Assembly: GCA_963783575.1 (NCBI GenBank)
Contig: CAWAOD010000013.1
Location: 32,001 to 96,000 of the forward strand
Length of the DNA: 64,000 nucleotides
Reading direction: 5' to 3'
From: an uncultured Spirochaetota bacterium
GTDB lineage: Bacteria > Spirochaetota > Brevinematia > Brevinematales > JAOACQ01
Part shown: positions 1 to 64,000 of the stretch, one piece after another
Layout of the letters: every line of letters begins with the position of its first letter
How positions within the stretch are numbered: the stretch's first letter is position 1
Notes under the pieces: model-generated
The model's input: the letters and a program-made list of their open reading frames with translations, nothing else
Databases searched by the model: none
Told to the model about the DNA's origin: nothing
Position numbers and translations under genes: made by a program

Positions 1-960
1 TAAAAACCATAGAGGTGTATAGCCAAGAAGCGTATAAATTAATGATAACTGCTGTCCTTCACGGGCATTGGGACAGATGGCGCCAATACCAACCGAGAGT
101 ACGGCAAATAATAAATAACCGAGAATAAAATAAACGGTTCCAAGGATAATAAAGTTTGCCGGTATTTGTATATTGCCGATAAAGCCGCTAAAAGAAGCTA
201 GAGCAAGGTTTAATAAAAGAGGAGCGGAGACCAGCCAGACTAAAACCTGCATAAGCCCCGCGGCTCCTAATGCCAGGACCTTACCGATAATTAATTGACG
301 GATGGAAACCGATGACAGCAATATCTCCATAATACGGTTCTCTTTTTCCTCTCCCAATCCATGGATCAAGTAGCTTGAAATGAACATCAGGGAAAAAGCA
401 AGCAGAAAGCTGAAAATTCCGGGTATTATGATATTTCCTATCCCGCTTTGTTCTTTGGCCTCTGTTCCGGTTTTTGTAAGACGGGTAATTTTCAGGTTCA
501 ATTGGGATTCTATCAGGGTAACAATATCCTGAGGTACTTTGCCTGTAAGGAGATTACCTGTAATAAAATTCTTAATTAAAGCTTTTACTTCAGGAGGAGT
601 ATCAACCTCTTTCTCAAGGGTATACCTGTGGATTGCCCCGCCTGTTAAAAAATCAGCCGGTATGATAAAATATTCCGAAATATCATTTTTGATTAGGGCT
701 TGAACTGCATCGTCCTTACTATCGAAATAAACGAGCTTTATGTTTCCCTGATCATTATTACTGCTGAATTTGCCGGTTCCGTCAACATATCCGACGGTCT
801 TTATTTTTATAGCCGGAGGCTTTGTAAATGCTGATACGAGCTGTCCGAAACCTATACCTAATAACACCAATAAAGGTACGATCAGGGTCATAATAATGAA
901 CCCGGCTCTTTTTACCGTATATAGAAATTCATGTTTGAAAATCAAATATGTTTTATTCAT
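1..960 (-). CDS. ABC-2 type transporter permease (NatB-like), 3' end runs off the window
   Basis: Not in the ORF track. ATG at 960 reads MNKTYLIFKHEFLYTVKRAGFIIMTLIVP...; overlaps the stop of the ABC ATPase gene; hydrophobic C-terminal half with EEKENRIMEILLSSVS-type motif. Confidence 0.85.
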   Translation of the reverse strand, partial: MNKTYLIFKHEFLYTVKRAGFIIMTLIVPLLVLLGIGFGQLVSAFTKPPAIKIKTVGYVDGTGKFSSNNDQGNIKLVYFDSKDDAVQALIKNDISEYFIIPADFLTGGAIHRYTLEKEVDTPPEVKALIKNFITGNLLTGKVPQDIVTLIESQLNLKITRLTKTGTEAKEQSGIGNIIIPGIFSFLLAFSLMFISSYLIHGLGEEKENRIMEILLSSVSIRQLIIGKVLALGAAGLMQVLVWLVSAPLLLNLALASFSGFIGNIQIPANFIILGTVYFILGYLLFAVLSVGIGAICPNAREGQQLSLIYTLLGYTPLWFL

Positions 961-1849
961 TTTTTTTACCTGCCAATTTTAAAAATATTTCATTAAGCGA
1001 AAGGGAAGCCATTTCAAAGCGGTTGATTTTAATTCCACGATTTAACAAATTTTGAAGAATCAGTTGAGGCGTTGTGTCCATATCCGGAATCAATTCAATA
1101 AAACCCTTCTGCTTCCTTATTTCTATTACACCCGGAATTTTGCCGGCTTCTCCCTCAATATCCACAAGAACAGAATGGTTTTTATATCCCGACTTGATTT
1201 CTTTCAGATTTCCGTATAGGACAGCTCTTCCATTGTTTATCATAAGTACGCGGTTGCAAAGTTCCTCAACGTCATTCATTTGATGCGTACTCAGTATTAT
1301 CGCTTTGCCCTGATCTCTCAAACTACCCAGCATTCGCTTCAATAAATCGGTGTTTACCGGGTCAAGACCGGAAAAGGGCTCATCCAGAATAATTAATTTT
1401 GGGTCGTGTATGATAGTAACAATTAATTGTATCATCTGACCCATACCCTTGCTCATTTCCTCAATCTTCATTTTTTTGTTCGCCTGCATACCGGTTTGAT
1501 TTAGCAGTTCATCGGCTTTGCTTTCAGCCGAATGCCTGTCAATGCCTTTAAGAGAAGCAAGGTAAATTATAAGATCAATAGCCGTCAGTTTTTTGTATAA
1601 GCCTCTTTCCTCCGGCAGGTAGCCGATTTGGTTCTTAATGTTTTCATTCATCAAATTGCCGAAGATTGTTATTCTGCCCGAATCCGGTTTGATAAAATCG
1701 AGTATCAGCTTGATGGTCGTGCTTTTACCGGCGCCGTTAGGGCCGATCAAACCTAAAATTTCTCCGGGCAAAACTGTAAAAGATATATCCCTGACTGCCT
1801 GTTTGCCTGAATAGGATTTGACTATGTGGTTGACTTCTACTGCTGCCAT
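953..1849 (-). CDS. ABC transporter ATP-binding protein
   Basis: Walker A GPNGAGKST, signature MSKGM, Walker B IILDEPFSGLDP, H-loop STH. Confidence 0.95.
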   Translation of the reverse strand: MAAVEVNHIVKSYSGKQAVRDISFTVLPGEILGLIGPNGAGKSTTIKLILDFIKPDSGRITIFGNLMNENIKNQIGYLPEERGLYKKLTAIDLIIYLASLKGIDRHSAESKADELLNQTGMQANKKMKIEEMSKGMGQMIQLIVTIIHDPKLIILDEPFSGLDPVNTDLLKRMLGSLRDQGKAIILSTHQMNDVEELCNRVLMINNGRAVLYGNLKEIKSGYKNHSVLVDIEGEAGKIPGVIEIRKQKGFIELIPDMDTTPQLILQNLLNRGIKINRFEMASLSLNEIFLKLAGKKNE

Positions 1850-1905
1850 TTCTGTTACTCCAATATTTTAAAATTTCAAAGTTTTGTATAATCCAACAAT
1901 CAATA

Positions 1906-2694
1906 TCAGGTATAAAAAAACTTAAAGAAAACAATAAGATTAAGTATCCATTTGCTGATTTGGGGGTATGCCTGCCGGATCAAATCTTTGATTTGAACCG
2001 ATGTTGCGGTGGTGGCATTTAGAATATATTTTCCCGTTGTATGCCCTCCCATTGCGACTACTCCATAGGCAACCCCGCCGCCGGATATTAAACCGAAGGC
2101 GAAGCCGCCAAATGCTGTAAGCCCGAAGACAATCCCTCCCGCAGCCAGTAATCCCGCGGCCACACCGCCAAACGCAATTATCCCTGCGGCAAAACCGCCG
2201 AAAGCAAGAAATCCGCCGCTGAAGGAACCGAAGGCGGCCAGCCCGACTGGAAACATACCGAAGCATAATCCTCCAAAACAGAATCTTCCAACCGCAATTG
2301 CGCCGATTGCCCGGTTACCGATTGCAATAATACCTCTGGCTGTGCCTGGTTTAGCATTCAGATGGCGGCGGAATTTAATATGAATAAGAGGCAGGCCAAA
2401 AATCTTTATTTTACTGCTGTATTCGAAGTAATCAGCCAGAAGCCTGCTGACTCTAAGACGTTCCCGTACCAGGCGTTCTATAACCTCACTTTTATTTTCG
2501 TAAACGGAATCCATAAACTCTACGGCCACTTCGGCAGGATTACCCATTTTATTGATTACAATATCTATGTCCTCATTTGATGAAGCTTCAGTGATATGCA
2601 AACGCAGGTCCTGCGCTATACGCTTTTTAAGCCCATCATCGACAACAAGACCGTCGATTACTCTATTAATAAAACCTTCAATCTTATTTTCCAT
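1906..2694 (-). CDS. Membrane protein with HAAS-like N-terminal helical domain and Gly-rich hydrophobic C-terminus
   Basis: Start set at ATG 2694 (RBS GAGGAGG). Motif DLRLHITE...INKMGNPAEVA, then IFGLPLIHI...ARGIIAIG and G-x-x-A-x-G repeats; directly downstream of PadR. Confidence 0.7.
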   Translation of the reverse strand: MENKIEGFINRVIDGLVVDDGLKKRIAQDLRLHITEASSNEDIDIVINKMGNPAEVAVEFMDSVYENKSEVIERLVRERLRVSRLLADYFEYSSKIKIFGLPLIHIKFRRHLNAKPGTARGIIAIGNRAIGAIAVGRFCFGGLCFGMFPVGLAAFGSFSGGFLAFGGFAAGIIAFGGVAAGLLAAGGIVFGLTAFGGFAFGLISGGGVAYGVVAMGGHTTGKYILNATTATSVQIKDLIRQAYPQISKWILNLIVFFKFFYT

Positions 2695-3046
2695 TTTCGG
2701 GTTCCTCCTCCAGAATAAGGTTAATTCCATTGATTAAACCATAAAGTCCGGAAATGAGCCTTGCAAGTTCCGCAGTTCCTTCCTTCGTAATCTGGTAATA
2801 TTTTCTCGGCACTGGTCGTTTTTCGATACCTCCGCGGTCAGGTTCTTCCCAAAGGCTTGTTATAAACCCGTCATCCTCAAGCCTGTATAAAACCGGGTAA
2901 AGAGTACCCTCTTTCATTTTGAAAACTCCTTTGCTTTTACCGTCAAGTTCCTGCAGGAGCTGATAACCGTACATTTTCTCACGGCTTAAAAGCTTCAAAA
3001 TCAGGATCTCAATAACTCCTTTCTTAAGCTGGCTGGAATCACCCAT
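2684..3046 (-). CDS. PadR family transcriptional regulator
   Basis: QLKKG...MYGYQL...EGTLYPVLYRLE...RKYYQIT. Confidence 0.95.
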   Translation of the reverse strand: MGDSSQLKKGVIEILILKLLSREKMYGYQLLQELDGKSKGVFKMKEGTLYPVLYRLEDDGFITSLWEEPDRGGIEKRPVPRKYYQITKEGTAELARLISGLYGLINGINLILEEEPENGK

Positions 3047-3057
3047 AAAACACCTAT

Positions 3058-3116
3058 TTATACAATATACTTAGTATAACTAAGTATATTGTATAATAAA
3101 TTATTAGACTTGTCAA
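3058..3116 (-). promoter_or_regulatory. Sigma70 promoter of padR overlapped by a perfect 18-bp inverted repeat (likely PadR operator)
   Basis: Minus strand TTGACA (3116-3111) - 17 nt - TACAAT (3093-3088); arms TTATACAATATACTTAGT 3058-3075 and ACTAAGTATATTGTATAA 3079-3096. Confidence 0.75.
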
Positions 3117-3322
3117 TAGTTTTATAAAATAATATTTTTTCCAGTATGTTTCAAAATACGGATATGATTAAACATTAATCATATAATAATTTATGTGCAT
3201 AATATTTATTCTTGATATAATAATAATGTATTATTATTATGCATTTTATAAATCATTAAATACCATGATATCATCATATCATATAGAGAGTTAGTATTAT
3301 TAATGGTTAATATATAATCATA

Positions 3323-3340
3323 TTGGCATAATATATGCAT
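3323..3340 (+). promoter_or_regulatory. Putative sigma54 (-24/-12) promoter of the APC-P-II operon
   Basis: TTGGCATAATATATGCAT: GG 3325-3326, N10, GC 3337-3338, about 40 nt upstream of ATG 3381. Confidence 0.65.
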
Positions 3341-3380
3341 TATAAATATATATATTAATTTCAGAAAAAAGGAGGACTTT

Positions 3381-5282
3381 ATGTCTGAAAGACAAATTAC
3401 GTCTAAACAAATAGTACCGTCGCTTGGTCTAATGGGCGCCGCTATGAATGCAATGGCGCTTATAGCGCCCGGAGCTTTTCTATGGATCACGTACCAGCTT
3501 CAGACCGCAGCAACGGACCCCAGCGGTGCTTCTGCCGCCCCTGATATGTGGGCGGGTATTCTGGTGGCTTTGGTTCTTGCTTTTTTAACGGCTCTTTCTT
3601 ATGCGGAAATGGCAAGGATCTATCCGGAGGCAGGCTTTGCCAGCTGCGCTTATTTTGCGGAAAAGGCTTTTCTCGATTCACGCAAGGAAAAACGTGCCGG
3701 GCCGACTTCACTGGCGCGGTTGTCCAAACTTGTTACCGGATGGGCAGCCCATCTTTTCTACTGGGTTTACCCCGGCGTTATGGTGGCTATGATGGCAACA
3801 CTTATCGGCTACATATATAATGCTGTGACAGGACAGACGCTTTCCATACCTGTGCTTACTGTAATCGGCGTTATTTTCGCATTTGTCACAGGTTATATAG
3901 CATACAGGGGAGTCACCGGTTCGACAAAAACTAATATTGCAATAAATATAATCCAGTGGGTAGCGATTATAGTGTTTAGCGGACTTGCAATATGGTACAG
4001 GATATCGAATCCTGAACATGCCGCAACGTGGTCTTTTAACGGAGGATTCGATATTATTAAGTTCCATAATATCAAAGGCGTTCTGGTTCAATCAACGATC
4101 GCAATCCTGATCCTTGTCGGTTTTGAAAGCGCAACGGCAATGTCCGCAGAGACAAAACAGCCAGGGAAAAATATCCCAAAAGCGATAATCCTGGCTCTTT
4201 TTGTCCAGGGTGTTATCGCATACCTTTTTGAATACTTTGCCGCAAATCTTATGGTCAGTGAAAAACTGACCGGGTCAGTTGCCGTAGCCGCAACAGCAAC
4301 AGCCGCGGTATCAACAAAAGTAGTGACCGGCTTTGACGCGCTTGCGGTTTCTTCCGCTCCTATCGGTGATATGAGCAGGCTTATCGGCGATCATCTGTTA
4401 GGAGGTATAGGTTTTGGGCTGATGATAATCATGGCAATAACCGTAGCAATAGCTGTTGTTGGGACAACTTTGAGCTGTATGAATACGGCAGTGCGTGTAA
4501 CAAACGGCCTGGCTGCCGACAGGGAACTCCCTGAATTTCTGAGCTTCATTCACCATGATAACAGGACTCCGCATACGACAATTTGGGTGCTGGTCGTTAT
4601 CTCCTGTATAATAGCCGCTATTGGAGTCCAATCGGTTGTAGGTTTGACGGGTATTACCCTGGCATCGAACTTCGGTACTTTTGTCCTGTACGGCCTGGTC
4701 TGCGTATGGACAATAATAGCTTTTAAAGACCGCAAGGACTTTAACCTTTTAAGGCATGGCCTTGTTCCAGGTTTTGGGCTTATACTTAACATTCTTATGC
4801 TTGCGGGAATAATATACCTTAACTTAACAGGCACTGCGGATAATAAAGCGGAGGCAAAAATATGCTTTTACATAGCGGGCGGTTTTGCGCTCTTGAGTTT
4901 CCTGTATGTAATGGTAACAACGGTTAAAAAGAATTATAGTATGAAAATGATTACTGCGATGATACGCCCCGAAAAACTGGGAATACTGGTTGCCGTATTA
5001 AAAGACGAATCGCTTGTCCAGGGTATGACCGTGACAAAGGTTAAAGGTTTCGGACGTTCATACGGCAAGATAGATCTAGATGAAGCAATTGATGAAAAAA
5101 TCAGTTTTGTCCCTAAAACACGGGTGGATATAGTAGTAAATGACTGGGATGTCCCACATGTTATGACAATAATGAAAGAAGTGTTAAAAACAGGAAAATC
5201 CGGTGACGGTAAAATCTTCGTAATCGACGCAAAGGAAGCCTTAAGGGTTTCCTCCGGCGAAACCGGCGTCGAAGCGGTATAG
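3381..5282 (+). CDS. APC-family amino acid permease fused to a C-terminal P-II domain
   Basis: About 12 TM segments with TM1 ALIAPGA and TM6 LVGFESA; last ~113 aa MKMITAMIRPEKL...VKGFGR...VPKTRVDIVV...TGKSGDGKIFV...RVSSGETG; RBS GGAGG. Confidence 0.92.
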   Translation: MSERQITSKQIVPSLGLMGAAMNAMALIAPGAFLWITYQLQTAATDPSGASAAPDMWAGILVALVLAFLTALSYAEMARIYPEAGFASCAYFAEKAFLDSRKEKRAGPTSLARLSKLVTGWAAHLFYWVYPGVMVAMMATLIGYIYNAVTGQTLSIPVLTVIGVIFAFVTGYIAYRGVTGSTKTNIAINIIQWVAIIVFSGLAIWYRISNPEHAATWSFNGGFDIIKFHNIKGVLVQSTIAILILVGFESATAMSAETKQPGKNIPKAIILALFVQGVIAYLFEYFAANLMVSEKLTGSVAVAATATAAVSTKVVTGFDALAVSSAPIGDMSRLIGDHLLGGIGFGLMIIMAITVAIAVVGTTLSCMNTAVRVTNGLAADRELPEFLSFIHHDNRTPHTTIWVLVVISCIIAAIGVQSVVGLTGITLASNFGTFVLYGLVCVWTIIAFKDRKDFNLLRHGLVPGFGLILNILMLAGIIYLNLTGTADNKAEAKICFYIAGGFALLSFLYVMVTTVKKNYSMKMITAMIRPEKLGILVAVLKDESLVQGMTVTKVKGFGRSYGKIDLDEAIDEKISFVPKTRVDIVVNDWDVPHVMTIMKEVLKTGKSGDGKIFVIDAKEALRVSSGETGVEAV

Positions 5283-5292
5283 GAGGCAGGAT

Positions 5293-5631
5293 ATGAAAAG
5301 AATAGAAGCTATCATCAGGCCCGAAAAAGCGGGCGCAGTGGTTACAACCCTTGATGCAGTAGGCCATCCCGGTATAATGATAAGTGAGATTGAAGGGCAT
5401 GGAAAACAGCATGGAATGGAAGATAATGTCCGCGGTAAAAAATATAAAATCGACCTGATCACTAAAACGCGAATAGAGATAATTGTAAAGGATTCTGATG
5501 TAAATAGGCTTGTCAAAGCCATACGTGATATCGCTGTCACAGGCGAGATCGGCGACGGTAAGATTTTTGTCCATCCCGTTGATGATGCGATAAGGATAAG
5601 GACCGATGAAAAAGGCGATGATGCCATATAA
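5293..5631 (+). CDS. P-II family nitrogen regulator (GlnB/GlnK-like)
   Basis: 112 aa; IIRPEK, EGHGKQ, RGKKY, K58-equivalent, TGEIGDGKIFV, IRIRT. Confidence 0.95.
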   Translation: MKRIEAIIRPEKAGAVVTTLDAVGHPGIMISEIEGHGKQHGMEDNVRGKKYKIDLITKTRIEIIVKDSDVNRLVKAIRDIAVTGEIGDGKIFVHPVDDAIRIRTDEKGDDAI

Positions 5632-5642
5632 ACCTTTAAGTA

Positions 5643-5679
5643 AAATACTCCGGGGTTTTGCCCCGGGGTATTTGTTTTT
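5643..5679 (+). terminator. Intrinsic terminator after the second P-II gene
   Basis: AAATACTCCGGGG-TTTTG-CCCCGGGGTATTT followed by GTTTTT. Confidence 0.7.
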
Positions 5680-5727
5680 AAATTTCAATATGAATTATTA
5701 TACAAATTTAGCAAACCGGAGGCGGGT

Positions 5728-6024
5728 ATGAAAAGAATAGAAGCTTACATCCGGCCTTCCCGTCTTTATGAATTGAAGAACAAATTGTTTAAAAACGGGT
5801 TTGTCAATTTAACTGTCATTGAAGCCGGGGAATTTAAATCCAGGGAAACAGAATTGAATGCGCTGGATACGACGATGGTTCCTAAAGTAATTGTAATCAT
5901 TCTGGTGGCCGATGATAAAAGGGTTGGATCGCTGCTTCAATTGATGCATTCGGTTTGTTTCGACGGTGAATGCGGCGACGGCAGGATACTGGTTGAAGAA
6001 ATTAAGGAATGGATTTCGGTGTGA
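5728..6024 (+). CDS. Divergent, truncated P-II-like protein
   Basis: MKRIEAYIRP...VPKVIV...GECGDGRILV; shortened T-loop, no C-loop; RBS GGAGG. Confidence 0.75.
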   Translation: MKRIEAYIRPSRLYELKNKLFKNGFVNLTVIEAGEFKSRETELNALDTTMVPKVIVIILVADDKRVGSLLQLMHSVCFDGECGDGRILVEEIKEWISV

Positions 6025-6026
6025 TT

Positions 6027-6863
6027 TTATTTTAAAGAATCCTTTCTCGCCGCTTCATACATCACAACGGCAAATGCGTTGGCGACATTCATGGAGTTCT
6101 TTACTCCCAGAAGAGGAATTTGTAAATATTGATCGCAAAGATTAAGGACATCCTCGGTTATCCCGAATTCCTCATTACCAAAGATGAAAGCCGTATTTTC
6201 AAATTTTTCAAACTCAAAAAGAGGGATTGAGTTTTCGACAGTTTCAACTGCCGCGATTTTATATCCCGAATCGCGGTAAAATTTTACTGCATTTGCTGTT
6301 TCCTTAAAATATTTCCATGGGACGGAATTGAGAGTTCCCATGGCGGTTTTTTCTAGCTTGATTGAAGGCGGATGAGGTGTTATACCGCAGAGGGCAATTT
6401 CACCTGTTCCCAGGCAGTCCGCGCTTCTAAAAATGCTGCCGGTATTGAAAGCAGAGCGGAGATTGTCCAGGATAGCAAATATCCGGAATCGTGCCGGGGG
6501 TTTAACAACGCCGGTATTACCGGAGTCAAACTGCTTGACATGAACCTCAAAGTCAGGTTCGTTTTTTGTTTTACCGATCAATTCGAGCAGTTCATAAAAG
6601 CAGAAATTCAGCCTCCCAATCTGCAGTTTTCTTCCCATAAGATTTTCAATATCATTGATATAACTGTTTATTATTTCCCCTGCTTTTAACAGTTGATTTT
6701 TATCCGGATCTTCACTGATATATTTCAGGTATGTTTTTATTTTATCCAGGTCTAATACATTTTTTTCAGCCAGAATGTTTTCTGTTTCGCGTACGCATTG
6801 TGTGATTTTATAAAGTTTCTGCTTTAAATTCAGGCTCTGGAAAAGAATCCCGCTGATCATCAT
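6027..6863 (-). CDS. TrmH/SpoU family RNA 2'-O-methyltransferase with N-terminal extension
   Basis: LDNLRSAFNTGSIFRSAD, IFGNEEFGI, IPLLGVKNSMNVA. Confidence 0.9.
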   Translation of the reverse strand: MMISGILFQSLNLKQKLYKITQCVRETENILAEKNVLDLDKIKTYLKYISEDPDKNQLLKAGEIINSYINDIENLMGRKLQIGRLNFCFYELLELIGKTKNEPDFEVHVKQFDSGNTGVVKPPARFRIFAILDNLRSAFNTGSIFRSADCLGTGEIALCGITPHPPSIKLEKTAMGTLNSVPWKYFKETANAVKFYRDSGYKIAAVETVENSIPLFEFEKFENTAFIFGNEEFGITEDVLNLCDQYLQIPLLGVKNSMNVANAFAVVMYEAARKDSLK

Positions 6864-6968
6864 GCTTCCTTTTTGAATAGATTGAATGGTTAGTTAATAC
6901 TTGACTATACAGCAAAACTATAAAAATTTTTAACTTCTCAGTCAATACTGGCTATTATTAATTTCTGT

Positions 6969-7112
6969 TTTACAGGAAGGCGGGAAGGCACGAAGTTTAT
7001 AATATTCAGATTAGTATAACATTTTCAATATTTAGAAAACAATATTTTTTTTTAATATACAATTTGATAATTGTAAATCCTCATTCTTCTTGCCTTACCG
7101 CCTTCCTGTAAA
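6969..7112. mobile_element. MITE-like element with 27-bp terminal inverted repeats
   Basis: TTTACAGGAAGGCGGGAAGGCACGAAG (6969-6995) vs CTTCTTGCCTTACCGCCTTCCTGTAAA (7086-7112), 2 mismatches, around an AT-rich noncoding core. Confidence 0.5.
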
Positions 7113-7132
7113 TTTAAGCCACCATAATACAA

Positions 7133-8080
7133 CTATACATTTGCATGTCCCCTGCCGTTGACAATAATAAAATTTTCGAGTTCGAGATAAGCGAAATCTT
7201 CATGCATGGATTTTATTTTCAACTCAATCTTCTTAACCAGTTCGAAAACCGCGCTGACAAATTTCATATCTACAAATCCAGCGTATGTTCCGAGCATTTT
7301 AACCTCAAAGGGCTTAATCTTCAAAATTTGTACAAGCTTACTTTTATCCCTAACGGCGAAATAACCCCACAAATGCCTAGCGGTCCTTAGAAGCATCGAG
7401 TTAAGACGGGTTAAAGGCTCTCCGGTGAGCCTCAAGTCGGACATCGCATTCAGCGCTTTTTTAAGATCGCGCATAAATATGCCTTCGATAAGATCAAAAA
7501 TATCCATATTCGGAGTTCTTGCAAGAAGTTTTCTGGCATCCTCAATTGCGACCTTTTTACTGTTTCGTGAAAAAGTTATGAGCATATTCAGCAGCAAATC
7601 CGCTTCCTCGCTGTCCTCATTGGCCATGGAAACTATAAAATCGGGAATCTCATCTTCAAATTCTATTGAATTTTCAGCGAGCTTTTCTCGAATATAACGG
7701 ATCAGCTCATTTTTATAGAGTTTTTTAAATTCGACGGTTTCACCGCCGATAGCCCTGACTCTTGAAATAATATCCGGGTTAACCTCCGGTGTAAGAATCC
7801 AGAGTGATGCGGCGGGATTTAAATGATCCATGTAATTATTTAATCTGTCCTCAAAATCATTTCTGGATTTTTCGGATAATACGTCCAGATTTTTTACAAC
7901 AACTATATTGTTTGAACTGAATAGCGAATCCTGGCCGCACTGGGAGAATATCTCATCGAAACCGGTTTCATCGGCATAATAGACGGTTATTTCTTCTTTT
8001 GAAAAGTTTTTCAAGTTTCTTGAAAGGAAATCACGTTTAAAGGCCTCATTTGGCCCTGTTAAAATAACTATTGGTTTCAT
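7133..8080 (-). CDS. holA: DNA polymerase III subunit delta
   Basis: Start set at ATG 8080 (MKPIVILTG); SLFSSNNIVVVKN and DIFDLIEGI segments, ~315 aa, downstream of an LptE-like gene (common lptE-holA order). Confidence 0.8.
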   Translation of the reverse strand: MKPIVILTGPNEAFKRDFLSRNLKNFSKEEITVYYADETGFDEIFSQCGQDSLFSSNNIVVVKNLDVLSEKSRNDFEDRLNNYMDHLNPAASLWILTPEVNPDIISRVRAIGGETVEFKKLYKNELIRYIREKLAENSIEFEDEIPDFIVSMANEDSEEADLLLNMLITFSRNSKKVAIEDARKLLARTPNMDIFDLIEGIFMRDLKKALNAMSDLRLTGEPLTRLNSMLLRTARHLWGYFAVRDKSKLVQILKIKPFEVKMLGTYAGFVDMKFVSAVFELVKKIELKIKSMHEDFAYLELENFIIVNGRGHANV

Positions 8081-8669
8081 TGGTAACACCTAAAAATTTA
8101 ACTTTGTCCGGCATCTTGGAATATTCAATCTGCCAGCCGTTTATAACGGCTTCGGTGGTATGCTTTGCGGCATTTTCCAGAACTACTTTTAATACGGTGT
8201 CGGGTTTGTAATAATTTGTATCCAGCACCAGAAGATCTTCAACAATGGTTTTATCATTTTGTAAGAATTTTTTATCACTGTCAATGACCGAATAGTTGAT
8301 TGTAAGTGTATATATCAAGCCGTCCAGGTTTGTCACCCTTTCCGCCGGCGATGTGAAATACGATTCAAGGCTTCCGCTGATAACAGCCTGAGCGTTCTGG
8401 ATTTTCTTCTCAACCGACAACCCGTTTTCAGCAAGATTGATTTTAAGGAGCCTGTCGAAATTGTTTTGAATCCTGGAATCTCCGATAAAATCTGTGAATA
8501 ATGTGACATAGACCTTATAAATGTTATCGGTTAACCCGGCGGTTTTTCCATGAATTTCTACAACATCATTGGTATAGATAGCCCTTTCTTCATTGTCTTT
8601 AACCGTTCTTCCGCAAGCTGTCAGTATTATAATAAAGCAAATTATTATATAATATTTTAAGAATTTCAT
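8046..8669 (-). CDS. Lipoprotein, LptE-like
   Basis: Lipobox LTAC-G; AQAVISGSLESY and YTLTINYSV beta segments; adjacent to holA. Confidence 0.55.
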   Translation of the reverse strand: MKFLKYYIIICFIIILTACGRTVKDNEERAIYTNDVVEIHGKTAGLTDNIYKVYVTLFTDFIGDSRIQNNFDRLLKINLAENGLSVEKKIQNAQAVISGSLESYFTSPAERVTNLDGLIYTLTINYSVIDSDKKFLQNDKTIVEDLLVLDTNYYKPDTVLKVVLENAAKHTTEAVINGWQIEYSKMPDKVKFLGVTNETNSYFNRAK

Positions 8670-8679
8670 ATTCAGCCGT

Positions 8680-9672
8680 TTAAATTTTTTTCATCCAGGG
8701 CATTAATCCCCGCAGCTTACGGCCTGTCTCCTCAAGCTTATGCTCCGACCAGATTTTTCTTTGAGCGTTGAAAGATGTTTTATTAGCAAGATTCTCAAGC
8801 ATCCATGACTTTGCGAATTCGCCTGTTTGGATCTTTCTTAAAACTTCCCTCATCCTGGTCTTTACCGAATCATCGATTATAAAAGCGCCTGATGTATAGT
8901 CCCCGAATTCGGCGGTGTTTGAGATGGAGGACCTCATGCCGGAAATACCTTCCGTATAAATGAGGTCGACGATTAATTTCATCTCGTGGATGCATTCGAA
9001 ATAAGCCATTTCCGGGGGATACCCGGCTTCGGTGAGGGTCTCAAAAGCGGCCTTCATCAAATTTGTAACCCCGCCGCATAAAACCGCCTGCTCGCCGAAA
9101 AGGTCGGTTTCGGTCTCGTCCCTGAAAGTTGTCTCGAGGATAGCGGCTCTCGATCCGCCGATGGCTCCAGCGTATGACAGGGCGATTTTTAGCGCGTTTC
9201 CGGTATAATCCTGGTGAACTGCCACAAGGCATGGAACTCCCGCTCCCCTCTCGAACTCGGCTCGAACCATTGGGCCGACTCCTTTCGGGGCAGCCATAGC
9301 CACATCTATATTCTCCGGGGGTTCGATCTGACCGAAATGTATGTTGAATCCATGTGAAAACATAAGCATAGAACCAGGTTTCATTTTTTTCTCAATGGAA
9401 TTTTTGAAAACGATTCCCTGAATCTCGTCGGGAATAAGCATCATTATAACATCGGCCCATTCCGCAGCCTTTTCTAAAGTCATGTTCTTTAAACCGTCAG
9501 ATTCCACTTTTTTTATTGATGAGCTGCCCTCGCGGAGCCCAATTGTAACTTCAACACCCGAATCCTTTAGATTTAAGGCCTGGGCGCGGCCCTGACCGCC
9601 ATAACCGATAACCGCGACTTTTTTTCCTTTTAAAATACCTTCATTTATTTCGGTTTTTTGAAATATCTTCAT
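8680..9672 (-). CDS. ilvC: Ketol-acid reductoisomerase
   Basis: IGYGGQGRAQALNLKDSG, APKGVG, ETETDLFGEQAVLCGG. Confidence 0.98.
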   Translation of the reverse strand: MKIFQKTEINEGILKGKKVAVIGYGGQGRAQALNLKDSGVEVTIGLREGSSSIKKVESDGLKNMTLEKAAEWADVIMMLIPDEIQGIVFKNSIEKKMKPGSMLMFSHGFNIHFGQIEPPENIDVAMAAPKGVGPMVRAEFERGAGVPCLVAVHQDYTGNALKIALSYAGAIGGSRAAILETTFRDETETDLFGEQAVLCGGVTNLMKAAFETLTEAGYPPEMAYFECIHEMKLIVDLIYTEGISGMRSSISNTAEFGDYTSGAFIIDDSVKTRMREVLRKIQTGEFAKSWMLENLANKTSFNAQRKIWSEHKLEETGRKLRGLMPWMKKI

Positions 9673-9674
9673 AT

Positions 9675-10148
9675 TCAGCCTCTTATCAGGGCGACCTTGC
9701 CTGTTCTGGCCATTTCTTTAATCCCGTAGGCCTTGAGCAGGTCGACAACGGCATCAATCTTTTTGCTGTCGCCAGTAAATTCAACAGCTATTGTTTCGTG
9801 AGAAATATCGACAACCTTTCCTTTGAACACATCGGCTATTTCGATTATTTCCCTTCTTTTATTTGCTTCCGCTCCAACTTTAATCAGTGCGAGTTCCCTC
9901 GAAATGTGGTCCTGTTCCGTTAAATCCTTAACTTTTATGACATCGATGAGTTTATTAAGCTGTTTCTTTACCTGGTCTACAACCCTGTCATCCCCTTCCA
10001 CTAGAATTGTCATATTGGAAACGGTCGGGTCTTCGGTCTCTGCAACGGCAAGGCTTGAGATATTGAAACCCCTTGCCGAAAATAAACCGGATACTCTTGC
10101 CAGGACACCGAAATGGTTTTCAACCAAAACTGATAGTGTATATTTCAT
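9675..10148 (-). CDS. ilvN: Acetolactate synthase small subunit
   Basis: ACT domain LVENHFGVLARVSGLFSARGFNISSL, EMARTG. Confidence 0.97.
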   Translation of the reverse strand: MKYTLSVLVENHFGVLARVSGLFSARGFNISSLAVAETEDPTVSNMTILVEGDDRVVDQVKKQLNKLIDVIKVKDLTEQDHISRELALIKVGAEANKRREIIEIADVFKGKVVDISHETIAVEFTGDSKKIDAVVDLLKAYGIKEMARTGKVALIRG

Positions 10149-10211
10149 GGTTATTTCTCCTCAATAAAATTTCTATTACTCTGGTTCTTATAAAAACTCG
10201 GGTGAGTAATA

Positions 10212-11924
10212 TCAGGCAAGCCCTCCGATCATCTGCGTCAAATTGGCTCCTGCAGGAACCATCGGAAAAACATTTTCTTCCTTGCTTATGATAACATCCA
10301 GAATTGCGGGTCCGTCGTATGCGATCATGTCCTTAAGCGCGGCCTCAAGCTCGGAAGGTTTTGAAACCCTTTTCCCCCAAAATCCGTAAGCCTCAGCAAT
10401 CTTTACAAAATCAGGATAATACTTACCGGTAGATTTATTTTCATGATGCTTTTCAAGCAAAACGGCAGAATATCTTTTTTTATAGAACAGCTCCTGCCAT
10501 TGCCTTACCATTCCCAGATAGCTGTTGTCCATTATTACTACTTTGATATTAATGTCATTATTGATTGCTGTGGCGAGTTCCTGGATATTCATCTGTATTG
10601 AACCGTCTCCGGCAATATTGATAACCAGTTCCTTTTTTAATGCCGCCTTTGCTCCGATTGAAGCCGGCAGGCCGTAACCCATAGTACCCAAACCTCCCGA
10701 GGTAAGGAATTTCCTTGGGCTTTTAAAATTATAATATTGTGCAGTCCACATTTGGTGCTGTCCGACTTCGGTAGCTATTATCGCCTTACCTTTTGTCAAT
10801 TCGCATATTTTTTCTATGACATACTGCGGTTTTATTTCTGTATCGCTTTTTTGATATGCAAGCGGGTATGATTTCTTCCATTCTCTGATCTGGTCTATCC
10901 AGGGCTTTATGTCCAGAGGTTTAATATCTTTTAAAAATTCAGTTAAAACTTCTTTTACATCTCCGACGATTGGAATATCAACAACAACTGTTTTACTTAT
11001 CGAAGTCGGATCGATATCGATATGGATTATTTTGGCATTATGTGCGAATTCGTCAATCCTGCCTGTAACCCTGTCGTCAAACCTTGCCCCAATTGCTATA
11101 ATAAGATCGGAATGGTGGATTGCATAATTTGCGAAAACTGTGCCATGCATACCGAGCATGCCAAGGTATAGCGGATCATTTAAATCCGATGGATAAGCCC
11201 CTAAACCCATCAATGTGGATGTGCAGGGAATTCCGGTTTTATTGACAAATTCCGTCAATTCTTTTGAGGCATTGCTCAGGATTACGCCACCGCCGAAATA
11301 AATCAGCGGTTTTTTGGATTGTTCCAATAAATTAAGCGCCTTCTTTACCTGGCCCAGATGAACCCTGACTTTCGGCTTATAACTTCTCAATTCCACTTTG
11401 TCGGGATATTCGAATTCAGCATTTGAAGTTAAAACATCTTTCGGCAGATCGATAAGGACAGGGCCTGGCCTCCCTGTACCTGCAATATAGAAGGCTTCTT
11501 TTACTATCCTTGCTATATCATTTGTATCTTTTACCAGGTAATTGTGTTTTGTGATCGGCCGAGTAATGCCGGTAATATCGGCTTCTTGAAACGCGTCGCT
11601 TCCGATCATCGAAGTAACAACCTGTCCGGTTAATGCAACCATAGGAATAGAATCCATATAAGCCGTTGCAATGCCTGTTACAAGGTTTGTAGCACCCGGT
11701 CCGCTTGTCGCCAGGCAGACACCGACCTTGCCGGTTGCTCTTGCATAACCGTCGGCGGCATGCGCCGCGCCCTGTTCATGTCGTACATGAATGAGATTGA
11801 TGCCTTTTTCATCATATAATTCGTCAAAAAGCGGTATGACAACTCCGCCCGGATAGCCGAATATAGTATCCACACCCTCTTTTTTTAAGCTCTCTATCAA
11901 TATTCTAGCACCATTTAAAACCAC
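10212..11924 (-). CDS. ilvB: Acetolactate synthase large subunit, biosynthetic
   Basis: [43 protein letters not shown] start with RBS GGAGGAGG. Confidence 0.98.
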
Positions 11925-12061
11925 TTTGCACCTCCTCCACTTTTTATCGTATAAATAATAATTTTATAATAATTTATATTAAATTACAAATATCCAAATA
12001 AAGCAATATTTCATACAATTGCTTGACATACCAAAAAAATGAAAAAATAATGCTTTACTTT

Positions 12062-12090
12062 TAGACTTTACATGAATATCACTTTATAAT
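12062..12090 (+). promoter_or_regulatory. Putative sigma70 promoter of glgX
   Basis: TAGACT-17-TATAAT. Confidence 0.45.
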
Positions 12091-12165
12091 ATCATTTACC
12101 TATAACTTAAATTGAGAAATTTTTAATAATCTTACGATAGTGATTATAAGTTTCAAGGAAGTTTA

Positions 12166-14313
12166 ATGAGCCAATATACAATGAGGTCGGGATTAAAGGT
12201 TTCCGAAGGGAGTCCATATCTTCTGGGAAGTACACTGGAGTCCAATGGATGCAACTTTGCCCTGTTCTCAAAAAATGCCACATCAGTGACCCTGTTGTTA
12301 TTTAATGATTATACCGACTCCAGGCCCGCATACAGAATTAGTTTTAACGATAAAATAAATAAAACCGGCGATATCTGGCATATTTTCATTTGCGGTATTA
12401 GAGCAGGGCAATACTACGGATATAGTGTTGATGGGCCTTACCAGCCGGTTAAATTTGGGCACAGGTTCAATAAAAATAAGTTATTAATTGACCCTTATAC
12501 AAAAGCTGTAAGCGGCCGTTATTACTGGAACGGAACCGATGCATACGGGTATTCGCCCAATTCCCGTTTAGGAGATCTGTCTTTTAACAAACAGAATAAT
12601 TTTGGCTCGGTTGTTAAAAGCATAGTTGTCGGGGATTTTAATTTCAATTGGGAGGGAGACAGGCCTCTTAACATACCGATGTATGAGACCATAATTTATG
12701 AAATCCATGTCAGAGGCTTTACACAGGATAAAACTTCCGGCATCAAGCATCCAGGTACATATTTAGGCATAGCTGAAAAAATAGATTATTTAAAAGACCT
12801 GGGTATAACAACGCTTGAGTTGATGCCTGTCCAGGAATTCAATGAACTTGAAAACATTAAAAAAAATCCGGTAACGGGGGAAAAACTTAAAAATTTCTGG
12901 GGCTATTCACCCTTGGCGTTTTTTGCCCCGGATTCCTGGTATTCAACAGACCGAACGGGATTAAGTGCCGTAATTGAATTTAAGGAAATGGTAAAAGCCC
13001 TGCATAAAGCAGGTATTGAAGTAATCCTGGATGTGGTTTATAACCACACCGGAGAGGGGAATGAATACGGTCCCACTTTAAGTTTCCGCGGATTGGATAA
13101 CTCAATTTATTACATGCTTGAAAATGGAAGGAATTATAAAAATTATTCCGGCTGCGGCAATACCCTTAACTGCAATCACCCGGTAGTAAAAAAATTGATA
13201 ATAGACAGCCTGAGGTATTGGGTCATAGATATGCATATTGATGGTTTCCGGTTTGATCTTGCTGCTATTCTTGGGAGGGATGAGAACGGCAATTGGGTTC
13301 CTAATTATTCCGTTTTATCGGAAATCTCACATGACCCTATTTTATCAAACACAAAGATAATAGCTGAAGGGTGGGATGCCGCCGGGCTTTATGAGGTTGG
13401 AGGATTCCCGCCGGGATGGGCTGAATGGAATGCTCAATTCCGTGATGATGTACGCTGTTTTGTAAAAGGGGATAATGACAAAGTTGAATCCCTATCAAAA
13501 CGGATTGCGGGTAGCGCCGATTTGTTTTCGTTTAAAGAAAGACGGCCTTATCAAAGTATAAATTTTATTACTGTTCATGACGGATTTACTCTGAATGATC
13601 TTGTTAGTTATAATGAAAAGCACAATGAAGAAAACGGCGAAAATAATAGTGACGGGTTGAATTATAATGCAAGCTGGAATTGTGGGAACGAAGGGCCGAC
13701 GGGCGATCAATCGATCCTTGAATTGAGAGACAGGCAGATGAAAAATCTACTCGCTTTGCTATTGTTAAGCCAGGGAACACCAATGATAGCAAGCGGCGAT
13801 GAAATGAAATTTACAAAAAGAGGGAACAATAATACATACTGTCATGATAATAGTTATAACTGGCTTGATTGGGAATCGCTGAGTAAAAACAATGAATTTT
13901 TTCAGTATTGTAGATTTTTAGTTAGTTTTCGGAAAAGCTATTCGGTTTTTAACCGTAAGAGTTTTATTATTGAAAATGAATTATCCGGAAACCTTATACC
14001 GCAAATTGTATGGCACGGGGTAATTCCATATAAGCCCGACTGCAGCGAGGAATCTCACTCTATCGCTTTTCAATTAATATTTCCAAGAGACGGGCAAAGG
14101 AAAATTAAAGATAGAAATTCGATTTATATGGCATTAAACGCATACTGGGAAGATTTGAATTTTACTTTACCACCTGCTGTTGAAAAAAAGGGCTGGTTGA
14201 TATTTGTGGATACTTCGGAAATTCCTTCTTTTTTTATTAAAGGAAAAGATGTTAATAGAGATGAGATTATTGTAAAATCAAGAAGTTTGATTATTTTATC
14301 GGATAGATTATAA
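12166..14313 (+). CDS. glgX: Glycogen debranching enzyme / isoamylase (GH13)
   Basis: DVVYNHT, DGFRFDLA, IAEGWD, TVHDGFTL, SWNCG, GNNNTYC. Confidence 0.96.
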   Translation: MSQYTMRSGLKVSEGSPYLLGSTLESNGCNFALFSKNATSVTLLLFNDYTDSRPAYRISFNDKINKTGDIWHIFICGIRAGQYYGYSVDGPYQPVKFGHRFNKNKLLIDPYTKAVSGRYYWNGTDAYGYSPNSRLGDLSFNKQNNFGSVVKSIVVGDFNFNWEGDRPLNIPMYETIIYEIHVRGFTQDKTSGIKHPGTYLGIAEKIDYLKDLGITTLELMPVQEFNELENIKKNPVTGEKLKNFWGYSPLAFFAPDSWYSTDRTGLSAVIEFKEMVKALHKAGIEVILDVVYNHTGEGNEYGPTLSFRGLDNSIYYMLENGRNYKNYSGCGNTLNCNHPVVKKLIIDSLRYWVIDMHIDGFRFDLAAILGRDENGNWVPNYSVLSEISHDPILSNTKIIAEGWDAAGLYEVGGFPPGWAEWNAQFRDDVRCFVKGDNDKVESLSKRIAGSADLFSFKERRPYQSINFITVHDGFTLNDLVSYNEKHNEENGENNSDGLNYNASWNCGNEGPTGDQSILELRDRQMKNLLALLLLSQGTPMIASGDEMKFTKRGNNNTYCHDNSYNWLDWESLSKNNEFFQYCRFLVSFRKSYSVFNRKSFIIENELSGNLIPQIVWHGVIPYKPDCSEESHSIAFQLIFPRDGQRKIKDRNSIYMALNAYWEDLNFTLPPAVEKKGWLIFVDTSEIPSFFIKGKDVNRDEIIVKSRSLIILSDRL

Positions 14314-14329
14314 AAATCGGAGGTAGAAA

Positions 14330-15832
14330 ATGGGTGTACAATACGCGAGTAATGCAGTCGAAGAAAGCAAATTATTTCAGTCCATTTACCCAAAGGGCTA
14401 TGAACCATATAAAATTAAAGCATTTGATATCATTGTAGCTTTCATCCTGCTTATCATCGCATTCATCGCGTATGCAAAGAGTCTGGGACCATCGGTTATA
14501 GCAGGCGACTGCGGAGAGCTTACAACTGAAATTTATAATATGGGGGCATGCCATCCGCCGGGATACCCGCTTTACGGCATAATCGGCAAATTATATACAT
14601 TCCTGCCGATAGGCGATATTGCTTACAGGGTTAATCTTTTTGCCGCTACAGCCGGAGCCGGGGCAGTTTTTTTCTTCTATCTTATTGTTGTAAAGTTTCT
14701 TGGGCTGAACCGTGATACTGGAAAACTCAGCTTTAAGATCCAGCTTCCTGCAGTCTGCGCTTCATTCCTGTTCACATTCGGTTATTCAAACTGGTGGTGC
14801 GTAGTTGGGGGAAAGTTTTATTCATTGAACACCCTTCTTGTTGCATTGATGATCTTTGTAATGATTCTCTGGTATGAAGAAATTATTTGCTTTCGTAATG
14901 AGGAGCGTCTGCATTTTGCTGAAAGAATGACCATTCTTCTTGCATTCTGTATGGGGTTGTCGCTGACAAATCACCAGCTTCCATTATCGTTTATTCTTGC
15001 TTATGTAATTTTCCTCCTGCCGGTTGCGATTATTATGGTGATTTCGGACAGATCAAAGGTTTTTAAAGAAGAAGCCAAAAAAAGATCCGGCATATTGCTG
15101 GTTTTTCTTGTGATGGCTTGCATAAGCATCTATCTTTTCCTGACTCATGGATATTTTAACAGGCTTCTTATGCCCGAGGATGTCCCGCCGATACTAACAT
15201 TTATTTTTTTAGTTCCTTCAACTATGGCGGTTTATGCCATAGCTGTTAAACTATTAAAGCTTGCGCCTAATTGGGTTGACGATCTATCAAGAGTACTGGC
15301 TATCGGTATGTGGATGTTTATTTTTGCTGTGACACTTTATCTATATTTGATGATCAGGGCTAAAGCACTGGCGCCGCTGCCCGATCCCAAACCTCTAAGC
15401 TGGGGAGACACACAGACGCTTGATATCCTTTTCAACCATATGCTCCGCAGGCAGTATGGAATGGGCGGCGGAAGCGAATTCAACAATCTCCTCGGACAGA
15501 TTAAAGCTGTGGGCGGTTTTTACGCCGATCAATTCCACTGGGTGAATCTTGTTGCCGCCGGAATAGGTTTAATATATTTCTTTATGAAGGATAAGATCTG
15601 GCCGATTTATACAATTATTGCGGTATTAATTCATGATTTTATGCTGATAAAATTCATAAATTTTGAAATTGATCCCAGGACTTTATCGTTCCAGGAATCT
15701 TTTTTTAATCAGGGTTTTATTTTTACCGCACTTTACATTGCTTTTGCTTTTCAGTTTTTCATGGATTTAACTTCAAGAGATTTTATTAAAAATGTCAGGC
15801 TTAGTTTATTAAAAGGAAGTGAAAATAAATAA
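14330..15832 (+). CDS. DUF2723 / TMEM260-like GT-C membrane glycosyltransferase
   Basis: GDCGEL...HPPGYPLY...IAYRVN, LSLTNH, YLYLMIRA...WGD, RRQYG; many TM segments. Confidence 0.8.
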   Translation: MGVQYASNAVEESKLFQSIYPKGYEPYKIKAFDIIVAFILLIIAFIAYAKSLGPSVIAGDCGELTTEIYNMGACHPPGYPLYGIIGKLYTFLPIGDIAYRVNLFAATAGAGAVFFFYLIVVKFLGLNRDTGKLSFKIQLPAVCASFLFTFGYSNWWCVVGGKFYSLNTLLVALMIFVMILWYEEIICFRNEERLHFAERMTILLAFCMGLSLTNHQLPLSFILAYVIFLLPVAIIMVISDRSKVFKEEAKKRSGILLVFLVMACISIYLFLTHGYFNRLLMPEDVPPILTFIFLVPSTMAVYAIAVKLLKLAPNWVDDLSRVLAIGMWMFIFAVTLYLYLMIRAKALAPLPDPKPLSWGDTQTLDILFNHMLRRQYGMGGGSEFNNLLGQIKAVGGFYADQFHWVNLVAAGIGLIYFFMKDKIWPIYTIIAVLIHDFMLIKFINFEIDPRTLSFQESFFNQGFIFTALYIAFAFQFFMDLTSRDFIKNVRLSLLKGSENK

Positions 15833-15883
15833 ATTACTAATTTATATTGACTGTGCGGTGTATATAGTTATATAATTAAATAT

Positions 15884-15968
15884 AAAAAAAAGCGAGGATT
15901 TTAATCCTCGCTTCACCCACAAAGTGGGTTTGCAGAATTGGGAGGGGAATCTAATTCTGCATAATTCA
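15884..15968 (-). ncRNA. Candidate small RNA (three hairpins, C-rich loop, U8 terminator)
   Basis: Minus strand: stem-loop with loop AGAUUCCCCUCCC (15931-15961), ACCCAC/GTGGGT hairpin (15915-15929), terminator AAGCGAGGATT/AATCCTCGCTT plus 8 U (15884-15913); upstream TAAA-N14-TCCGATAA. Confidence 0.5.
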
Positions 15969-16182
15969 ATTGAATTATCGGATGATGATGTCCGAATTTA
16001 AAGATATTTATAAATATTTTTTCAAATTTGTTCAAAAATCAATAATTAAACTTTAAAAAATCCGCTTCTTAAACGAGGAATACTTTATTATAAACAAAGC
16101 TAAATTAATAATTTATTAAATGAAACCAATGAAATATTATTTAACAATGTTCATTAATTAAAGAATATAATACTGAATTATT

Positions 16183-16211
16183 TGGACAGGATATTATTCT
16201 TATGATATAAT
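16183..16211 (+). promoter_or_regulatory. Putative sigma70 promoter of the first HD-GYP gene
   Basis: TGGACA-17-TATAAT with extended -10 TG. Confidence 0.55.
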
Positions 16212-16311
16212 TCTTTAATAAATCTTAAAATATTATATTTTAATTGCGTTGCAGGACAATAAATAACATTCTTAATTGATAAACAAAGTGGTTGGTTAAA
16301 ACGGGGGGGCC

Positions 16312-17505
16312 ATGGATTACAGAAATGATGTTGTTAGGGTTGAGATTTTTACTAATTTTCTCTATCCCGGGATGATTTTAAAAGGCGATGGTTTCGATGA
16401 GAATGGAAACCAGGTAATATATAAATTAACTCCTATCACTCAGGAGCAAATAGAGTATATAAAGTCCAATGGAGTTAAGAAAATTACTTATACCAGGGAA
16501 AAGCTCAGGCTGAAAAAAGATGTCTCGAAATCCATGGTCAGCGAGAAAAATGTTGAAAAAGCTATTTCCATTATAGAAGATATACAGGGAGCAATAAAGA
16601 CCGAAGGGGTAAAAGCTAAATTACCGGCGCAGGAAATCAGTGAGATTGTTAATAGCTTTATAGATGATATAAAAGGTAATGATGATGCTTTTTTGAACTT
16701 ATTGGATCTATACCATTTTGATGATTATACATACACACATTCCATAAATGTCGCAACTATATCCATATTATTAGCGCACTCGCTGAAGCTTGATGAGGAA
16801 AAAGTTAAAATAGTCGGTACGGCAGGGCTTCTTCATGATATCGGTAAAACATTAATTCCGGGAAGTGTAATTGATAAAACCGAAAAACTGAGTGAGGAGG
16901 AATGGAAAATAATCAGGAACCATGCAGTTTATGGGTATAACATTCTTCATTCGGAAAATGTTTTTGTACCGCAGGTTGAGGCTGCAGTATTATGTCACCA
17001 TGAGTGCTATACTGGAGGAGGGTATCCTTTTGGAGTTACACATGATAAACAAACGGCATTTTCTCAAATTTTGTCGATAGCCGATGTTTTTGATGCGCTT
17101 ACTTCTAAAAGGCCATACAAGGAACCATGGCTTTTCAGCAAAGCATTTGCATATTTTATGGAAAATTCAGGGAAGAAGTTTAATCCGGCAATAACCCAGG
17201 TTTTTCTCAGAGATATGACTAAAAAAATTAATGAAGAGCCTATTTATCCTGATAAATCTTTTGTTGTATTAAATACCGGTGAAATAGGATATGTAGTAGG
17301 GCATAGGCAAAGTGTTTTTTCACTAAGGCCAATAGTTAATATATTTTTAAACAGCCACCTTAAAGGCGGAGCTGTTGACAAATTACTAAAACATCCCCTT
17401 CAGATAGACCTGGAAGCGGATTATTCCAGATATGTAATTAAAAGATTGATTGATCCTGATACCGTTAATAAATTCTTCGACCTTCTGGATAAAGAGCTTG
17501 AATAA
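16312..17505 (+). CDS. HD-GYP domain cyclic-dinucleotide phosphodiesterase
   Basis: YTYTHS, LLHDIGK, HHE...GGGYP, ADVFDALTSKRPYK. Confidence 0.92.
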   Translation: MDYRNDVVRVEIFTNFLYPGMILKGDGFDENGNQVIYKLTPITQEQIEYIKSNGVKKITYTREKLRLKKDVSKSMVSEKNVEKAISIIEDIQGAIKTEGVKAKLPAQEISEIVNSFIDDIKGNDDAFLNLLDLYHFDDYTYTHSINVATISILLAHSLKLDEEKVKIVGTAGLLHDIGKTLIPGSVIDKTEKLSEEEWKIIRNHAVYGYNILHSENVFVPQVEAAVLCHHECYTGGGYPFGVTHDKQTAFSQILSIADVFDALTSKRPYKEPWLFSKAFAYFMENSGKKFNPAITQVFLRDMTKKINEEPIYPDKSFVVLNTGEIGYVVGHRQSVFSLRPIVNIFLNSHLKGGAVDKLLKHPLQIDLEADYSRYVIKRLIDPDTVNKFFDLLDKELE

Positions 17506-17658
17506 TACCTGCCTGAAAATTATGATTATCCAGTCTTAGGCTTCTTGATTTCTTTTTCTTTCAGTCAATTATAAATTAATTTTCTAATAATAAAATATTG
17601 TTAATAAAGCAACTGGATTTTATTGGTTTAACACATATAAAATTTGGAGAGTGGTGAA

Positions 17659-18849
17659 TTGAATTATAGAAGCGATGTAATGCAAGTCGAAATTTTCACA
17701 AATTTCTTGTATCCTGGAATGATCCTGAAAGGAAAAGGATATGATGAGAAAGGTAATATTGTAGTTGAAAAAGATATTCCATTGACAAAAGAGCAGATTG
17801 ATAAAATTAGAATTGATGGTGTCAAAAAGATTACATATTCCAGGGAAAAATTAAAATTAAAAAAAGATGTATCTGTATCAATGGTAAGTGATAAAAATGT
17901 TGAGAAGGCAATATCCATAATAGATGATATCCAGGGTTCCATAAAACAGGAAGGCTCAAGGGCGAGCCTGCCGGTACATGAAGTCGATGATATAATAAAA
18001 GATTTTATCAGCGATATTAAATCCAATGACAGTGCCTTCCTTAATCTTCTGGATTTATTCCATTTTGATGATTATACATACACACATTCAGTGAATGTCG
18101 CGACAATATCCATTCTACTTGGTTATTCGCTTAATCTTGATGAAGAAAAAATAAGGATTCTTGGAATATCGGGTTTACTTCATGATATAGGTAAAACCCT
18201 TATTCCGGAATCAATTGTTGACAAGGTTGAAAAATTGACGGATGTAGAATGGAAAATAATTAAAAATCATTCAGTCTACGGGTATAATATCGTTCATGCC
18301 GAAAAAATATTCGGGAACAATGTGGAAAACGCAATTTTACTGCATCATGAAAATTATATGGGCGGCGGATATCCTCTTGGAGTAAATAATGAAAAACAAA
18401 CAATTTTTTCACAGACTTTATCAGTTGCCGATGTTTTTGACGCTTTAACTTCAAAAAGGCCTTATAAAGAACCCTGGTCATTCAGTCAGGCTTTTTCATT
18501 TTTCATGGAAAATTCCGGTAAAAAATTTAATCCTAAAATTGTTCAGACCTTTCTTCGCGACCTGGCAAAAAAAATTAATGAAGAACCTGTCTACCCGGTG
18601 AAATCTTATGTTATCCTTAATACGGGAGAAGTCGGATATGTAATTGACCACCGTTTAAGCCCATATACTCTGCGGCCGATTATTAATATTTTTTACAACC
18701 AGCATATGAAAGAAGATGAACTGAAAAAAATGATTAAAATACCACTTCAAATAGACCTGGAAGGCGATTATACTCGATATATTATTAAACGGCTTATTGA
18801 TCCAGCACTGATAAAGAAATTTGATAACTTGACTGGAATTAATAAGTAA
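17659..18849 (+). CDS. HD-GYP domain phosphodiesterase, tandem paralog
   Basis: Colinear with the upstream gene over its full length; TTG 17659 (LNYRSDV) aligns with MDYRNDV; ORF open from 17644. Confidence 0.92.
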   Translation: MNYRSDVMQVEIFTNFLYPGMILKGKGYDEKGNIVVEKDIPLTKEQIDKIRIDGVKKITYSREKLKLKKDVSVSMVSDKNVEKAISIIDDIQGSIKQEGSRASLPVHEVDDIIKDFISDIKSNDSAFLNLLDLFHFDDYTYTHSVNVATISILLGYSLNLDEEKIRILGISGLLHDIGKTLIPESIVDKVEKLTDVEWKIIKNHSVYGYNIVHAEKIFGNNVENAILLHHENYMGGGYPLGVNNEKQTIFSQTLSVADVFDALTSKRPYKEPWSFSQAFSFFMENSGKKFNPKIVQTFLRDLAKKINEEPVYPVKSYVILNTGEVGYVIDHRLSPYTLRPIINIFYNQHMKEDELKKMIKIPLQIDLEGDYTRYIIKRLIDPALIKKFDNLTGINK

Positions 18850-18889
18850 AATAAGTTAAAATAATCTGTAGTAATATAAGGAAATTTGG

Positions 18890-19492
18890 ATGGTCGATTT
18901 TAATCAGATCAAATTTGATGAAAAAGGTTTTATTCGGGTAATTTTACAGGACGGACTTACCGGAAAAGTTTTAAAATTGGCGGCTATAGACAGGGTTTCA
19001 CTGGAAAAAACTGTGGAAACAGGAATTTTTCATTTTTTATCTGAGGATAATCAAGAAAATCCATACCGGAATTTAAAAGTATATGATATATTTTACGATA
19101 CAATTGAACCTTCATTACTGATTCAAATTAAAAGCGAAAGTCCGTCAGTTATACGGACCGATTACTGGTCGATTTACCGGGATTCCTTACTGGCTGATAA
19201 TAAGATTTCCATTCTTGATTTTGTTTATGAAATAATAATGGAAAGAAAAAAAACAAAACCTGAAAATTCTTATGTAGCAAAAAAGATGAGCGAGGGGTTG
19301 GACCGTATATTGAAAAAAATCGGTGAGGAAGCCGGAGAAGTTATTATTGCTTCAAAAAATGCTTCAAAAGAAGAAATCGGCTGGGAAATGGCGGATCTTA
19401 TCTTTCATTTATGGCTGATCTTAGGTTATTATGACCTGACTCCCGATATTATATATGAAAAATTATGGGAAAGACACCTTAATAAGACCTAA
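18890..19492 (+). CDS. hisE: Phosphoribosyl-ATP pyrophosphatase with degenerate N-terminal HisI-like domain
   Basis: ENSYV...ILKKIGEEAGEVIIASKN...EMADLIFH; N-terminus FDEKGFIRVILQD resembles HisI but has no Cys. Confidence 0.85.
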   Translation: MVDFNQIKFDEKGFIRVILQDGLTGKVLKLAAIDRVSLEKTVETGIFHFLSEDNQENPYRNLKVYDIFYDTIEPSLLIQIKSESPSVIRTDYWSIYRDSLLADNKISILDFVYEIIMERKKTKPENSYVAKKMSEGLDRILKKIGEEAGEVIIASKNASKEEIGWEMADLIFHLWLILGYYDLTPDIIYEKLWERHLNKT

Positions 19493-19544
19493 ATTGTGCA
19501 GTTTTTATATTTATGTAAAACTAATATAGAAACAGGAGAATAAA

Positions 19545-20276
19545 ATGAGAAGATTTTTTATACCTTCTGGTAATATAAACAATGGCAACGCAATTATTAC
19601 GGGCAGCGATGTGCATCATATTCTGGATGTTCTGAGGAAAGGCGTCGGAGATACCATCCAGGCGACAGACGGTTTGGGAAATATTTTAACTGCACGAATC
19701 ACTGGAATAAAGCAGCCTCAGATAAATCTTGAGATAATCGAAACAAAGCATCAGGAAGAAAGAAAAACTTTTATCAAATTGTTCCAGGCTATTCCAAAGG
19801 GCGGCAAGTTTGAATGGATAGTCGAGAAGTCATGTGAATTGGGTGTGAATGAAATTGTGCCTGTTATTACCGAAAGAACCATACCCAAATATAATAATGA
19901 AAGAGGGCTAAAAAAACTTGCACATTGGGAAAGGATAGCCCTTGAATCGATGAAACAGATAGGAAGAAATACTCCTATGTCGATCCATAAAACAATAATA
20001 TTCAAAGATGTTCAGAGGATTTTAAAACCCTTTTCAAAAAAAATAGTACTTTGGGAATTAGAGGAAACTGAAGAATTAAAAACATTTTTACGGGAAAATA
20101 ATAGTGCTGCAGAGTTTGAGATATTTATCGGGCCCGAAGGCGGATTTTCAATACAGGAAATCGATGATCTTAAGAATCTTGGGTTTATTACTGTTAGCCT
20201 GGGGAAAAGGATTCTCAAAGCCGAAACTGCAGCAATTATAGCAATCGGTAATATTTATTTTGAAATGGAAAACTAA
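19545..20276 (+). CDS. rsmE: 16S rRNA m3U1498 methyltransferase
   Basis: HHILDVLR, EKSCELGV, FIGPEGGFS, LGKRILKAETA. Confidence 0.96.
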   Translation: MRRFFIPSGNINNGNAIITGSDVHHILDVLRKGVGDTIQATDGLGNILTARITGIKQPQINLEIIETKHQEERKTFIKLFQAIPKGGKFEWIVEKSCELGVNEIVPVITERTIPKYNNERGLKKLAHWERIALESMKQIGRNTPMSIHKTIIFKDVQRILKPFSKKIVLWELEETEELKTFLRENNSAAEFEIFIGPEGGFSIQEIDDLKNLGFITVSLGKRILKAETAAIIAIGNIYFEMEN

Positions 20277-20652
20277 TGAGTTTGAATATTGATGATGCTT
20301 TATTTTATTGCTCCCAATAAAGACCAATGGACGGACTCCAAACTGGAAATCCGTCCATCAGCGGAGGTGCGATAAAATAAAACAAATACCTTTCTTTATT
20401 GATTCTATTCTATATAACCAATTATAATATGAAATTATGAAAGAAAAGTCAAGGATTTTAAATATAAATTTGGCAATAAAAATTATATTTAAATAGCGCT
20501 TTTAGACAATAATTCAGATTAATATAAATTAAACCTGTAAAGAACATAAATTAATTTAAGACATTTATTTGTATTTAGTCATTTTTTGCTAAAAATAGTG
20601 TTTTTGATTAGAATATTAACCTCAAAACATTTGAGTATACTGATATAAATAA

Positions 20653-20785
20653 GGGCAGTTTTAAAAACTCAATAAAAGTCACCCTGAGCTTGACAAATGG
20701 GTGATAAGTTTTGAGTAATTGTAACCATACTTCGTCAAGCTCAGTATAATAATGGCAGTAAAAAATGAGTTTTTTAGAACTGCCC
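20653..20785. mobile_element. MITE-like element with terminal inverted repeats and an internal REP-like pair
   Basis: GGGCAGTTTTAAAAACTCA (20653-20671) vs TGAGTTTTTTAGAACTGCCC (20766-20785); internal CTGAGCTTGAC / GTCAAGCTCAG. Confidence 0.55.
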
Positions 20786-20822
20786 ATAATTAATTATTAG
20801 CTATTTCTTTATGGAGATGAGA

Positions 20823-21395
20823 ATGAAATTATTCTGGAAAATAATCTTAATAATATTAGTCAGTTTATCTGTATTTTCAAGTTTATATTGTGATGATGAA
20901 GAACCAAAACAAATATTGAACGCCGCAGCGCTTGATCTAAGTCCGACTATTAATGGCCTTTTAAATAACGGCTACGGTATAGGAATTTCTTATGAATACG
21001 GATTCCTGGAAAGATTTTCCGCATTAATTACAGTCGGTTATATGGAAATTGGCGGCCCATATTTGACCAATAATATTTCCAATTATTATACAATCAGTTA
21101 TGGAATCGTATTAAGATATTATGCTTACGGGGAAGCCATAGAAGGCGGTTTTATAGGGGTAGGAGCAAGGTACGGTCAGGCGAATTATTTGCTTAATACC
21201 GGAGATAGCCTTGGCGGTACAATACTTTATATTCCAGGGGAAATCGGCTACAAATATATATTTACCGAAGCATATAATCTGTTTGTTGAAGTATCCGTCG
21301 GTATGAGTTTTTATTATGCCCTTAGCGGTTATAATGAGGGTTATATGAATTTTACTGCCGGTGATTTTGGATTACGTTTTGGCGTAGCTTTCTAA
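20823..21395 (+). CDS. Putative outer-membrane beta-barrel protein (DUF3575-like)
   Basis: Signal peptide, alternating Gly/aromatic strands (GISYEY, GEIGYKY), C-terminal GLRFGVAF; ORF open from 20811. Confidence 0.65.
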   Translation: MKLFWKIILIILVSLSVFSSLYCDDEEPKQILNAAALDLSPTINGLLNNGYGIGISYEYGFLERFSALITVGYMEIGGPYLTNNISNYYTISYGIVLRYYAYGEAIEGGFIGVGARYGQANYLLNTGDSLGGTILYIPGEIGYKYIFTEAYNLFVEVSVGMSFYYALSGYNEGYMNFTAGDFGLRFGVAF

Positions 21396-21410
21396 AATCA
21401 TGGAGTTTTT

Positions 21411-21569
21411 ATGTCAAAAATGAAACTTATTATAGAATTCGTAGAATACCTAAAAAAAAATAAAAAGCTTTGGCTGATTCCGTTGCTGATAATACTTGGA
21501 ATTATCGGGATTGCCGTTCTGATATCCCAATCGCAGGCCATTGCCCCTTTTATTTATTCGCTTTTTTAG
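21411..21569 (+). CDS. Small membrane protein, DUF5989 / SxtK-like (52 aa)
   Basis: Below the ORF-track cutoff: MSKMKLIIEFVEYLKKNKKLWLIPLLIILGIIGIAVLISQSQAIAPFIYSLF; RBS GGAG; APFIYxLF terminus. Confidence 0.85.
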   Translation: MSKMKLIIEFVEYLKKNKKLWLIPLLIILGIIGIAVLISQSQAIAPFIYSLF

Positions 21570-21575
21570 AAGATT

Positions 21576-23397
21576 ATGGACAACAAATATATTTTAGGAA
21601 TATCCGCATTTTATCATGATTCTGCCGCATGTATCATAAAAAATGGCAGCATTATCGCCGCCGCGCAGGAAGAGCGGTTTACAAGGAAAAAAGGTGACGC
21701 GGATTTTCCCATTAATGCCATTTATTATTGCTTAAAAGCTGCTGAAATCAGTATTAGTGATCTAAGCGAAATTGTTTTTTATGACAAGCCGATACTTAAA
21801 TTCGACAGAATCCTTGCTTCATATATTCATAATGCGCCAAAAGGTGTGGAATCATTTGTCCAGGCTGTTCCATTATGGTTGAAAAGCAAGCTCTGGGTTG
21901 AAGATACTATAAAAAAAGAACTTAATTTTAAAAATGATATTCTATTCACTGAACACCATCAGGCCCATGCGGCCAGCGCTTTTTTTCCATCCCCTTTTGA
22001 TAAAGCGGCAATAATCACTATTGACGGAGTGGGAGAATGGTCTACAACTACCATCGGAACAGGAATCGGCAGTAAGATATCGCTTTTTAAAAAAATCGAT
22101 TTCCCGCATTCCCTGGGACTGCTTTATTCGGCTTTTACATATTACTGCGGCTTCCGTGTAAATTCCGGAGAATACAAACTTATGGGTCTGGCTCCTTATG
22201 GAAAGCCGGTATATCTTGATATCATTAAAAAAGAGATAATTACAATCAATTCTGACGGTTCTTATGTCTTAAACGAAAACTATTTCAACTATATTTCCGG
22301 CTTAAAAATGATAAACAGCCGGTTTGAAAAGCTTTTCGGGCATAAATCGCTCAAACCGGATCAAAAGCCCGGCCAGTTTTATATGGATATTGCGGCTTCC
22401 ATACAGAAGCTTTTTGATGAAATACTTGTCAGGATAGCAGTCGAGGCTAAAAGACTTACCGGGCTGGAAAACCTCTGCATAGCCGGCGGCGTCGGGTTGA
22501 ACTGCGTTTCAAACAGCGCCATCCTTAAAGAGTCTGGCTTTTCCGGCATATGGGTACAGCCTGCCGCGGGAGACGCCGGAGGAGACTCTTGGCGCATCTC
22601 TTTACGTATATTATCAATACTTAAATAATGAAAGAGTAACGGACGGTAAAACCGATTTTATGGAGGGGGCTTATTTAGGTCCTTCATTTGATAATAATGA
22701 AATCAAGGACGCACTGGACAGGCTGGGAGCGGTTTATCATAATACTCCAGCGGATGAGCTTTTAAAAATAATAGCCGCAGCCATATCATCAGAAAAGGTA
22801 ATCGGATGGTTTCAGGGGAGAATGGAGTTCGGGCCGAGGGCGCTCGGGAATCGTTCGATTTTAGGTGACGCCAGGTCTGAAAAAATGCAGTCAATGATGA
22901 ACCTTAAAATCAAGTTTCGCGAATCCTTCAGGCCGTTCGCTCCATCCGTTATGGAAGAAAAATCAACTGAATATTTTGATATCGACAGGCCTTCGCCTTA
23001 TATGCTTCTGACTGCACAGGTTAAAAGCGGCAAACTTGTAAAAGCAGATACCGATGGCAAAACCGGTATGGAATTACTTAAATTAAAACGGTCGGTAGTC
23101 CCCGCGATAACTCATGTTGATAATTCCGCGAGGCTGCAGACCGTTTCGGAAAAAACCAATCCATTGTTTTATAAATTGCTGAAAGAGTTTGAAAGTAAAA
23201 CAGGTTGTCCGCTTATCATAAATACATCGTTCAATGTACGCGGCGAACCGATCATCTGCAACCCTGTTGACGCATATAACTGCTTTATGGGAACCGGGAT
23301 AGATCTTCTGGCGATTGGTGACTTCATATTATATAAAGAAGAACAACCAAAAAATCCGGAGTTGAAGAAATGGAAAAAAAGCCTGATAAAGGATTGA
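21576..23397 (+). pseudogene. NodU/CmcH/SxtI-family O-carbamoyltransferase split by a +1 frameshift (pseudogene or sequencing error)
   Basis: LGISAFYHDSAA, QEERFTR, EHHQAHA, GEYKLMGLAPYG, then GRMEFGPRALGNRS and NTSFN in the next frame; deleting A22585 restores PAAGDAGGALGA. Confidence 0.9.
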
Positions 23398-23786
23398 AAT
23401 TCAGGGAAACAAAAAAAATAAAAACGTTCGGCTATTATTTCGCACTGGGAATGGCATTACTTACATTAATCGGTTTATGGAAAAGCTTTAACCGGTGGAT
23501 TATTCTATTTACTATTATTATATGTATATACCATGCCGTCTGCGCATTATTTTTTTACAGACTTTTAACTCCCACTTACCGGTTTATAAATTTTATTGGG
23601 AAAATTGCCGGTAATTTTCTTACTTTAGTTATATTTAGCGTAATATACTATGTTTTATTCACACCGGTTGCGTTATTAATAAGGCTGGCCGGAAAGGATG
23701 TCATCAGGAATAATTCTATCATACCTCAATGGAATGACATTCCGGCTTCGGAGAATGATCCGGAAAGGATTAAAAAGCTTTTCTGA
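23370..23786 (+). CDS. SxtJ-family membrane protein
   Basis: KTFG start motif, 2-3 TM segments, YYVLFTPVALLIRLAGKD; follows the carbamoyltransferase. Confidence 0.8.
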   Translation: MEKKPDKGLKFRETKKIKTFGYYFALGMALLTLIGLWKSFNRWIILFTIIICIYHAVCALFFYRLLTPTYRFINFIGKIAGNFLTLVIFSVIYYVLFTPVALLIRLAGKDVIRNNSIIPQWNDIPASENDPERIKKLF

Positions 23787-23790
23787 AATA

Positions 23791-25615
23791 TTAATATAAA
23801 GGCTTGCCGTATTTACTGTTAAGTTCATCGATCAGATCATTACGCTTCAAAGTCGCGAAATTGTTTGTCATATCTTCATAAATTATGCGATTCTTTTCTG
23901 ACAACAGATAGGCAAACAGATAGTTTTTTTTGGACTCTTCAAAATTCTTTTCAATACTTTCCTCAAATTTGGCCTTTACATCATAAACATAATACATTCC
24001 AGGATATACAAATGTTCCGGAATCAAAATAATTTCGCGCGGAATTCGTATCATCTTTTTCAAGAAAATAATTTCCGAAAACGACAGGATCGACAAATTTA
24101 ATACCGGAATTATTAAAAATATTTATCAAACCCTTATCCATTTTATCAAGCGTGCCTAAATCACGGTTTATGTCAAAATCAAATTTGATCATCATACTGC
24201 TGAAGGGAGACTCTTGATATTATACTTTTTAATTTAAGCCCTGACTCGATCCTATAAGCGGGCAAATAATAAATATCTTTATCTATCGCATTATCATCTT
24301 TAAAATAATCCAGTACTTTCTTTTTTTCATCATTTGAATATGAAAAAACATCGGCAATATTGTCTGATATAATCCTTGCGATAATTCTCTGGCCATGCTG
24401 ATTGAAGTGAAGCTGGTCTATAAAAATATCTTTTCCGAATATCGAACCGCTGTATTCCTTTTCAAGAACTTCGGCCAGCGGTATATAATGAAGATTTTTA
24501 TAAACCTCCGATTTTGAGAGGCAATAATTCTTAAGCCCTTTTTGAAGCTCGCTTCTTACCCGGAACGGAATCGAATCAAAATCTTTGGCAAGGTTAAAAA
24601 GATCAAGCCGGTTGGTGCCTTCAAGAAAACTCTCGCATCGGGCGTCGAGGTAAAGTAAATTCGCGTTGCTGTTGAACTCATTATGTTTTTTCCTTTCTGT
24701 GTAATAAGACGATATCCGTGCTCTATCTCCTGTATTTAAAATATTTATATATTTAATGATCTCTTCTGAAAATTCCCCGTCATTATTCCCGGAAAAAGGC
24801 GGCATATCCAGGAGATTGCATATCGGCCCCGCAATGATAACCGGAATATTCATTTTATTGTAAAGTCTGACAATTTTATCGATATTATGAATGAAGACTT
24901 CCGAGACCCTTTTATCAACAGTATCGTTCTTCGGTACGAATTTTTCATTAAACTGTTTTTCCATCAAGCCGTCATGACTGTTTTTAACCGGATTCATCAG
25001 GTTAAAAATAAGCTGAAAAATTTTGAATTCTTTCAATCTAACATAAAGGATTTTGGAAAGGTAATTCCCCCCGGTTGTTTCGCTGATATTTCCATAATAT
25101 TCATTGTGCCCCGCATAAATCAAAATAAAATCCGGTTCATAATTCCTGATTTTTTCAGCCACATCGCGGATATAAAAACTCGACATCGCGCTTAAACCCA
25201 GGTTTATAATCTCAACATTCTTGAATTTGCCGCCTTTTTTTAAAGCCAATTCCGCGATTTTACCGAAAGACTGGTTTGAGTTGTAAGGAAATCCCTGCGC
25301 TGATGATTCCCCGATCAAAAATCCCCTTAATGTACCCTTTGGCTTGGGGCAATAAAAAATATTCCTTATTAAGGCGTCGTTAAGCTTTAATCTGCTGTTC
25401 TGCGCATACTTTGAAAAATACTTGTCGCTTAAGGTTAGGTTTTCATAATAAAGACCTGGAATGAACCTGGCTTTAATAAAAACCCTTGTATCGACGCCAT
25501 AACCTGTCAGGTTCAGGGTTAATTCCAGCAAAAAGAACGGCAGTAGTACAATTATTATAAAAATAATAAAAAATATAAAATTTTTCAGCGGTTTTTTTTC
25601 GTTTTTACCATCCAT
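23791..25615 (-). pseudogene. Membrane-anchored SGNH/GDSL hydrolase with helical (TPR-like) C-terminus, split by a +1 frameshift near 24210
   Basis: IGESSAQGFPY, INLG, YAGHNEYYG, FIDQLHFN; start ATG 25615; removing one base near 24210 joins ISR-x-PFSS-MMIKFDFD. Confidence 0.75.
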
Positions 25616-25762
25616 AAAACCCCCGGATAAAACAAACCGATAAATATTAAGGCTGTATAAAAAGAATGTCAAGAATGAAAAAATCTCAACGGCAGTATTG
25701 ATCGCTTGTTTATAATTAAGCTTCCTTCTATAATAATAGTCAAAAATACGATGAGGAAAAAA

Positions 25763-27079
25763 ATGCTATCGAAAAATAAAAACTTTGAGCTTGTTTCTCC
25801 GGCCGGGAGTTTTGAAAAAATGCAATTCGCGTTTGAATACGGAGCAGACGCGGTATATCTTGGGGCAAAATCCTTTTCACTCCGTGAAGGAGCGGCGAAT
25901 TTTACTCTTGAAGAATTAACCGGAGCGGTTGAAACCGCCCATTTAAAAAATAAAAAAGTTTTCATTGCTCTGAATATTTTTTTTCATAACAGGCATTTAG
26001 AGGCCTTGAAGAATTTTATGAAAGAAATTAAAGACATACCCGCGGACGGCCTGATCATTTCCGACATAGGGGCAATTTCTTACATCAGGGAAAAGTATCC
26101 TCATTTCCCTGTCCATGTAAGTACGCAGGCAAATACGACAAACAGCTTTAGTGTAAAATTTTATGAAAAGCTCGGCGTGAAGAGGGTCATTCTGGCAAGG
26201 GAACTCTCGATCGATGAAATCAAGGAAATCAGGGATTCAATATCGCTTGAGCTTGAAACATTCGTTCATGGTGCAATGTGTATAGCTTACTCCGGAAGGT
26301 GCCTGCTTTCAAATTACTTTACAAATTCATCTTTATACAGGAAGGGTGAGAAAATCGGCAGTATGAAGAAACTGAAAACAAGGGACGCGAATCTGGGCGA
26401 TTGCTCCCAGAGCTGCCGCTGGGACTATTATCTTGTAGAATCCACAAGGATGAATGATTTTATACCTGTTGAGGAAAATGAGAACGGAACATCTATTCTT
26501 AGTTCCAAAGATCTCAATCTTTCATCCCATATGAAAGAATTGATGGAAGCCGGTATAGACGCCTTTAAAATAGAAGGCCGGATGAAGAGTATTTATTATG
26601 TCTCAAATGTAACAAGGGTTTACAGAAACATTATTGATAAAATTAAAACCGGCAAAGAGATTGACACTTTTGATGCCACGGAACTTGATAAAGTCAAGGA
26701 ACTTGATAAAGTCAAGGAACTTGATAAAGTGAGCCACAGGGAATACACAACAGGATTTTATTTCGGTGAGAATACGGCGCTGAATTCAACAAAAACCAGC
26801 AGGTACATCAGGGATTATAACTTTCTGGGTTATGTAAAAGAAATTATAATGCCGGGCCGTGCACTTGTTCGAGCAATGAATCAAATACTTCCGGGAAAAC
26901 CCCTTGAAATAATTACGCCCGATTACCGTGATTTTATCATGAATAAATACAGCCTGATTCATGAAAATGATAAGGTTGATAAAATTCAGCCGAATGAAGA
27001 ATTTATTCTTGAATGGAATGATAAGACTATTTTAAAGAAATACGATATTTTAAGAAGGAAATGCGAATCAGCCTGTTAG
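25763..27079 (+). CDS. U32-family protein (TrhP/RlhA-like RNA hydroxylation protein)
   Basis: ELVSPAG, GADAVY, HVSTQAN, HGAMCIAYSGRCLLS...CSQSCR, KIEGRMKS; start set by RBS GAGGA. Confidence 0.9.
   Translation: MLSKNKNFELVSPAGSFEKMQFAFEYGADAVYLGAKSFSLREGAANFTLEELTGAVETAHLKNKKVFIALNIFFHNRHLEALKNFMKEIKDIPADGLIISDIGAISYIREKYPHFPVHVSTQANTTNSFSVKFYEKLGVKRVILARELSIDEIKEIRDSISLELETFVHGAMCIAYSGRCLLSNYFTNSSLYRKGEKIGSMKKLKTRDANLGDCSQSCRWDYYLVESTRMNDFIPVEENENGTSILSSKDLNLSSHMKELMEAGIDAFKIEGRMKSIYYVSNVTRVYRNIIDKIKTGKEIDTFDATELDKVKELDKVKELDKVSHREYTTGFYFGENTALNSTKTSRYIRDYNFLGYVKEIIMPGRALVRAMNQILPGKPLEIITPDYRDFIMNKYSLIHENDKVDKIQPNEEFILEWNDKTILKKYDILRRKCESAC
26680..26730 (+). repeat. In-frame 18-bp tandem repeat (2.8 copies)
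   Basis: GGAACTTGATAAAGTCAA x2 + GGAACTTGATAAAGT, encoding ELDKVK ELDKVK ELDKV. Confidence 0.9.
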
Positions 27080-27268
27080 TCGGTTTCAATTTATTGTAGC
27101 AAAACTGGTTTGACCGACTAACCGGCTTACCAGCTGAATTCTTGCATAAATTAAACCAGAATTCTAAAATGAAACAATGTCATAAAGAATACAATGTTGT
27201 CATTCTTCGTCCATTCGGCATCCCCGGCTGGAATGATTTTATTAATTGACCGGTTTAAGGAAGAAAAT

Positions 27269-29656
27269 ATGGATCAAAAAAAATTCCAGAATGAGAATAA
27301 ACTTCTGGGCATACTTTCACATCAGCTCAAATCACCGATAAATTCCATTGAAAGCATTCTGAAAGTTATAGTTGACGGATTTACCGGTGAAATCGATGAA
27401 AAAACCCTGTATTTCATTCAGAAGGCAATAAACAAGACCACTGATGCCAGAAATATTATCACAGATATGATAAATTATGAAAAATTATCAACAATGAATG
27501 AAATTATAATGGAAGAAATTGAAATAATAAATTTCATTCATTCGCTTTGCAGAAAATATTCTTTCCAGGCATCGGAAAAAAATATCCTGATCTCAACAGG
27601 CATACCTGAAAATATTAATATATATATTCAGGCTGAACCGGTAAGCCTCGGGATAGCTTTCGGCAACCTTATCGATAACGCCATCAAATATACGCCGAAC
27701 AATGGTAAAATAACAATTTCCATACATATTAACCAGGAAGCAAAAAAATGCCTGGTTATGATCTCCGACTCAGGCTATGGGATTAATCAGGAAGACATAC
27801 CAAAAATATTTGACCCTTTTTTCAGATCGCCCGGGCAAAAGTCGGCTATATCCGGAACCGGTTTGGGTTTGTCTATCGTTAAAAAGGTTATTGAAAAGCA
27901 TAATTTTGAGATAACAGTCGAATCAAGGGAAAATGCAGGGACATCATTTACGGTTACAATCCCCGGAATTAAAATCAAGCAGTATAAAAACCACAAAGCC
28001 AGGGACGGTAAAAAGATTGTCATAATCGGCGGAGTAACGGCAGGGCCTAAAGCTGCGGCAAGATTGAGGCGCCTGGACGAGAGCCTGGACATAACCATTA
28101 TTGAAAAAAGCGAATTTCTATCCTATGCCGGCTGCGGATTACCAGCCTTTATCAGCGGTAAAGTAAACTCGCCGAAGGAACTTATGTCGACATCAGATAA
28201 TACATTGAGGGACGTTAATTTTTTCGAATCGATAAAGAACATAAAGGTATTGAATCAGACAGAAGCGATTGAAATAAACAGGGAAAAGAAAACCGTCGGC
28301 ATTAAAGATTTAGTCAATCAGGTTAAGCATGAAGTCGATTACGATATTCTCATACTGGCTACAGGATCATCATGTTTATATCCTGATATACCGGGAATAA
28401 GGCAGGAAGGGATTTATTCCCTGCATAGCATTGAAGAAGCAAAAAAAATAAAAGAGGAACTGCATCAAAAGCGGGCGATGGATATCATAATAATCGGGGG
28501 CGGATTAATAGGCATTGAAGTTGCAGAATCCATTATGCTTACCGGGGCAAGGGTGACAATACTTGAAAAAAGCGATCAGATACTGAGAATTTTCGATAAG
28601 GAAATATCAAAAAAAATCGAACATGAACTCAACAAAAAGGGCATCAAGGTTTACTTAAGTACATTAATAAAAGAAATCCAAAAAACTGAAAAAAATTTTA
28701 TTATAAAAACTGAAGAAAATGATTTTGTCGCAGATATGATAATCCTTGCCTCGGGGGTCAAGCCGAACACGGCCCTAGCTGAAAAATCAGGTCTGGAGCT
28801 GGGACAGTTCGGCGGCCTGAAGATTAATGAGTATTTTCAGACATCCGATAAGAATATCTACGCAATCGGTGACTGCATAGAAAGCTGCAATGTTATATCC
28901 GGAAAACCTATTCTTTGGCCGCTCGGATCGGTATCGACAAAAATGGGAAGGATCGTTGCGGATAATATTTGCGGTAAAAAGGTTAAATTTAAGGGCCATG
29001 CCGCCACAGCGATGTTTAAGCTGTTTGATTTTAATATCGCAAGGACCGGCTTGAGTCTCCAGGATGCTGTGAACAGCGGCTATGATGTCGAATCCATTGT
29101 TGTCAGCGGGCTCGATTGTTCGCATTACTGCGGCGAGGCTCAGGAAATCACATTAAAGCTGCTTGTTGACAGAAAAACAGAAGCGATACTCGGCGCCCAG
29201 GGATATGGAAGGGGCAATATAGTTGAAAGAATTGAAATGCTTGCTTTTGCCGTGACACAGGGCTTGAAATTAAACGATGTTTACCAGGTTGACCTCGGTT
29301 ATTATCCATATTATAACAACCCGATAGATCTGATTCAAACGGCTTGCATAGCTCTTAAAAATAAAATAGACGGCCTGTACAGAACCATAACCTGTGAAAC
29401 GGTTGAAGCTGGCAGGAACGGCTATAAATTCATTGACGTTAGCCCGGCTTCGGAAAACCACATACTTTATATGTCGAACAGCATCAACATACCGCTTGAA
29501 AATATCCGCGAGGAAAAAATACCATATAAGTGTGAAGATCAGATCGTCCTATTCAGCAGAACATCAGCACGGGCTTATGAGGCTTACCGTTATCTTGTAT
29601 CAAAGGGATTTCAAAATATTTTCGTCCTCGAGGGCGGGTATTTGTTTTATAAATAA
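27269..29656 (+). CDS. Histidine kinase (HisKA-HATPase) fused to CoA-disulfide reductase-like FAD oxidoreductase and rhodanese-like domain
   Basis: SHQLKSP, NLIDNAIKY, DSGYGI, FDPF, GTGLGLSI; then IIGGVTAG, SYAGCGLP, GGGLIGIE, YAIGDC, DLGYYPYY; C-terminal SINIP...LEGG; start ATG 27269 (RBS AAGGAAG). Confidence 0.92.
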   Translation: MDQKKFQNENKLLGILSHQLKSPINSIESILKVIVDGFTGEIDEKTLYFIQKAINKTTDARNIITDMINYEKLSTMNEIIMEEIEIINFIHSLCRKYSFQASEKNILISTGIPENINIYIQAEPVSLGIAFGNLIDNAIKYTPNNGKITISIHINQEAKKCLVMISDSGYGINQEDIPKIFDPFFRSPGQKSAISGTGLGLSIVKKVIEKHNFEITVESRENAGTSFTVTIPGIKIKQYKNHKARDGKKIVIIGGVTAGPKAAARLRRLDESLDITIIEKSEFLSYAGCGLPAFISGKVNSPKELMSTSDNTLRDVNFFESIKNIKVLNQTEAIEINREKKTVGIKDLVNQVKHEVDYDILILATGSSCLYPDIPGIRQEGIYSLHSIEEAKKIKEELHQKRAMDIIIIGGGLIGIEVAESIMLTGARVTILEKSDQILRIFDKEISKKIEHELNKKGIKVYLSTLIKEIQKTEKNFIIKTEENDFVADMIILASGVKPNTALAEKSGLELGQFGGLKINEYFQTSDKNIYAIGDCIESCNVISGKPILWPLGSVSTKMGRIVADNICGKKVKFKGHAATAMFKLFDFNIARTGLSLQDAVNSGYDVESIVVSGLDCSHYCGEAQEITLKLLVDRKTEAILGAQGYGRGNIVERIEMLAFAVTQGLKLNDVYQVDLGYYPYYNNPIDLIQTACIALKNKIDGLYRTITCETVEAGRNGYKFIDVSPASENHILYMSNSINIPLENIREEKIPYKCEDQIVLFSRTSARAYEAYRYLVSKGFQNIFVLEGGYLFYK

Positions 29657-29771
29657 ATTAAATCAAATAATGAAGATCTTTGGGGTTAAATTTGATATCC
29701 GGGGAAAAAATTAGCAGCAAATATTAAGCCGAATATTGAGAAGGAAAAAGCAAATAATTAGATTAAAAGAT

Positions 29772-30401
29772 CTACTTACCGCTTTTCAGAAGAAGATTTG
29801 CCGCACTTGCAAGCCTTTGATTAAAATCCGGACTGAACATATGCCTTTTGGACATAGTTATCAAATACGAAGCCGAAGACTTAGAATTATGCTTTAATAT
29901 GGCAATAAAAAGAGTTTCTGCTATGGTTTCGTCTGTAATCTGGGTTGTTAAATTGTTCAAAGCCGTTAATCCTTCAGGCGATGGATGGATTTCTCCGAGT
30001 GCCTGTATCAGCGCTTTTTGACCTTCTTTATCGGTAATATCTTTTAAGTAACTGGCAATCTCTATCGCGTCCTGATTGTTGCCGATTTGCCCCATAGTCC
30101 ATACAGATATAAGAAAGATATCTTTCAGTTGATTTATCCTTTTTTTCCCCTGATTGGCGATCGGATTGGACTGCGCCATTAAGCCGAAGATTTCTTGCCT
30201 GGCGTTTGTAAGCTTTAATTCTCCGATTCTTTTGATTCCTCCGTAAACCATATCCAAATCATCGGATATAAAAGACTCCACTATCTGGTCATAATTTGAG
30301 GCATCCATTGACTTAAAATATTCATCATAGGTAGTTATTTTAGAATATGAAGCTGTAACGGCAAAAACCATTATTACCAGGACAGTTATCAAATATTTCA
30401 C
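29772..30401 (-). CDS. Exported HEAT-repeat-like protein
   Basis: Signal peptide; repeats RIGEL, WTMGQIG, QALGEI; GTG start with RBS AAGGAG. Confidence 0.6.
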   Translation of the reverse strand: MKYLITVLVIMVFAVTASYSKITTYDEYFKSMDASNYDQIVESFISDDLDMVYGGIKRIGELKLTNARQEIFGLMAQSNPIANQGKKRINQLKDIFLISVWTMGQIGNNQDAIEIASYLKDITDKEGQKALIQALGEIHPSPEGLTALNNLTTQITDETIAETLFIAILKHNSKSSASYLITMSKRHMFSPDFNQRLASAANLLLKSGK

Positions 30402-30451
30402 ACTTGTACTCCTTTATTTAAATTATATTATATTGCTCCAATTAAATGATC

Positions 30452-30832
30452 CTAATCGATTAAATTCTCAACCCTTTCTATAAATTGCTTGGGCTGAATG
30501 GGTTTGATAACATACTCATCCACTGGAAGCCAGTCCTCATCGCCCGCGGTCGATTTGAAATCTATATTGGTTTCATTATCCACATTCGTGAGCATAAGTA
30601 TTTTTATTTTTTCAAATTTTGCGTTATTTTTCAGTTCCCTAGCCATCTCGAACCCGGCGTTGCTGTTTTCCATCATTACATCCAGTATGACAAGATCGGG
30701 TATAAATTTTTCCAGTACCTGAAAACCTTCTTTCCTGGAACCGGCTTCTTTAATATCATATTTGCCGGAAAATATCACGGTCAATAACTCCCTCTGGTCC
30801 GGATCGTCATCTATGATTAATATTTTTTTCAT
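30452..30832 (-). CDS. Single-domain response regulator (receiver)
   Basis: ILIIDDD, PDLVILDVMM, MLT, YVIKP. Confidence 0.95.
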   Translation of the reverse strand: MKKILIIDDDPDQRELLTVIFSGKYDIKEAGSRKEGFQVLEKFIPDLVILDVMMENSNAGFEMARELKNNAKFEKIKILMLTNVDNETNIDFKSTAGDEDWLPVDEYVIKPIQPKQFIERVENLID

Positions 30833-31323
30833 AATTCCTCCAAAATACTATTCGCATCATTTGAGAATTTTAACCTAAGGACAGGAATTTTGCAAAAAAA
30901 CTCAAAATATTAATTCTCTATTATGCTATATTTTGCATATTTTTTTAGAGTATTCTAAAATAAATCATAGAGTAATATGTTTTGAAGCATAATTTTAAAT
31001 TATACTGCTTAGATTATTTTTGTGGTTAATTTTTAACCGGAATCAAAGAACACAATGATCTACGGTAAAAATTCGGGGGTGGAAAGACCGATTGTTAAAT
31101 GTTAAAATTTATTAAATATGATTGATGATAACCGTTTCCTGAATCGTCATTTCAACATCCATAACCTGAAAAATCAAATCAAATTAAAAAACGCTGAATC
31201 TTTTTCTATAAAAGAAGCATTAATACATATAGAAAGATCGTTTTAATTTTTACAAACCCCGGGGTATAAGTCCTGCCGATCATCTTTTACTTAAAACCGG
31301 CGGGGATACATAAGGATAATTAA

Positions 31324-33048
31324 ATGAAAGAAGCAATGACCATATGTTCGTTTTGCGGCTGCGGATGCAGCATGTATATGGCAAGCGAAGACAATTCCAT
31401 CACTAAAATCATTCCGGCATTGTCAAATCCTGTCAACCGCGGAAGCCTCTGCATAAAAGGCTGGCATATAAGCGAAGCCTATATCAATCAAAATAGAATT
31501 ACAAAGCCTCTGATCAAAACTAACGGAGAATTCAAAGAAGCGGGTTATGATGAAGCATTGAATCTGATTGCCGATAAATTCTCTTTTTATAAGAAATCTC
31601 AGAATTCAATCGGGGTAATCGGCTCCGCTAAAACTACAAACGAAGAGAATTATCTATTAAACCGCCTTGCCCGTCAGGCATTGGAAACAAACTCAATCGA
31701 CAGCTCTTTCACTCTGCACTATCACTCTCTTTTGGAAAATATCAACGGATTAAATCTAACCATCGGCATGGAAGATATCGAAAACGCGGATTTTATCATC
31801 GTTATCGGTTCGAACCTTCATACCGAAGCGCCTCAGGTTATAAAAAAAGTTTTGAAGGCTTCCGATAAAGGCGCGAAAATCGCGGTGATAGGTTTTCTTT
31901 CAGTTCCTCTTGCGGAAGTATCCGATTACTCGATCCCGATTAATCCGGCTGAGATATCTCAATTCCTGCAGAACTTTAAGGATATATTAAATTCCCCCGG
32001 GACGGATAAAGTTTCCGATGATATGATAACAGATATTGCATTGTCATATAAGAAATCGAAAAATCCCGTTGTTATAATCGGCGAAGATGTTTTTAAAAGT
32101 ACCCTTTCGAAACCGGGATTTAAAGTTTTATCTGAAATTTTTCAAGGAAGGATATTTCCGCTTTTTACAATAAACAATATTCTCGGCGCTGTATCTTATG
32201 GAATTTCACCTTATGCTGATAATAAATATTTAGCCGGGAAATGGAATGCAGAACTGCCGGCAGACAGGGGATTGAATATTTTCGAAATGCTTGATGCCTC
32301 CAATAACGGCAGTATGAAATGTATGTATATAGTCGGTGAGGATTTGCTCGCTGATGCCGGGGATTATAGCAGAGTAAAAAAGTCTCTTGAAAATCTTGAA
32401 TTCCTGGTCGTGCAGGATTTATTTATGACAGAAACCGCGAAATTGGCGGATGTCATTCTTCCCGCGGCCGGTTCTCTCGAGAAAAAAGGCACTTTTACAA
32501 ATATGGAAGGAAAACGCCAGCATTTTATGCCCGTTATCGACCCTATCGGCGAATCGAAACCGGATTCGGAAATTTTTATGGAATTATCGGGAAGGTTGGG
32601 AATTAAGCTTCCTTATGGCGATGTAAACGAAATAACCGAAGAAATTAAGGATATTGATTTATTTAAAAATAAAATTTTCATAACCGGAAATATATCCATT
32701 CCTGAGGAAAACACCGGTGATAGTTTTCCCCTGTGGATAAAAGCGGACAATACCCGTCTGAAGTATCATTCCGGAAGCCTGCTTAAAAACTCGTATTTCT
32801 TAGAGCGTGAAATGGAGCCTGCTGCCGTTCTGGTACATCCGGACCAGGCAAAGGCAAACCAGCTTAGAAATAACGAAAAAGTAAAAATTACTACAAAATA
32901 CGGGGAAATATTAAGAAATGTCCTGATATCAAACGATATCCCGAAAGGAAGCATCGTTTTAAGAACAAATATCAGCGATTATTCCCATACCATGGTATTA
33001 CCGGCAGGGTTATTATGGACGCCGGGTAGATTGGAGAAATTATCATGA
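31324..33048 (+). CDS. Formate dehydrogenase alpha-like molybdopterin-family protein lacking the Mo/W-ligand Cys/Sec
   Basis: CSFCGCGC...LCIKG 4Fe-4S motif, SAKTTNEENY, VVQDLFMTETA...ADVILPAA...EKKGTFTN; NSIDSSFTLHY where FdhF-type enzymes have NNxDxCARx(C/U)H. Confidence 0.85.
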   Translation: MKEAMTICSFCGCGCSMYMASEDNSITKIIPALSNPVNRGSLCIKGWHISEAYINQNRITKPLIKTNGEFKEAGYDEALNLIADKFSFYKKSQNSIGVIGSAKTTNEENYLLNRLARQALETNSIDSSFTLHYHSLLENINGLNLTIGMEDIENADFIIVIGSNLHTEAPQVIKKVLKASDKGAKIAVIGFLSVPLAEVSDYSIPINPAEISQFLQNFKDILNSPGTDKVSDDMITDIALSYKKSKNPVVIIGEDVFKSTLSKPGFKVLSEIFQGRIFPLFTINNILGAVSYGISPYADNKYLAGKWNAELPADRGLNIFEMLDASNNGSMKCMYIVGEDLLADAGDYSRVKKSLENLEFLVVQDLFMTETAKLADVILPAAGSLEKKGTFTNMEGKRQHFMPVIDPIGESKPDSEIFMELSGRLGIKLPYGDVNEITEEIKDIDLFKNKIFITGNISIPEENTGDSFPLWIKADNTRLKYHSGSLLKNSYFLEREMEPAAVLVHPDQAKANQLRNNEKVKITTKYGEILRNVLISNDIPKGSIVLRTNISDYSHTMVLPAGLLWTPGRLEKLS

Positions 33049-34091
33049 ATAAAATAAAACTTATTGATAAAGGCAAACTTTCCGCCTGGATTGAAGGCAT
33101 CATAAAAAAATACAGGGTTTTCGCTCCTCAGAAAATCGGCGAAAATGAATATATTTTTAAGGACCTGGTTTCACCTGATAAAATCTCGCTTGATTATATC
33201 AACCCGGTTATTTCACCCATAAAAGATCTGCTTTTCCCGATGAATGAAAAATTGATAGATTACAAAAAAAAGGAAAACGGATGGGAAACAAAGACCGAAG
33301 AAATCAAAGAGAAAACCGTGCTTTTCGGAATGCGTTCATGTGATCTGTCGGCTTTAATATTCATGGATAAATTCTTCCTTGAAGGGTTTAAGGATAATTA
33401 TTACGCGGCAAGAAGGGAAAATCTTTTTACTGTAAATGTAAGCTGTCTTAATCCCGCGGAATACTGCTTCTGCGTCTGCGCGGATGCCGGACCATCTAAG
33501 GACGATGGTTTTGATGTTCAGCTAACCGATATCGGCGGTAAATACCTGGTCGAAATAGGTTCCGGAAAGGGCGAGGAACTTGTAAATATTGATTCTTCTT
33601 TATTTACAGAGGCATCCCCCGATGATCTTAAGAAAAAGCATGATTTGATTCTTGAAATAAGGAACAATAAATTCAAACTACCGACCACATATTTTTCCAA
33701 AGCGATCCGGCATGTAACAGCCGATGATATAAGCGAAAAGGAATGGAATAAGCTCGGGGCAAGGTGCATCGCCTGCGGAAGCTGTTCATACATCTGCCCG
33801 ACCTGTACCTGTTTTAATGTTATCGACATTGAGAAAAAACCCGGAGAGGGTTCGAGATACAGGACCTGGGATTCATGCATGTACGGCGGTTTTACCAGGG
33901 AAGTGTCGGGGCATAATCCCCGTCCGACTCAGAAGGAAAGGGTGAAAAGACGCTATTACCATAAGCTTAGCTATTATTACCTGAGGAAAATGGGAACACA
34001 TGGATGCGTGGGCTGCGGCAGGTGCGTTATATCCTGCCTGGGCAGCATTGATATGTTCGATGTCAGTAAAGATATCAGAAGGAACGGATAA
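33045..34091 (+). CDS. 4Fe-4S dicluster protein, AsrA / sulfhydrogenase beta / FlxB-like
   Basis: GMRSCD, CFCVC, CIACGSCSYICPTCTCF, RTWDSC, GCVGCGRCVISC. Confidence 0.9.
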   Translation: MNKIKLIDKGKLSAWIEGIIKKYRVFAPQKIGENEYIFKDLVSPDKISLDYINPVISPIKDLLFPMNEKLIDYKKKENGWETKTEEIKEKTVLFGMRSCDLSALIFMDKFFLEGFKDNYYAARRENLFTVNVSCLNPAEYCFCVCADAGPSKDDGFDVQLTDIGGKYLVEIGSGKGEELVNIDSSLFTEASPDDLKKKHDLILEIRNNKFKLPTTYFSKAIRHVTADDISEKEWNKLGARCIACGSCSYICPTCTCFNVIDIEKKPGEGSRYRTWDSCMYGGFTREVSGHNPRPTQKERVKRRYYHKLSYYYLRKMGTHGCVGCGRCVISCLGSIDMFDVSKDIRRNG

Positions 34092-34919
34092 ATGGAAAAC
34101 ATATATTTATCGCAGGAAGCTGTAATCAGGGATATAAAACAGGAAACTTTCGACACAAAGACTTTTTTCCTTTCGTTCAGGGATAAAAATATTCAGAAAA
34201 ATTTTGAATACAAGCCGGGGCAGTTTATTGAAGCTTCCCTGTATGGATATGGTGAAGCTCCTTTCGGAATGGCCACATCCCCGACACGCAAAGATTATTT
34301 TATAACGACGATACGCTCGGTCGGTAAACTGACACAGGCCATCCATTCACTTAAAATCGGGGATACTATCGGCGTGAGGGGACCGTTTGGGAACAGTTTC
34401 CCATTTGAGGAAGTAAAAGGGAAAAATATTTTATTCATCGGGGGCGGCATCGGCCTTCCGCCTTTAAGGTCTCTCATACATTATATGATGGACAAACGTT
34501 CCGATTATAAAGATATTACGATACTCTACGGAGCAAGAACACCTAAAGACCTTGTTTATAAGGAAGAATTAAAGGAATGGGAAAACAGCAAAGATATTAG
34601 TTTTTATGTTACAGTAGATGCAGCCGATGGCGAATGGAAAGGAAACGTCGGAGTTGTTCCGCTTCTATTGAACAAAATAAAGCTTGATATTCCAAACACT
34701 GTGGCTTTTGTGTGCGGACCTCCTATTATGATAAAATTTGTTATCCAGGATCTTCTGAAATTGAATTTCGCCGAGGAAAATATTATTACAACCCTGGAAA
34801 GATATATGAAATGCGGAGTCGGTAAGTGCGGGCATTGCGCCATCGGATACAAATATGTCTGCATGGATGGGCCGGTTTTTAATTATAAACAGATAAAAAA
34901 CCTGCCGGAAAAGGCATAA
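34092..34919 (+). CDS. FAD/NAD(P)-binding 2Fe-2S subunit, AsrB / sulfhydrogenase gamma / FlxA-like
   Basis: KPGQF, GEAP, RGPFGN, GGGIGLPPLRS, CGPPIM, MKCGVGKCGHC...CMDGPVF. Confidence 0.92.
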   Translation: MENIYLSQEAVIRDIKQETFDTKTFFLSFRDKNIQKNFEYKPGQFIEASLYGYGEAPFGMATSPTRKDYFITTIRSVGKLTQAIHSLKIGDTIGVRGPFGNSFPFEEVKGKNILFIGGGIGLPPLRSLIHYMMDKRSDYKDITILYGARTPKDLVYKEELKEWENSKDISFYVTVDAADGEWKGNVGVVPLLLNKIKLDIPNTVAFVCGPPIMIKFVIQDLLKLNFAEENIITTLERYMKCGVGKCGHCAIGYKYVCMDGPVFNYKQIKNLPEKA

Positions 34920-34944
34920 TGATTATAAAATCAGGGATAAAAAA

Positions 34945-36966
34945 ATGATTGAATATTTAATTTACGCTGTAATCGCCGGGTTTATTCTTACCTGCTTTAC
35001 CGTAAGATTCAGGAAGCTTTGCGGGTATATAGCATTCTTTACCATATTATTAATAAGTATCGGCGTGTTCTATATTGTTTATCAGGTCTTCAGCACATCG
35101 TCGCCTGTAAAGATCGACGAACCTCTTATGATACTTCCGGTTATAGGGGCGCAGCTTGTTTTTAACATCGATAAAATGGGGGCTTTATTCCTATCGCTGA
35201 TCGCCGTAATCTCGCTGCTTGCTTCGCTTTATTCAATTGATTATATGGACAGCTACAAAGAAGAAAGCCTTTTAAGGTTCTATCCTTTTTTGATACTTTT
35301 TGTTCTCAGCATGATAGGGGTGGTTATTGTTTCCGACCTGTTTTTCTTTTTCGTATTCTGGGAGTTTATGACATTATCGTCATATTTTCTTGTTATTTTT
35401 GAAAAAAAAGACCCGGTAGTACTAAAAGCCGGGTTTAAATACTTTTTGATGACCCACATTGGAACAGCTTTAATGTTTATTGCAGCTTTCGTTCTTCAGT
35501 CCTATGCCGGTACATTCAGATTTGACGGCATTGAACAGGCCATTGGTTCAATGGCTGTAAAAGCCACATTCGGCCTGCATATTGTCCTGGCTTTGTTCTT
35601 TATCGGGTTTGCGACAAAATCGGGCGTTTACCCATTCGGAACATGGCTGCCGGATGCCCATCCCGCGGCTCCTTCCGGAATCTCCGCGATGCTGTCGGGA
35701 GTTATGATAAAAATGGGGATTTTCGGGATACTCCGCATTTTCTTGTATATACTCCCTGTTTCTGACTTTTCAGTGCTCTGGGGGATTATCATCGCTGTCT
35801 TTGGGACATTGTCAATTTTGATCGGCACATTTAACGCCCTTGTCCAGAAGGATTCTAAAAGACTGCTGGCTTTCCACAGCATCGGCCAGATCGGGTATGT
35901 TCTTCTGGCTGTCGGAATTGGTATAAGCTTTATGAAGGATAACCCGGCCATCGCAACGATAGCATTAATCGCAGGTTTATTCCATATGATAAACCATGCC
36001 TTCTTCAAGAGCCTTTTGTTTTTAAACGCCGGATCGATATTATTCAAAACCGGGATAAAAAACCTGAACAATCTTGGCGGATTATGGAACATCATTCCAC
36101 TTACGGCTGTGACAGCGCTTGTTGCCTCTCTTTCCATTTCAGGAATACCGCCGTTTAACGGATTTGTCAGCAAATGGCTTATCTATCAGGTATCCATCCT
36201 CGGGGGAATCAAGGTTCCTTTATTCGTATCATGCGGAGTCGTGGCGATTTTTTTATCGGCTATAACTATGGCTTCATTTATTAAGTTTTTCTCCACTTCA
36301 TTTCTCGGGGATTTACCATGTGACATTAAAGATCATATAACCGCAAAAAGAATGCCCGCGGGAATGAATATTTCACAAATAATCCTTGCGCTTATCTGCC
36401 TGGGGTTGGGTCTTGCGCCGTTGTTCCCGGTAAAACTTATTTATGACTCACTAGCCGGGTCAAAACTTGCCGATACTTTACCGCAATTCGGTTCAATATT
36501 CAACGGCAGCGCCGGCGGGATCGGGATCCTTATAGACGGTAAAGAAACCGGGGTATGGAAGCCTCTGGTAATAGTACTAATATTCCTGGGGCTGGTTCTT
36601 TTATCTTACTTAATTTCAAAACTTGGCGGCTCAAAAAAAAGGGTCGTACCGGTCTGGCTATGCGGAGAGGAATACGACAGGGAGCAGGTTCGGTACAGGG
36701 CTCATAGTTTTTATTTATCGCTGCAGCATCTTATTGAGGGGTGGTTTTTCCCCAAGATTTTGATACCGGGTAAAGAAAAACCGGAGCGAGTTTATAATTC
36801 AATGAATTTCGATAATATCGCGTTTTATCCTTTAGCCAGGTGGATAGTAAACCTCGCAGATAAAATAAAAAAGAGCCACAGCGGAATACCGCAAATCTAT
36901 ATGCTGTGGCAGGTTCTGGGTGTAATTATTGCGGTAACCCTTATAATCCTCGCTGGAGGTAAATAG
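34945..36966 (+). CDS. hyfB: Group 4 hydrogenase antiporter-like membrane subunit (HyfB/HycC)
   Basis: FWEFMTLSSY, WLPDAHPAAPS, KRLLAFHSI, NHAFFKSLLFL, PPFNGFVSKW. Confidence 0.85.
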   Translation: MIEYLIYAVIAGFILTCFTVRFRKLCGYIAFFTILLISIGVFYIVYQVFSTSSPVKIDEPLMILPVIGAQLVFNIDKMGALFLSLIAVISLLASLYSIDYMDSYKEESLLRFYPFLILFVLSMIGVVIVSDLFFFFVFWEFMTLSSYFLVIFEKKDPVVLKAGFKYFLMTHIGTALMFIAAFVLQSYAGTFRFDGIEQAIGSMAVKATFGLHIVLALFFIGFATKSGVYPFGTWLPDAHPAAPSGISAMLSGVMIKMGIFGILRIFLYILPVSDFSVLWGIIIAVFGTLSILIGTFNALVQKDSKRLLAFHSIGQIGYVLLAVGIGISFMKDNPAIATIALIAGLFHMINHAFFKSLLFLNAGSILFKTGIKNLNNLGGLWNIIPLTAVTALVASLSISGIPPFNGFVSKWLIYQVSILGGIKVPLFVSCGVVAIFLSAITMASFIKFFSTSFLGDLPCDIKDHITAKRMPAGMNISQIILALICLGLGLAPLFPVKLIYDSLAGSKLADTLPQFGSIFNGSAGGIGILIDGKETGVWKPLVIVLIFLGLVLLSYLISKLGGSKKRVVPVWLCGEEYDREQVRYRAHSFYLSLQHLIEGWFFPKILIPGKEKPERVYNSMNFDNIAFYPLARWIVNLADKIKKSHSGIPQIYMLWQVLGVIIAVTLIILAGGK

Positions 36967-36967
36967 T

Positions 36968-38659
36968 ATGAATGGAAATGAATTGATATCAAAATTAAAA
37001 AGCAAATTTAATGACAGCATAGTCAATGCGGTTGAAAAAACGCCTTCAAGGGTTTTTATTACTGTTCCAAAGAATAAAATCAAAGAAATTACAGGATATA
37101 TTTCAAAGGATATGAAAGCCCGGTTTCAGGTCAGCGTAGGGACCGACAGCAGGAATAAAAACGGGAATTTTCAGATTACGCATATTTTTTCACTGGATAA
37201 AGAAAAGCTTTACATTATTGTTCATGCCCTGGTTCATCCCGATGACCCGAATATAGACTCAATAGCGAATGATATTCCGGCGGCAAACTGGACCGAAAGG
37301 GAATTCAGGGATATGATCGGCGTCAACCCGGTTGGGCATCCTGACCCCAGAAGGCTTGTACTGGCTGATGATTGGCCGGATGATGTTTATCCTTTAAGGA
37401 AGGACTTCCCATACGACTGTAAAGTACCATCGGTGTCGCCCGGTTCTCCGGGACCGAGAATCGTAATGAAAGCGCCGCCCGAAGGGGCTTCGGTAATACC
37501 GATAGGCCCGTTTTACCCGGTGCTTGAGGAGCCTTCGCAGTGGAGAATTTTTGTCGAGGGTGAATCAATTGTCGGCTGCGATTACAGGGGATTTTACGTC
37601 CACAGGGGAATTGAAAAACTTGGAGACAGCGTACTGACATACAACCAGATTCCGTTTATCGCTGAAAGAATCTGCGGGATTTGCGGTTTCGTTCATTCCA
37701 GCTGCTACTGCCAGGCTGTTGAGAACGCGGCGGGAATTGAAATTCCGGAAAGATCGAAGTTTATAAGAAGCATTCTTCTTGAACTGGAAAGAATCCACAG
37801 CCATCTGTTGTGGCTCGGGATCGCCGGGCATATCATCGGCTTCGATACCGTTCTTATGCAAAGCTGGAGGATAAGGGAGCCTGTGATGTGGCTGACCGAA
37901 AGAATCACCGGGCATAGAAAAACTTATGGCATGAACCTCATCGGAGGTGTAAGGAGAGACATAACAAAAGAAATGTGCCAGGATATAACAAATGTTATAA
38001 ATAAAGTTGAAAAAGAATGGACTGCAGTGATTAACGCGATCGGAGGCGATACCCCGCTGTTTATGAGGCTCAGGAATGTCGGTGTGCTCAGCCATGAAAA
38101 CGCGCTTAAAACCTCTGTTCTGGGGCCGACGGCGAGAGGTTCCGGAGTGGATATAGACGCAAGGACGGATCACCCGTTCGCGGCTTATGAATATATCCCG
38201 GTCAACAGGATTGTTCATAATGAAGGCGATATAATGTCAAGGACTATGGTCAGGCTTGAAGAAACACTCGAATCAATAAGGATCATTAAAGAATGCATGA
38301 AGCTGATGCCGGAAGGCCCGATCATGGCGAAAGTTCCGGACACGATACCGGACGGACTTGAAGGCGTAAGCGTTGTCGAACCGCCCAGGGGCGAAGTGAT
38401 TCACTATATAATGACCGGGGGTGACAACCGTCCTTACAGGTGGCGTGTCAGGGCCCCTACATATTTTAACCTTCAGGCTGTTCCTATAATGATAGAAAAT
38501 GTTACAATCGCCGATGTCCCGATCACCCTTGGAAGCATTGACCCATGCTTTTCCTGCACCGAAAGGATGGAGGTCGTGGACGTTAAGAAAGGCGACATTA
38601 AAGTATATTCGCAGGATGACTTACTGGCGTTGTCAAGGAAGAAGTATGGTGATAAATGA
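36968..38659 (+). CDS. hycE: Group 4 [NiFe]-hydrogenase large subunit (NuoC+D-like, HycE/HyfG)
   Basis: GHPDPRRLVL, HRGIEK, L1 ERICGICGFVH, L2 DPCFSCTER followed by a C-terminal extension. Confidence 0.93.
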   Translation: MNGNELISKLKSKFNDSIVNAVEKTPSRVFITVPKNKIKEITGYISKDMKARFQVSVGTDSRNKNGNFQITHIFSLDKEKLYIIVHALVHPDDPNIDSIANDIPAANWTEREFRDMIGVNPVGHPDPRRLVLADDWPDDVYPLRKDFPYDCKVPSVSPGSPGPRIVMKAPPEGASVIPIGPFYPVLEEPSQWRIFVEGESIVGCDYRGFYVHRGIEKLGDSVLTYNQIPFIAERICGICGFVHSSCYCQAVENAAGIEIPERSKFIRSILLELERIHSHLLWLGIAGHIIGFDTVLMQSWRIREPVMWLTERITGHRKTYGMNLIGGVRRDITKEMCQDITNVINKVEKEWTAVINAIGGDTPLFMRLRNVGVLSHENALKTSVLGPTARGSGVDIDARTDHPFAAYEYIPVNRIVHNEGDIMSRTMVRLEETLESIRIIKECMKLMPEGPIMAKVPDTIPDGLEGVSVVEPPRGEVIHYIMTGGDNRPYRWRVRAPTYFNLQAVPIMIENVTIADVPITLGSIDPCFSCTERMEVVDVKKGDIKVYSQDDLLALSRKKYGDK

Positions 38660-38670
38660 CAATTATGGGT

Positions 38671-38741
38671 CGAGCATCCTGCCTGGCCTGCCTACAACGG
38701 GATATCCGGCAGGTAGGCGGCAGACAGGTCATGCTTGCTCG
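38671..38741. repeat. GC-rich nested palindrome (REP-like) in the hycE-hyfC spacer
   Basis: GAGCAT-CCTGCCTG-GCCTGCCT...AGGTAGGC-GG-CAGACAGG-TC-ATGCTT. Confidence 0.55.
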
Positions 38742-38753
38742 GGAGGAAAGTAA

Positions 38754-39653
38754 ATGGTTTGGTTAGCAATTATAAATGTTTTGCTTGTAATACTGCTTTC
38801 GCCGCTTTATGAAGGCATTATAAGAAAAGTGAAGGCTTTTGTCCATTCGAGAAAAGGCCCGCCGGTTTACCAACCTTACATTGACCTGTTAAAGCTTTTA
38901 GGTAAAGAGGATCTGCGGGTATCAGGCAATATCCTGATCGGCCTGGCTCCTGTGGTGTGTTTCGCAAGCGTGTTGATGGTTGCAATGCTGACTCCAATCG
39001 GAACAATAGTTTCTCCGCTGGGATTCGGCGGGGATGCCATTGTTATGATATATTTTATAGCTTTATCAGCTTTCGCTATTATGATCGGCGCGGCGGCAAC
39101 TGAAAACCCGTACGCCTTTGTCGGCTTAAACAGAAAGATGATGCTGTATCTTGTACTTGAAATTATAGTTGTAATAGCGATTCTCGCGGGAGTCATCAAA
39201 AGCGGTTCTTTCCAGATCTCGGATATTGTCAGGAGAGTTTTAAAAAACGGCATGTCTGTCTCGACCGTGCTTGCCGCGGCGGCGTTTTTCCTTGTAATCC
39301 AGGCTCAGCTCGCGAAACTGCCTTTTGATGTATCCGAAGCCGAGCAGGAATTGATGGAAGGTCCTTTTATAGAGGCTTCCGGCCCAAGGCTCGCCCTTTT
39401 TAAATGGAGCTTTTACGCGAAACAGATAATATATTCATCGCTGTTTCTGGAAATGTTCATCCCATGGCCGAAGACATACATTATACCGTTGGATATACTG
39501 ATAAACCTGGCTAAAGTATTGGCCGTGATGCTTCTGATAGGGGTCATTGACGTTGTAAATCCGAGGCTTCGTATAGACCAGGCTATAAAGTATTATACAG
39601 GAGTATCGATAGTAGCTTTGATCGGGCTTTCATTCGCGGTGATAGGAGCGTAA
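38754..39653 (+). CDS. hyfC: NuoH-like membrane subunit (HyfC/HycD)
   Basis: RKVKA...RKGPPVYQPYIDLLKLLGK, LPFDVSEAEQELMEGPFIE. Confidence 0.9.
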   Translation: MVWLAIINVLLVILLSPLYEGIIRKVKAFVHSRKGPPVYQPYIDLLKLLGKEDLRVSGNILIGLAPVVCFASVLMVAMLTPIGTIVSPLGFGGDAIVMIYFIALSAFAIMIGAAATENPYAFVGLNRKMMLYLVLEIIVVIAILAGVIKSGSFQISDIVRRVLKNGMSVSTVLAAAAFFLVIQAQLAKLPFDVSEAEQELMEGPFIEASGPRLALFKWSFYAKQIIYSSLFLEMFIPWPKTYIIPLDILINLAKVLAVMLLIGVIDVVNPRLRIDQAIKYYTGVSIVALIGLSFAVIGA

Positions 39654-39809
39654 ATTAGCGGCTAGATATTAGTCGCTATTCGTTAGCTATCTGATATAGT
39701 CAGTTTCTGTTTTTATTTATGTATAGTAGCGGAAAGCCAAATTGATTTGTAATCCTTCGTTCGGATAAGGATTATATAATGGTCAAGCGGCACGCTTGAG
39801 GAAAAGTTT

Positions 39810-40250
39810 ATGTTTTTAAGCAAGATTAAAGAAGCGATAATATGCTTCAAAGCCGGAAGGGTCACAATGCCCTACCCATTGGGCGCGGAAGGAAACCCTC
39901 CGAAGGAATGGTTCAGGGGAAGGGTCCATCTTGATCCAACTAAATGTATCGGCTGCGGCGGCTGTGCAAATGTTTGCCCACCGGGTTTGATAAAAATAAT
40001 CGATGTCGACGGCAAAAGGTTTATTGAAAGGGATCTTTTCCGCTGTATTTACTGCGGCAGGTGCGTTGAGGAATGCCCGGAAAAGGCCATCACAATGTCT
40101 GAGGATTATGAACTCGCAACCGATCATAAAGAAGATCTCTTAATCCGGCAGGAGATAGATATGGCGACCTGCCAGAGGTGCGGAAGATGTTTTGACCGGA
40201 ATTTAAAGAATCCGCTGGATAAAATGATGATAAAAGGCTTTAGAAGCTGA
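39810..40250 (+). CDS. hycF: NuoI-like 2x[4Fe-4S] subunit (HycF/HyfH)
   Basis: TMPYP, FRG, CIGCGGCANVCP, CIYCGRCVEECP, extra CQRCG. Confidence 0.88.
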   Translation: MFLSKIKEAIICFKAGRVTMPYPLGAEGNPPKEWFRGRVHLDPTKCIGCGGCANVCPPGLIKIIDVDGKRFIERDLFRCIYCGRCVEECPEKAITMSEDYELATDHKEDLLIRQEIDMATCQRCGRCFDRNLKNPLDKMMIKGFRS

Positions 40251-40265
40251 TCCCGGAGGTTAAAG

Positions 40266-40931
40266 ATGGAACTTTCATATATAGTATCGCTGTTCTGCCT
40301 GTCTATGTTCATAACAACAATAGCGGTAATAGAAATAAGGAATTTAAAATACGCGGTTTACGCATATTGCCTGCAGGCAATTATTATGGCTGTTCTGTAT
40401 TTCTATCTTGCTTCTCATATAAATCCAAGATTTTTCGTCTGGTTTATTGAGGTTGTGGTTGTAAAAATTGTACTTATACCGATGTTTTTTTTGATATATA
40501 TAAGAAGAACTACCCAAATAGCTTTCAGACCTTTTATTGGCTATATCCCCTCGGTATTTCTGATGGCTTTTATAATAATAATCATGTTCTATATGATATA
40601 TACTAACATCAATTTTATAGCCCCAAGTGCCGAAGCCGTTCAGGACCCCGGAAGAACGCTTCTTTCCGTATCATTGACTGTTTTCACATTGGGATTGTAC
40701 GGGATTTTGACAAGACGCGACGCTATAAAAATGGTCTTAAGCCTCTGCGTGGTGGATAACGGCGTGCATTTATTCCTGGTAAGCACCGCCCTGTCAATGC
40801 CTGAAATAGCCGTCATCGGTATAACAACGGACGCGGTTATAGCCGTTTTACTGCTGCTTTACCTGGTAAGAGGAATATTCAATGAATTCGGGTCTGCCGA
40901 TACCAATGAACTGAAGAATCTAAGGTGGTAA
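40266..40931 (+). CDS. hyfE: HyfE-like membrane subunit
   Basis: YCLQA, KIVLIP, TRRDAIK...DNGVHL; ~7 TM segments. Confidence 0.8.
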   Translation: MELSYIVSLFCLSMFITTIAVIEIRNLKYAVYAYCLQAIIMAVLYFYLASHINPRFFVWFIEVVVVKIVLIPMFFLIYIRRTTQIAFRPFIGYIPSVFLMAFIIIIMFYMIYTNINFIAPSAEAVQDPGRTLLSVSLTVFTLGLYGILTRRDAIKMVLSLCVVDNGVHLFLVSTALSMPEIAVIGITTDAVIAVLLLLYLVRGIFNEFGSADTNELKNLRW

Positions 40932-40933
40932 TT

Positions 40934-42475
40934 ATGCCTGAAGTTAATACTTTCTATTGTATTATATTATTTATAGTGCCTGCCGCAACGGCATTACTCA
41001 TTCTTATTCTTGGAAGATTCCGGATATTCAGGGAATGGCTGGCTTTAGCGGGTATGACTGCCACTTTTATAATTAGCGTATATATATTCCTTAATTCTCA
41101 AAGAACCATACAAAGCTATTTCAATAATAATCTCAGGATAGATGCTTTCAGCGGATTGATTATTGCTCTGATCAGTTTGATCGGACTGGCCGTTTTAGTT
41201 TATTCAGTAAAATATTTAAAAACCGAAAAAGAAAAAGGTATATTCAAGGAAAAAAAGCTGAAATCATTCTACTGGCAGTTTATGCTTCTCATAAGCGTTA
41301 TGCTGCTGCTTGCGACATCAAACAATATCGTTCTTTTATGGGTGGTGATAGAAGCGACTACCCTTGCCGCGACGATTCTCGTTTCATTCTACTGGAACAA
41401 AAACTCCCTTGAGGCGGGTTTTAAATTTGTTATGATTCTGACTGTCGGAATGTCAATAGCGCTTATCGGCTGTATTTTATTATATTCGGGAGTGGCCCAT
41501 AATGTTAAAGCCGGCGAAGACCCCCTGCAGATTACAACCATAATATCAGTCGTAAAATCTGGCATAATCCCGAAAAGCATATTGAGCCTGTCAGCGGCTT
41601 TTTTACTGGTTGGTTTCGGCACAAAAGCAGGGATCGCACCTTTTCATACCTGGATGCCCGATGCTTATGCCGAATCGCCGGTACCTGTCAGTTCCATTTT
41701 ATCCGGTGTTGTTGTTAATATGAGTATTTATGCCCTTATCAGGATTTTTTCGATATTTTATTCGGCTGTACCGGTTTTAAATATTTTTGTGATTGTTCTT
41801 GGGCTGTTCTCAATGCTTCTCGGTGTTTTAATGATGTTTGTCCAGGATGATATCAAAAGATTTCTGGCGTATTCTTCGGTCAGCCAGATCGGTTATATCA
41901 TATTAGGATTCGGTCTCGCAGGGTCACAGGCCCCGGCTATTGGAACAATGGTCAATAATGGGGCTTATCTCGGGATGTACGGCGCTATCTTTCATATTAT
42001 CAACCATGCCCTAATAAAGACGCTTTTATTTTTGAGCGCGGGCGCGGTAATTTACGCAACAGGAATACGCAGGATGAGCGAACTCGGAGGCCTTGGGAAA
42101 AAAATGCCAATAACCGCCGTCTGCTTTTTTATAGCAGGGTTATCCATTTCGGGGATTCCATTTTTGAACGGCTTTGCAAGTAAATTTATAATCTTCATGG
42201 CGGGAGCAAAAATTGATGGAATGATATGGACGACAGTCATAGCAATAATCTGCAGTATATTGACGCTTGCGAATATTATTATAATTCTTCATAAGATATT
42301 TATGGGAAATGTTTCAGAGAATTTAAATAATTATGAAGTAAAAGAAGTTCCTGCGTCACTATGGACAGTAATGGTTTTTTTATGTATGTTATGCATTTTA
42401 TTGGGTGTTTATCCTCAAATTATGAATCCGTTTCTGGATAAAGCCGCAAGTGTTATTTTATCGGTAATATATTGA
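40934..42475 (+). CDS. hyfF: HyfF-like antiporter membrane subunit
   Basis: WVVIEATTL, SLEAGFKF, GFGTKAGIAPFHTWMPDAY, KRFLAYSS; ORF open from 40925. Confidence 0.85.
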   Translation: MPEVNTFYCIILFIVPAATALLILILGRFRIFREWLALAGMTATFIISVYIFLNSQRTIQSYFNNNLRIDAFSGLIIALISLIGLAVLVYSVKYLKTEKEKGIFKEKKLKSFYWQFMLLISVMLLLATSNNIVLLWVVIEATTLAATILVSFYWNKNSLEAGFKFVMILTVGMSIALIGCILLYSGVAHNVKAGEDPLQITTIISVVKSGIIPKSILSLSAAFLLVGFGTKAGIAPFHTWMPDAYAESPVPVSSILSGVVVNMSIYALIRIFSIFYSAVPVLNIFVIVLGLFSMLLGVLMMFVQDDIKRFLAYSSVSQIGYIILGFGLAGSQAPAIGTMVNNGAYLGMYGAIFHIINHALIKTLLFLSAGAVIYATGIRRMSELGGLGKKMPITAVCFFIAGLSISGIPFLNGFASKFIIFMAGAKIDGMIWTTVIAIICSILTLANIIIILHKIFMGNVSENLNNYEVKEVPASLWTVMVFLCMLCILLGVYPQIMNPFLDKAASVILSVIY

Positions 42476-42487
42476 GAGAGGAAATTG

Positions 42488-42973
42488 ATGTTTAAAAAAC
42501 TTTCGCATAAAGCATTCCCGAAATCGCTCTGGGTTTACCATGTCAACACCGGGGCATGCAACGGATGCGACATTGAAGTTATCGATACGCTGACGCCTTA
42601 CTATGACGCCGAAAGATTCGGAATCAAACTGGTGAGTTCTCCCAGGCATGCAGATGTCCTGCTTATTTCAGGCCCGATTACAAGGCAGATTTTACCGGCA
42701 TTTAAAAGGCTTTACGACGCTGTTCCATCCCCCAAGCTTGTTTTTGCCATAGGCGCTTGCGCTGCCGGGGGCGGGATCTGGAAGAATTCTTACAATGTTG
42801 TAGGCGGCGTGGATAATATAATAAAAGTAGATTATTACATCCCCGGATGTCCGCCCAGGCCGGAAGCAATTCTGCATGGAGTTGCCGTAGCACTCGGCCT
42901 TGTCCCAAAATCGGTAAAATCAGAAGAATATAAAGAAAAATCCCTTGATGAAATGTTCCCTCCGGAAGAATAA
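42488..42973 (+). CDS. hycG: Group 4 hydrogenase small subunit (NuoB-like, HycG/HyfI)
   Basis: GACNGCDIE, SPRHAD, GACA, IPGCPPRP. Confidence 0.92.
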   Translation: MFKKLSHKAFPKSLWVYHVNTGACNGCDIEVIDTLTPYYDAERFGIKLVSSPRHADVLLISGPITRQILPAFKRLYDAVPSPKLVFAIGACAAGGGIWKNSYNVVGGVDNIIKVDYYIPGCPPRPEAILHGVAVALGLVPKSVKSEEYKEKSLDEMFPPEE

Positions 42974-43057
42974 ACTGAATACTTTTTAAATCCATTCATC
43001 TTTTTAATACCTATCAAAGGGTCACGCTTGTTAAAATCTTGTTTGAGAATATTATTA

Positions 43058-43086
43058 TTGACATTTTTTGATATTTATTTTAAATT
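43058..43086 (+). promoter_or_regulatory. Putative sigma70 promoter of hicBA
   Basis: TTGACA-17-TAAATT. Confidence 0.55.
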
Positions 43087-43111
43087 TAATAAAATATGAA
43101 CGAGGTTTTAA

Positions 43112-43318
43112 ATGACAAATGAATTTACAGCCTGCATCTGGAAAGAAGGAAATTGGTATATAGCTCAATGTATGGAAGTTGATATCGCGAGCCAGGGAGA
43201 ATCTTCCAAGGAAGCCGTTCTTAATTTAAAAGAAGCATTGGAACTATATTTTGAAGAACCTCATCCGACCTTATCCCCAATGATTAAAAAATTAAAAATT
43301 AATATCCATGCCGCTTAA
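43112..43318 (+). CDS. hicB: HicB-like antitoxin (short form, no DNA-binding domain)
   Basis: YIAQC..VDIASQGES..EAVLNLKEALELY. Confidence 0.85.
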   Translation: MTNEFTACIWKEGNWYIAQCMEVDIASQGESSKEAVLNLKEALELYFEEPHPTLSPMIKKLKINIHAA

Positions 43319-43529
43319 TCCGCAGCCTTATCGTGAAGTAAAACGGAAGCTTGAAACAGCCGGCTTTTATGAATATTCCCAAAAAGGAAGTCATGTAAAA
43401 TTAGTGAAAATAACCAGTGAAGGAACAAGAACCGCAATAATTCCAAAACATTCAGAAATTAGTGTCGGTACATTAAGAAGTATTCTGCGTCAGGCTGGTT
43501 TGACTATTGAAGAATTTGAATCTTTTTGA
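43308..43529 (+). CDS. hicA: HicA-family mRNA interferase toxin
   Basis: LETAGF...QKGSHVKL...IPKH.EI..GTLRSILRQAG. Confidence 0.9.
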   Translation: MPLNPQPYREVKRKLETAGFYEYSQKGSHVKLVKITSEGTRTAIIPKHSEISVGTLRSILRQAGLTIEEFESF

Positions 43530-43553
43530 CCACAAAATCAGGGTCATTAATAA

Positions 43554-44612
43554 TTGAATATCAGGAGTCAGAATCTGGATAGAACTGAAATCATCGATTT
43601 ATATAAAAACGGAAAATTCCCGGAATTAATCAGTCTTGCAAATAAGACATACCTGGAAAATTATGGAAATAAAGTATGGATCAGGGGTTTGATTGAATTT
43701 TCCAATTTTTGTAATATGAACTGCACTTATTGTGGTATCCGCATGGACAACCGCAAAATTAACCGTTACAGGCTCGAAGAAACGGAAATAATAAATATCG
43801 TACGGCAGGGTATGGAAGCCGGATTTAAAACATTCGTCCTTCAGAGCGGAGAGGACAATTTTTATACTATTAAAGTGCTATGCCGCCTTATTGAAAAAAT
43901 AAGGGATATTGCGTCCGGATCGATAGCAATTACACTAAGCTGCGGGTTGAAGACAAAATCTCAGTTTAAAGAACTGAAAAAAGCGGGCTGCAACCGTTAT
44001 CTGATGAGGTTTGAAACATCAGATGAAGCGCTTTTTTCGGGATTGAAAAACGGATTGTCGCTGAAAGACCGGTTAAAAGGACTTTATTATCTTAAAGAAC
44101 TGGGATTTGAGACAGGTTCCGGCTATATGGTAGGATTGCCAGGGGAAACCGGGGAAACCAGGATCAATAACGCTTTATTATGCGCCGATCTTGAGCTGGA
44201 TATGATCGGCATAGGGCCGTTCATTCCGCATCCGTATACGCCCCTGTATGATTCAGCAGTTCCTTGTATTGATGAGACTGTAAGGTCAACAGCGCTTTTA
44301 AGACTGCTTCTGCCAAAATCAAATATACCGGCGACAACTGCCGCCGGCAGCATCCATCCATCAGGAAGGGAAAAGATGCTTGAAGCGGGCGCGAACGTGC
44401 TTATGCCGAATATAACACCTGCGGAACACAAAAAGGACTATACCCTCTATCCGGGGAAAATTTGTATTGAAGAATCGGGGCTTCAATGCCTGGAATGCCT
44501 GGAAATAAGGGTTAGGAGCATCAATAAAACTATAGATATGGGGCGCGGTGATTCGAAAAACAAGGGGACTGATATTGGAAGAAAAGATTTATTATGGAGA
44601 GGAAACCGCTAA
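43554..44612 (+). CDS. hydE: [FeFe]-hydrogenase maturase, radical SAM
   Basis: RGLIEFSNFCNMNCTYCG, TFVLQSGED, GIGPFIPHP.TP, PATTA, GANVLMPN, YTLYPGK. Confidence 0.92.
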   Translation: MNIRSQNLDRTEIIDLYKNGKFPELISLANKTYLENYGNKVWIRGLIEFSNFCNMNCTYCGIRMDNRKINRYRLEETEIINIVRQGMEAGFKTFVLQSGEDNFYTIKVLCRLIEKIRDIASGSIAITLSCGLKTKSQFKELKKAGCNRYLMRFETSDEALFSGLKNGLSLKDRLKGLYYLKELGFETGSGYMVGLPGETGETRINNALLCADLELDMIGIGPFIPHPYTPLYDSAVPCIDETVRSTALLRLLLPKSNIPATTAAGSIHPSGREKMLEAGANVLMPNITPAEHKKDYTLYPGKICIEESGLQCLECLEIRVRSINKTIDMGRGDSKNKGTDIGRKDLLWRGNR

Positions 44613-45924
44613 AGCGGTTCAAAATTTTGGGAGCGGTAATCTGCCGCCGGAACTTGTAATTGCTTACGCTTTAGTTAAAAAAGCCGTTCTAATAGCGGTT
44701 CAGGAATCAGAAAAAAAATACCCCGGCACAGTGTTTGAATGCCTGATTCTGGCAGTTGATGAAATTTGCGAGGGCAGGCATATGGAGCAATTTATCATTC
44801 CTCTCAAGCAGGGTGGTGCGGGTACAAGCATCAATATGAATATGAACGAGGTCATCGCAAACCTGGCGGGAGAAATTCACTTTTCTAAATACGGAAATAA
44901 AATCAGCCTCGACCCTATCGACGACATTAACCGCTACCAATCAACAAACGACACATTTCCGACGGCCGTAACTATTGTTGTTTATAACCGTCTGACAAGG
45001 CTTGAGAAATCCGTAATTGAGCTTCAGGAAACCCTGATAAAGAAGGAATCCGAATATTCTTTAATATTAATTACTGGAAGGACGGAAATGCAGTCTGCCC
45101 TGCCAATCACGCTTGGCCAGGTTTTTCCTCGTGGGCCGGGATGATCGAAAGGGATCGATGGAGGCTCAGTAAATTGAAGGATCGCGTGAGAACAATCGCT
45201 CTGGGCGGTACTGCCATAGGAACCTGCTTCAACGCCCCTCAAAAAACCGTTTTTTTATCCGAAAAAATCCTCCGGCAGATTACGGGTTTGCCTCTTTGCA
45301 GAAGCCAGAACCTTACAGACGAGGTTGCAGATCATGATAAGCTTTCGGAACTTGCAGGCGGGATAAAGCTCTGCGCTGAAAATATTTTTAAAATAACCGG
45401 GGATCTTCTGCTTTATTCTTCATCATTCATCGGCGAAATAAATCATCCTGATCTTCAGAAAGCTTCTACAATTATGCCTGCTAAGGTCAACCCGGTTATT
45501 CTTGAGTTTGTCAGGGGTCTGTCTGTCGAAGTACAGCATGAAATGCATGAAAATATCGGAATTTTGCAAAAACGGCCAGCTCCAGTTAAATCCTTATCTC
45601 CCGTTCATACTCGAGGCTTTTATAAATGCTTTTGATGATATGGAAAAAGCCATAAATTCTCTAATAGAAAAGTTTTTTAATAAAATGACAGTCAATGAAA
45701 AACAGGCCGGCCGGAACCTGGCACAGTCTCACGCTCTTCTTAACGCGTTATTGCCTGTCCTGGGATATCATCAAATAGAAAAGATATTTAAGACTGTTGA
45801 CGATAAAAATCCCAAAAGCATCAATGAATTAAAATTGATCATCGCGGAAATAACAGGACTGGACTTTAAAATACTTGATGAATACCTCGACCCTGTCCGT
45901 CTGACAACTTATAGGAAGGAATAA
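44575..45924 (+). pseudogene. aspA: Aspartate ammonia-lyase with two compensating single-base frameshifts
   Basis: QGGAGTSINMNMNEVIAN, QSTNDTFPTA, GRTE.Q.A.PITLGQ, LGGTAIGT, STIMPAKVNP, GQLQLN; missing T in 45122-45126 and extra A in 45541-45543. Confidence 0.85.
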
Positions 45925-45927
45925 AAA

Positions 45928-47145
45928 ATGCCTAACCAGAGCACACCTTTATCCGAACAGGTCCGGGTGGTTATTTTCGGGCTTCGAAACTCGGGAAAAT
46001 CCTCTTTTATAAATAATCTCTTTGAAAAAGATGTTTCCATTGTTTCGGAATCTCCAGGTACTACAACCGATCCGGTCACAAGGAGCATGGAAATACTGCC
46101 GGCCGGGCCGGTCGCTTTTACTGACACCGCCGGAATTGACGACACAGGAGAACTCGGAAGTCTTAGAATAAAAAAAAGCCTGGAAAAGCTTGATATCGCC
46201 GATCTGCCGGTATTTGTCTCTCGCGCCGACCGGCCTGTGTCGGACTTTGAAATCGAAATTGTCAATTCAATTTCACATAAAAAATCATTATTTATCGTTC
46301 TGACTTTCGGTGACATGATCGCTGATAAAGAAAAAATCGCATGGGCGGAAAAATATGATTATACTCTCATAGATAACATAAATAAAAAAGGTTTCGACGA
46401 CTTCAAAAAATTACTTATCAAAAAGATCAGTAAGACAGATTTTGAGATTACTCCGGTCGAAGGTCTTGTCAATGAAAACGACCTTGTTCTTCTTGTAACT
46501 CCAATTGACCTTGCCGCCCCGAAAGGCAGGCTCATCCTCCCGCAGGTTGAAACTATACGCGATCTTCTGGATAAAGACTGCGCGGTGCTTTTGGTTAAAG
46601 AGAGGGAATTGAAGTATTTCTATGATTCTTTAAAGATTAAACCGAAACTTGTGATCACCGACAGCCAGGCATTCAGCAAGGTCGCCGCCGATATTCCTGA
46701 GGATCAGCCGCTGACCTCATTCTCGATCCTTTTCGCAAGAAAAAAAGGCGATCTGGCAACGTTTGTGGAAGGAGCAAAACATTTAAAGAATGTCCCCGAG
46801 GGCGTTAAAATACTCATACTTGAATCATGCTCCCATCACCGCCAGGCTGACGATATAGGCACTGTCAAGATCCCAAGGCTTTTCCGCCAGCTCGTCCAGT
46901 CAAAAGCGGAGTTTGAATTTGCCAGGGAACTTCCGGAAGCCGGTAAATTGAAAGAATATTTCATGGTAATTAACTGCGCCGGCTGTATGGTTGGAAGGAA
47001 TCTCATTATGAGCCGTCTGCGAATTCTGAAAGAGAACAATGTGTTTGCCTGTAATTACGGCCTATTCCTCGCCTGGGTCAACGGCCTTTTACCGAGAGTA
47101 ATAGAACCTTTTCCTATGGAATGGGAGATTTATAATGAAGATTGA
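45928..47145 (+). CDS. hydF: [FeFe]-hydrogenase maturation GTPase
   Basis: GLRNSGKSS, PGTTTDPV, DTAG, APKGRLILPQV, ESCSHH, CAGCM, NYG. Confidence 0.96.
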   Translation: MPNQSTPLSEQVRVVIFGLRNSGKSSFINNLFEKDVSIVSESPGTTTDPVTRSMEILPAGPVAFTDTAGIDDTGELGSLRIKKSLEKLDIADLPVFVSRADRPVSDFEIEIVNSISHKKSLFIVLTFGDMIADKEKIAWAEKYDYTLIDNINKKGFDDFKKLLIKKISKTDFEITPVEGLVNENDLVLLVTPIDLAAPKGRLILPQVETIRDLLDKDCAVLLVKERELKYFYDSLKIKPKLVITDSQAFSKVAADIPEDQPLTSFSILFARKKGDLATFVEGAKHLKNVPEGVKILILESCSHHRQADDIGTVKIPRLFRQLVQSKAEFEFARELPEAGKLKEYFMVINCAGCMVGRNLIMSRLRILKENNVFACNYGLFLAWVNGLLPRVIEPFPMEWEIYNED

Positions 47146-47172
47146 AATCTTAAAGATTGAAATCTTAAAGAT
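47138..47172. repeat. 15-bp direct duplication of a palindromic unit across the hydF stop
   Basis: AAGATTGAAATCTTA x2 + AAGAT. Confidence 0.8.
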
Positions 47173-47213
47173 AAACTATAATTCTTACCTTGATTATATA
47201 AAACATATTCGGA

Positions 47214-47645
47214 TTATGATAAATCCAATGGATTGAATGTAAAATTCATGAGTCCATGATAGAAATTAGCCGTTACGGCGTTAAATTCAAAAACAGTGTA
47301 ATCGTCATCATTTACACCATTTTGATAATACATCTCACAACCGTTTCTCCATAGTTTTTTTCTTGATTCAGCATCCTGTCTTATAGTAATACTTCCAATC
47401 AGAAGCAATCCTTCAAAAGTTTGTTCATTGCAATAATATACGCAGGCATTTGGGTTTTCCTTGAATTGACTTACTCTTTTCGATGATGTATTAGTACTGA
47501 ACCATATTCTCGCAAGACTTTCCGGTTCAAGATTCATCATTGCTTTAATATATGGAGAACCGCCAGGGCCTATAGACCCGATAAATGCAATTTTCGCACA
47601 TTTTATTAGGTTTCTGCTTCTGTCTAAAACTTCTTTTTTATTCAT
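47214..47645 (-). CDS. Pyridoxamine 5'-phosphate oxidase-like FMN-binding protein
   Basis: PYIKAM, IWFSTNTSSKRV, NPNACVYY, YYQNGVNDDDY; start ATG 47645. Confidence 0.85.
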   Translation of the reverse strand: MNKKEVLDRSRNLIKCAKIAFIGSIGPGGSPYIKAMMNLEPESLARIWFSTNTSSKRVSQFKENPNACVYYCNEQTFEGLLLIGSITIRQDAESRKKLWRNGCEMYYQNGVNDDDYTVFEFNAVTANFYHGLMNFTFNPLDLS

Positions 47646-47697
47646 AACGACACCCTCATTAGTAAATATTACTCTGTACTTCAAAAATTTTTCGCTT

Positions 47698-48151
47698 TTA
47701 TTTACGTTTCTGCCCGGCAGTGTCATTCAGGTTGTTTAATATGCGACGCAGATATTCCTCGAAGCGGTCTATTTCATTCTCTGAAAATCCTTCATAATAA
47801 ATATCATTCATCCTTTGAGAACACTTCCCTGTATGAATTTTGAAGGTTTTTATATTTTTCAGATAAGAATATCATGACCTTCCGGCGGTCTTCTTCCGGA
47901 TAGTTCCTTTTAATTTTGCCTTCGATTTCCATTCTATCAAGCATGTTCGATAGTGTTGATTTTTCAAGGCCAGTTTTATCCGAGAGTTCCCGAATATTAA
48001 TTCCATCTTTTTGCCAGAGTCTGTATAGTATTCTACCCTGACCGGGGTTAATGTCATTGAGATGGGTTTCCTTCAATAGTCTATTAAAAATCCTCCCGGA
48101 CACCTGATGTATTTTATTTAAGATAAATCCACCCTCTCGAAAATCTTTCAT
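47698..48151 (-). pseudogene. MarR family regulator with a +1 frameshift near 47820
   Basis: INPGQGRIL, LEKSTLSNMLDRME, DRRKV; removing one base continues as SQRMNDIYYEGFSENEIDRFEEYLRRILNNL to TAA 47698. Confidence 0.85.
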
Positions 48152-48189
48152 TTTTATCCCTAATAGTTTTATAACATATTATTGTATAT

Positions 48190-48218
48190 AGTATAGTTGT
48201 ATATAAAACATTTGTCAA
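48190..48218 (-). promoter_or_regulatory. Sigma70 promoter of marR with an imperfect palindrome in the spacer
   Basis: Minus strand TTGACA-17-TATACT; GTTGTATATAAAAC at 48196-48209. Confidence 0.6.
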
Positions 48219-48483
48219 GTAAAATATTCTATCAAATAAACTAATTTACATTCTAACATTAAAATCCTATCAATAACTTTGGAAGAATTATTGATAAGCC
48301 CATTGCCTGTTTTAATTCAATTCTTAGTATATCCCACACTTATCTGGTATTTGACTTTTGATATGATTATGATGAAATTACAACTGGTGAAACCCTATTA
48401 TTTGTGAATATTGATCTGATTTTTATATAAATACAAGGCTTAATTTTTTAGGAAAAAGAGTTAAAAAACAAAGGGGGTGCCTT

Positions 48484-50166
48484 ATGGATTTTTTTACCAG
48501 GCTTTATCAGCAGGAATCCTTCAGAGGCGAACGGACAGCATATATTTTCAGGTGGGTTCTGGTCGGAGTACTTTTTTTACTGGCTTTTGTGCTTTTTACA
48601 GTTCAACACCAGATTGCAGGGCTTTACGGTATTTATATCTGCCTGGCAGGCTTAATTTATAACGGTTTTATGACATATTTTATCATAAAAAAGAAAAATC
48701 CCGGTTGGATACGCTATTCTTCAATAACCATAGACATCCTTTTTTTAACCGCATATAATTATATTGACGCTTTTTTCAATTCTCCGCTGGTACCGGTAAC
48801 AACCGCAACTCTATTAATTTATCCGATTTTGATATTTCTGGCATCATTACGCCAGGATAGAAATTTGATAATTTTCGCCTCAATACTGGCTGTTATATCA
48901 ATGGACACAATATATATAATAGAATATTTTAATTTTGACAGAAATATTGCCTCGAAATTGGTCTCAGCCGATCCAATGGGGCAACTCTACAGAACTGTTT
49001 ATATTCTGCTGTTCGGTTTTCTTCTACTTATTATTCCAAGAACGATAAGAAGGCTTCTGAATAAGCAAAAAGAGATGTTTGATGAGGCCTTCACAAATTT
49101 CGGTACACTTTCCAGGAGCGTCCAGGCAAGGATGGATGAGCTGCAAGCGAAAGGCGGTGAGTTGATGGTGAGGATGGAGGAAACAGCCGGCGTTACGGAA
49201 AAGATTTACTCTGATGTTGAAAAGTCCGGCGAGGCTTTCGGTATCCAGGAGAAGTCAATTAAGGAAACGATGGATATGGCCGGAAAACTTGCCTTAACAC
49301 TACCTGATGTTATCCGTGAATTGGAGAAGCAGGAGGAGGCAATTGTCTCATCGGTATTATCCATAAAAAAACTGGTGTCCGGATTTGAAGATATCCGGTC
49401 TCATTCGGAAAGTGCGGCTGATAAAGCGCAAAACCTTGGCTCAGTTTCCGGAGAGGGGCAAAATATTCTGTCAAATATGGTTGCCTCCATGAAAGATGTC
49501 ACGGAAAAATCCGATCGCCTGGGCGAGACCGTTATTATCATTAAGAGTATAGCAGAGTCGACAGATATGCTATCAATAAATGCTGCAATTGAGGCTGCCC
49601 ATGCAGGGAATGTTGGGCTTGGATTTGCCGTTGTTGCGGAAGAAATCCGCAATCTGGCTGTTTTATCCAAAGGAGAGTCTGAAAAAATCGAGCATAATCT
49701 TGATGATATACGCCGGAGAATATTCAATCTCGATGAAAGTGCCAGAAAGTCCGGCAATTCTTTTTCTGAGATTATGAACAGAATCAATGAACTTCTTTCA
49801 GACATCGGAGACATAAAAAATGCAACCGGTATTTTTGGAAATCAGATCAATAAAGTACTGGAACTGATGAACGGAATGGAAAAGACAACACAGTTTGTAC
49901 ATGAATGTTCCCGGGAAATGTCAAAAGGAAGCGAATCAATAAGTATGGCCGTAAACGATGTGAATCAACTCCAGGATGAGGTTAGAGGAATTCTTAATAA
50001 TATAACTTCCACTATCGGAATGATCCGCCAGACATACCAGCTTGCTAATCAGATGACCATGCAGAATAAAGACCTTATTGATTCAGTTAGTACAGAGGTT
50101 AGGAAGTTTACAATTATTCAAACAGAAACTGAAAGTATTGGTATAAATAGCAACAGTAATGTTTAA
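48484..50166 (+). CDS. Methyl-accepting chemotaxis protein with multi-TM N-terminal domain
   Basis: TDMLSINAAIEAAHAG..GLGFAVVAEEIRNLA; about 6 N-terminal TM segments. Confidence 0.92.
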   Translation: MDFFTRLYQQESFRGERTAYIFRWVLVGVLFLLAFVLFTVQHQIAGLYGIYICLAGLIYNGFMTYFIIKKKNPGWIRYSSITIDILFLTAYNYIDAFFNSPLVPVTTATLLIYPILIFLASLRQDRNLIIFASILAVISMDTIYIIEYFNFDRNIASKLVSADPMGQLYRTVYILLFGFLLLIIPRTIRRLLNKQKEMFDEAFTNFGTLSRSVQARMDELQAKGGELMVRMEETAGVTEKIYSDVEKSGEAFGIQEKSIKETMDMAGKLALTLPDVIRELEKQEEAIVSSVLSIKKLVSGFEDIRSHSESAADKAQNLGSVSGEGQNILSNMVASMKDVTEKSDRLGETVIIIKSIAESTDMLSINAAIEAAHAGNVGLGFAVVAEEIRNLAVLSKGESEKIEHNLDDIRRRIFNLDESARKSGNSFSEIMNRINELLSDIGDIKNATGIFGNQINKVLELMNGMEKTTQFVHECSREMSKGSESISMAVNDVNQLQDEVRGILNNITSTIGMIRQTYQLANQMTMQNKDLIDSVSTEVRKFTIIQTETESIGINSNSNV

Positions 50167-50366
50167 TACAAATAAGAAAGCCTTTATGGAGTTAACATTC
50201 TATATAAAATTCATTTTAACTTTCTATGAACAAAATCATTTTTTGTCTTTTTCTTATGAAATATTAAAATATGTTATTGGAAAGAAAATGACAGCAAAAA
50301 TTATTAATATATTATTTTTATGCTCGGTACAGCTTCATGTCTAAACTTAATCATATAGATAATTCT

Positions 50367-51509
<1,143 letters not shown>

Positions 51510-51658
51510 TTATATTGAGGGTTTTATTTAACGAAATTGTCATTGAATATATTTCAAGATTGATATCATAAAGATGGGTTAAATTAAAATTAGTTCGATG
51601 GATTATTGAAATAACTATTCTTAACTGAATTCAGCTCGTATAGATATGGTAAAATATG

Positions 51659-52507
51659 TCACATTTCGGTACCATTCCAGACTGAAATATTTTCAAGCAA
51701 ATATATCGATCCGGGAGCCTGAAGTTTGATTATCAGTCCTTTTTCAGATTCATCGATCCAGAAAAAGCCTTCTTTAGAATAGCTTTCCATTAATTTTGCC
51801 AGGAAAGGGTCTGCGCCATAAAATCCAACCTTTCTAGTATTGAATTTACCCGCTTTTGTTTCAATTATCTCTTTGCCTATATATTTAAATCCAATTTCAA
51901 CTGGCATTTTAAGAATATTGGGTATTATCGCATAAACAATGCCAGGAGTTTTCAAGTCAAAAAACCTGGCTCCAAGGAAAATTAATGAACCCATATCCCA
52001 AACCGGAAAGTTAGTTTTGATCTTAATTATGCTGTGCCTTGTCCTAAGGGCATTACCATCCCATACTGTTTCCCAATAACTGGCGATTTGTTTTGTTTTA
52101 TCAATTTGAAGATCGGATTGAACTATGCCTTTTTTATTTTCCAGGATAAAATTGGATAATTCATCGGAATGGTAAGCTATAAGGTTATAATCACTTAAAG
52201 ATACTTTTTTATAATCTGTAAAATTTGTAAAATATCGCGGTATGGGTATTGCGGAACCTTCTGAAAAACGCTGCTGATAAATAGTTACAATATTTTCTTT
52301 ATAATTAATATCATAAACTTGTAAAAGCACATAATCAATTTCATTTCCTGCATATTTTACATATTTTAGATATTCATGGTTCTGTATCAATAATTTTTTA
52401 GGCTTCATCGGCTCCATTTCTATCTTACCCGTCATCGAATAAGTAGAAATAGTAAAGTATGTTATAATTATTGCAACTCTTAATACAATTTTAAAATTGA
52501 AAATCAT
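51659..52507 (-). CDS. Exported hypothetical protein (DUF3108-like C-terminus)
   Basis: Signal peptide; GKEIIETKAGKFNT...FFWIDE; RBS GGAGG. Confidence 0.6.
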   Translation of the reverse strand: MIFNFKIVLRVAIIITYFTISTYSMTGKIEMEPMKPKKLLIQNHEYLKYVKYAGNEIDYVLLQVYDINYKENIVTIYQQRFSEGSAIPIPRYFTNFTDYKKVSLSDYNLIAYHSDELSNFILENKKGIVQSDLQIDKTKQIASYWETVWDGNALRTRHSIIKIKTNFPVWDMGSLIFLGARFFDLKTPGIVYAIIPNILKMPVEIGFKYIGKEIIETKAGKFNTRKVGFYGADPFLAKLMESYSKEGFFWIDESEKGLIIKLQAPGSIYLLENISVWNGTEM

Positions 52508-52585
52508 ATTTTCCTCCAGAATTATTCTGAAGGAAATTTTATCATAGTTTGATAAAAATGATATGTATCGACGGATACAATTTGA

Positions 52586-53512
52586 CTACATCTTTGGATA
52601 CAATTTTATTTGCCTGATCATATTTATTAATTTTATTCTCCCGTTCACTCCTGTTTTTTCATAAATATTATGTACATGCCTTTTAACGGTTCCGGTAGTA
52701 ATAAAAAGCTTATTTCCGATCAATTTATTACTATAACCTTCAAATAATAATATTAAAATATCTTTTTCCCTTTCCGAAATTCCATATTTTTGGCAGAAAA
52801 GACTATAATATTGCCTGATATCTTTGTCCGCTTCCTTAAAAAACAGGTTCTGGACAAAATAATATACTGATAATAAATTCCAGATAAGATATATGGCAGG
52901 ACCTACTCTAAAACTTCCTGGTATTGATGAAAATTTAATTTTATAGTTTAATATTGAATCAATTCCCAACGCAAAAAATATTAGAATACTGGAAATCAAT
53001 AAAGCCCGGCTAAACAATCTTACCTGAATAATTACTATTTTATGGAAATTAATCAAAACCGTTATACAGCTATACAGGCCGGTCATTATCAATAATATAA
53101 ATAAAAAAATATTGGTTAAAGGCATAAATATTTTAACGAAATAGTTTATCATAGTTATAATAAAACATATGATTGACAATATTCCAAAAAATTTGTTCAT
53201 TTTTATTAATTTTAAATATGGAAATAAACTATTCGTAAAGATTGGGACCGCGGCTATAAGGAGTGTTTCTCCAAAAAGGAAGAAAATATCCAGAACTATT
53301 GTTAGATTATCAGGTGATATTTGGTTGATATCAATATAATTTTTAATTGTACTGGATAATATCAGAATTGTGAGAGCTGACAACAATAAAATATAATATT
53401 TAAGTAATTCATTTTTTCTTTTCAGATAAATTAAAATAGAAGCTATTAATACTGTAAATCCGGCTGCAAAAGATAAAATCCAGTAAATCAGAAGTAAATG
53501 TTCCATACCCAT
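52586..53512 (-). CDS. Membrane-bound LuxR-family regulator (multi-TM sensor + C-terminal HTH)
   Basis: About 7 TM segments, then ISEREKDIL...GYSNKLIGNKLFITTGTVKRHVHNIYEKTG. Confidence 0.9.
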   Translation of the reverse strand: MGMEHLLLIYWILSFAAGFTVLIASILIYLKRKNELLKYYILLLSALTILILSSTIKNYIDINQISPDNLTIVLDIFFLFGETLLIAAVPIFTNSLFPYLKLIKMNKFFGILSIICFIITMINYFVKIFMPLTNIFLFILLIMTGLYSCITVLINFHKIVIIQVRLFSRALLISSILIFFALGIDSILNYKIKFSSIPGSFRVGPAIYLIWNLLSVYYFVQNLFFKEADKDIRQYYSLFCQKYGISEREKDILILLFEGYSNKLIGNKLFITTGTVKRHVHNIYEKTGVNGRIKLINMIRQIKLYPKM

Positions 53513-53815
53513 CCTTACTTTTTATCATAAATATTATAATCTTCAAAAATAATTCATGCAACAGGGTTTTGAAATTTATCAATATTTTAGTAGAGCCAAT
53601 AATTATAAAAATATACAATATTCACTAATTAACCGGATTTTATTTTATAGATATTTTCCCATTTCTTTGTTTTATGATTATTATTAATTAGACAGTATTA
53701 TATATTTTATTAATGAAAAATAAATCGAAATTAAAAATTCACCATTATCATAATATTTTTAGTTATTGCTTTTTATCTGTTTGTTTTATCTATGATGCTT
53801 TTACAGGAGGTATCT

Positions 53816-54322
53816 ATGATTTTAACGAACATGATAATAAGCACTATTTTATCTCTTCAGGATTTCAATTCTAACGGTTTTTTCAAAAACAATTCATTTG
53901 ATAGCATGTTTTCGAATAAGATAATTGTTTCAGATCAAAATGATTTGCATAATAATAGTATGTTCAACAATGACGTTCAGCTTGAGAAGATTATATATTA
54001 TTTAAAATCGGTTAACCTTATTTATGAGGATATTTATGATTACACCAAGCCTAATTTATACAAAAGGTACTCATATAACGGCAGTAATTATATCTCACAT
54101 GAATTAAATCCTATTGCAAATTTATTTTTTAAGAATAATTTGTGGGATCTGGCATTTGTAAGCGCTAATTTATTTAATTATATGATTTATAATGTGGATG
54201 CCATATCTTATTTCTATGCAGTGGGATTAAATATAGCGGAAATTTTTGCAATATCTTCATGGAGTCCTCTTGCAACCGCTGAAATAAACGTTTATACTCC
54301 GGTATTCATCTATATGTTTTAA
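53816..54322 (+). CDS. Hypothetical protein
   Basis: RBS AGGAGG before ATG 53816; ELNP motif then a hydrophobic C-terminus ending in Phe. Confidence 0.6.
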   Translation: MILTNMIISTILSLQDFNSNGFFKNNSFDSMFSNKIIVSDQNDLHNNSMFNNDVQLEKIIYYLKSVNLIYEDIYDYTKPNLYKRYSYNGSNYISHELNPIANLFFKNNLWDLAFVSANLFNYMIYNVDAISYFYAVGLNIAEIFAISSWSPLATAEINVYTPVFIYMF

Positions 54323-54381
54323 AAATCTGTTAATTTAATAATAAGATAGTATAATTCAAAATTTTCAATTAAATTTTATCT

Positions 54382-54410
54382 TTGACTAATATTCAACAGC
54401 AGTATAGAAT
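54382..54410 (+). promoter_or_regulatory. Putative sigma70 promoter of the second MCP
   Basis: TTGACT-17-TAGAAT. Confidence 0.55.
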
Positions 54411-54476
54411 ATTTATCATAAAGGAATAATAGTAATTTAAAAAATAATTTTATTACTATTTGAAGGCGGTTTTCAA

Positions 54477-56180
54477 ATGGATGGTTTAAATCAGGATATT
54501 ATTTTTCAATCCAGGATAAAAGCGGAGAAATTAGTGGCATATATCCGTGTAATACTTGTTTTGATATTCCTGATTATTGCCGTAATGATATTGTTTAATA
54601 TTAAGGCTCAGGGTTTATCCGATTCTGAGGTAGTAAGAAACAATATAATTGAGTTTGCGGCCATAATCAGTTCTATTATTGTAACGGCAGTATCTTTTTA
54701 TTTTTTATTGAAAAACAAATATTCCATCCTTATGAGCTTCCTTCTGATTACTCATGATATTATTATTTTAACTGTTGTAGATTATGTGCTCAGTATTAAC
54801 GCGCCTTTTCTATCATTAACCACGGGCTTAATAACCGCCATGGTTATGATTGTTGTTTTATCGGGGCTGCGTTATTCCTTTGGGCTCTCGCTTTATTCTG
54901 GGATTTTGGCTTCTCTTGGATATTTAATTGTAATTATTATTAACGGCTCGGACATAATAAGGATTTTCGGGCAAAATATATCTGTTTTTACAGGAATAGG
55001 CCATGCAGGGAAAAATGTAAATATTTATTTTGATATGGATGATATAACGATCCATTTTATTTTATTTAATATTATAGGTTATGCAACTGGAAAAATCGCT
55101 TCAAACAGTAAAAAATTGATTTACGAACAGGCCGAACTGGCTTCCAAACACAGCAGCCTGCAAAATGCTTTTATTGAAAATTCACAGACATCTATAGAAG
55201 CAAATTCCAGAAGCACTCAATCCCTTCAGGATTCCATAGAAATCTTCGATCAAAGAATGGGAAGCCTGATAAGAATACTTGAAAACATTTCTAGTAATTC
55301 CCGGCTGCAAAACGAGTATATCTCCGATTCAGTACTTCAGTTAAGCAGGATTGACGAATCTTTTATAAGAATTGACAGTGAGGTTACAAATCAGTCAGGC
55401 AGTATAAATATTGTATCGGAAAAGATAGCACGCCTTGCTTCAAATATTAGTGAAATAAACAGATCGACTATTGCAGCAAAAGAAGAATCGAAAATTCTGG
55501 CAGATACTGCGCACAGCGGACAGGATACGGTTAAAGAATCTATTTCCGCGGTTAAAGATATTGAAAAAGATTCAAAACAAATTGAAACAATTATTAAATT
55601 AATTACAGATATATCGGATACAACAAATATCTTATCGATGAACGCCGCAATTGAAGCGGCAAATTCAGGCTCATCCGGCAAAGGATTCGCAATAATTGCA
55701 GGAGAGATTCGCAAACTGGCCATCAACTCATCGCAGAATGCAAAGCAGATCAAAGATATAATCAACAGGATCATTCACAAGATAATTGCCGCCGCGGCTT
55801 TATCAGAGGATGTGGGCGCTTTAATACAGAAAATACTTCAGGGCATTGATTCCGTAGATAATTTGATACTTTCAATATCCGGATCAGCCCAATCCCAGTC
55901 GGAAACTGCTTCAATAATTGAAAATAACGCAGGCGAGATAGTCAAGAAAACAGAGGCAATAAAAGAGAACATCAAGATTGAAAGAGGCATTTCAAATAAT
56001 ATAATAGAAAAAGTAAAAGATGTTAAAAAAATTGCCGATCAAACTGAAGAGGAAGTTCGTAATGAAGTTGAACTTAGCAAAGATATAAATATTACGGTAA
56101 AAAAGATATCTGAAATCGTAAGTGAAAACAGGAAGCTGGCGGTTAAATTGAAAGAGAATTTAAGCACTTATAATCTATAA
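54477..56180 (+). CDS. Methyl-accepting chemotaxis protein with multi-TM N-terminal domain
   Basis: TNILSMNAAIEAANSG..GKGFAIIAGEIRKLA. Confidence 0.92.
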   Translation: MDGLNQDIIFQSRIKAEKLVAYIRVILVLIFLIIAVMILFNIKAQGLSDSEVVRNNIIEFAAIISSIIVTAVSFYFLLKNKYSILMSFLLITHDIIILTVVDYVLSINAPFLSLTTGLITAMVMIVVLSGLRYSFGLSLYSGILASLGYLIVIIINGSDIIRIFGQNISVFTGIGHAGKNVNIYFDMDDITIHFILFNIIGYATGKIASNSKKLIYEQAELASKHSSLQNAFIENSQTSIEANSRSTQSLQDSIEIFDQRMGSLIRILENISSNSRLQNEYISDSVLQLSRIDESFIRIDSEVTNQSGSINIVSEKIARLASNISEINRSTIAAKEESKILADTAHSGQDTVKESISAVKDIEKDSKQIETIIKLITDISDTTNILSMNAAIEAANSGSSGKGFAIIAGEIRKLAINSSQNAKQIKDIINRIIHKIIAAAALSEDVGALIQKILQGIDSVDNLILSISGSAQSQSETASIIENNAGEIVKKTEAIKENIKIERGISNNIIEKVKDVKKIADQTEEEVRNEVELSKDINITVKKISEIVSENRKLAVKLKENLSTYNL

Positions 56181-56252
56181 ATTAAAATAATTATTCCCGC
56201 AGGTTCTTTTATTTCTGCATGTTCGAAGCTCTAAAAACCATCTGGATGTTTT

Positions 56253-56900
56253 ATGTTTTTTGGAAATCTAAATAATAATATTCCGGCTGTCATGATCTTG
56301 CGGCATGCCGAACGGTTTACCGTTGACAATATTTATAATCATAAAGAGATACTGCTGACTGATAAAGGTATTTACGATTCGCTATCGCTTGGGAAAGAAA
56401 TTAAAAAACATTTCACAAAAATAAAAATATATCATACTCCTGTTAAAAGATGTAAGCAAACAGCTTATTATATCGCCCTGGGAATCGATGCTGATATAGA
56501 AATAGAGGAGTTAAATTTACTTGATGATGCCGGTTATTTTTATAAATATGATGAAATTGTAGAAATTATAAAAGAAAACGGCCCGGCGGGATTTGCCGAA
56601 AAATGGTGTAATAGGGAACTATCAAACGAAATAATTATTCCATATGACAAATTGTCTATGTTTCAGCTTAATTTATTATTAGATCAATTGAAACAAAATT
56701 TTGATTTAGTCATAAATGTAGTTCATGATTGGAATATTTATGCTTTATTAAAATTTTATTTTAAATTATCAATTGAAGAGATCGGCGTTCCCCCTTATTT
56801 ATCCGGGATAATTCTTTATAAGAACGAAACGGGAGAAATTTGTATGCAATATTCCGAAAAACCGGATATCATCAAGCTGCCGCATCCGGGAAAGGCTTAA
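56253..56900 (+). CDS. Histidine phosphatase superfamily protein
   Basis: LRHAER, LTDKG, TPVKRCKQTA, VVHD. Confidence 0.85.
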   Translation: MFFGNLNNNIPAVMILRHAERFTVDNIYNHKEILLTDKGIYDSLSLGKEIKKHFTKIKIYHTPVKRCKQTAYYIALGIDADIEIEELNLLDDAGYFYKYDEIVEIIKENGPAGFAEKWCNRELSNEIIIPYDKLSMFQLNLLLDQLKQNFDLVINVVHDWNIYALLKFYFKLSIEEIGVPPYLSGIILYKNETGEICMQYSEKPDIIKLPHPGKA

Positions 56901-56901
56901 T

Positions 56902-58239
56902 ATGGACAATAAAAAGATTCCTTTAACGGATATTGAATTATTTTGTTTAAAGCTGCATCAGCACCTGCCTTTTCATGTAATAATAAGTGTGAATTTTGAC
57001 GGCAATTTTGATTTGGGATCACTGGAAAAAGCCGTTAAGATTGTAAAAGACCGTCATCCTTACCTTAACTATAATATAGAGTTTGAAGATTCTGTCCCTT
57101 ATTTTAATTATTATCCCGATGTGCCGATAAAAATAAGTTTTTTTAGCGGCAATTATGAGACCTGGATATCTCTCTGTGAAAATGAAATGAATAATCCGAT
57201 TGATGTTTCTATAGCGCCGTTATTCCGAATATCATTGCTTAATAGAGGAAGCAATAATTATGATTTAATTATTAATATTTCACATATTATTTCGGATGGA
57301 ATATGCGTCCTCAATTTTGTTAAAGATATAATATTTGTTTTGAATAAATCATTAAACAATGAAATTATCGGATTAAAGCCTTTTAATTTATTAAGGCCAT
57401 CGCTGAATTTGTATCCGGATATTACAAAAGGAAATACTTCAATCGTTATCGACAAATGGTATTCATCGGGTTTTATATTAAATACAATAAATAATAGCTC
57501 AAATTCACTTCAAAATAATAATACAATTTCTTTACCGAAAGAATTGAGAAGATCAAAATTAATAAATTATATTTTCTCGGGAAAAGAAACAGTAAATATT
57601 ATCCAAAAATGCAAAAATAAGAACTTATCCGTCAATTCTTTACTTGCCACAGCATTGATCTTTTCCCTGCGGGATTATTGTTATAAAAACGGTCATGGAT
57701 TTTCACGGATTAAAAGTAATTCCGGCATAAATATCAGGGACTGTTTGAGAGATATTAAAATTCCGGCCCGGCAGTTCGGTGCCTGGGCAGGCTATGGATA
57801 TATTTATGCTGATTTGTATGAAACTGCGGACCCGGCGAATTTTGCAATTTCATACGGAAAGATATTATCCGATAGTATAAAAAACAGCGTCCCTTTTTAC
57901 ACGATAAAAAATCTCGCGGATAATTCTTTGATGAAATCATTTAACGAATATGCTCCGAAACATACTGAAAATCTCCCATACGCCATTCTAACAAATCTGG
58001 GAAAAATTACAATGGATGAGAAGGAAGGCAAGCAGAATAAAATCAGGGTAAATTACTATAATTTTATGACGCCTATGCATAGAAACTGGAATAATGACTT
58101 GGGTTTTGGGGTTTGTTCCTCTTCATTTAACAATGAATTAAATTTAAATTTTATCTATATGGAACCGTTTTGGACAAAAAATAAGGCTTATAAGTTCATT
58201 TCAGAATTCTTATATTATATTTATTTTATATGCTGTTAA
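56902..58239 (+). CDS. Stand-alone condensation-domain / CoA-dependent acyltransferase (PapA5/AATase-like)
   Basis: RHPYL, PLFRISL, HxxxDG as SHIISDG, LSVNSLL, TNLG. Confidence 0.8.
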   Translation: MDNKKIPLTDIELFCLKLHQHLPFHVIISVNFDGNFDLGSLEKAVKIVKDRHPYLNYNIEFEDSVPYFNYYPDVPIKISFFSGNYETWISLCENEMNNPIDVSIAPLFRISLLNRGSNNYDLIINISHIISDGICVLNFVKDIIFVLNKSLNNEIIGLKPFNLLRPSLNLYPDITKGNTSIVIDKWYSSGFILNTINNSSNSLQNNNTISLPKELRRSKLINYIFSGKETVNIIQKCKNKNLSVNSLLATALIFSLRDYCYKNGHGFSRIKSNSGINIRDCLRDIKIPARQFGAWAGYGYIYADLYETADPANFAISYGKILSDSIKNSVPFYTIKNLADNSLMKSFNEYAPKHTENLPYAILTNLGKITMDEKEGKQNKIRVNYYNFMTPMHRNWNNDLGFGVCSSSFNNELNLNFIYMEPFWTKNKAYKFISEFLYYIYFICC

Positions 58240-58250
58240 TATTTTGTTTT

Positions 58251-59027
58251 TTAATTTATTTTTCTGTTTTCACCGGCAAGATAACCGCCGTCAATCGGCA
58301 GAGCCAGCCCTGTCAGATACGAAGCTTCATCACTGCAAAGCCATGCTACTGCATTTGCGATATCCTCAACTTCCCCAAGCCGGTTTAATGGATTCAACCC
58401 TGCCCTGATTTTTTTTAAAGCCGGATCTTTATCATATGTTTTATCCGTCATTTCAGTATTTATAAAGCCGGGGCAGATTACGTTAATTCGAATCCCTGAA
58501 TCGGCATATTCAAGCGCCGCCGCCTTGGACAAACCTACTACTCCGAACTTACTTGCCACATAAGCTCCAATATTTTTTACCGCGTATAATCCGGCCGCAG
58601 ATGAATTATTGATTATTACCCCGCCATTATTCTCAAGCATTTGACTGATTTCATATTTCATGCAGAGCCAGACGCCTTTTAAATTTATATCAATTACATT
58701 ATCCCAGTTTTCTTCAGTCGAATCCGAAATCATGGCTTTTTTTGAACTTATGCCGGCGTTATTAAACGCATAATCGATACGGCCAAATTTATCCGTAATT
58801 TTTATGAACATATTTCTTACATCTTCATCTTTTGAAACATCGCACCTGAAAAAAACGCCTTCGGCCTCAAAAGCAATAATGTTTTTTAAAACTTCATCCC
58901 CTTTTTCTTCGTTTCTTCCGCAAATGATAACAATAGCCCCTTCTTTTGCAAACTTTAATGCGGTAGCTTTACCCATACCGGATGTTCCCCCGGTTATCAG
59001 AGCGACTTTATTTAGAAACCTTTTCAT
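58251..59027 (-). CDS. Classical short-chain dehydrogenase/reductase
   Basis: TGGTSGMG, NNAG, YVASK, PGFINT. Confidence 0.95.
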   Translation of the reverse strand: MKRFLNKVALITGGTSGMGKATALKFAKEGAIVIICGRNEEKGDEVLKNIIAFEAEGVFFRCDVSKDEDVRNMFIKITDKFGRIDYAFNNAGISSKKAMISDSTEENWDNVIDINLKGVWLCMKYEISQMLENNGGVIINNSSAAGLYAVKNIGAYVASKFGVVGLSKAAALEYADSGIRINVICPGFINTEMTDKTYDKDPALKKIRAGLNPLNRLGEVEDIANAVAWLCSDEASYLTGLALPIDGGYLAGENRKIN

Positions 59028-59055
59028 TTTAACCTGCCTTAATCTAATTTGTCTA

Positions 59056-59781
59056 TCATTTTAAATGCGCTCCGCCGTCAAGATATATAATATTTCCGGT
59101 CATATATTGATTTTTTAATAAGGAATCAACCATTTGCGTTATGTCATCAATCTCGCAAATTCTCTTTAAAGGAATAGATTTTTCAATTGAATTGATATAT
59201 TCCTTTTTTTCTTCAGGGGATTTATATTTCCTCATTGGTGTGTCGACCCATCCCGGAGAAATGGCGTTAATCCTTACCGGAGCGATTTCTAATGCCATTC
59301 CTTTTACAAAACAATCGATGGCCGCATTTATTGCCGCCAGTGTAATGGAACCGATCTGCGGTTTAACTCCATAAACTCCCGAAAAGAGGACGATTGAGCC
59401 GTTTTGTTTAATCTTTTCGGTTCCATATTTTACAGCCATAACCTGGCCCCAGAATTTTGTCTGGAACGCATTTTGCATATCGGGAATTGTTAAATCTTTC
59501 AATAATCCGGTAACATACTGAAACGAGGTAAAAATTAGAAAATCATATTCATCGATTGTTGAAAAGAAATTCTTAATTTCATATTCATTCTGTACATTAA
59601 CTTTAAAGATAGAAATATCGCTGCCGATTTCATTTTTTATTTTTTCTAAATTCTCAGTATTATGAGAAGCCGCTAAGATTTTAGCTTTCTTTGAAAATAA
59701 ATACCGTACAATCCCGTAACCTATGCCGGATGTTCCGCCGAATATTATTACTTTTTTATCTTTATAAAAATCGTCAGCCAT
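59056..59781 (-). CDS. Atypical SDR (no YxxxK)
   Basis: GGTSGIG, TKFWG, ALEIAPVRINAISPG.VDTP; LAAIN at the catalytic position. Confidence 0.9.
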   Translation of the reverse strand: MADDFYKDKKVIIFGGTSGIGYGIVRYLFSKKAKILAASHNTENLEKIKNEIGSDISIFKVNVQNEYEIKNFFSTIDEYDFLIFTSFQYVTGLLKDLTIPDMQNAFQTKFWGQVMAVKYGTEKIKQNGSIVLFSGVYGVKPQIGSITLAAINAAIDCFVKGMALEIAPVRINAISPGWVDTPMRKYKSPEEKKEYINSIEKSIPLKRICEIDDITQMVDSLLKNQYMTGNIIYLDGGAHLK

Positions 59782-60055
59782 TTTTAATTTCTCCTCTCAC
59801 CCAACAATACAATATTATATTCGATTGCAGTAATACTGTCAAAATATGAATTTGGATATACTAATTTTATGTTTACTCAATCGCTTTATTATAAAATGCA
59901 GTTTTTATTAGAAATTAAGTAAATTTATTATTTCAGTAACTCAGGGATTAAATCTTTTATAAAATTAGTCTTGACATTAAAATATTTTTAATTAAAATAA
60001 TTAAAAAAGTTAGAATTAGAAATATTAAAGTATTATTATATATCGGGGGTTTTTT

Positions 60056-61159
60056 ATGATTATGAAGAAAGTAAGTAAAAGGAAATTTATTAATCGGATC
60101 AATGTTGCTATTGCAACAGTAATATTTGTATTGATTTCCGGATGTGCCGATCCCAGTATAGAAATGCAAAAAAGTTTAAGCGCTAAAGCAAAAACCATAA
60201 ATGAAGGATTCATAAAAGTGAAGGTAAACGCAATACGAGTAGCCGATCTTGTAAGTAATAAATCAAGCGGGTTTAATCAAAATGCAATTGATCTTTCAGT
60301 TCTTGAATCAGAGCGGACCGGAGGCTACAAACTTTTTAATAAATTTATGTACATTAATGCAAAAAATAATGATAATGTATTTGTCTGTACATATTCAGGA
60401 AAATCAAAATATACGGAAGGGAATACTTCATATTTATTCGGAAAGAAAATATGCGCGTATTTCTGGAAAGAAATAATGAATGAATTTTTACCGATTGTTA
60501 AGGATAAAGCGGAATATGTTACCGGGAATAGTATCTTTTTGCAGGATATTTTTAATGGCAGTGGAGATTTTTATGTTTGTTCATCTCCATGGCAGGACTT
60601 TGCATCTTTAATTCCACCCGGAATACCTGATATTCATATTTTTGACTGGTTTAATATAATTACTCCTGAAAAAGATCCTGATCGAAGTCCCAGATGGACA
60701 CCCGAACCGTTTGTTTCAATCGGGGCACAGGGTGAAGGTGGATGGATTCAAACTGTTTCAGTCCCTATCTATTTAAAAGATGGGAGATTCTTTGGAGATT
60801 CCACAAGTGATATGCTTATAATACCTTTTACAAAAGTATATTTTGATAATGAGAAGAAAGCGATGCTTATGTTATCGCATAACATGTTACCTATTTCATT
60901 AACAAAGGCTGCTGAAGATATAATAGGGGTAAAAGGAATTGTAGATTATTATTACTTAAATCAATTAATTAAAAATCCAAAGGCTGCGGATAACGCATAT
61001 TTTACCCATGTTTCTCAACCTGAAGATATAAAAGAATTGGCAGGTAAAATTTCCGGCAACTCGAAATTTGAACAAAAAGTAAAAGGGAAGACATATATTT
61101 TCATTGTAGAAAAAATTCCCGAAGTAAATTCCTATCTTTTAGGTATTGTTAATAAATAA
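60056..61159 (+). CDS. Lipoprotein consisting of a Cache-like extracytoplasmic domain
   Basis: Lipobox ISGC; DWF...PRWTPEPF...WIQTVSVPIY..GRFFG...D pattern typical of dCache domains. Confidence 0.6.
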   Translation: MIMKKVSKRKFINRINVAIATVIFVLISGCADPSIEMQKSLSAKAKTINEGFIKVKVNAIRVADLVSNKSSGFNQNAIDLSVLESERTGGYKLFNKFMYINAKNNDNVFVCTYSGKSKYTEGNTSYLFGKKICAYFWKEIMNEFLPIVKDKAEYVTGNSIFLQDIFNGSGDFYVCSSPWQDFASLIPPGIPDIHIFDWFNIITPEKDPDRSPRWTPEPFVSIGAQGEGGWIQTVSVPIYLKDGRFFGDSTSDMLIIPFTKVYFDNEKKAMLMLSHNMLPISLTKAAEDIIGVKGIVDYYYLNQLIKNPKAADNAYFTHVSQPEDIKELAGKISGNSKFEQKVKGKTYIFIVEKIPEVNSYLLGIVNK

Positions 61160-61196
61160 TTTGTTTCCGGATAAATCTGTAAAACTTACGGGAATT

Positions 61197-61547
61197 TCAG
61201 CCCATGAAATTCATAGCTTCCTCCATGGAATAGGAATTCCCGAAATACTGCATTAATCCAACCAGTTCAAATACTCTTCGTATCTCCGGCTTCAAATTGA
61301 TAAAGCAAATTTTACCGCCTTTATTAGTATATTTTTCATATAAATCCATAAACACACCAATCCCGGCACTGGAAACATATTCTAATTTTGTAACATCAAA
61401 AATAAATTTCTTACAGTTGTTTTTTGAAATCATATTTCCGATCTGTTCAACCAAATCATCCGATGTATCCATATTAATATAACCTTCCAGTATTACAAAA
61501 GCCACTTCATTTTCAACTTTTCCTATAAATTTTAATTCTTCCTGCAC
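61197..61547 (-). CDS. STAS-domain anti-sigma factor antagonist
   Basis: LEYVSSAGIG, IRRVFELVG; GTG start with RBS GGAGG. Confidence 0.93.
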   Translation of the reverse strand: MQEELKFIGKVENEVAFVILEGYINMDTSDDLVEQIGNMISKNNCKKFIFDVTKLEYVSSAGIGVFMDLYEKYTNKGGKICFINLKPEIRRVFELVGLMQYFGNSYSMEEAMNFMG

Positions 61548-61562
61548 ACTGAGCCTCCAATA

Positions 61563-62126
61563 TTAAAAAGTCTTTATCATTGTGATCCGGTTATATTCAC
61601 CGTGTCTCACTTCATATTTCACATCATCCATAAGCTTTCGGATCAGATATATTCCTATGCCTCCATGAGTTTCTTTTACTTTTTCTTTCAACTCCTCATG
61701 TGACGAGTAATTTCCTTTGTTTCCCAGCTTAAATTTTCTTCCTTTTTCGCCAAAATCATCAATATTGATAATTATTTTTGAAGAATAAAGAATAAACTGG
61801 AATTTAATGATTAATTCATCATCATTATGATAAGAATGCTCGTAAATATTGGCAATTGCTTCTTCAATAGATATTAAAATATCGTTGAGTATAACACTAT
61901 TTGGCATTAAAAGTGAAAGGACTTCATTGACTCTTTTTTTAATAAAACCTAATCTGATAGGCCGGGGAAAATCTTTAGTGGAAAAAACAATAGAAATTGA
62001 TGAATTCTCAATACAGGCCCTATTAAAGCTTTCTTTAATTTTGTTTTTTGTTTTATCATCCAGTACAAAATCTGTAGATTCCGATTCCTTCTGAAGTTTT
62101 TTGAAAAGTTTATATTTTACACTCAT
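61563..62126 (-). CDS. RsbW/SpoIIAB-like anti-sigma Ser/Thr kinase
   Basis: EEAIANIYEHSY, IDDFG, GGIGIYLIRKLMDDVKY; ATG 62126 with RBS GGAG. Confidence 0.9.
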   Translation of the reverse strand: MSVKYKLFKKLQKESESTDFVLDDKTKNKIKESFNRACIENSSISIVFSTKDFPRPIRLGFIKKRVNEVLSLLMPNSVILNDILISIEEAIANIYEHSYHNDDELIIKFQFILYSSKIIINIDDFGEKGRKFKLGNKGNYSSHEELKEKVKETHGGIGIYLIRKLMDDVKYEVRHGEYNRITMIKTF

Positions 62127-62178
62127 CCGAATCTCCACAAAATTAATAATGAATCAATAATCGAAAAATATTTTCTTC

Positions 62179-64000
62179 TTACTGAAACCGTTTTGCGACA
62201 AAATTAATGTTGCTTCTTGCTTTATAATTATCGGGGTCCAGATCCAATACCATCTGCCAGTATTTTAAAGCATCCTCTATTCTATCTGTTTTGTAATAAG
62301 AGAATGCCAAAAGATTGTATAATTTTATCTTTTCATCTTTTCTTTTCATAAAAGGGATTATTCCTTCTACAATGGGAAATATATCATTATATTTTCCCTT
62401 TTTATAAAATGTCAGTGCTTTAATGTATTTTTCCATGCCTTCAATAAAATTTGATTCCATTTCAGCCTGCGGGTTACTTGAAATTTTAGTTGTGTTTAAG
62501 ATTTCCAGGTCTACTTTCAAGCCTTCCGGGGCAAAAAGCATTTCTACTATCAGGAGCGTAATATCATCCCTTACCGGAGCATTTCCTATAAAAAGATATA
62601 CTTCATCGAAAACTTTTAAAACCATTTCCTGAACTGATAAGCGGCAATTCTGCAATAGAGAAGTTTTAAATTTTTTCATTCCAAAAAATTCCGAATTATT
62701 GTTTCGCGCTTCGGGAATACCGTCAGTATAGAGAACCAGTTTATCCCCTTCATTTAATTTTGCAACTGACGTCGAATAAACCTGTTTGTTATTATTACCG
62801 ACAATAGGTGAGTTTGTTTTTAATTCGATCAATTCTTTGTTATTTCTTATAATAAAAATCTCATCATGGCCGGCATTACAATATTGAATCTCATCTAACC
62901 GGGTATCGATAATACAATAAAAAACGGTAAGATATTGGGACAAATCCTCGATTGCAGAACAGAGTTCTTTGTTTACATGTCCGACAATTTCTCCAGCCTG
63001 CCTGCCGGGTATCGAATTAGTTGTAAAAGATATTTTTGCCATTGCTGTAACCAAAGCCGCGGGTACGCCATGACCGCTGACATCCGCAATAACAATTCCC
63101 ACTTTTTTTTCATCTATGTTAAATACATCATAAAAATCACCTCCTAGATCTTCCATTGGTGAGTAGTTGCCTCCAATGCTGAGCTTTTCATTGTCCGGAA
63201 AATTGGAAGGAATCAATGCCTGTTGTATTGCGCGAGCCATTTTTAATTCCTTTTTCATGGTGCCGTTGGCTGCAGTAAGCATCTTATTAGATTCATTAAG
63301 TTCTTCAGTTCGTTTTTTTACAAGATCTTCCATATGATCACTGTATTCCTCAATTTCTTTAAGCATATTATTAAATGTATTTGCCAGAACCAGTACTTCC
63401 CCATGCGTACTTACGGAAGCACGAATTTTATAATCCCCATCAGCCACTTTCCGTGCTATAGATGTCAGGTATTCAATAGGCCTGGTTAATCTACCCGCCA
63501 GGAACAAAGCGATAAAAACAGCAATAATAATAACTATAATAGTCAAAATTGCAGTAATAAATCCGATATTCCTGAAGCTATTGTTTAATTCTAAAAGTGA
63601 CTGTTCAAAACCTTTTTTTGAAGCGCTTACTGTTTTATCCAATAGAACGGTTAATTGTGTTTTATTTTCTTTAAACTTATTCACAGTATCAATTTGATTT
63701 TTAAATTCCTGCAGATCCTTTAGTTTCAAAATGGTTGAACCAAAAACATAATAGGTACGGAATATATCACTGATTTGTTTTAAAGAAGAATTTTCACCGG
63801 GTATCTGTTTTGACAGATCATGCAGATTATTATAGAATGCCTTAGCCTTTTCATTTAAATCATTTATAGCGCTTTGTCTGTTTTCCGGGCTAAACAGCAT
63901 AGTATCCCATATATCAGCATGAATCGCTAAAATAATCTGATATGAATCCTGAATATATTTCTCTGTTATAAATTTTGTATCAACAATATTATGTATTCGC
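62179..64000 (-). CDS. Membrane sensor PP2C (SpoIIE/RsbU-like) phosphatase with HAMP and C-terminal TPR; 5' end outside the window
   Basis: Frame stays open from 63900 to the window end; TM + HAMP, GGDFYD, IADVSGHGVPAAL, YTDGI, DDIT, TPR YNLLAFSYY...LDPDN. Confidence 0.92.
   Translation of the reverse strand, partial: RIHNIVDTKFITEKYIQDSYQIILAIHADIWDTMLFSPENRQSAINDLNEKAKAFYNNLHDLSKQIPGENSSLKQISDIFRTYYVFGSTILKLKDLQEFKNQIDTVNKFKENKTQLTVLLDKTVSASKKGFEQSLLELNNSFRNIGFITAILTIIVIIIAVFIALFLAGRLTRPIEYLTSIARKVADGDYKIRASVSTHGEVLVLANTFNNMLKEIEEYSDHMEDLVKKRTEELNESNKMLTAANGTMKKELKMARAIQQALIPSNFPDNEKLSIGGNYSPMEDLGGDFYDVFNIDEKKVGIVIADVSGHGVPAALVTAMAKISFTTNSIPGRQAGEIVGHVNKELCSAIEDLSQYLTVFYCIIDTRLDEIQYCNAGHDEIFIIRNNKELIELKTNSPIVGNNNKQVYSTSVAKLNEGDKLVLYTDGIPEARNNNSEFFGMKKFKTSLLQNCRLSVQEMVLKVFDEVYLFIGNAPVRDDITLLIVEMLFAPEGLKVDLEILNTTKISSNPQAEMESNFIEGMEKYIKALTFYKKGKYNDIFPIVEGIIPFMKRKDEKIKLYNLLAFSYYKTDRIEDALKYWQMVLDLDPDNYKARSNINFVAKRFQ

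Follow-up and report, generated by a model that had tools for sequence, protein, structure and literature searches.

A widespread fusion of a non-canonical histidine kinase core with a CoADR/Npsr-type flavoprotein: a candidate redox sensor of anaerobic bacteria

Within the window, i.e., the whole 64,000-nt stretch of an uncultured Spirochaetota genome analysed here, a single open reading frame joins a histidine kinase core to a complete flavoprotein of the CoA-disulfide/persulfide reductase type. This raises the question whether the two halves belong together and, if so, what the flavoenzyme reports to the kinase core and what the core does in response. Here, we find that the fusion design is real and widespread, that it is apparently unstudied, and that its kinase core is, by its motifs, not canonical. 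Judged from sequence, what the protein probably reports is the redox state of the cell, likely NADH/NAD+. Its addressee would be a small partner protein encoded close to genes of hydrogen metabolism, from which it may take phosphate off instead of adding it. The respective features are as follows.

27269..29656, + strand: fusion gene (P0001), 795 aa, HisKA-HATPase_c plus CoADR/Npsr-type flavoprotein plus rhodanese-like domain
27296..27487, + strand: DHp (HisKA), aa 10-73; His18 codon 27320-27322; in the H-box, HQLKSP, H+1 is Gln and H+4 is Ser
27641..27964, + strand: CA (HATPase_c), aa 125-232
27965..28009, + strand: linker, aa 233-247
28013..28900, + strand: FAD- and NADH-binding domains, aa 249-544; redox Cys289 codon 28133-28135; Glu433
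29015..29317, + strand: dimerisation domain, aa 583-683, with remodelled YAPP motif
29417..29641, + strand: rhodanese-like domain, aa 717-791; Ser763 codon 29555-29557 in place of the catalytic Cys
29772..30401, - strand: ORF of 209 aa without family assignment, located between fusion and receiver
30452..30832, - strand: lone receiver of 126 aa and candidate cognate partner of the fusion, from which it is 796 bp off in convergent orientation
31324..42973, + strand: operon next to the receiver and divergent from it, with a Fdh-alpha-like molybdopterin protein, an AsrAB-like sulfhydrogenase beta/gamma pair and subunits of a membrane-bound group-4-type [NiFe] hydrogenase
43554..47145, + strand: HydE, a split aspartate-ammonia-lyase-like gene and HydF (context; HydE/HydF serve [FeFe] hydrogenase maturation)

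The frame is uninterrupted from an ATG at 27269, with AAGGAAG just 5' of it; an alternative upstream ATG at 27194 would lengthen the protein by 25 residues. Pfam assigns HATPase_c (aa 125-232, E 2e-28), Pyr_redox_2 (aa 249-544, E 3e-64), Pyr_redox_dim (aa 583-683, E 4e-12) and Rhodanese (aa 717-791, E 2e-8). HisKA (aa 10-73) stays below its cut-off (23 vs. 26.9 bits), although its helical hairpin is present in the AlphaFold2 model. This model, computed from a 120-row alignment, has a mean pLDDT of 88 and falls below 50 only at residues 1-6 and at linker residues 240-244. By Foldseek, it resembles A. fulgidus Npsr (6PFZ) most, with an rmsd of 1.9 A and 36% identity across 549 columns. That is, Pfam, AlphaFold2 and Foldseek agree with the first-pass annotation on one fused ORF with a complete CoADR-rhodanese module, i.e., FAD, NAD(P)H, dimerisation and rhodanese domains in CoADR-RHD order, and every motif it quoted occurs in the ORF: GGVTAG (254-259), SYAGCGLP (285-292), GGGLIGIE (410-417), YYPY (678-681) and LFSRTSAR (761-768). 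Only 17 residues precede His18, which leaves no space for an N-terminal sensor or membrane segment. The same holds for the 120 best matches of 603-2000 aa, none of which has an N-terminal sensor, and for the query's own clade (clade A, 120 sequences; 12-42 residues ahead of the His, 0 in one partial record).

Could an assembly or annotation artefact have joined two genes? The same assembly does hold other frame-split genes (an aspA-like gene and both ackA copies), and GC content is unequal between the fusion halves (0.35 vs. 0.41). Against this, 119/119 listed homologues, from independent assemblies, are full-length fusions (94-100% query coverage, 47-55% identity, 753-822 aa), and fusions are present in at least 7 phyla. 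The architecture is further found in 42/80 GTDB loci (GTDB contigs gave no matches to a single-protein query but did to an alignment query), in a 92-member ESM Atlas cluster and in 80/80 metagenome loci, where kinase and flavoprotein sequence lie within one ORF, some of them cut or frameshifted. The architecture is thus genuine and conserved, a misassembled junction is contradicted by the full-length homologues, and we give an artefact practically no credence. Five close short matches that resemble stand-alone kinase halves (P0270-P0274) are on contigs of 1-2.8 kb and two of them run into a flavoprotein start, so they look like fragments. In the open-access literature, which leaves most subscription papers outside its coverage, we found no description of the fusion architecture. 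Databases name the homologues no more precisely than 'FAD-dependent oxidoreductase' or 'histidine kinase family protein', such that a putative signalling role is hidden.

The flavoenzyme half shares its four-domain fold with Npsr/CoADR-RHD/CoAPR enzymes (A. fulgidus 6PFZ, S. loihica 3NTA, E. faecalis 8A56, B. anthracis 3ICR), as well as the redox Cys beside the FAD (C42/C43 there), the NADH-selecting Glu and the CoA-pocket loop. In clade A, Cys289 beside the flavin is present in 117/120 sequences and Glu433, equivalent to the NADH-specificity residue E183 of AfNpsr, in 120/120, from which we predict an NADH rather than an NADPH pocket. The long loop above the CoA pocket (aa 307-315) corresponds to AfNpsr 60-66, and residues K261, R265, R268, R314 and R747, which we take to be involved in CoA binding, are conserved. 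The fusion differs from these enzymes by the kinase core in front, a different gene neighbourhood, and scores that reach neither the TIGR03385 (CoA-disulfide reductase equivalog; 387 bits vs. cut-off 578.8) nor the NF007123 cut-off (354 vs. 458 bits). It also differs in several motifs. The CoA channel of clade A is changed at A257T, AN556-557ST and YAPP. Here, YAPP and PLxxxAN(K/R)QG denote CoADR-RHD motifs, with the consensus compared to stand-alone homologues. The former became Y-x-P-x-F/Y-N-x-P (Y678 in 118/120, P680 in 120/120, the second Pro in 9/120), while the latter reads PLGSVSTKMGR in the query (AN(K/R)QG to STKMG), with Asn557 kept in 0/120 clade A sequences vs. 37/37 stand-alone enzymes.

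A further change concerns the rhodanese catalytic Cys (C508/C519/C531 in known enzymes). Ser takes its place in 120/120 clade A sequences (Ser763 in the query), within a strongly conserved loop S-K/R-T-S-S-R/G-A, while 35/35 aligned stand-alone loci have the Cys; its loss throughout clade A counts against a persulfide relay. It is lost in 71/116 fused vs. 3/119 stand-alone proteins, and as 45/116 fused proteins retain it, much of the family may still be catalytic. Glu417 is non-Glu in 36/119 fused vs. 1/120 stand-alone proteins. A tree-aware independent-pairs test of residue loss vs. fusion state shows no effect, with only 2 supported pairs and thus little power. Leu413 of GGGLIG, aromatic in solved enzymes, was rejected as a mark of fusion, as 32/38 nearest stand-alone enzymes share it. 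Turnover of E. faecalis CoAPR requires both Cys (PMC9405070, in the text accessible of it); given this and the missing rhodanese Cys, the polysulfide sensing initially proposed is unsupported by the usual route.

Next to these residue losses, the history of the two halves has to be considered. In a tree of flavoprotein modules, a second clade (clade B) is interleaved with stand-alone enzymes, with 9 changes of fusion state. On the kinase side, a first FastTree run places the fused kinases on one side with one unfused kinase inside, and a second run mixes them with 12 unfused kinases. IQ-TREE on 54 chosen rows, with trait columns removed and the long-branch P0127 excluded, finds 26/26 fused kinases on one side (SH-aLRT 82, unstarred). 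The interleaving would suit two uncoupled halves, i.e., a flavoprotein that, as NADH oxidase/peroxidase or as disulfide reductase, protects hydrogenases in the vicinity or services them, next to an H-Q core serving as constitutive phosphatase, pseudokinase or receiver scaffold. NADH oxidase activity is indeed known for AfNpsr, and the degree of conservation of the flavoprotein half matches that of the stand-alone enzymes (mean identity 0.52-0.63 fused vs. 0.53-0.61 stand-alone). The linker points both ways: its sequence is variable and its pLDDT low, but its length is near-constant (P232-to-G254 span of 21 residues in 107/120, range 19-23). Since, moreover, the rhodanese Cys and Glu417 are lost mainly in fused proteins, the genome already has a canonical paralogue, and the core is without any other input domain, we consider uncoupled halves improbable.

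The kinase core had been called intact. Compared to WalK/VicK/PhoR-group HisKA kinases (S. mutans VicK 4I5S, E 1.5e-29; T. maritima HK853), it indeed shares DHp and CA as well as the His, N, G1, F and G2 boxes, but it comes without N-terminal sensor, PAS, HAMP or membrane segment, carries a 550-residue C-terminal enzyme, and its H-box (H-Q-L-K-S-P, i.e., H-Q-x-x-S) deviates from the canonical H-E/D-x-x-T/N-P. H+1 is Gln in 111/120 clade A sequences (H-E in 8/120), in 58/58 clade B proteins with aligned H-box and in 18/18 further loci, while the nearest unfused kinases have Glu/Asp in 104/113 and H-Q in 8/113. An acidic H+1 is required for autokinase activity according to the accessible portions of PMC3510030 and PMC8292422; in the former, CrdS E372Q (Gln at H+1) has no kinase activity and retains phosphatase activity. 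With Gln at H+1, it is therefore questionable whether the core works as a kinase, while output as a phosphatase is no less likely, and the earlier idea that the flavoenzyme controls autophosphorylation is unsupported as worded.

The phosphatase reading meets counter-evidence as well. His18 is kept in 118/120 clade A sequences, N133, N137, D167, G169, G171, F184, R186 and the G2 glycines are invariant in 120/120, and these ATP-binding boxes, the first N-box Asn (120/120) and the few H-E sequences all fit a working kinase; H-Q is, furthermore, found in unfused kinases, too. HisKA phosphatase activity needs Thr/Asn (or Glu/Gln) at H+4, of which Thr/Asn were tested in PMC3510030, whose accessible part has no Ser among the substitutions; clade A has Ser in 99/120 (Ser22 in the query), Ala in 13/120 and Thr in 5/120. 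In a working autokinase, the flavin/Cys289/CoA state would switch autophosphorylation and phosphotransfer to the lone receiver, with the missing H+1 acid tolerated or replaced by another carboxylate. Clade B, which lost the first N-box Asn in 53/58 proteins, offers a candidate, i.e., a Glu four residues before this position (54/58), where unfused kinases mostly have Gln; another is the Glu that clades A and B often show in helix 2, at a site where Arg is commonest in unfused kinases. Either could be a relocated base, but in the query H+1 is not acidic and Ile129 stands where clade B has its Glu. The conserved His18 and N, G1, F and G2 boxes and a receiver without other kinase in 23/25 loci speak for an autokinase; set against the near-universal Gln, a change that abolished CrdS kinase activity in the available part of that study, they leave it rather unlikely.

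Signal-gated phosphatases of kinase fold do exist. BumS (C. jejuni) takes its input from an N-terminal PAS domain and DrBphP (D. radiodurans) from an N-terminal photosensory module, whereas the input of the fusion would be C-terminal. DrBphP is a light-gated ATP-dependent phosphatase with non-acidic H+1 and without the first N-box Asn, as given in the accessible text of PMC8292422. Most clade B proteins resemble it in the loss of this Asn. Both DrBphP and BumS lack residues that autophosphorylation requires, and the fusion is likened to them by its sequence signature: H+1 is non-acidic in DrBphP and in the fusion, while H+4 is Glu in the former and Ser in the latter.

A candidate substrate is the lone receiver 30452-30832, whose subfamily has no second copy in the genome. 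Within 2.1 kb, 27/101 fusion loci vs. 0/32 stand-alone loci encode a lone receiver of this one subfamily; for 72/101 fusion loci, 8 kb of flank contain none, in part owing to short contigs. The phospho-acceptor Asp, the Thr/Ser and the Lys are conserved in 25/25 adjacent receivers, and fusion and receiver diverge jointly (Mantel r 0.58, confounded by common ancestry). This specific receiver travelling with the fusion, the separate canonical stand-alone CoADR-RHD encoded in the same genome and the conserved flavoprotein half lend partial support to the model first proposed. A canonical kinase is near only 11/101 fusion loci and 2/25 receiver-bearing loci, such that no phosphate donor is evident close by.

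Further neighbours were compared between fusion and stand-alone loci. The usual operon partners of the stand-alone enzyme hardly occur at fusion loci: a P-loop 4Fe-4S ATPase accompanies 2/101 fusion vs. 14/32 stand-alone loci and a thioredoxin 0/101 vs. 9/32. In a third clade (clade C), 13/14 regions, drawn from few related families, have the gene at the end of an Mbh-type hydrogenase operon (7), after nikR (5) or within a hydrogenase cluster (1). For clades A and B, a hydrogenase is near 17/101 fusion vs. 1/32 stand-alone loci (p 0.07, not significant), and rex, present in the genome, is near 6/101 vs. 0/32 (not significant). In the window, the operon 31324..42973 is a candidate for the regulated process. 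The 209-aa ORF 29772..30401 has no Pfam or NCBIfam match. A promoter/terminator scan stays around chance (24 vs. 16.7 +/- 4.6; 5 vs. 3.6), and a Rex-box pattern yields 12 three-mismatch matches vs. 6.0 expected, none clearly placed.

Our preferred, still tentative reading is a soluble dimeric two-component redox sensor with a repurposed CoADR-RHD/Npsr flavoenzyme as C-terminal input and a core that mainly acts as phosphatase on the receiver; as the activity setting receiver phosphorylation, phosphatase appears more likely than kinase. FAD, NADH and probably CoA would bind as in Npsr, given the observed sequence and fold. NADH would then reduce FAD and the Cys289 centre; without rhodanese Cys and with a remodelled CoA channel, persulfide turnover would be poor, so that the redox state would track reductant load. 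As the signal, NADH/NAD+ is the likeliest choice, at about even odds, while CoA-sulfur species are an unlikely signal and O2/peroxide at Cys289 a slightly less likely one again. A redox-linked change of the flavoenzyme dimer may reach CA and DHp via the short fixed-length linker; in PNDOR dimers, subunit asymmetry is linked to redox (PMC6026696, in its available part). Given the H-Q box, the core would act on the lone receiver mainly by removing phosphate, or else as a kinase of very low activity; the receiver may obtain its phosphate from acetyl phosphate or another kinase. BumS illustrates that a sensor phosphatase can operate with acetyl phosphate as donor (PMC12469816 and PMC11796366, as far as their accessible text goes), and acetate kinase genes are found in the genome, both ackA copies being split over two frames. 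In the weakest step, the receiver, having no DNA-binding domain, would act through protein contact, as its gene context suggests on the hydrogenase/energy-conserving machinery or its nickel-dependent maturation.

Signal flow could also be reversed. What lies C-terminal to a kinase core is, as a rule, an output domain, and the flavoenzyme might be an NADH-dependent reductase that the core switches on or off through its own phosphorylation or nucleotide state, as set by back-transfer of receiver phosphate to His18; a His with impaired H+1 base could still take phosphate from a receiver. A canonical membrane kinase is encoded nearby at the loci L017, L023, L099 and L019, three of which (L017, L099, L019) also have the subfamily receiver, but such upstream kinases are rare at fusion loci, and for the missing rhodanese Cys and remodelled CoA-channel motifs of clade A, an enzyme under regulation is a poorer explanation than one that no longer turns over normally. 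We rate reversed flow as slightly less probable than uncoupled halves.

For the sensor-phosphatase reading, the fusion would be a kinase-family sensor whose C-terminal input is a complete enzyme, in a natural family whose H-box carries a change by which kinase activity is known to be silenced. New are the H-Q core, the rhodanese Cys loss with FAD, NADH and redox-Cys sites kept, the associated lone receiver, the recurring hydrogenase/nickel neighbours and the canonical stand-alone CoADR-RHD retained in the genome. Family members would grade from still-intact enzymes, as in many of clade B, into the remodelled sensors of clade A, and fusion plus receiver form a soluble two-protein system open to in vitro assay. 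Little is known about the coupling of reductant load to hydrogenases in fermentative/syntrophic anaerobes beyond Rex and putative sensory hydrogenases. The fusion would read the same NADH/NAD+ signal as the repressor Rex, which is a one-component DNA-binding protein without flavin chemistry or phosphoryl transfer. Speculatively, and unlikely to hold in every part, an apparently single-origin family would let anaerobes of many phyla read NADH/NAD+ by flavin-cysteine chemistry via a redox-gated sensor phosphatase, with an acetyl-phosphate-charged lone receiver tuning hydrogenase activity or nickel-dependent maturation post-translationally and repeated rhodanese Cys loss as the enzyme-to-sensor step. 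A redox enzyme as two-component input around H2 metabolism is likewise seen in the kinases of group C1 [FeFe]-hydrogenases and in kinase-linked group 2b [NiFe] hydrogenases, both putatively sensory (PMC5037454, in its accessible part). These are metallocluster H2 sensors placed N-terminally or on a separate protein, in contrast to the C-terminal flavin/Cys module of the fusion. At one locus (L164), an [FeFe]-hydrogenase-HisKA-HATPase protein with a canonical H-E box is encoded 5 kb from a fusion.

The fusion gene runs in a single frame from the ATG at 27269 to the TAA at 29656 and encodes a 795-aa protein with the following Pfam domains:

aa 10-73, HisKA (weak, below cut-off)
aa 125-232, HATPase_c
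aa 249-544, Pyr_redox_2
aa 583-683, Pyr_redox_dim
aa 717-791, Rhodanese

All motifs quoted in the first-pass annotation are found where it placed them. Its claim of an intact kinase core stands for the conserved His18 and the N, G1, F and G2 boxes but not for the H-box, which reads H-Q-L-K-S-P. We also confirmed that the protein lacks an N-terminal sensor: 12-42 residues lie ahead of the His in clade A (close relatives of the window's fusion), and no such domain was seen in the best 120 matches among 603-2000-aa proteins (lengths 651-822 aa). The kinase half is nearest to VicK/WalK/HK853 cores. Of solved proteins, A. fulgidus Npsr (6PFZ) is the nearest, both by sequence (E 1e-111) and by fold (AlphaFold2 model, pLDDT 88; rmsd 1.9 A, 549 columns). 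The linker varies in sequence and spans 21 residues in 107/120 proteins.

The fusion is a real family. Among the matches listed, 119/119 homologues besides the query are full-length fusions (753-822 aa, 47-55% identity), the ESM Atlas holds a 92-member cluster of the same architecture, and kinase and flavoprotein sequence share one ORF in 80/80 metagenome loci, some of them cut by contig ends or frameshifts. The GTDB alignment scan yielded 80 loci, 42 of them fusions and the other 38 stand-alone CoADR-RHD genes, the fusion state being unsure for the few of the latter that begin at a contig end. Database records label fusions as Spirochaetota, Fibrobacterota, Planctomycetota, Verrucomicrobiota, Lentisphaerota, Chloroflexota and Myxococcota. 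Within the window's phylum, the junction region is present in 22/301 genomes (this search defines clade C), in 16/17 genomes of one family and in 0/11 of the organism's own; 0/40 nearest relatives carry the fusion. Clade B comprises fusions mostly from PVC phyla. Set beside these counts, an artefact is exceedingly improbable.

Next, we compared the residue following the phospho-acceptor His (H+1). It is Gln in 111/120 clade A, 58/58 clade B and 18/18 further fusion loci, vs. Glu/Asp in 104/113 of the nearest unfused kinases. The H+1 acid is described as a general base (restated in PMC7005713); the CrdS variant E372Q lost its kinase activity and kept its phosphatase activity, and three other HisKA proteins likewise required the acid (PMC3510030). 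DrBphP, whose H+1 residue is His and which lacks the partner N-box Asn, is reported as a light-gated ATP-dependent phosphatase (PMC8292422). Clade A retains this Asn. Clade B lost it in 53/58 cases and shows a Glu four residues before it in 54/58, a sequence pattern that may reflect lost kinase activity or a relocated base. The trees are compatible with the fused kinases having arisen once.

We tentatively favor a redox-gated, phosphatase-biased sensor. A phosphatase-only reading is opposed by the H-E box in 8/120 clade A proteins, the H-Q box in 8/113 unfused kinases, Ser rather than Thr/Asn at H+4 and a canonical kinase in only 11/101 fusion loci; for BumS, acetyl phosphate and carbamoyl phosphate are reported as possible phosphate sources (PMC12469816, PMC11796366). 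The fusion is not a canonical HisKA autokinase since the H+1 acid is absent, and the redox-gated autokinase put forward by the first-pass annotation seems unlikely. Since both readings share the same wiring, the flavoenzyme probably serves as input.

The flavoenzyme half is as constrained as the stand-alone enzyme (per-domain identity averages 0.52-0.63 in clade A and 0.53-0.61 in stand-alone). Clade A keeps the FAD motifs, Tyr678, Pro680, Cys289 (117/120) and Glu433 (120/120), which equals E183 of AfNpsr, the residue selecting NADH (PMC7969121). Ala257 is changed to Thr, as is Asn557 in 115/120; Glu417 is kept by 71/120 and the second Pro of YAPP by only 9/120. The Ser noted in place of the catalytic rhodanese Cys recurs in 120/120 clade A proteins. 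In dereplicated sets, this Cys is lost in 71/116 fused vs. 3/119 stand-alone proteins. The tree shows 12 changes of this trait; the tree-aware test against fusion is underpowered. Turnover of E. faecalis CoAPR needs both Cys, and the helix after its rhodanese Cys helps to hold the CoA phospho-ADP (PMC9405070). By analogy, this CoA-binding role may be why the Cys-less domain stays conserved. We consider it quite improbable that the two halves are uncoupled, and slightly more improbable that the flavoenzyme is the output of the core.

In the flavoprotein tree, clade A branches off on a long stem (0.56, support 1.0); members of clade B and stand-alone enzymes are intermingled. Elsewhere in the window's genome (C11:182158-183786) lies a stand-alone CoADR-RHD that is canonical, all its motifs being intact. 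Other CoADR-RHD fusions (P0220, P0225, P0179, P0250, P0265) carry an N-terminal hemerythrin or C_GCAxxG_C_C domain, or a C-terminal sulfite-reductase 4Fe-4S module or TusA.

Beyond the fusion gene, the window holds the following features:

29772-30401 (-), 209-aa ORF between fusion and receiver, hydrophobic N-terminus, no Pfam or NCBIfam family matched
30452-30832 (-), lone receiver, sole member of its subfamily in the window genome
31324-42973 (divergent from the receiver), group-4-type [NiFe] hydrogenase operon led by Fdh-alpha-like protein and sulfhydrogenase beta/gamma pair

A lone receiver, of one subfamily throughout, is found no more than 2.1 kb away in 12/31 clade A, 15/70 clade B and 0/32 stand-alone loci (after dereplication at 85% and removal of 3 stand-alone loci with <800 bp upstream; fusion vs. 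stand-alone Fisher p 3e-4, kin counted as if independent). Restricting the count to loci flanked by at least 1.5 kb on both sides gives 21/60 vs. 0/22. The 25 closest pairs show four arrangements, and every receiver among them retains the phospho-acceptor Asp, the Thr/Ser and the Lys. Distances between the kinases track those between the receivers (r 0.58, 0/5000 permutations), to which shared ancestry contributes. The receivers most closely related to that of the window adjoin fusions that rank with the closest relatives of the window's kinase. Elsewhere, a hydrogenase maturation protease is apparently fused to a receiver of this subfamily (L215:2622-3455, +). At L017:713-2938, L023:4706-6247 and L099:1065-3252, a conserved block is oriented divergently to the fusion gene. 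It encodes a 150-aa protein that belongs to no known family and a membrane kinase whose H-box reads H-E-L-R-G-P; in L017 and L099, a receiver comes next.

The genes that usually share an operon with the stand-alone enzyme hardly ever occur near fusions. Hydrogenase genes occur within 8 kb of 17/101 fusion vs. 1/32 stand-alone loci, which is not significant (p 0.07). For clade C, regions on longer contigs were selected among 26 matches in genomes other than the window's (one further pick being clade A); in 13/14 regions, the gene ends an Mbh-type hydrogenase operon, stands behind nikR or lies in a hydrogenase cluster. The window's hydrogenase operon is followed by hydE and hydF, with an NADH-linked [FeFe] hydrogenase about 44 kb beyond. 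Three genomes (G047, G085, G096; L205-L206, L208-L209, L211-L212) hold two paralogous fusion genes each, one ending an Mbh-type operon and the other behind nikR. A sulfhydrogenase beta/gamma-like pair also accompanies Mbh-type operons in L050, L112, L206, L207, L209 and L211, a pattern suggestive of NAD(P)-linked membrane hydrogenases. Locus L164 has the fusion gene clustered with rex, a Hox-type operon and an NADH-dependent [FeFe] hydrogenase; there, an [FeFe]-hydrogenase-like domain is fused to HisKA-HATPase (973-2982, -), a group C1-like sensory kinase that has a receiver of its own.

Given the architecture, conservation, residue pattern and gene association established here, the phosphatase-biased sensor might work as follows. 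The flavoenzyme half would bind its cofactors, redox-linked coupling would pass through the linker (PNDOR dimers reportedly show redox-linked asymmetry, PMC6026696) to a core biased to phosphatase activity, and the receiver would be its partner, with presumably hydrogenase-related targets. By analogy, the fusion resembles a two-component sensor on an Npsr scaffold. It falls outside CoADR-RHD/Npsr because the rhodanese Cys is absent, motifs are altered and the score is under the TIGR03385 cut-off. Conceptually, it comes closest to kinase-linked sensory hydrogenases (PMC5037454; L164 holds an example) and to sensor phosphatases. No description of the architecture was found in listings of the open-access literature.

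Several genes are split over frames, namely an aspartate-ammonia-lyase-like gene between hydE and hydF (44548-45924, three ORFs), a carbamoyltransferase-like gene (21576-23397, two ORFs) and both ackA copies of the genome (C13:162325-163495, C4:108090-110199), which suggests indel errors in the assembly. Upstream of the fusion, the U32 peptidase gene contains three tandem 18-nt copies (26677-26730) encoding a repeated six-residue unit. A 15-nt inverted repeat with a 28-nt spacer (27070-27127, single copy in the genome) overlaps its stop codon and is a possible terminator. Labeled by eye, the segments 16312-18849, 48484-50166 and 54477-56180 contain two HD-GYP-like genes arranged in tandem and two chemoreceptor-like proteins, the latter having multi-pass N-terminal regions.

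Follow-up and report, generated by a model that had tools for sequence, protein, structure and literature searches.

[NiFe] hydrogenases of group 4, bound to the membrane, are listed in HydDB with formate, CO, or ferredoxin as donors, none of them NAD-linked (PMC5037454). The locus considered here raises the question of what donates electrons to such an enzyme when its genes follow those of a formate dehydrogenase homologue without its Mo ligand (pseudo-FDH) and of an AsrAB-type flavoprotein module. As we argue below, the reading that we favor, to which we give about an even chance on the basis of sequence comparison, is that a hydrogenase of apparent FHL lineage with an FdhF-like subunit lacking its Mo ligand would act as an "NADH hydrogenlyase," reoxidizing NADH to H2 at low H2.

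Organization and distribution of the cluster

The cluster occupies positions 31324..42973 of the window (the whole 64-kb stretch of DNA that was analyzed) and consists of ten ORFs, all on the + strand (Table 1). Coordinates and order, from the pseudo-FDH through to hycG, agree with those of the initial annotation, which had also described the genes as tightly coupled; this description holds for seven of the nine junctions (in order, -4, 0, 25, 1, 94, 156, 15, -7, and 9 bp), but not for the 94- and 156-bp gaps. The 94-bp gap, between the large subunit and HyfC, contains a palindromic repeat for which the genome has 33 more matches, and its presence here is probably incidental. Promoter and terminator scans gave matches at chance level only.

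Table 1. Features of the hydrogenase cluster, in window coordinates.
Feature	Position	Strand	Remarks
Pseudo-FDH (FdhF fold), 574 aa	31324..33048	+	Retains one [4Fe-4S] motif; lacks the Mo-ligand Cys/Sec, His, and Arg; shortened by several internal deletions
AsrA/HydB-like multi-Fe-S protein, 348 aa	33045..34091	+	Extra cysteine Cys145
AsrB/HydG-like FAD/NAD(P)/[2Fe-2S] protein, 275 aa	34092..34919	+	Asp177 suggests NAD(H) as cofactor
HyfB-like antiporter subunit, 673 aa	34945..36966	+	Glu140, Lys225, Lys256, Lys410 retained
Large subunit of group 4 [NiFe] type with NuoC and NuoD fused, 563 aa	36968..38659	+	Both CxxC motifs; cleavable C-terminal extension
Palindromic repeat, ~70 bp, intergenic	38660..38753	.	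Dispersed across genome
HyfC/HycD (NuoH-like) membrane anchor, 299 aa	38754..39653	+	
HycF-like 2x[4Fe-4S] subunit, shortened, 146 aa	39810..40250	+	FHL metal-site distal CxxC lost; CxxCxxC (Cys121/124/127) gained
HyfE-like membrane subunit, 221 aa	40266..40931	+	
HyfF-like antiporter subunit, 516 aa	40925..42475	+	
HycG-like small subunit, 162 aa	42485..42973	+	Proximal-cluster cysteines retained

The same gene order was found in 17 of 20 fetched regions, which represent six other families of the phylum, as well as in other lineages (L046, L047, and L016). Thus, the synteny search proposed at the outset as a check shows the first three genes accompanying the hydrogenase across lineages. A close large subunit was present in 1 of the 121 genomes covered by a phylum search around G042. 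Both antiporter-like subunits that had been recognized in the cluster are PF00361 proteins, and among homologues the membrane arm contains from one to three. Pump residues are conserved in both, and the membrane subunits show no departure from E. coli Hyf patterns.

The hydrogenase core and its maturation

The two Ni-binding CxxC motifs already noted in the large subunit take the forms RICGIC (residues 234–239) and DPCFSC (525–530), with a 30-residue extension after R533. A NuoD-like large subunit with both motifs is thus co-encoded with small, NuoI-, NuoH-, and antiporter-like subunits, the combination typical of group 4 [NiFe] enzymes; the loss of NiFe cysteines that characterizes Ehr/Mbx complexes is not seen, as all four are present, in contrast to a second complex in the same genome (C18) that has lost them. 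In a quick tree, the large subunit falls within a 28-row clade with E. coli HycE/HyfG and archaeal relatives (SH-aLRT 100), although not as sister to HycE/HyfG. Judged by its sequence, the cluster encodes a group 4 [NiFe] hydrogenase that is bound to the membrane and probably belongs to the FHL lineage.

How the active site of this enzyme is built is less straightforward. We did not find hypD, hypE, or hypF in the genome (89.85% complete) or in any of the 35 genomes of the host's order, so that hydrogenase activity depends on an unproven route through a HypC-HydE fusion. The initial annotation had been silent on these three genes. A HypF-like match on contig C9 was rejected, since it covers model positions 381–739 only, scores below the cut-off, and also turns up in genomes that have no hydrogenase. 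The maturation set comprises hypA, hypB, the HypC-HydE fusion, HydG, and two hycI genes, HypC being encoded solely in fusion with a HydE-like enzyme; these products (HypA, HypB, the fusion, HydG, and HycI) may assemble the NiFe center in place of HypDEF. Across 401 genomes, the fusion (15 genomes) and HypD (116 genomes) never occur together, and all 17 of the other genomes with the operon have HypD and a maturation protease gene inside the operon.

The absence of the canonical Fe(CN)2CO machinery throughout the order, and the lack of a close match to the operon's first gene in all 11 family members searched, could be taken to mean that this genome encodes a relic of the Ehr kind or a non-hydrogenase. 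We consider this very improbable, as the four Cys ligands are intact, hypA, hypB, and two hycI genes are retained, and the HypC-HydE fusion tracks the enzyme: within the order, it is found in 13 of the 15 genomes that encode a NiFe large subunit and in none of the 20 that do not, and in 6 genomes it lies directly behind the large subunit and hycI.

The predicted NADH input

Several features of the first three proteins bear on the donor. The TVD motif of AsrB is present in 8/8 aligned sequences and resembles that of NADH-using PyrK (ATDD), unlike that of the NADPH-using SHI gamma subunit (SVTR); the full NAD-binding domain is kept in every AsrB homologue aligned. The Asp of this motif points to NAD(H) as the cofactor, in support of the NAD(P)H-linked module originally proposed. 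There is no corresponding regulatory link to NADH, as no Rex-like operator was found in the window or upstream of homologous operons (0/20 with at most 3 mismatches to the consensus, with no positive control). Nor did we find a HycB/HyfA-like gene in the cluster, consistent with the absence of this ferredoxin subunit noted earlier; elsewhere in the genome, E. coli HycB and HyfA match just two distant loci, one beside glutamate-synthase-like genes and the other in a CODH/ACS-like cluster (neighbors read by eye from translations).

A CooF-like gene in a CODH/ACS-like cluster on contig C4 lends some substance to the idea that the real donor is reduced ferredoxin, or CO via CooS-CooF, entering at AsrA or at the pseudo-FDH cluster and leaving AsrB as a side branch. 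Ion export would then be thermodynamically comfortable, and a donor of this kind has been proposed for HunABC in the description of the Hun complex (10.1101/536078). Nevertheless, we regard this reading as unlikely, given the complete NAD-binding domain in all aligned AsrB homologues and the fact that the CooF gene adjoins an FAD/NAD oxidoreductase gene of its own.

Formate can be considered in the same way. In alignment, Sec140, His141, and Arg333 of E. coli FdhF correspond to His, Tyr, and Phe in the pseudo-FDH, while Cys8/11/15/42 and Lys44 are kept; the FdhF fold and [4Fe-4S] motif are therefore present, and the Cys/Sec-His ligand pair and RGQ motif absent. A hidden selenocysteine was rejected, as the ORF has no internal stop. 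The structure model (pLDDT 81.6) has FdhF (TM 0.82) and mycobacterial NuoG (TM 0.81) as its best folds. In a 33-row alignment, the Mo ligand is missing from 22/22 FdhF-like proteins that precede asrA-asrB in such operons and present in 10/10 genuine FDHs; a tree built by a quick method has long branches, which do not distinguish single from repeated loss. A true FDH elsewhere, which had been named as a finding that would undercut the original proposal, did not emerge: the genome has a single PF00384 protein, and neither MoeA nor MoaC was found in it (89.85% complete). Among the 17 other operon genomes, 4 lack MoeA, which we count in favor of the NADH hydrogenlyase, and 13 have it, which we count against. 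The pseudo-FDH is likely a scaffold.

The connection between the input module and the hydrogenase may be made by paired cysteines. The extra Cys of AsrA and the CxxCxxC of HycF (typed by alignment) occur together in 19 of the 21 stretches holding both genes, the remaining 2 having neither, although these stretches come from about three lineages and are not independent; the extra Cys is missing from AsrA homologues that are not paired with a group 4 enzyme (L081, L228, L229, L230, and SHI beta). This co-occurrence suggests that AsrA Cys145 and HycF Cys121/124/127 may hold a bridging Fe-S cluster that replaces HycB. HycF Cys12 was also considered as a fourth ligand and rejected, being kept in 4 close homologues but not in 15 spirochaete copies, and lying far from the FHL metal site.

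Direction and energy coupling

From these sequences we infer the assembly of the complex, its cofactor use, the bridging cluster, direction, coupling, and maturation route. Electrons from NADH would enter through the FAD and [2Fe-2S] cluster of AsrB, pass to the AsrA clusters, and proceed by way of the predicted AsrA–HycF cluster to HycF, HycG, and the NiFe site, while the pseudo-FDH, like NuoG in complex I, would serve as a scaffold whose cluster is either a relay or off the path. We count the grouping with HycE/HyfG in favor of the NADH-to-H2 direction, as enzymes of the FHL lineage (HycE) are biased toward H2 production (PMC9474812). By calculation, the NADH/H2 couple is near equilibrium at 1–100 Pa H2. 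Counted against an NADH hydrogenlyase are the calculated uphill course of H2 formation from NADH above ~3 Pa at -280 mV and the presence in the same genome of a bifurcating [FeFe] hydrogenase together with NfnAB-like genes and Rnf. Because the reaction runs so near equilibrium, ion export would be slight, or confined to very low H2; at the same time, the conserved pump residues argue against a merely uncoupled valve.

The initial annotation had proposed an ion-translocating H2:NAD(P)+ oxidoreductase that either conserves energy from H2 oxidation or uses ion-motive force to evolve H2 from NADH. The oxidoreductase itself gains support from the absence of a catalytic FDH, the synteny of the module, and the NAD-type Asp. 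Its two energetic options are not supported as worded: they describe one and the same coupling, with a polarity opposite to that of characterized group 4 enzymes, for a couple that is near equilibrium. A near-equilibrium NADH-to-H2 valve fits better.

Such inverted coupling, with inflowing ions powering the release of H2 from NADH, or with ions pumped out as NAD+ oxidizes H2, would be physiologically useful at 10–1000 Pa H2 (+3 to +14 kJ/mol, about one ion), and the variable arm of one to three antiporters is counted in its favor. No complex I-family enzyme is known to have inverted polarity, and the membrane subunits match E. coli Hyf patterns throughout. Membrane arms within the superfamily can be rotated by 180 degrees, but the same source argues for a conserved core mechanism (PMC9474812), and we rate inversion as slightly less probable than the ferredoxin or CO donor considered above. 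On a par with that donor, and thus also unlikely, is the same complex with the family's usual polarity, tightly coupled and run in reverse, so that inflowing ions power the oxidation of H2 with reduction of NAD+, and H2 is scavenged below the NADH/H2 equilibrium. Such an arrangement requires no new coupling mechanism and would make use of the pump residues retained in both antiporter subunits, and one ion (12–17 kJ/mol) bridges the gap down to ~0.01 Pa H2. However, above a few Pa the gradient would merely be wasted, the catalytic bias of the lineage favors H2 production (PMC9474812), and the acetate kinase, acetyl-CoA hydrolase, or acyl-CoA ligase genes downstream of the operon (4 loci scanned) suggest fermentation.

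A bolder version of the NADH hydrogenlyase, which we hold to be no likelier than inverted coupling, would make the complex an ion-coupled NADH:H2 oxidoreductase in which the complex I design arose independently a second time: FdhF would have become a NuoG-like scaffold, an Fe-S cluster shared between subunits would link an FNR-type AsrAB to HycF, an ion gradient would force electrons from NADH onto H2 despite back-pressure, and [FeFe]-type radical-SAM chemistry (HydG and HypC-HydE) would make the NiFe center without HypDEF. If an NADH:H2 enzyme of this kind does operate in the membrane, fermenters and syntrophs would have a direct outlet for NADH, and living genomes would display the step by which, as in complex I, an FDH turns into an adaptor without cofactor. 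The paired cysteines offer a sharp and cheap mutational test of the bridge, the complex bears on the question of whether all members of the complex I family keep one coupling polarity, and the same genome is a test bed for HypDEF-independent NiFe maturation.

Comparison with known systems

Operons joining AsrAB to a group 4 hydrogenase are already in print (2019, 2021; PMC6349859, 10.1101/536078). Genome surveys have noted a design of this kind, and we found no enzyme test of it in the literature. The "enigmatic" group 4 hydrogenase of Saganbacteria RX5A, as described in PMC6349859, resembles the present cluster in its group 4 core, its pair of antiporter subunits, a protein of the molybdopterin family that defies classification and has one [4Fe-4S] domain, and asrA- and asrB-like genes read there as an oxidoreductase module; that description reports no Mo-ligand loss and names no donor. 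By description, RX5A has a CooF-like subunit and a separate NuoC, whereas the present cluster has no CooF/HycB and a fused NuoC-D. In the Hun supercomplex, HunAB, which resemble AsrA and AsrB, likewise precede a group 4 hydrogenase, and some copies include a protein with a 4Fe-4S molybdopterin domain, but its account gives 16 subunits, a full Mrp module, the Fe-S subunit HunC, and a group 4g large subunit with CYCC (10.1101/536078), as against ten genes, no Mrp small subunits, a Hyf-type arm, and a large subunit of apparent FHL lineage with CxxC (DPCFSC) here.

E. coli FHL-1/FHL-2 (HydDB group 4a; PDB 7z0s/7z0t) share a fused large subunit (40% identical), homologues of HycF, HycG, and HyfB/C/E/F, and a partner of FdhF fold. 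In our cluster, that partner has no Mo site, HycB/HyfA and HyfD are absent, AsrAB is added, and the cysteine metal quartet of HycF has given way to CxxCxxC, so that both the catalytic Mo/W FDH donor and the HycB/HyfA relay with HycF quartet that mark an FHL (HydDB 4a) are missing. Among solved structures, AsrA (E 2e-53) and AsrB (E 2e-63) best match the beta and gamma subunits of Pyrococcus furiosus sulfhydrogenase I (SHI; PDB 9nez), a soluble, group 3b, NADP-linked enzyme, whereas the pair here precedes a membrane group 4 enzyme and differs in its NAD-type Asp and additional Cys. With complex I (NuoG/NuoEF), the cluster shares a core of the same family that is joined by a flavin input module and, next to it, a Mo-less FdhF fold, but it has FNR-type AsrB for NuoF, a NiFe site for quinone, and a pseudo-FDH without the N-terminal clusters of NuoG. 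The cluster is thus a variant of a known, uncharacterized operon type, in which the new detail is the pairing of the AsrA Cys with the HycF CxxCxxC.

Organization and lineage of the operon

The ten genes of the operon follow the order read in the initial annotation, and Pfam and NCBIfam models name their products, in turn, as a molybdopterin-oxidoreductase family member (hereafter pseudo-FDH), AsrA/HydB-like, AsrB/HydG-like, HyfB, a fused NuoC-D large subunit, NuoH-like, HycF-like, HyfE, HyfF, and NuoB-like. The tight coupling claimed for them holds at seven of nine junctions (−7 to 25 bp), and not at the remaining two (94 and 156 bp). As noted earlier, the large subunit carries both NiFe CxxC motifs (RICGIC at 234–239 and DPCFSC at 525–530) and the cluster contains no HycB/HyfA gene; we find in addition that the large subunit ends in a 30-residue tail. 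A quick tree built from 41 large subunits places the protein in a 28-row clade (SH-aLRT 100), together with archaeal relatives, the operons of the phylum, and HycE/HyfG of E. coli. HyfB retains Glu140, Lys225, Lys256, and Lys410, and HyfF matches the E. coli HyfF residue pattern. Two-component genes adjoin many homologous operons as well as this one.

Features of the window (contig C13, 32001–96000) and of other contigs of the same genome
Contig	Coordinates	Feature	Remarks
window	27194–29656	histidine kinase	fused to CoA-disulfide-reductase/rhodanese-like flavoprotein
window	30452–30832	lone response regulator	divergent from operon
window	31324–42973	hydrogenase operon	ten ORFs, all + strand
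window	38660–38753	palindromic repeat, ~70 bp	33 more matches in genome
window	39654–39803	intergenic gap	strong predicted fold (z −4)
window	43112–43529	HicA-type toxin-antitoxin pair	between operon and hydE
window	43554–47145	hydE, aspartate-ammonia-lyase-like gene, hydF	middle gene split over three ORFs that overlap, from frameshifts or misassembly
window	43554–44612	hydE	ordinary HydE
C4	277174–287332	CODH/ACS-like cluster with CooF	annotated by eye from translations; no catalytic FDH or Moco genes found in genome
C9	460331–461944	C-terminal HypF (Kae1-like) domain only (L004)	537 aa; type conserved in families f1–f5, including genomes without hydrogenases
C12	282–4054	hypA, hypB, HypC-HydE radical-SAM fusion, convergent hydG (L130, L131)	fusion 435 aa; contig start
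C14	382366–392261	second group 4 complex	three antiporter genes plus hycI; CxxC motifs retained; lacks a redox input module; kept in 5 relatives, also without HypD
C18	144333–153632	Ehr-like complex	large subunit without NiFe cysteines

Conservation across the phylum

A profile search with AsrA matched 123 of 401 phylum genomes, 55 of them at E <= 1e-92, and we fetched 20 regions: 17 from these 55 (six families) and three lower-scoring ones. All 17 high-scoring regions contain pseudo-FDH, asrA, asrB, hycI, hyfB, and hycE, with one antiporter each, and 15 also contain hyfC, hycF, and hycG, where the contig extends far enough; the lower-scoring three carry no group 4 genes and represent either genuine FDH-AsrAB or Hdr-linked loci. 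An FdhF-like neighbor is present at 29/29 top-scoring AsrA loci; the loci inspected cover 37 of the 55. Among other stretches, two metagenome contigs (L046, L047) keep the same gene order plus a third antiporter gene, L045 contains the first three genes before its contig ends, L016 is arranged as pseudo-FDH, asrA, asrB, hycF, hycE, hycG, hyfC, hyfB, and L015 places asrAB ahead of the hydrogenase. The absence of a match to the first gene in all 11 close family members, together with the GC content of the operon (0.42 vs 0.38 for the window), suggests that the operon was gained horizontally.

The first gene does not encode a formate dehydrogenase

Pseudo-FDH is 574 aa long, vs approximately 680 for the genuine FDHs closest to it. 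It is a member of a small family of ~550-aa proteins with at least 10 further clusters at 41–52% identity among the best 120 listed. Aligned with E. coli FdhF, it retains Cys8/11/15/42 and Lys44, but Sec140, His141, and Arg333 are replaced by His, Tyr, and Phe, and segments including 243–272 and 510–542 are missing. Its predicted structure (pLDDT 81.6, pTM 0.86) resembles the FdhF and NuoG folds. The Mo ligand is absent from 22/22 operon-leading FdhF-like proteins and present in 10/10 genuine FDHs of the same alignment. In this assembly (4.9 Mb, 18 contigs, 89.85% complete), pseudo-FDH is the only PF00384 protein found, and searches detected neither MoeA nor MoaC, both of which were detected in 11 of 14 control genomes; MoeA is found in 13 of the 17 operon genomes and not in the other four. 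We also observed longer FdhF/NuoG-like proteins (850–875 aa) that lack this Cys and are encoded within complex I-like or group 4-like clusters at five loci (L048, L051, L080, L082, L116).

Electron input

In E. coli FHL, as described in PMC9474812, HycB connects FdhF with HycF, which binds one metal near FdhF through Cys117/120/155/158. Of 33 aligned HycF-like rows, 21 (window, L016, L046, L047, L177, L178, and 15 phylum loci) have CxxCxxC without the distal CxxC, eight have the quartet, and four have no tail. AsrA has an extra cysteine, Cys145, invariant in 19/19 aligned rows and lacking in SHI beta of Pyrococcus furiosus sulfhydrogenase I. The two features occur together in 19 of 21 stretches holding both genes, although these rows are non-independent and represent roughly three lineages; neither occurs in L025, which has a CooF-like gene, or in L026. 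On this sequence pattern, an Fe-S-type cluster held by three HycF cysteines and one AsrA cysteine would be a candidate stand-in for HycB.

AsrB retains the glycine-rich, CGPP, and [2Fe-2S] motifs. One FNR-type position tells NAD-using from NADP-using enzymes; it reads TVD in 8/8 aligned AsrB homologues, resembling PyrK (ATDD) and differing from SHI gamma (SVTR). We found no Rex-like site in the window or upstream of 20 homologous operons.

Energetics and direction

From textbook potentials, we calculate that H2 formation from NADH costs +18 kJ/mol at 1 bar, and, at −280 mV, +14, +3, and −3 kJ/mol at 1000, 10, and 1 Pa H2; export of one ion at 120–180 mV would require H2 below ~0.03–0.003 Pa. 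In characterized group 4 enzymes and complex I, ions are exported when electrons travel to the NiFe or quinone site; PMC9474812 makes the case that the core mechanism is conserved. Both options of the initial annotation, energy conservation from H2 oxidation and H2 evolution from NADH driven by ion-motive force, require the opposite polarity. With normal polarity, the enzyme would act as an H2 valve close to equilibrium or else as an H2 scavenger powered by the gradient. We lean slightly toward the valve, given the bias of the FHL lineage to H2 production (PMC9474812) and the acetate-forming genes that flank several operon copies. The genome also encodes a bifurcating [FeFe] hydrogenase, Rnf, and NfnAB-like genes, the last identified by eye.

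NiFe maturation

HypD, HypE, and HypF were found neither in this genome nor in 35 genomes of its order; six genomes of a neighboring family contain them in 6/6, 5/6, and 6/6 cases, and all 17 operon genomes contain HypD. The HypC-HydE fusion, whose gene is convergent with the sole hydG, has a predicted structure that fits T. maritima HydE at 1.5 A. Within the order, it is present in 13/15 genomes that have a NiFe large subunit, the two exceptions being 57% and 73% complete, and in 0/20 that do not; it directly follows the large subunit and hycI in six genomes. Across the 401 phylum genomes, which include non-independent kin, 15 contain the fusion and 116 contain HypD, with no genome containing both. 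The accessible portions of PMC12727194 and PMC9431212 make no mention of a HypC-radical SAM fusion.

Comparison with known systems

The literature searched, which leaves out most subscription journals, yielded no biochemical work on either this kind of operon or the fusion. [quoted passage not shown] We conclude that the operon is a real, conserved, uncharacterized variant that combines an FHL-lineage hydrogenase, a Mo-less FdhF-like protein as probable scaffold, and a predicted AsrAB input, with no HycB. It departs from the defining features of FHL, Hun, and Ehr alike, but would work like FHL with the donor swapped.
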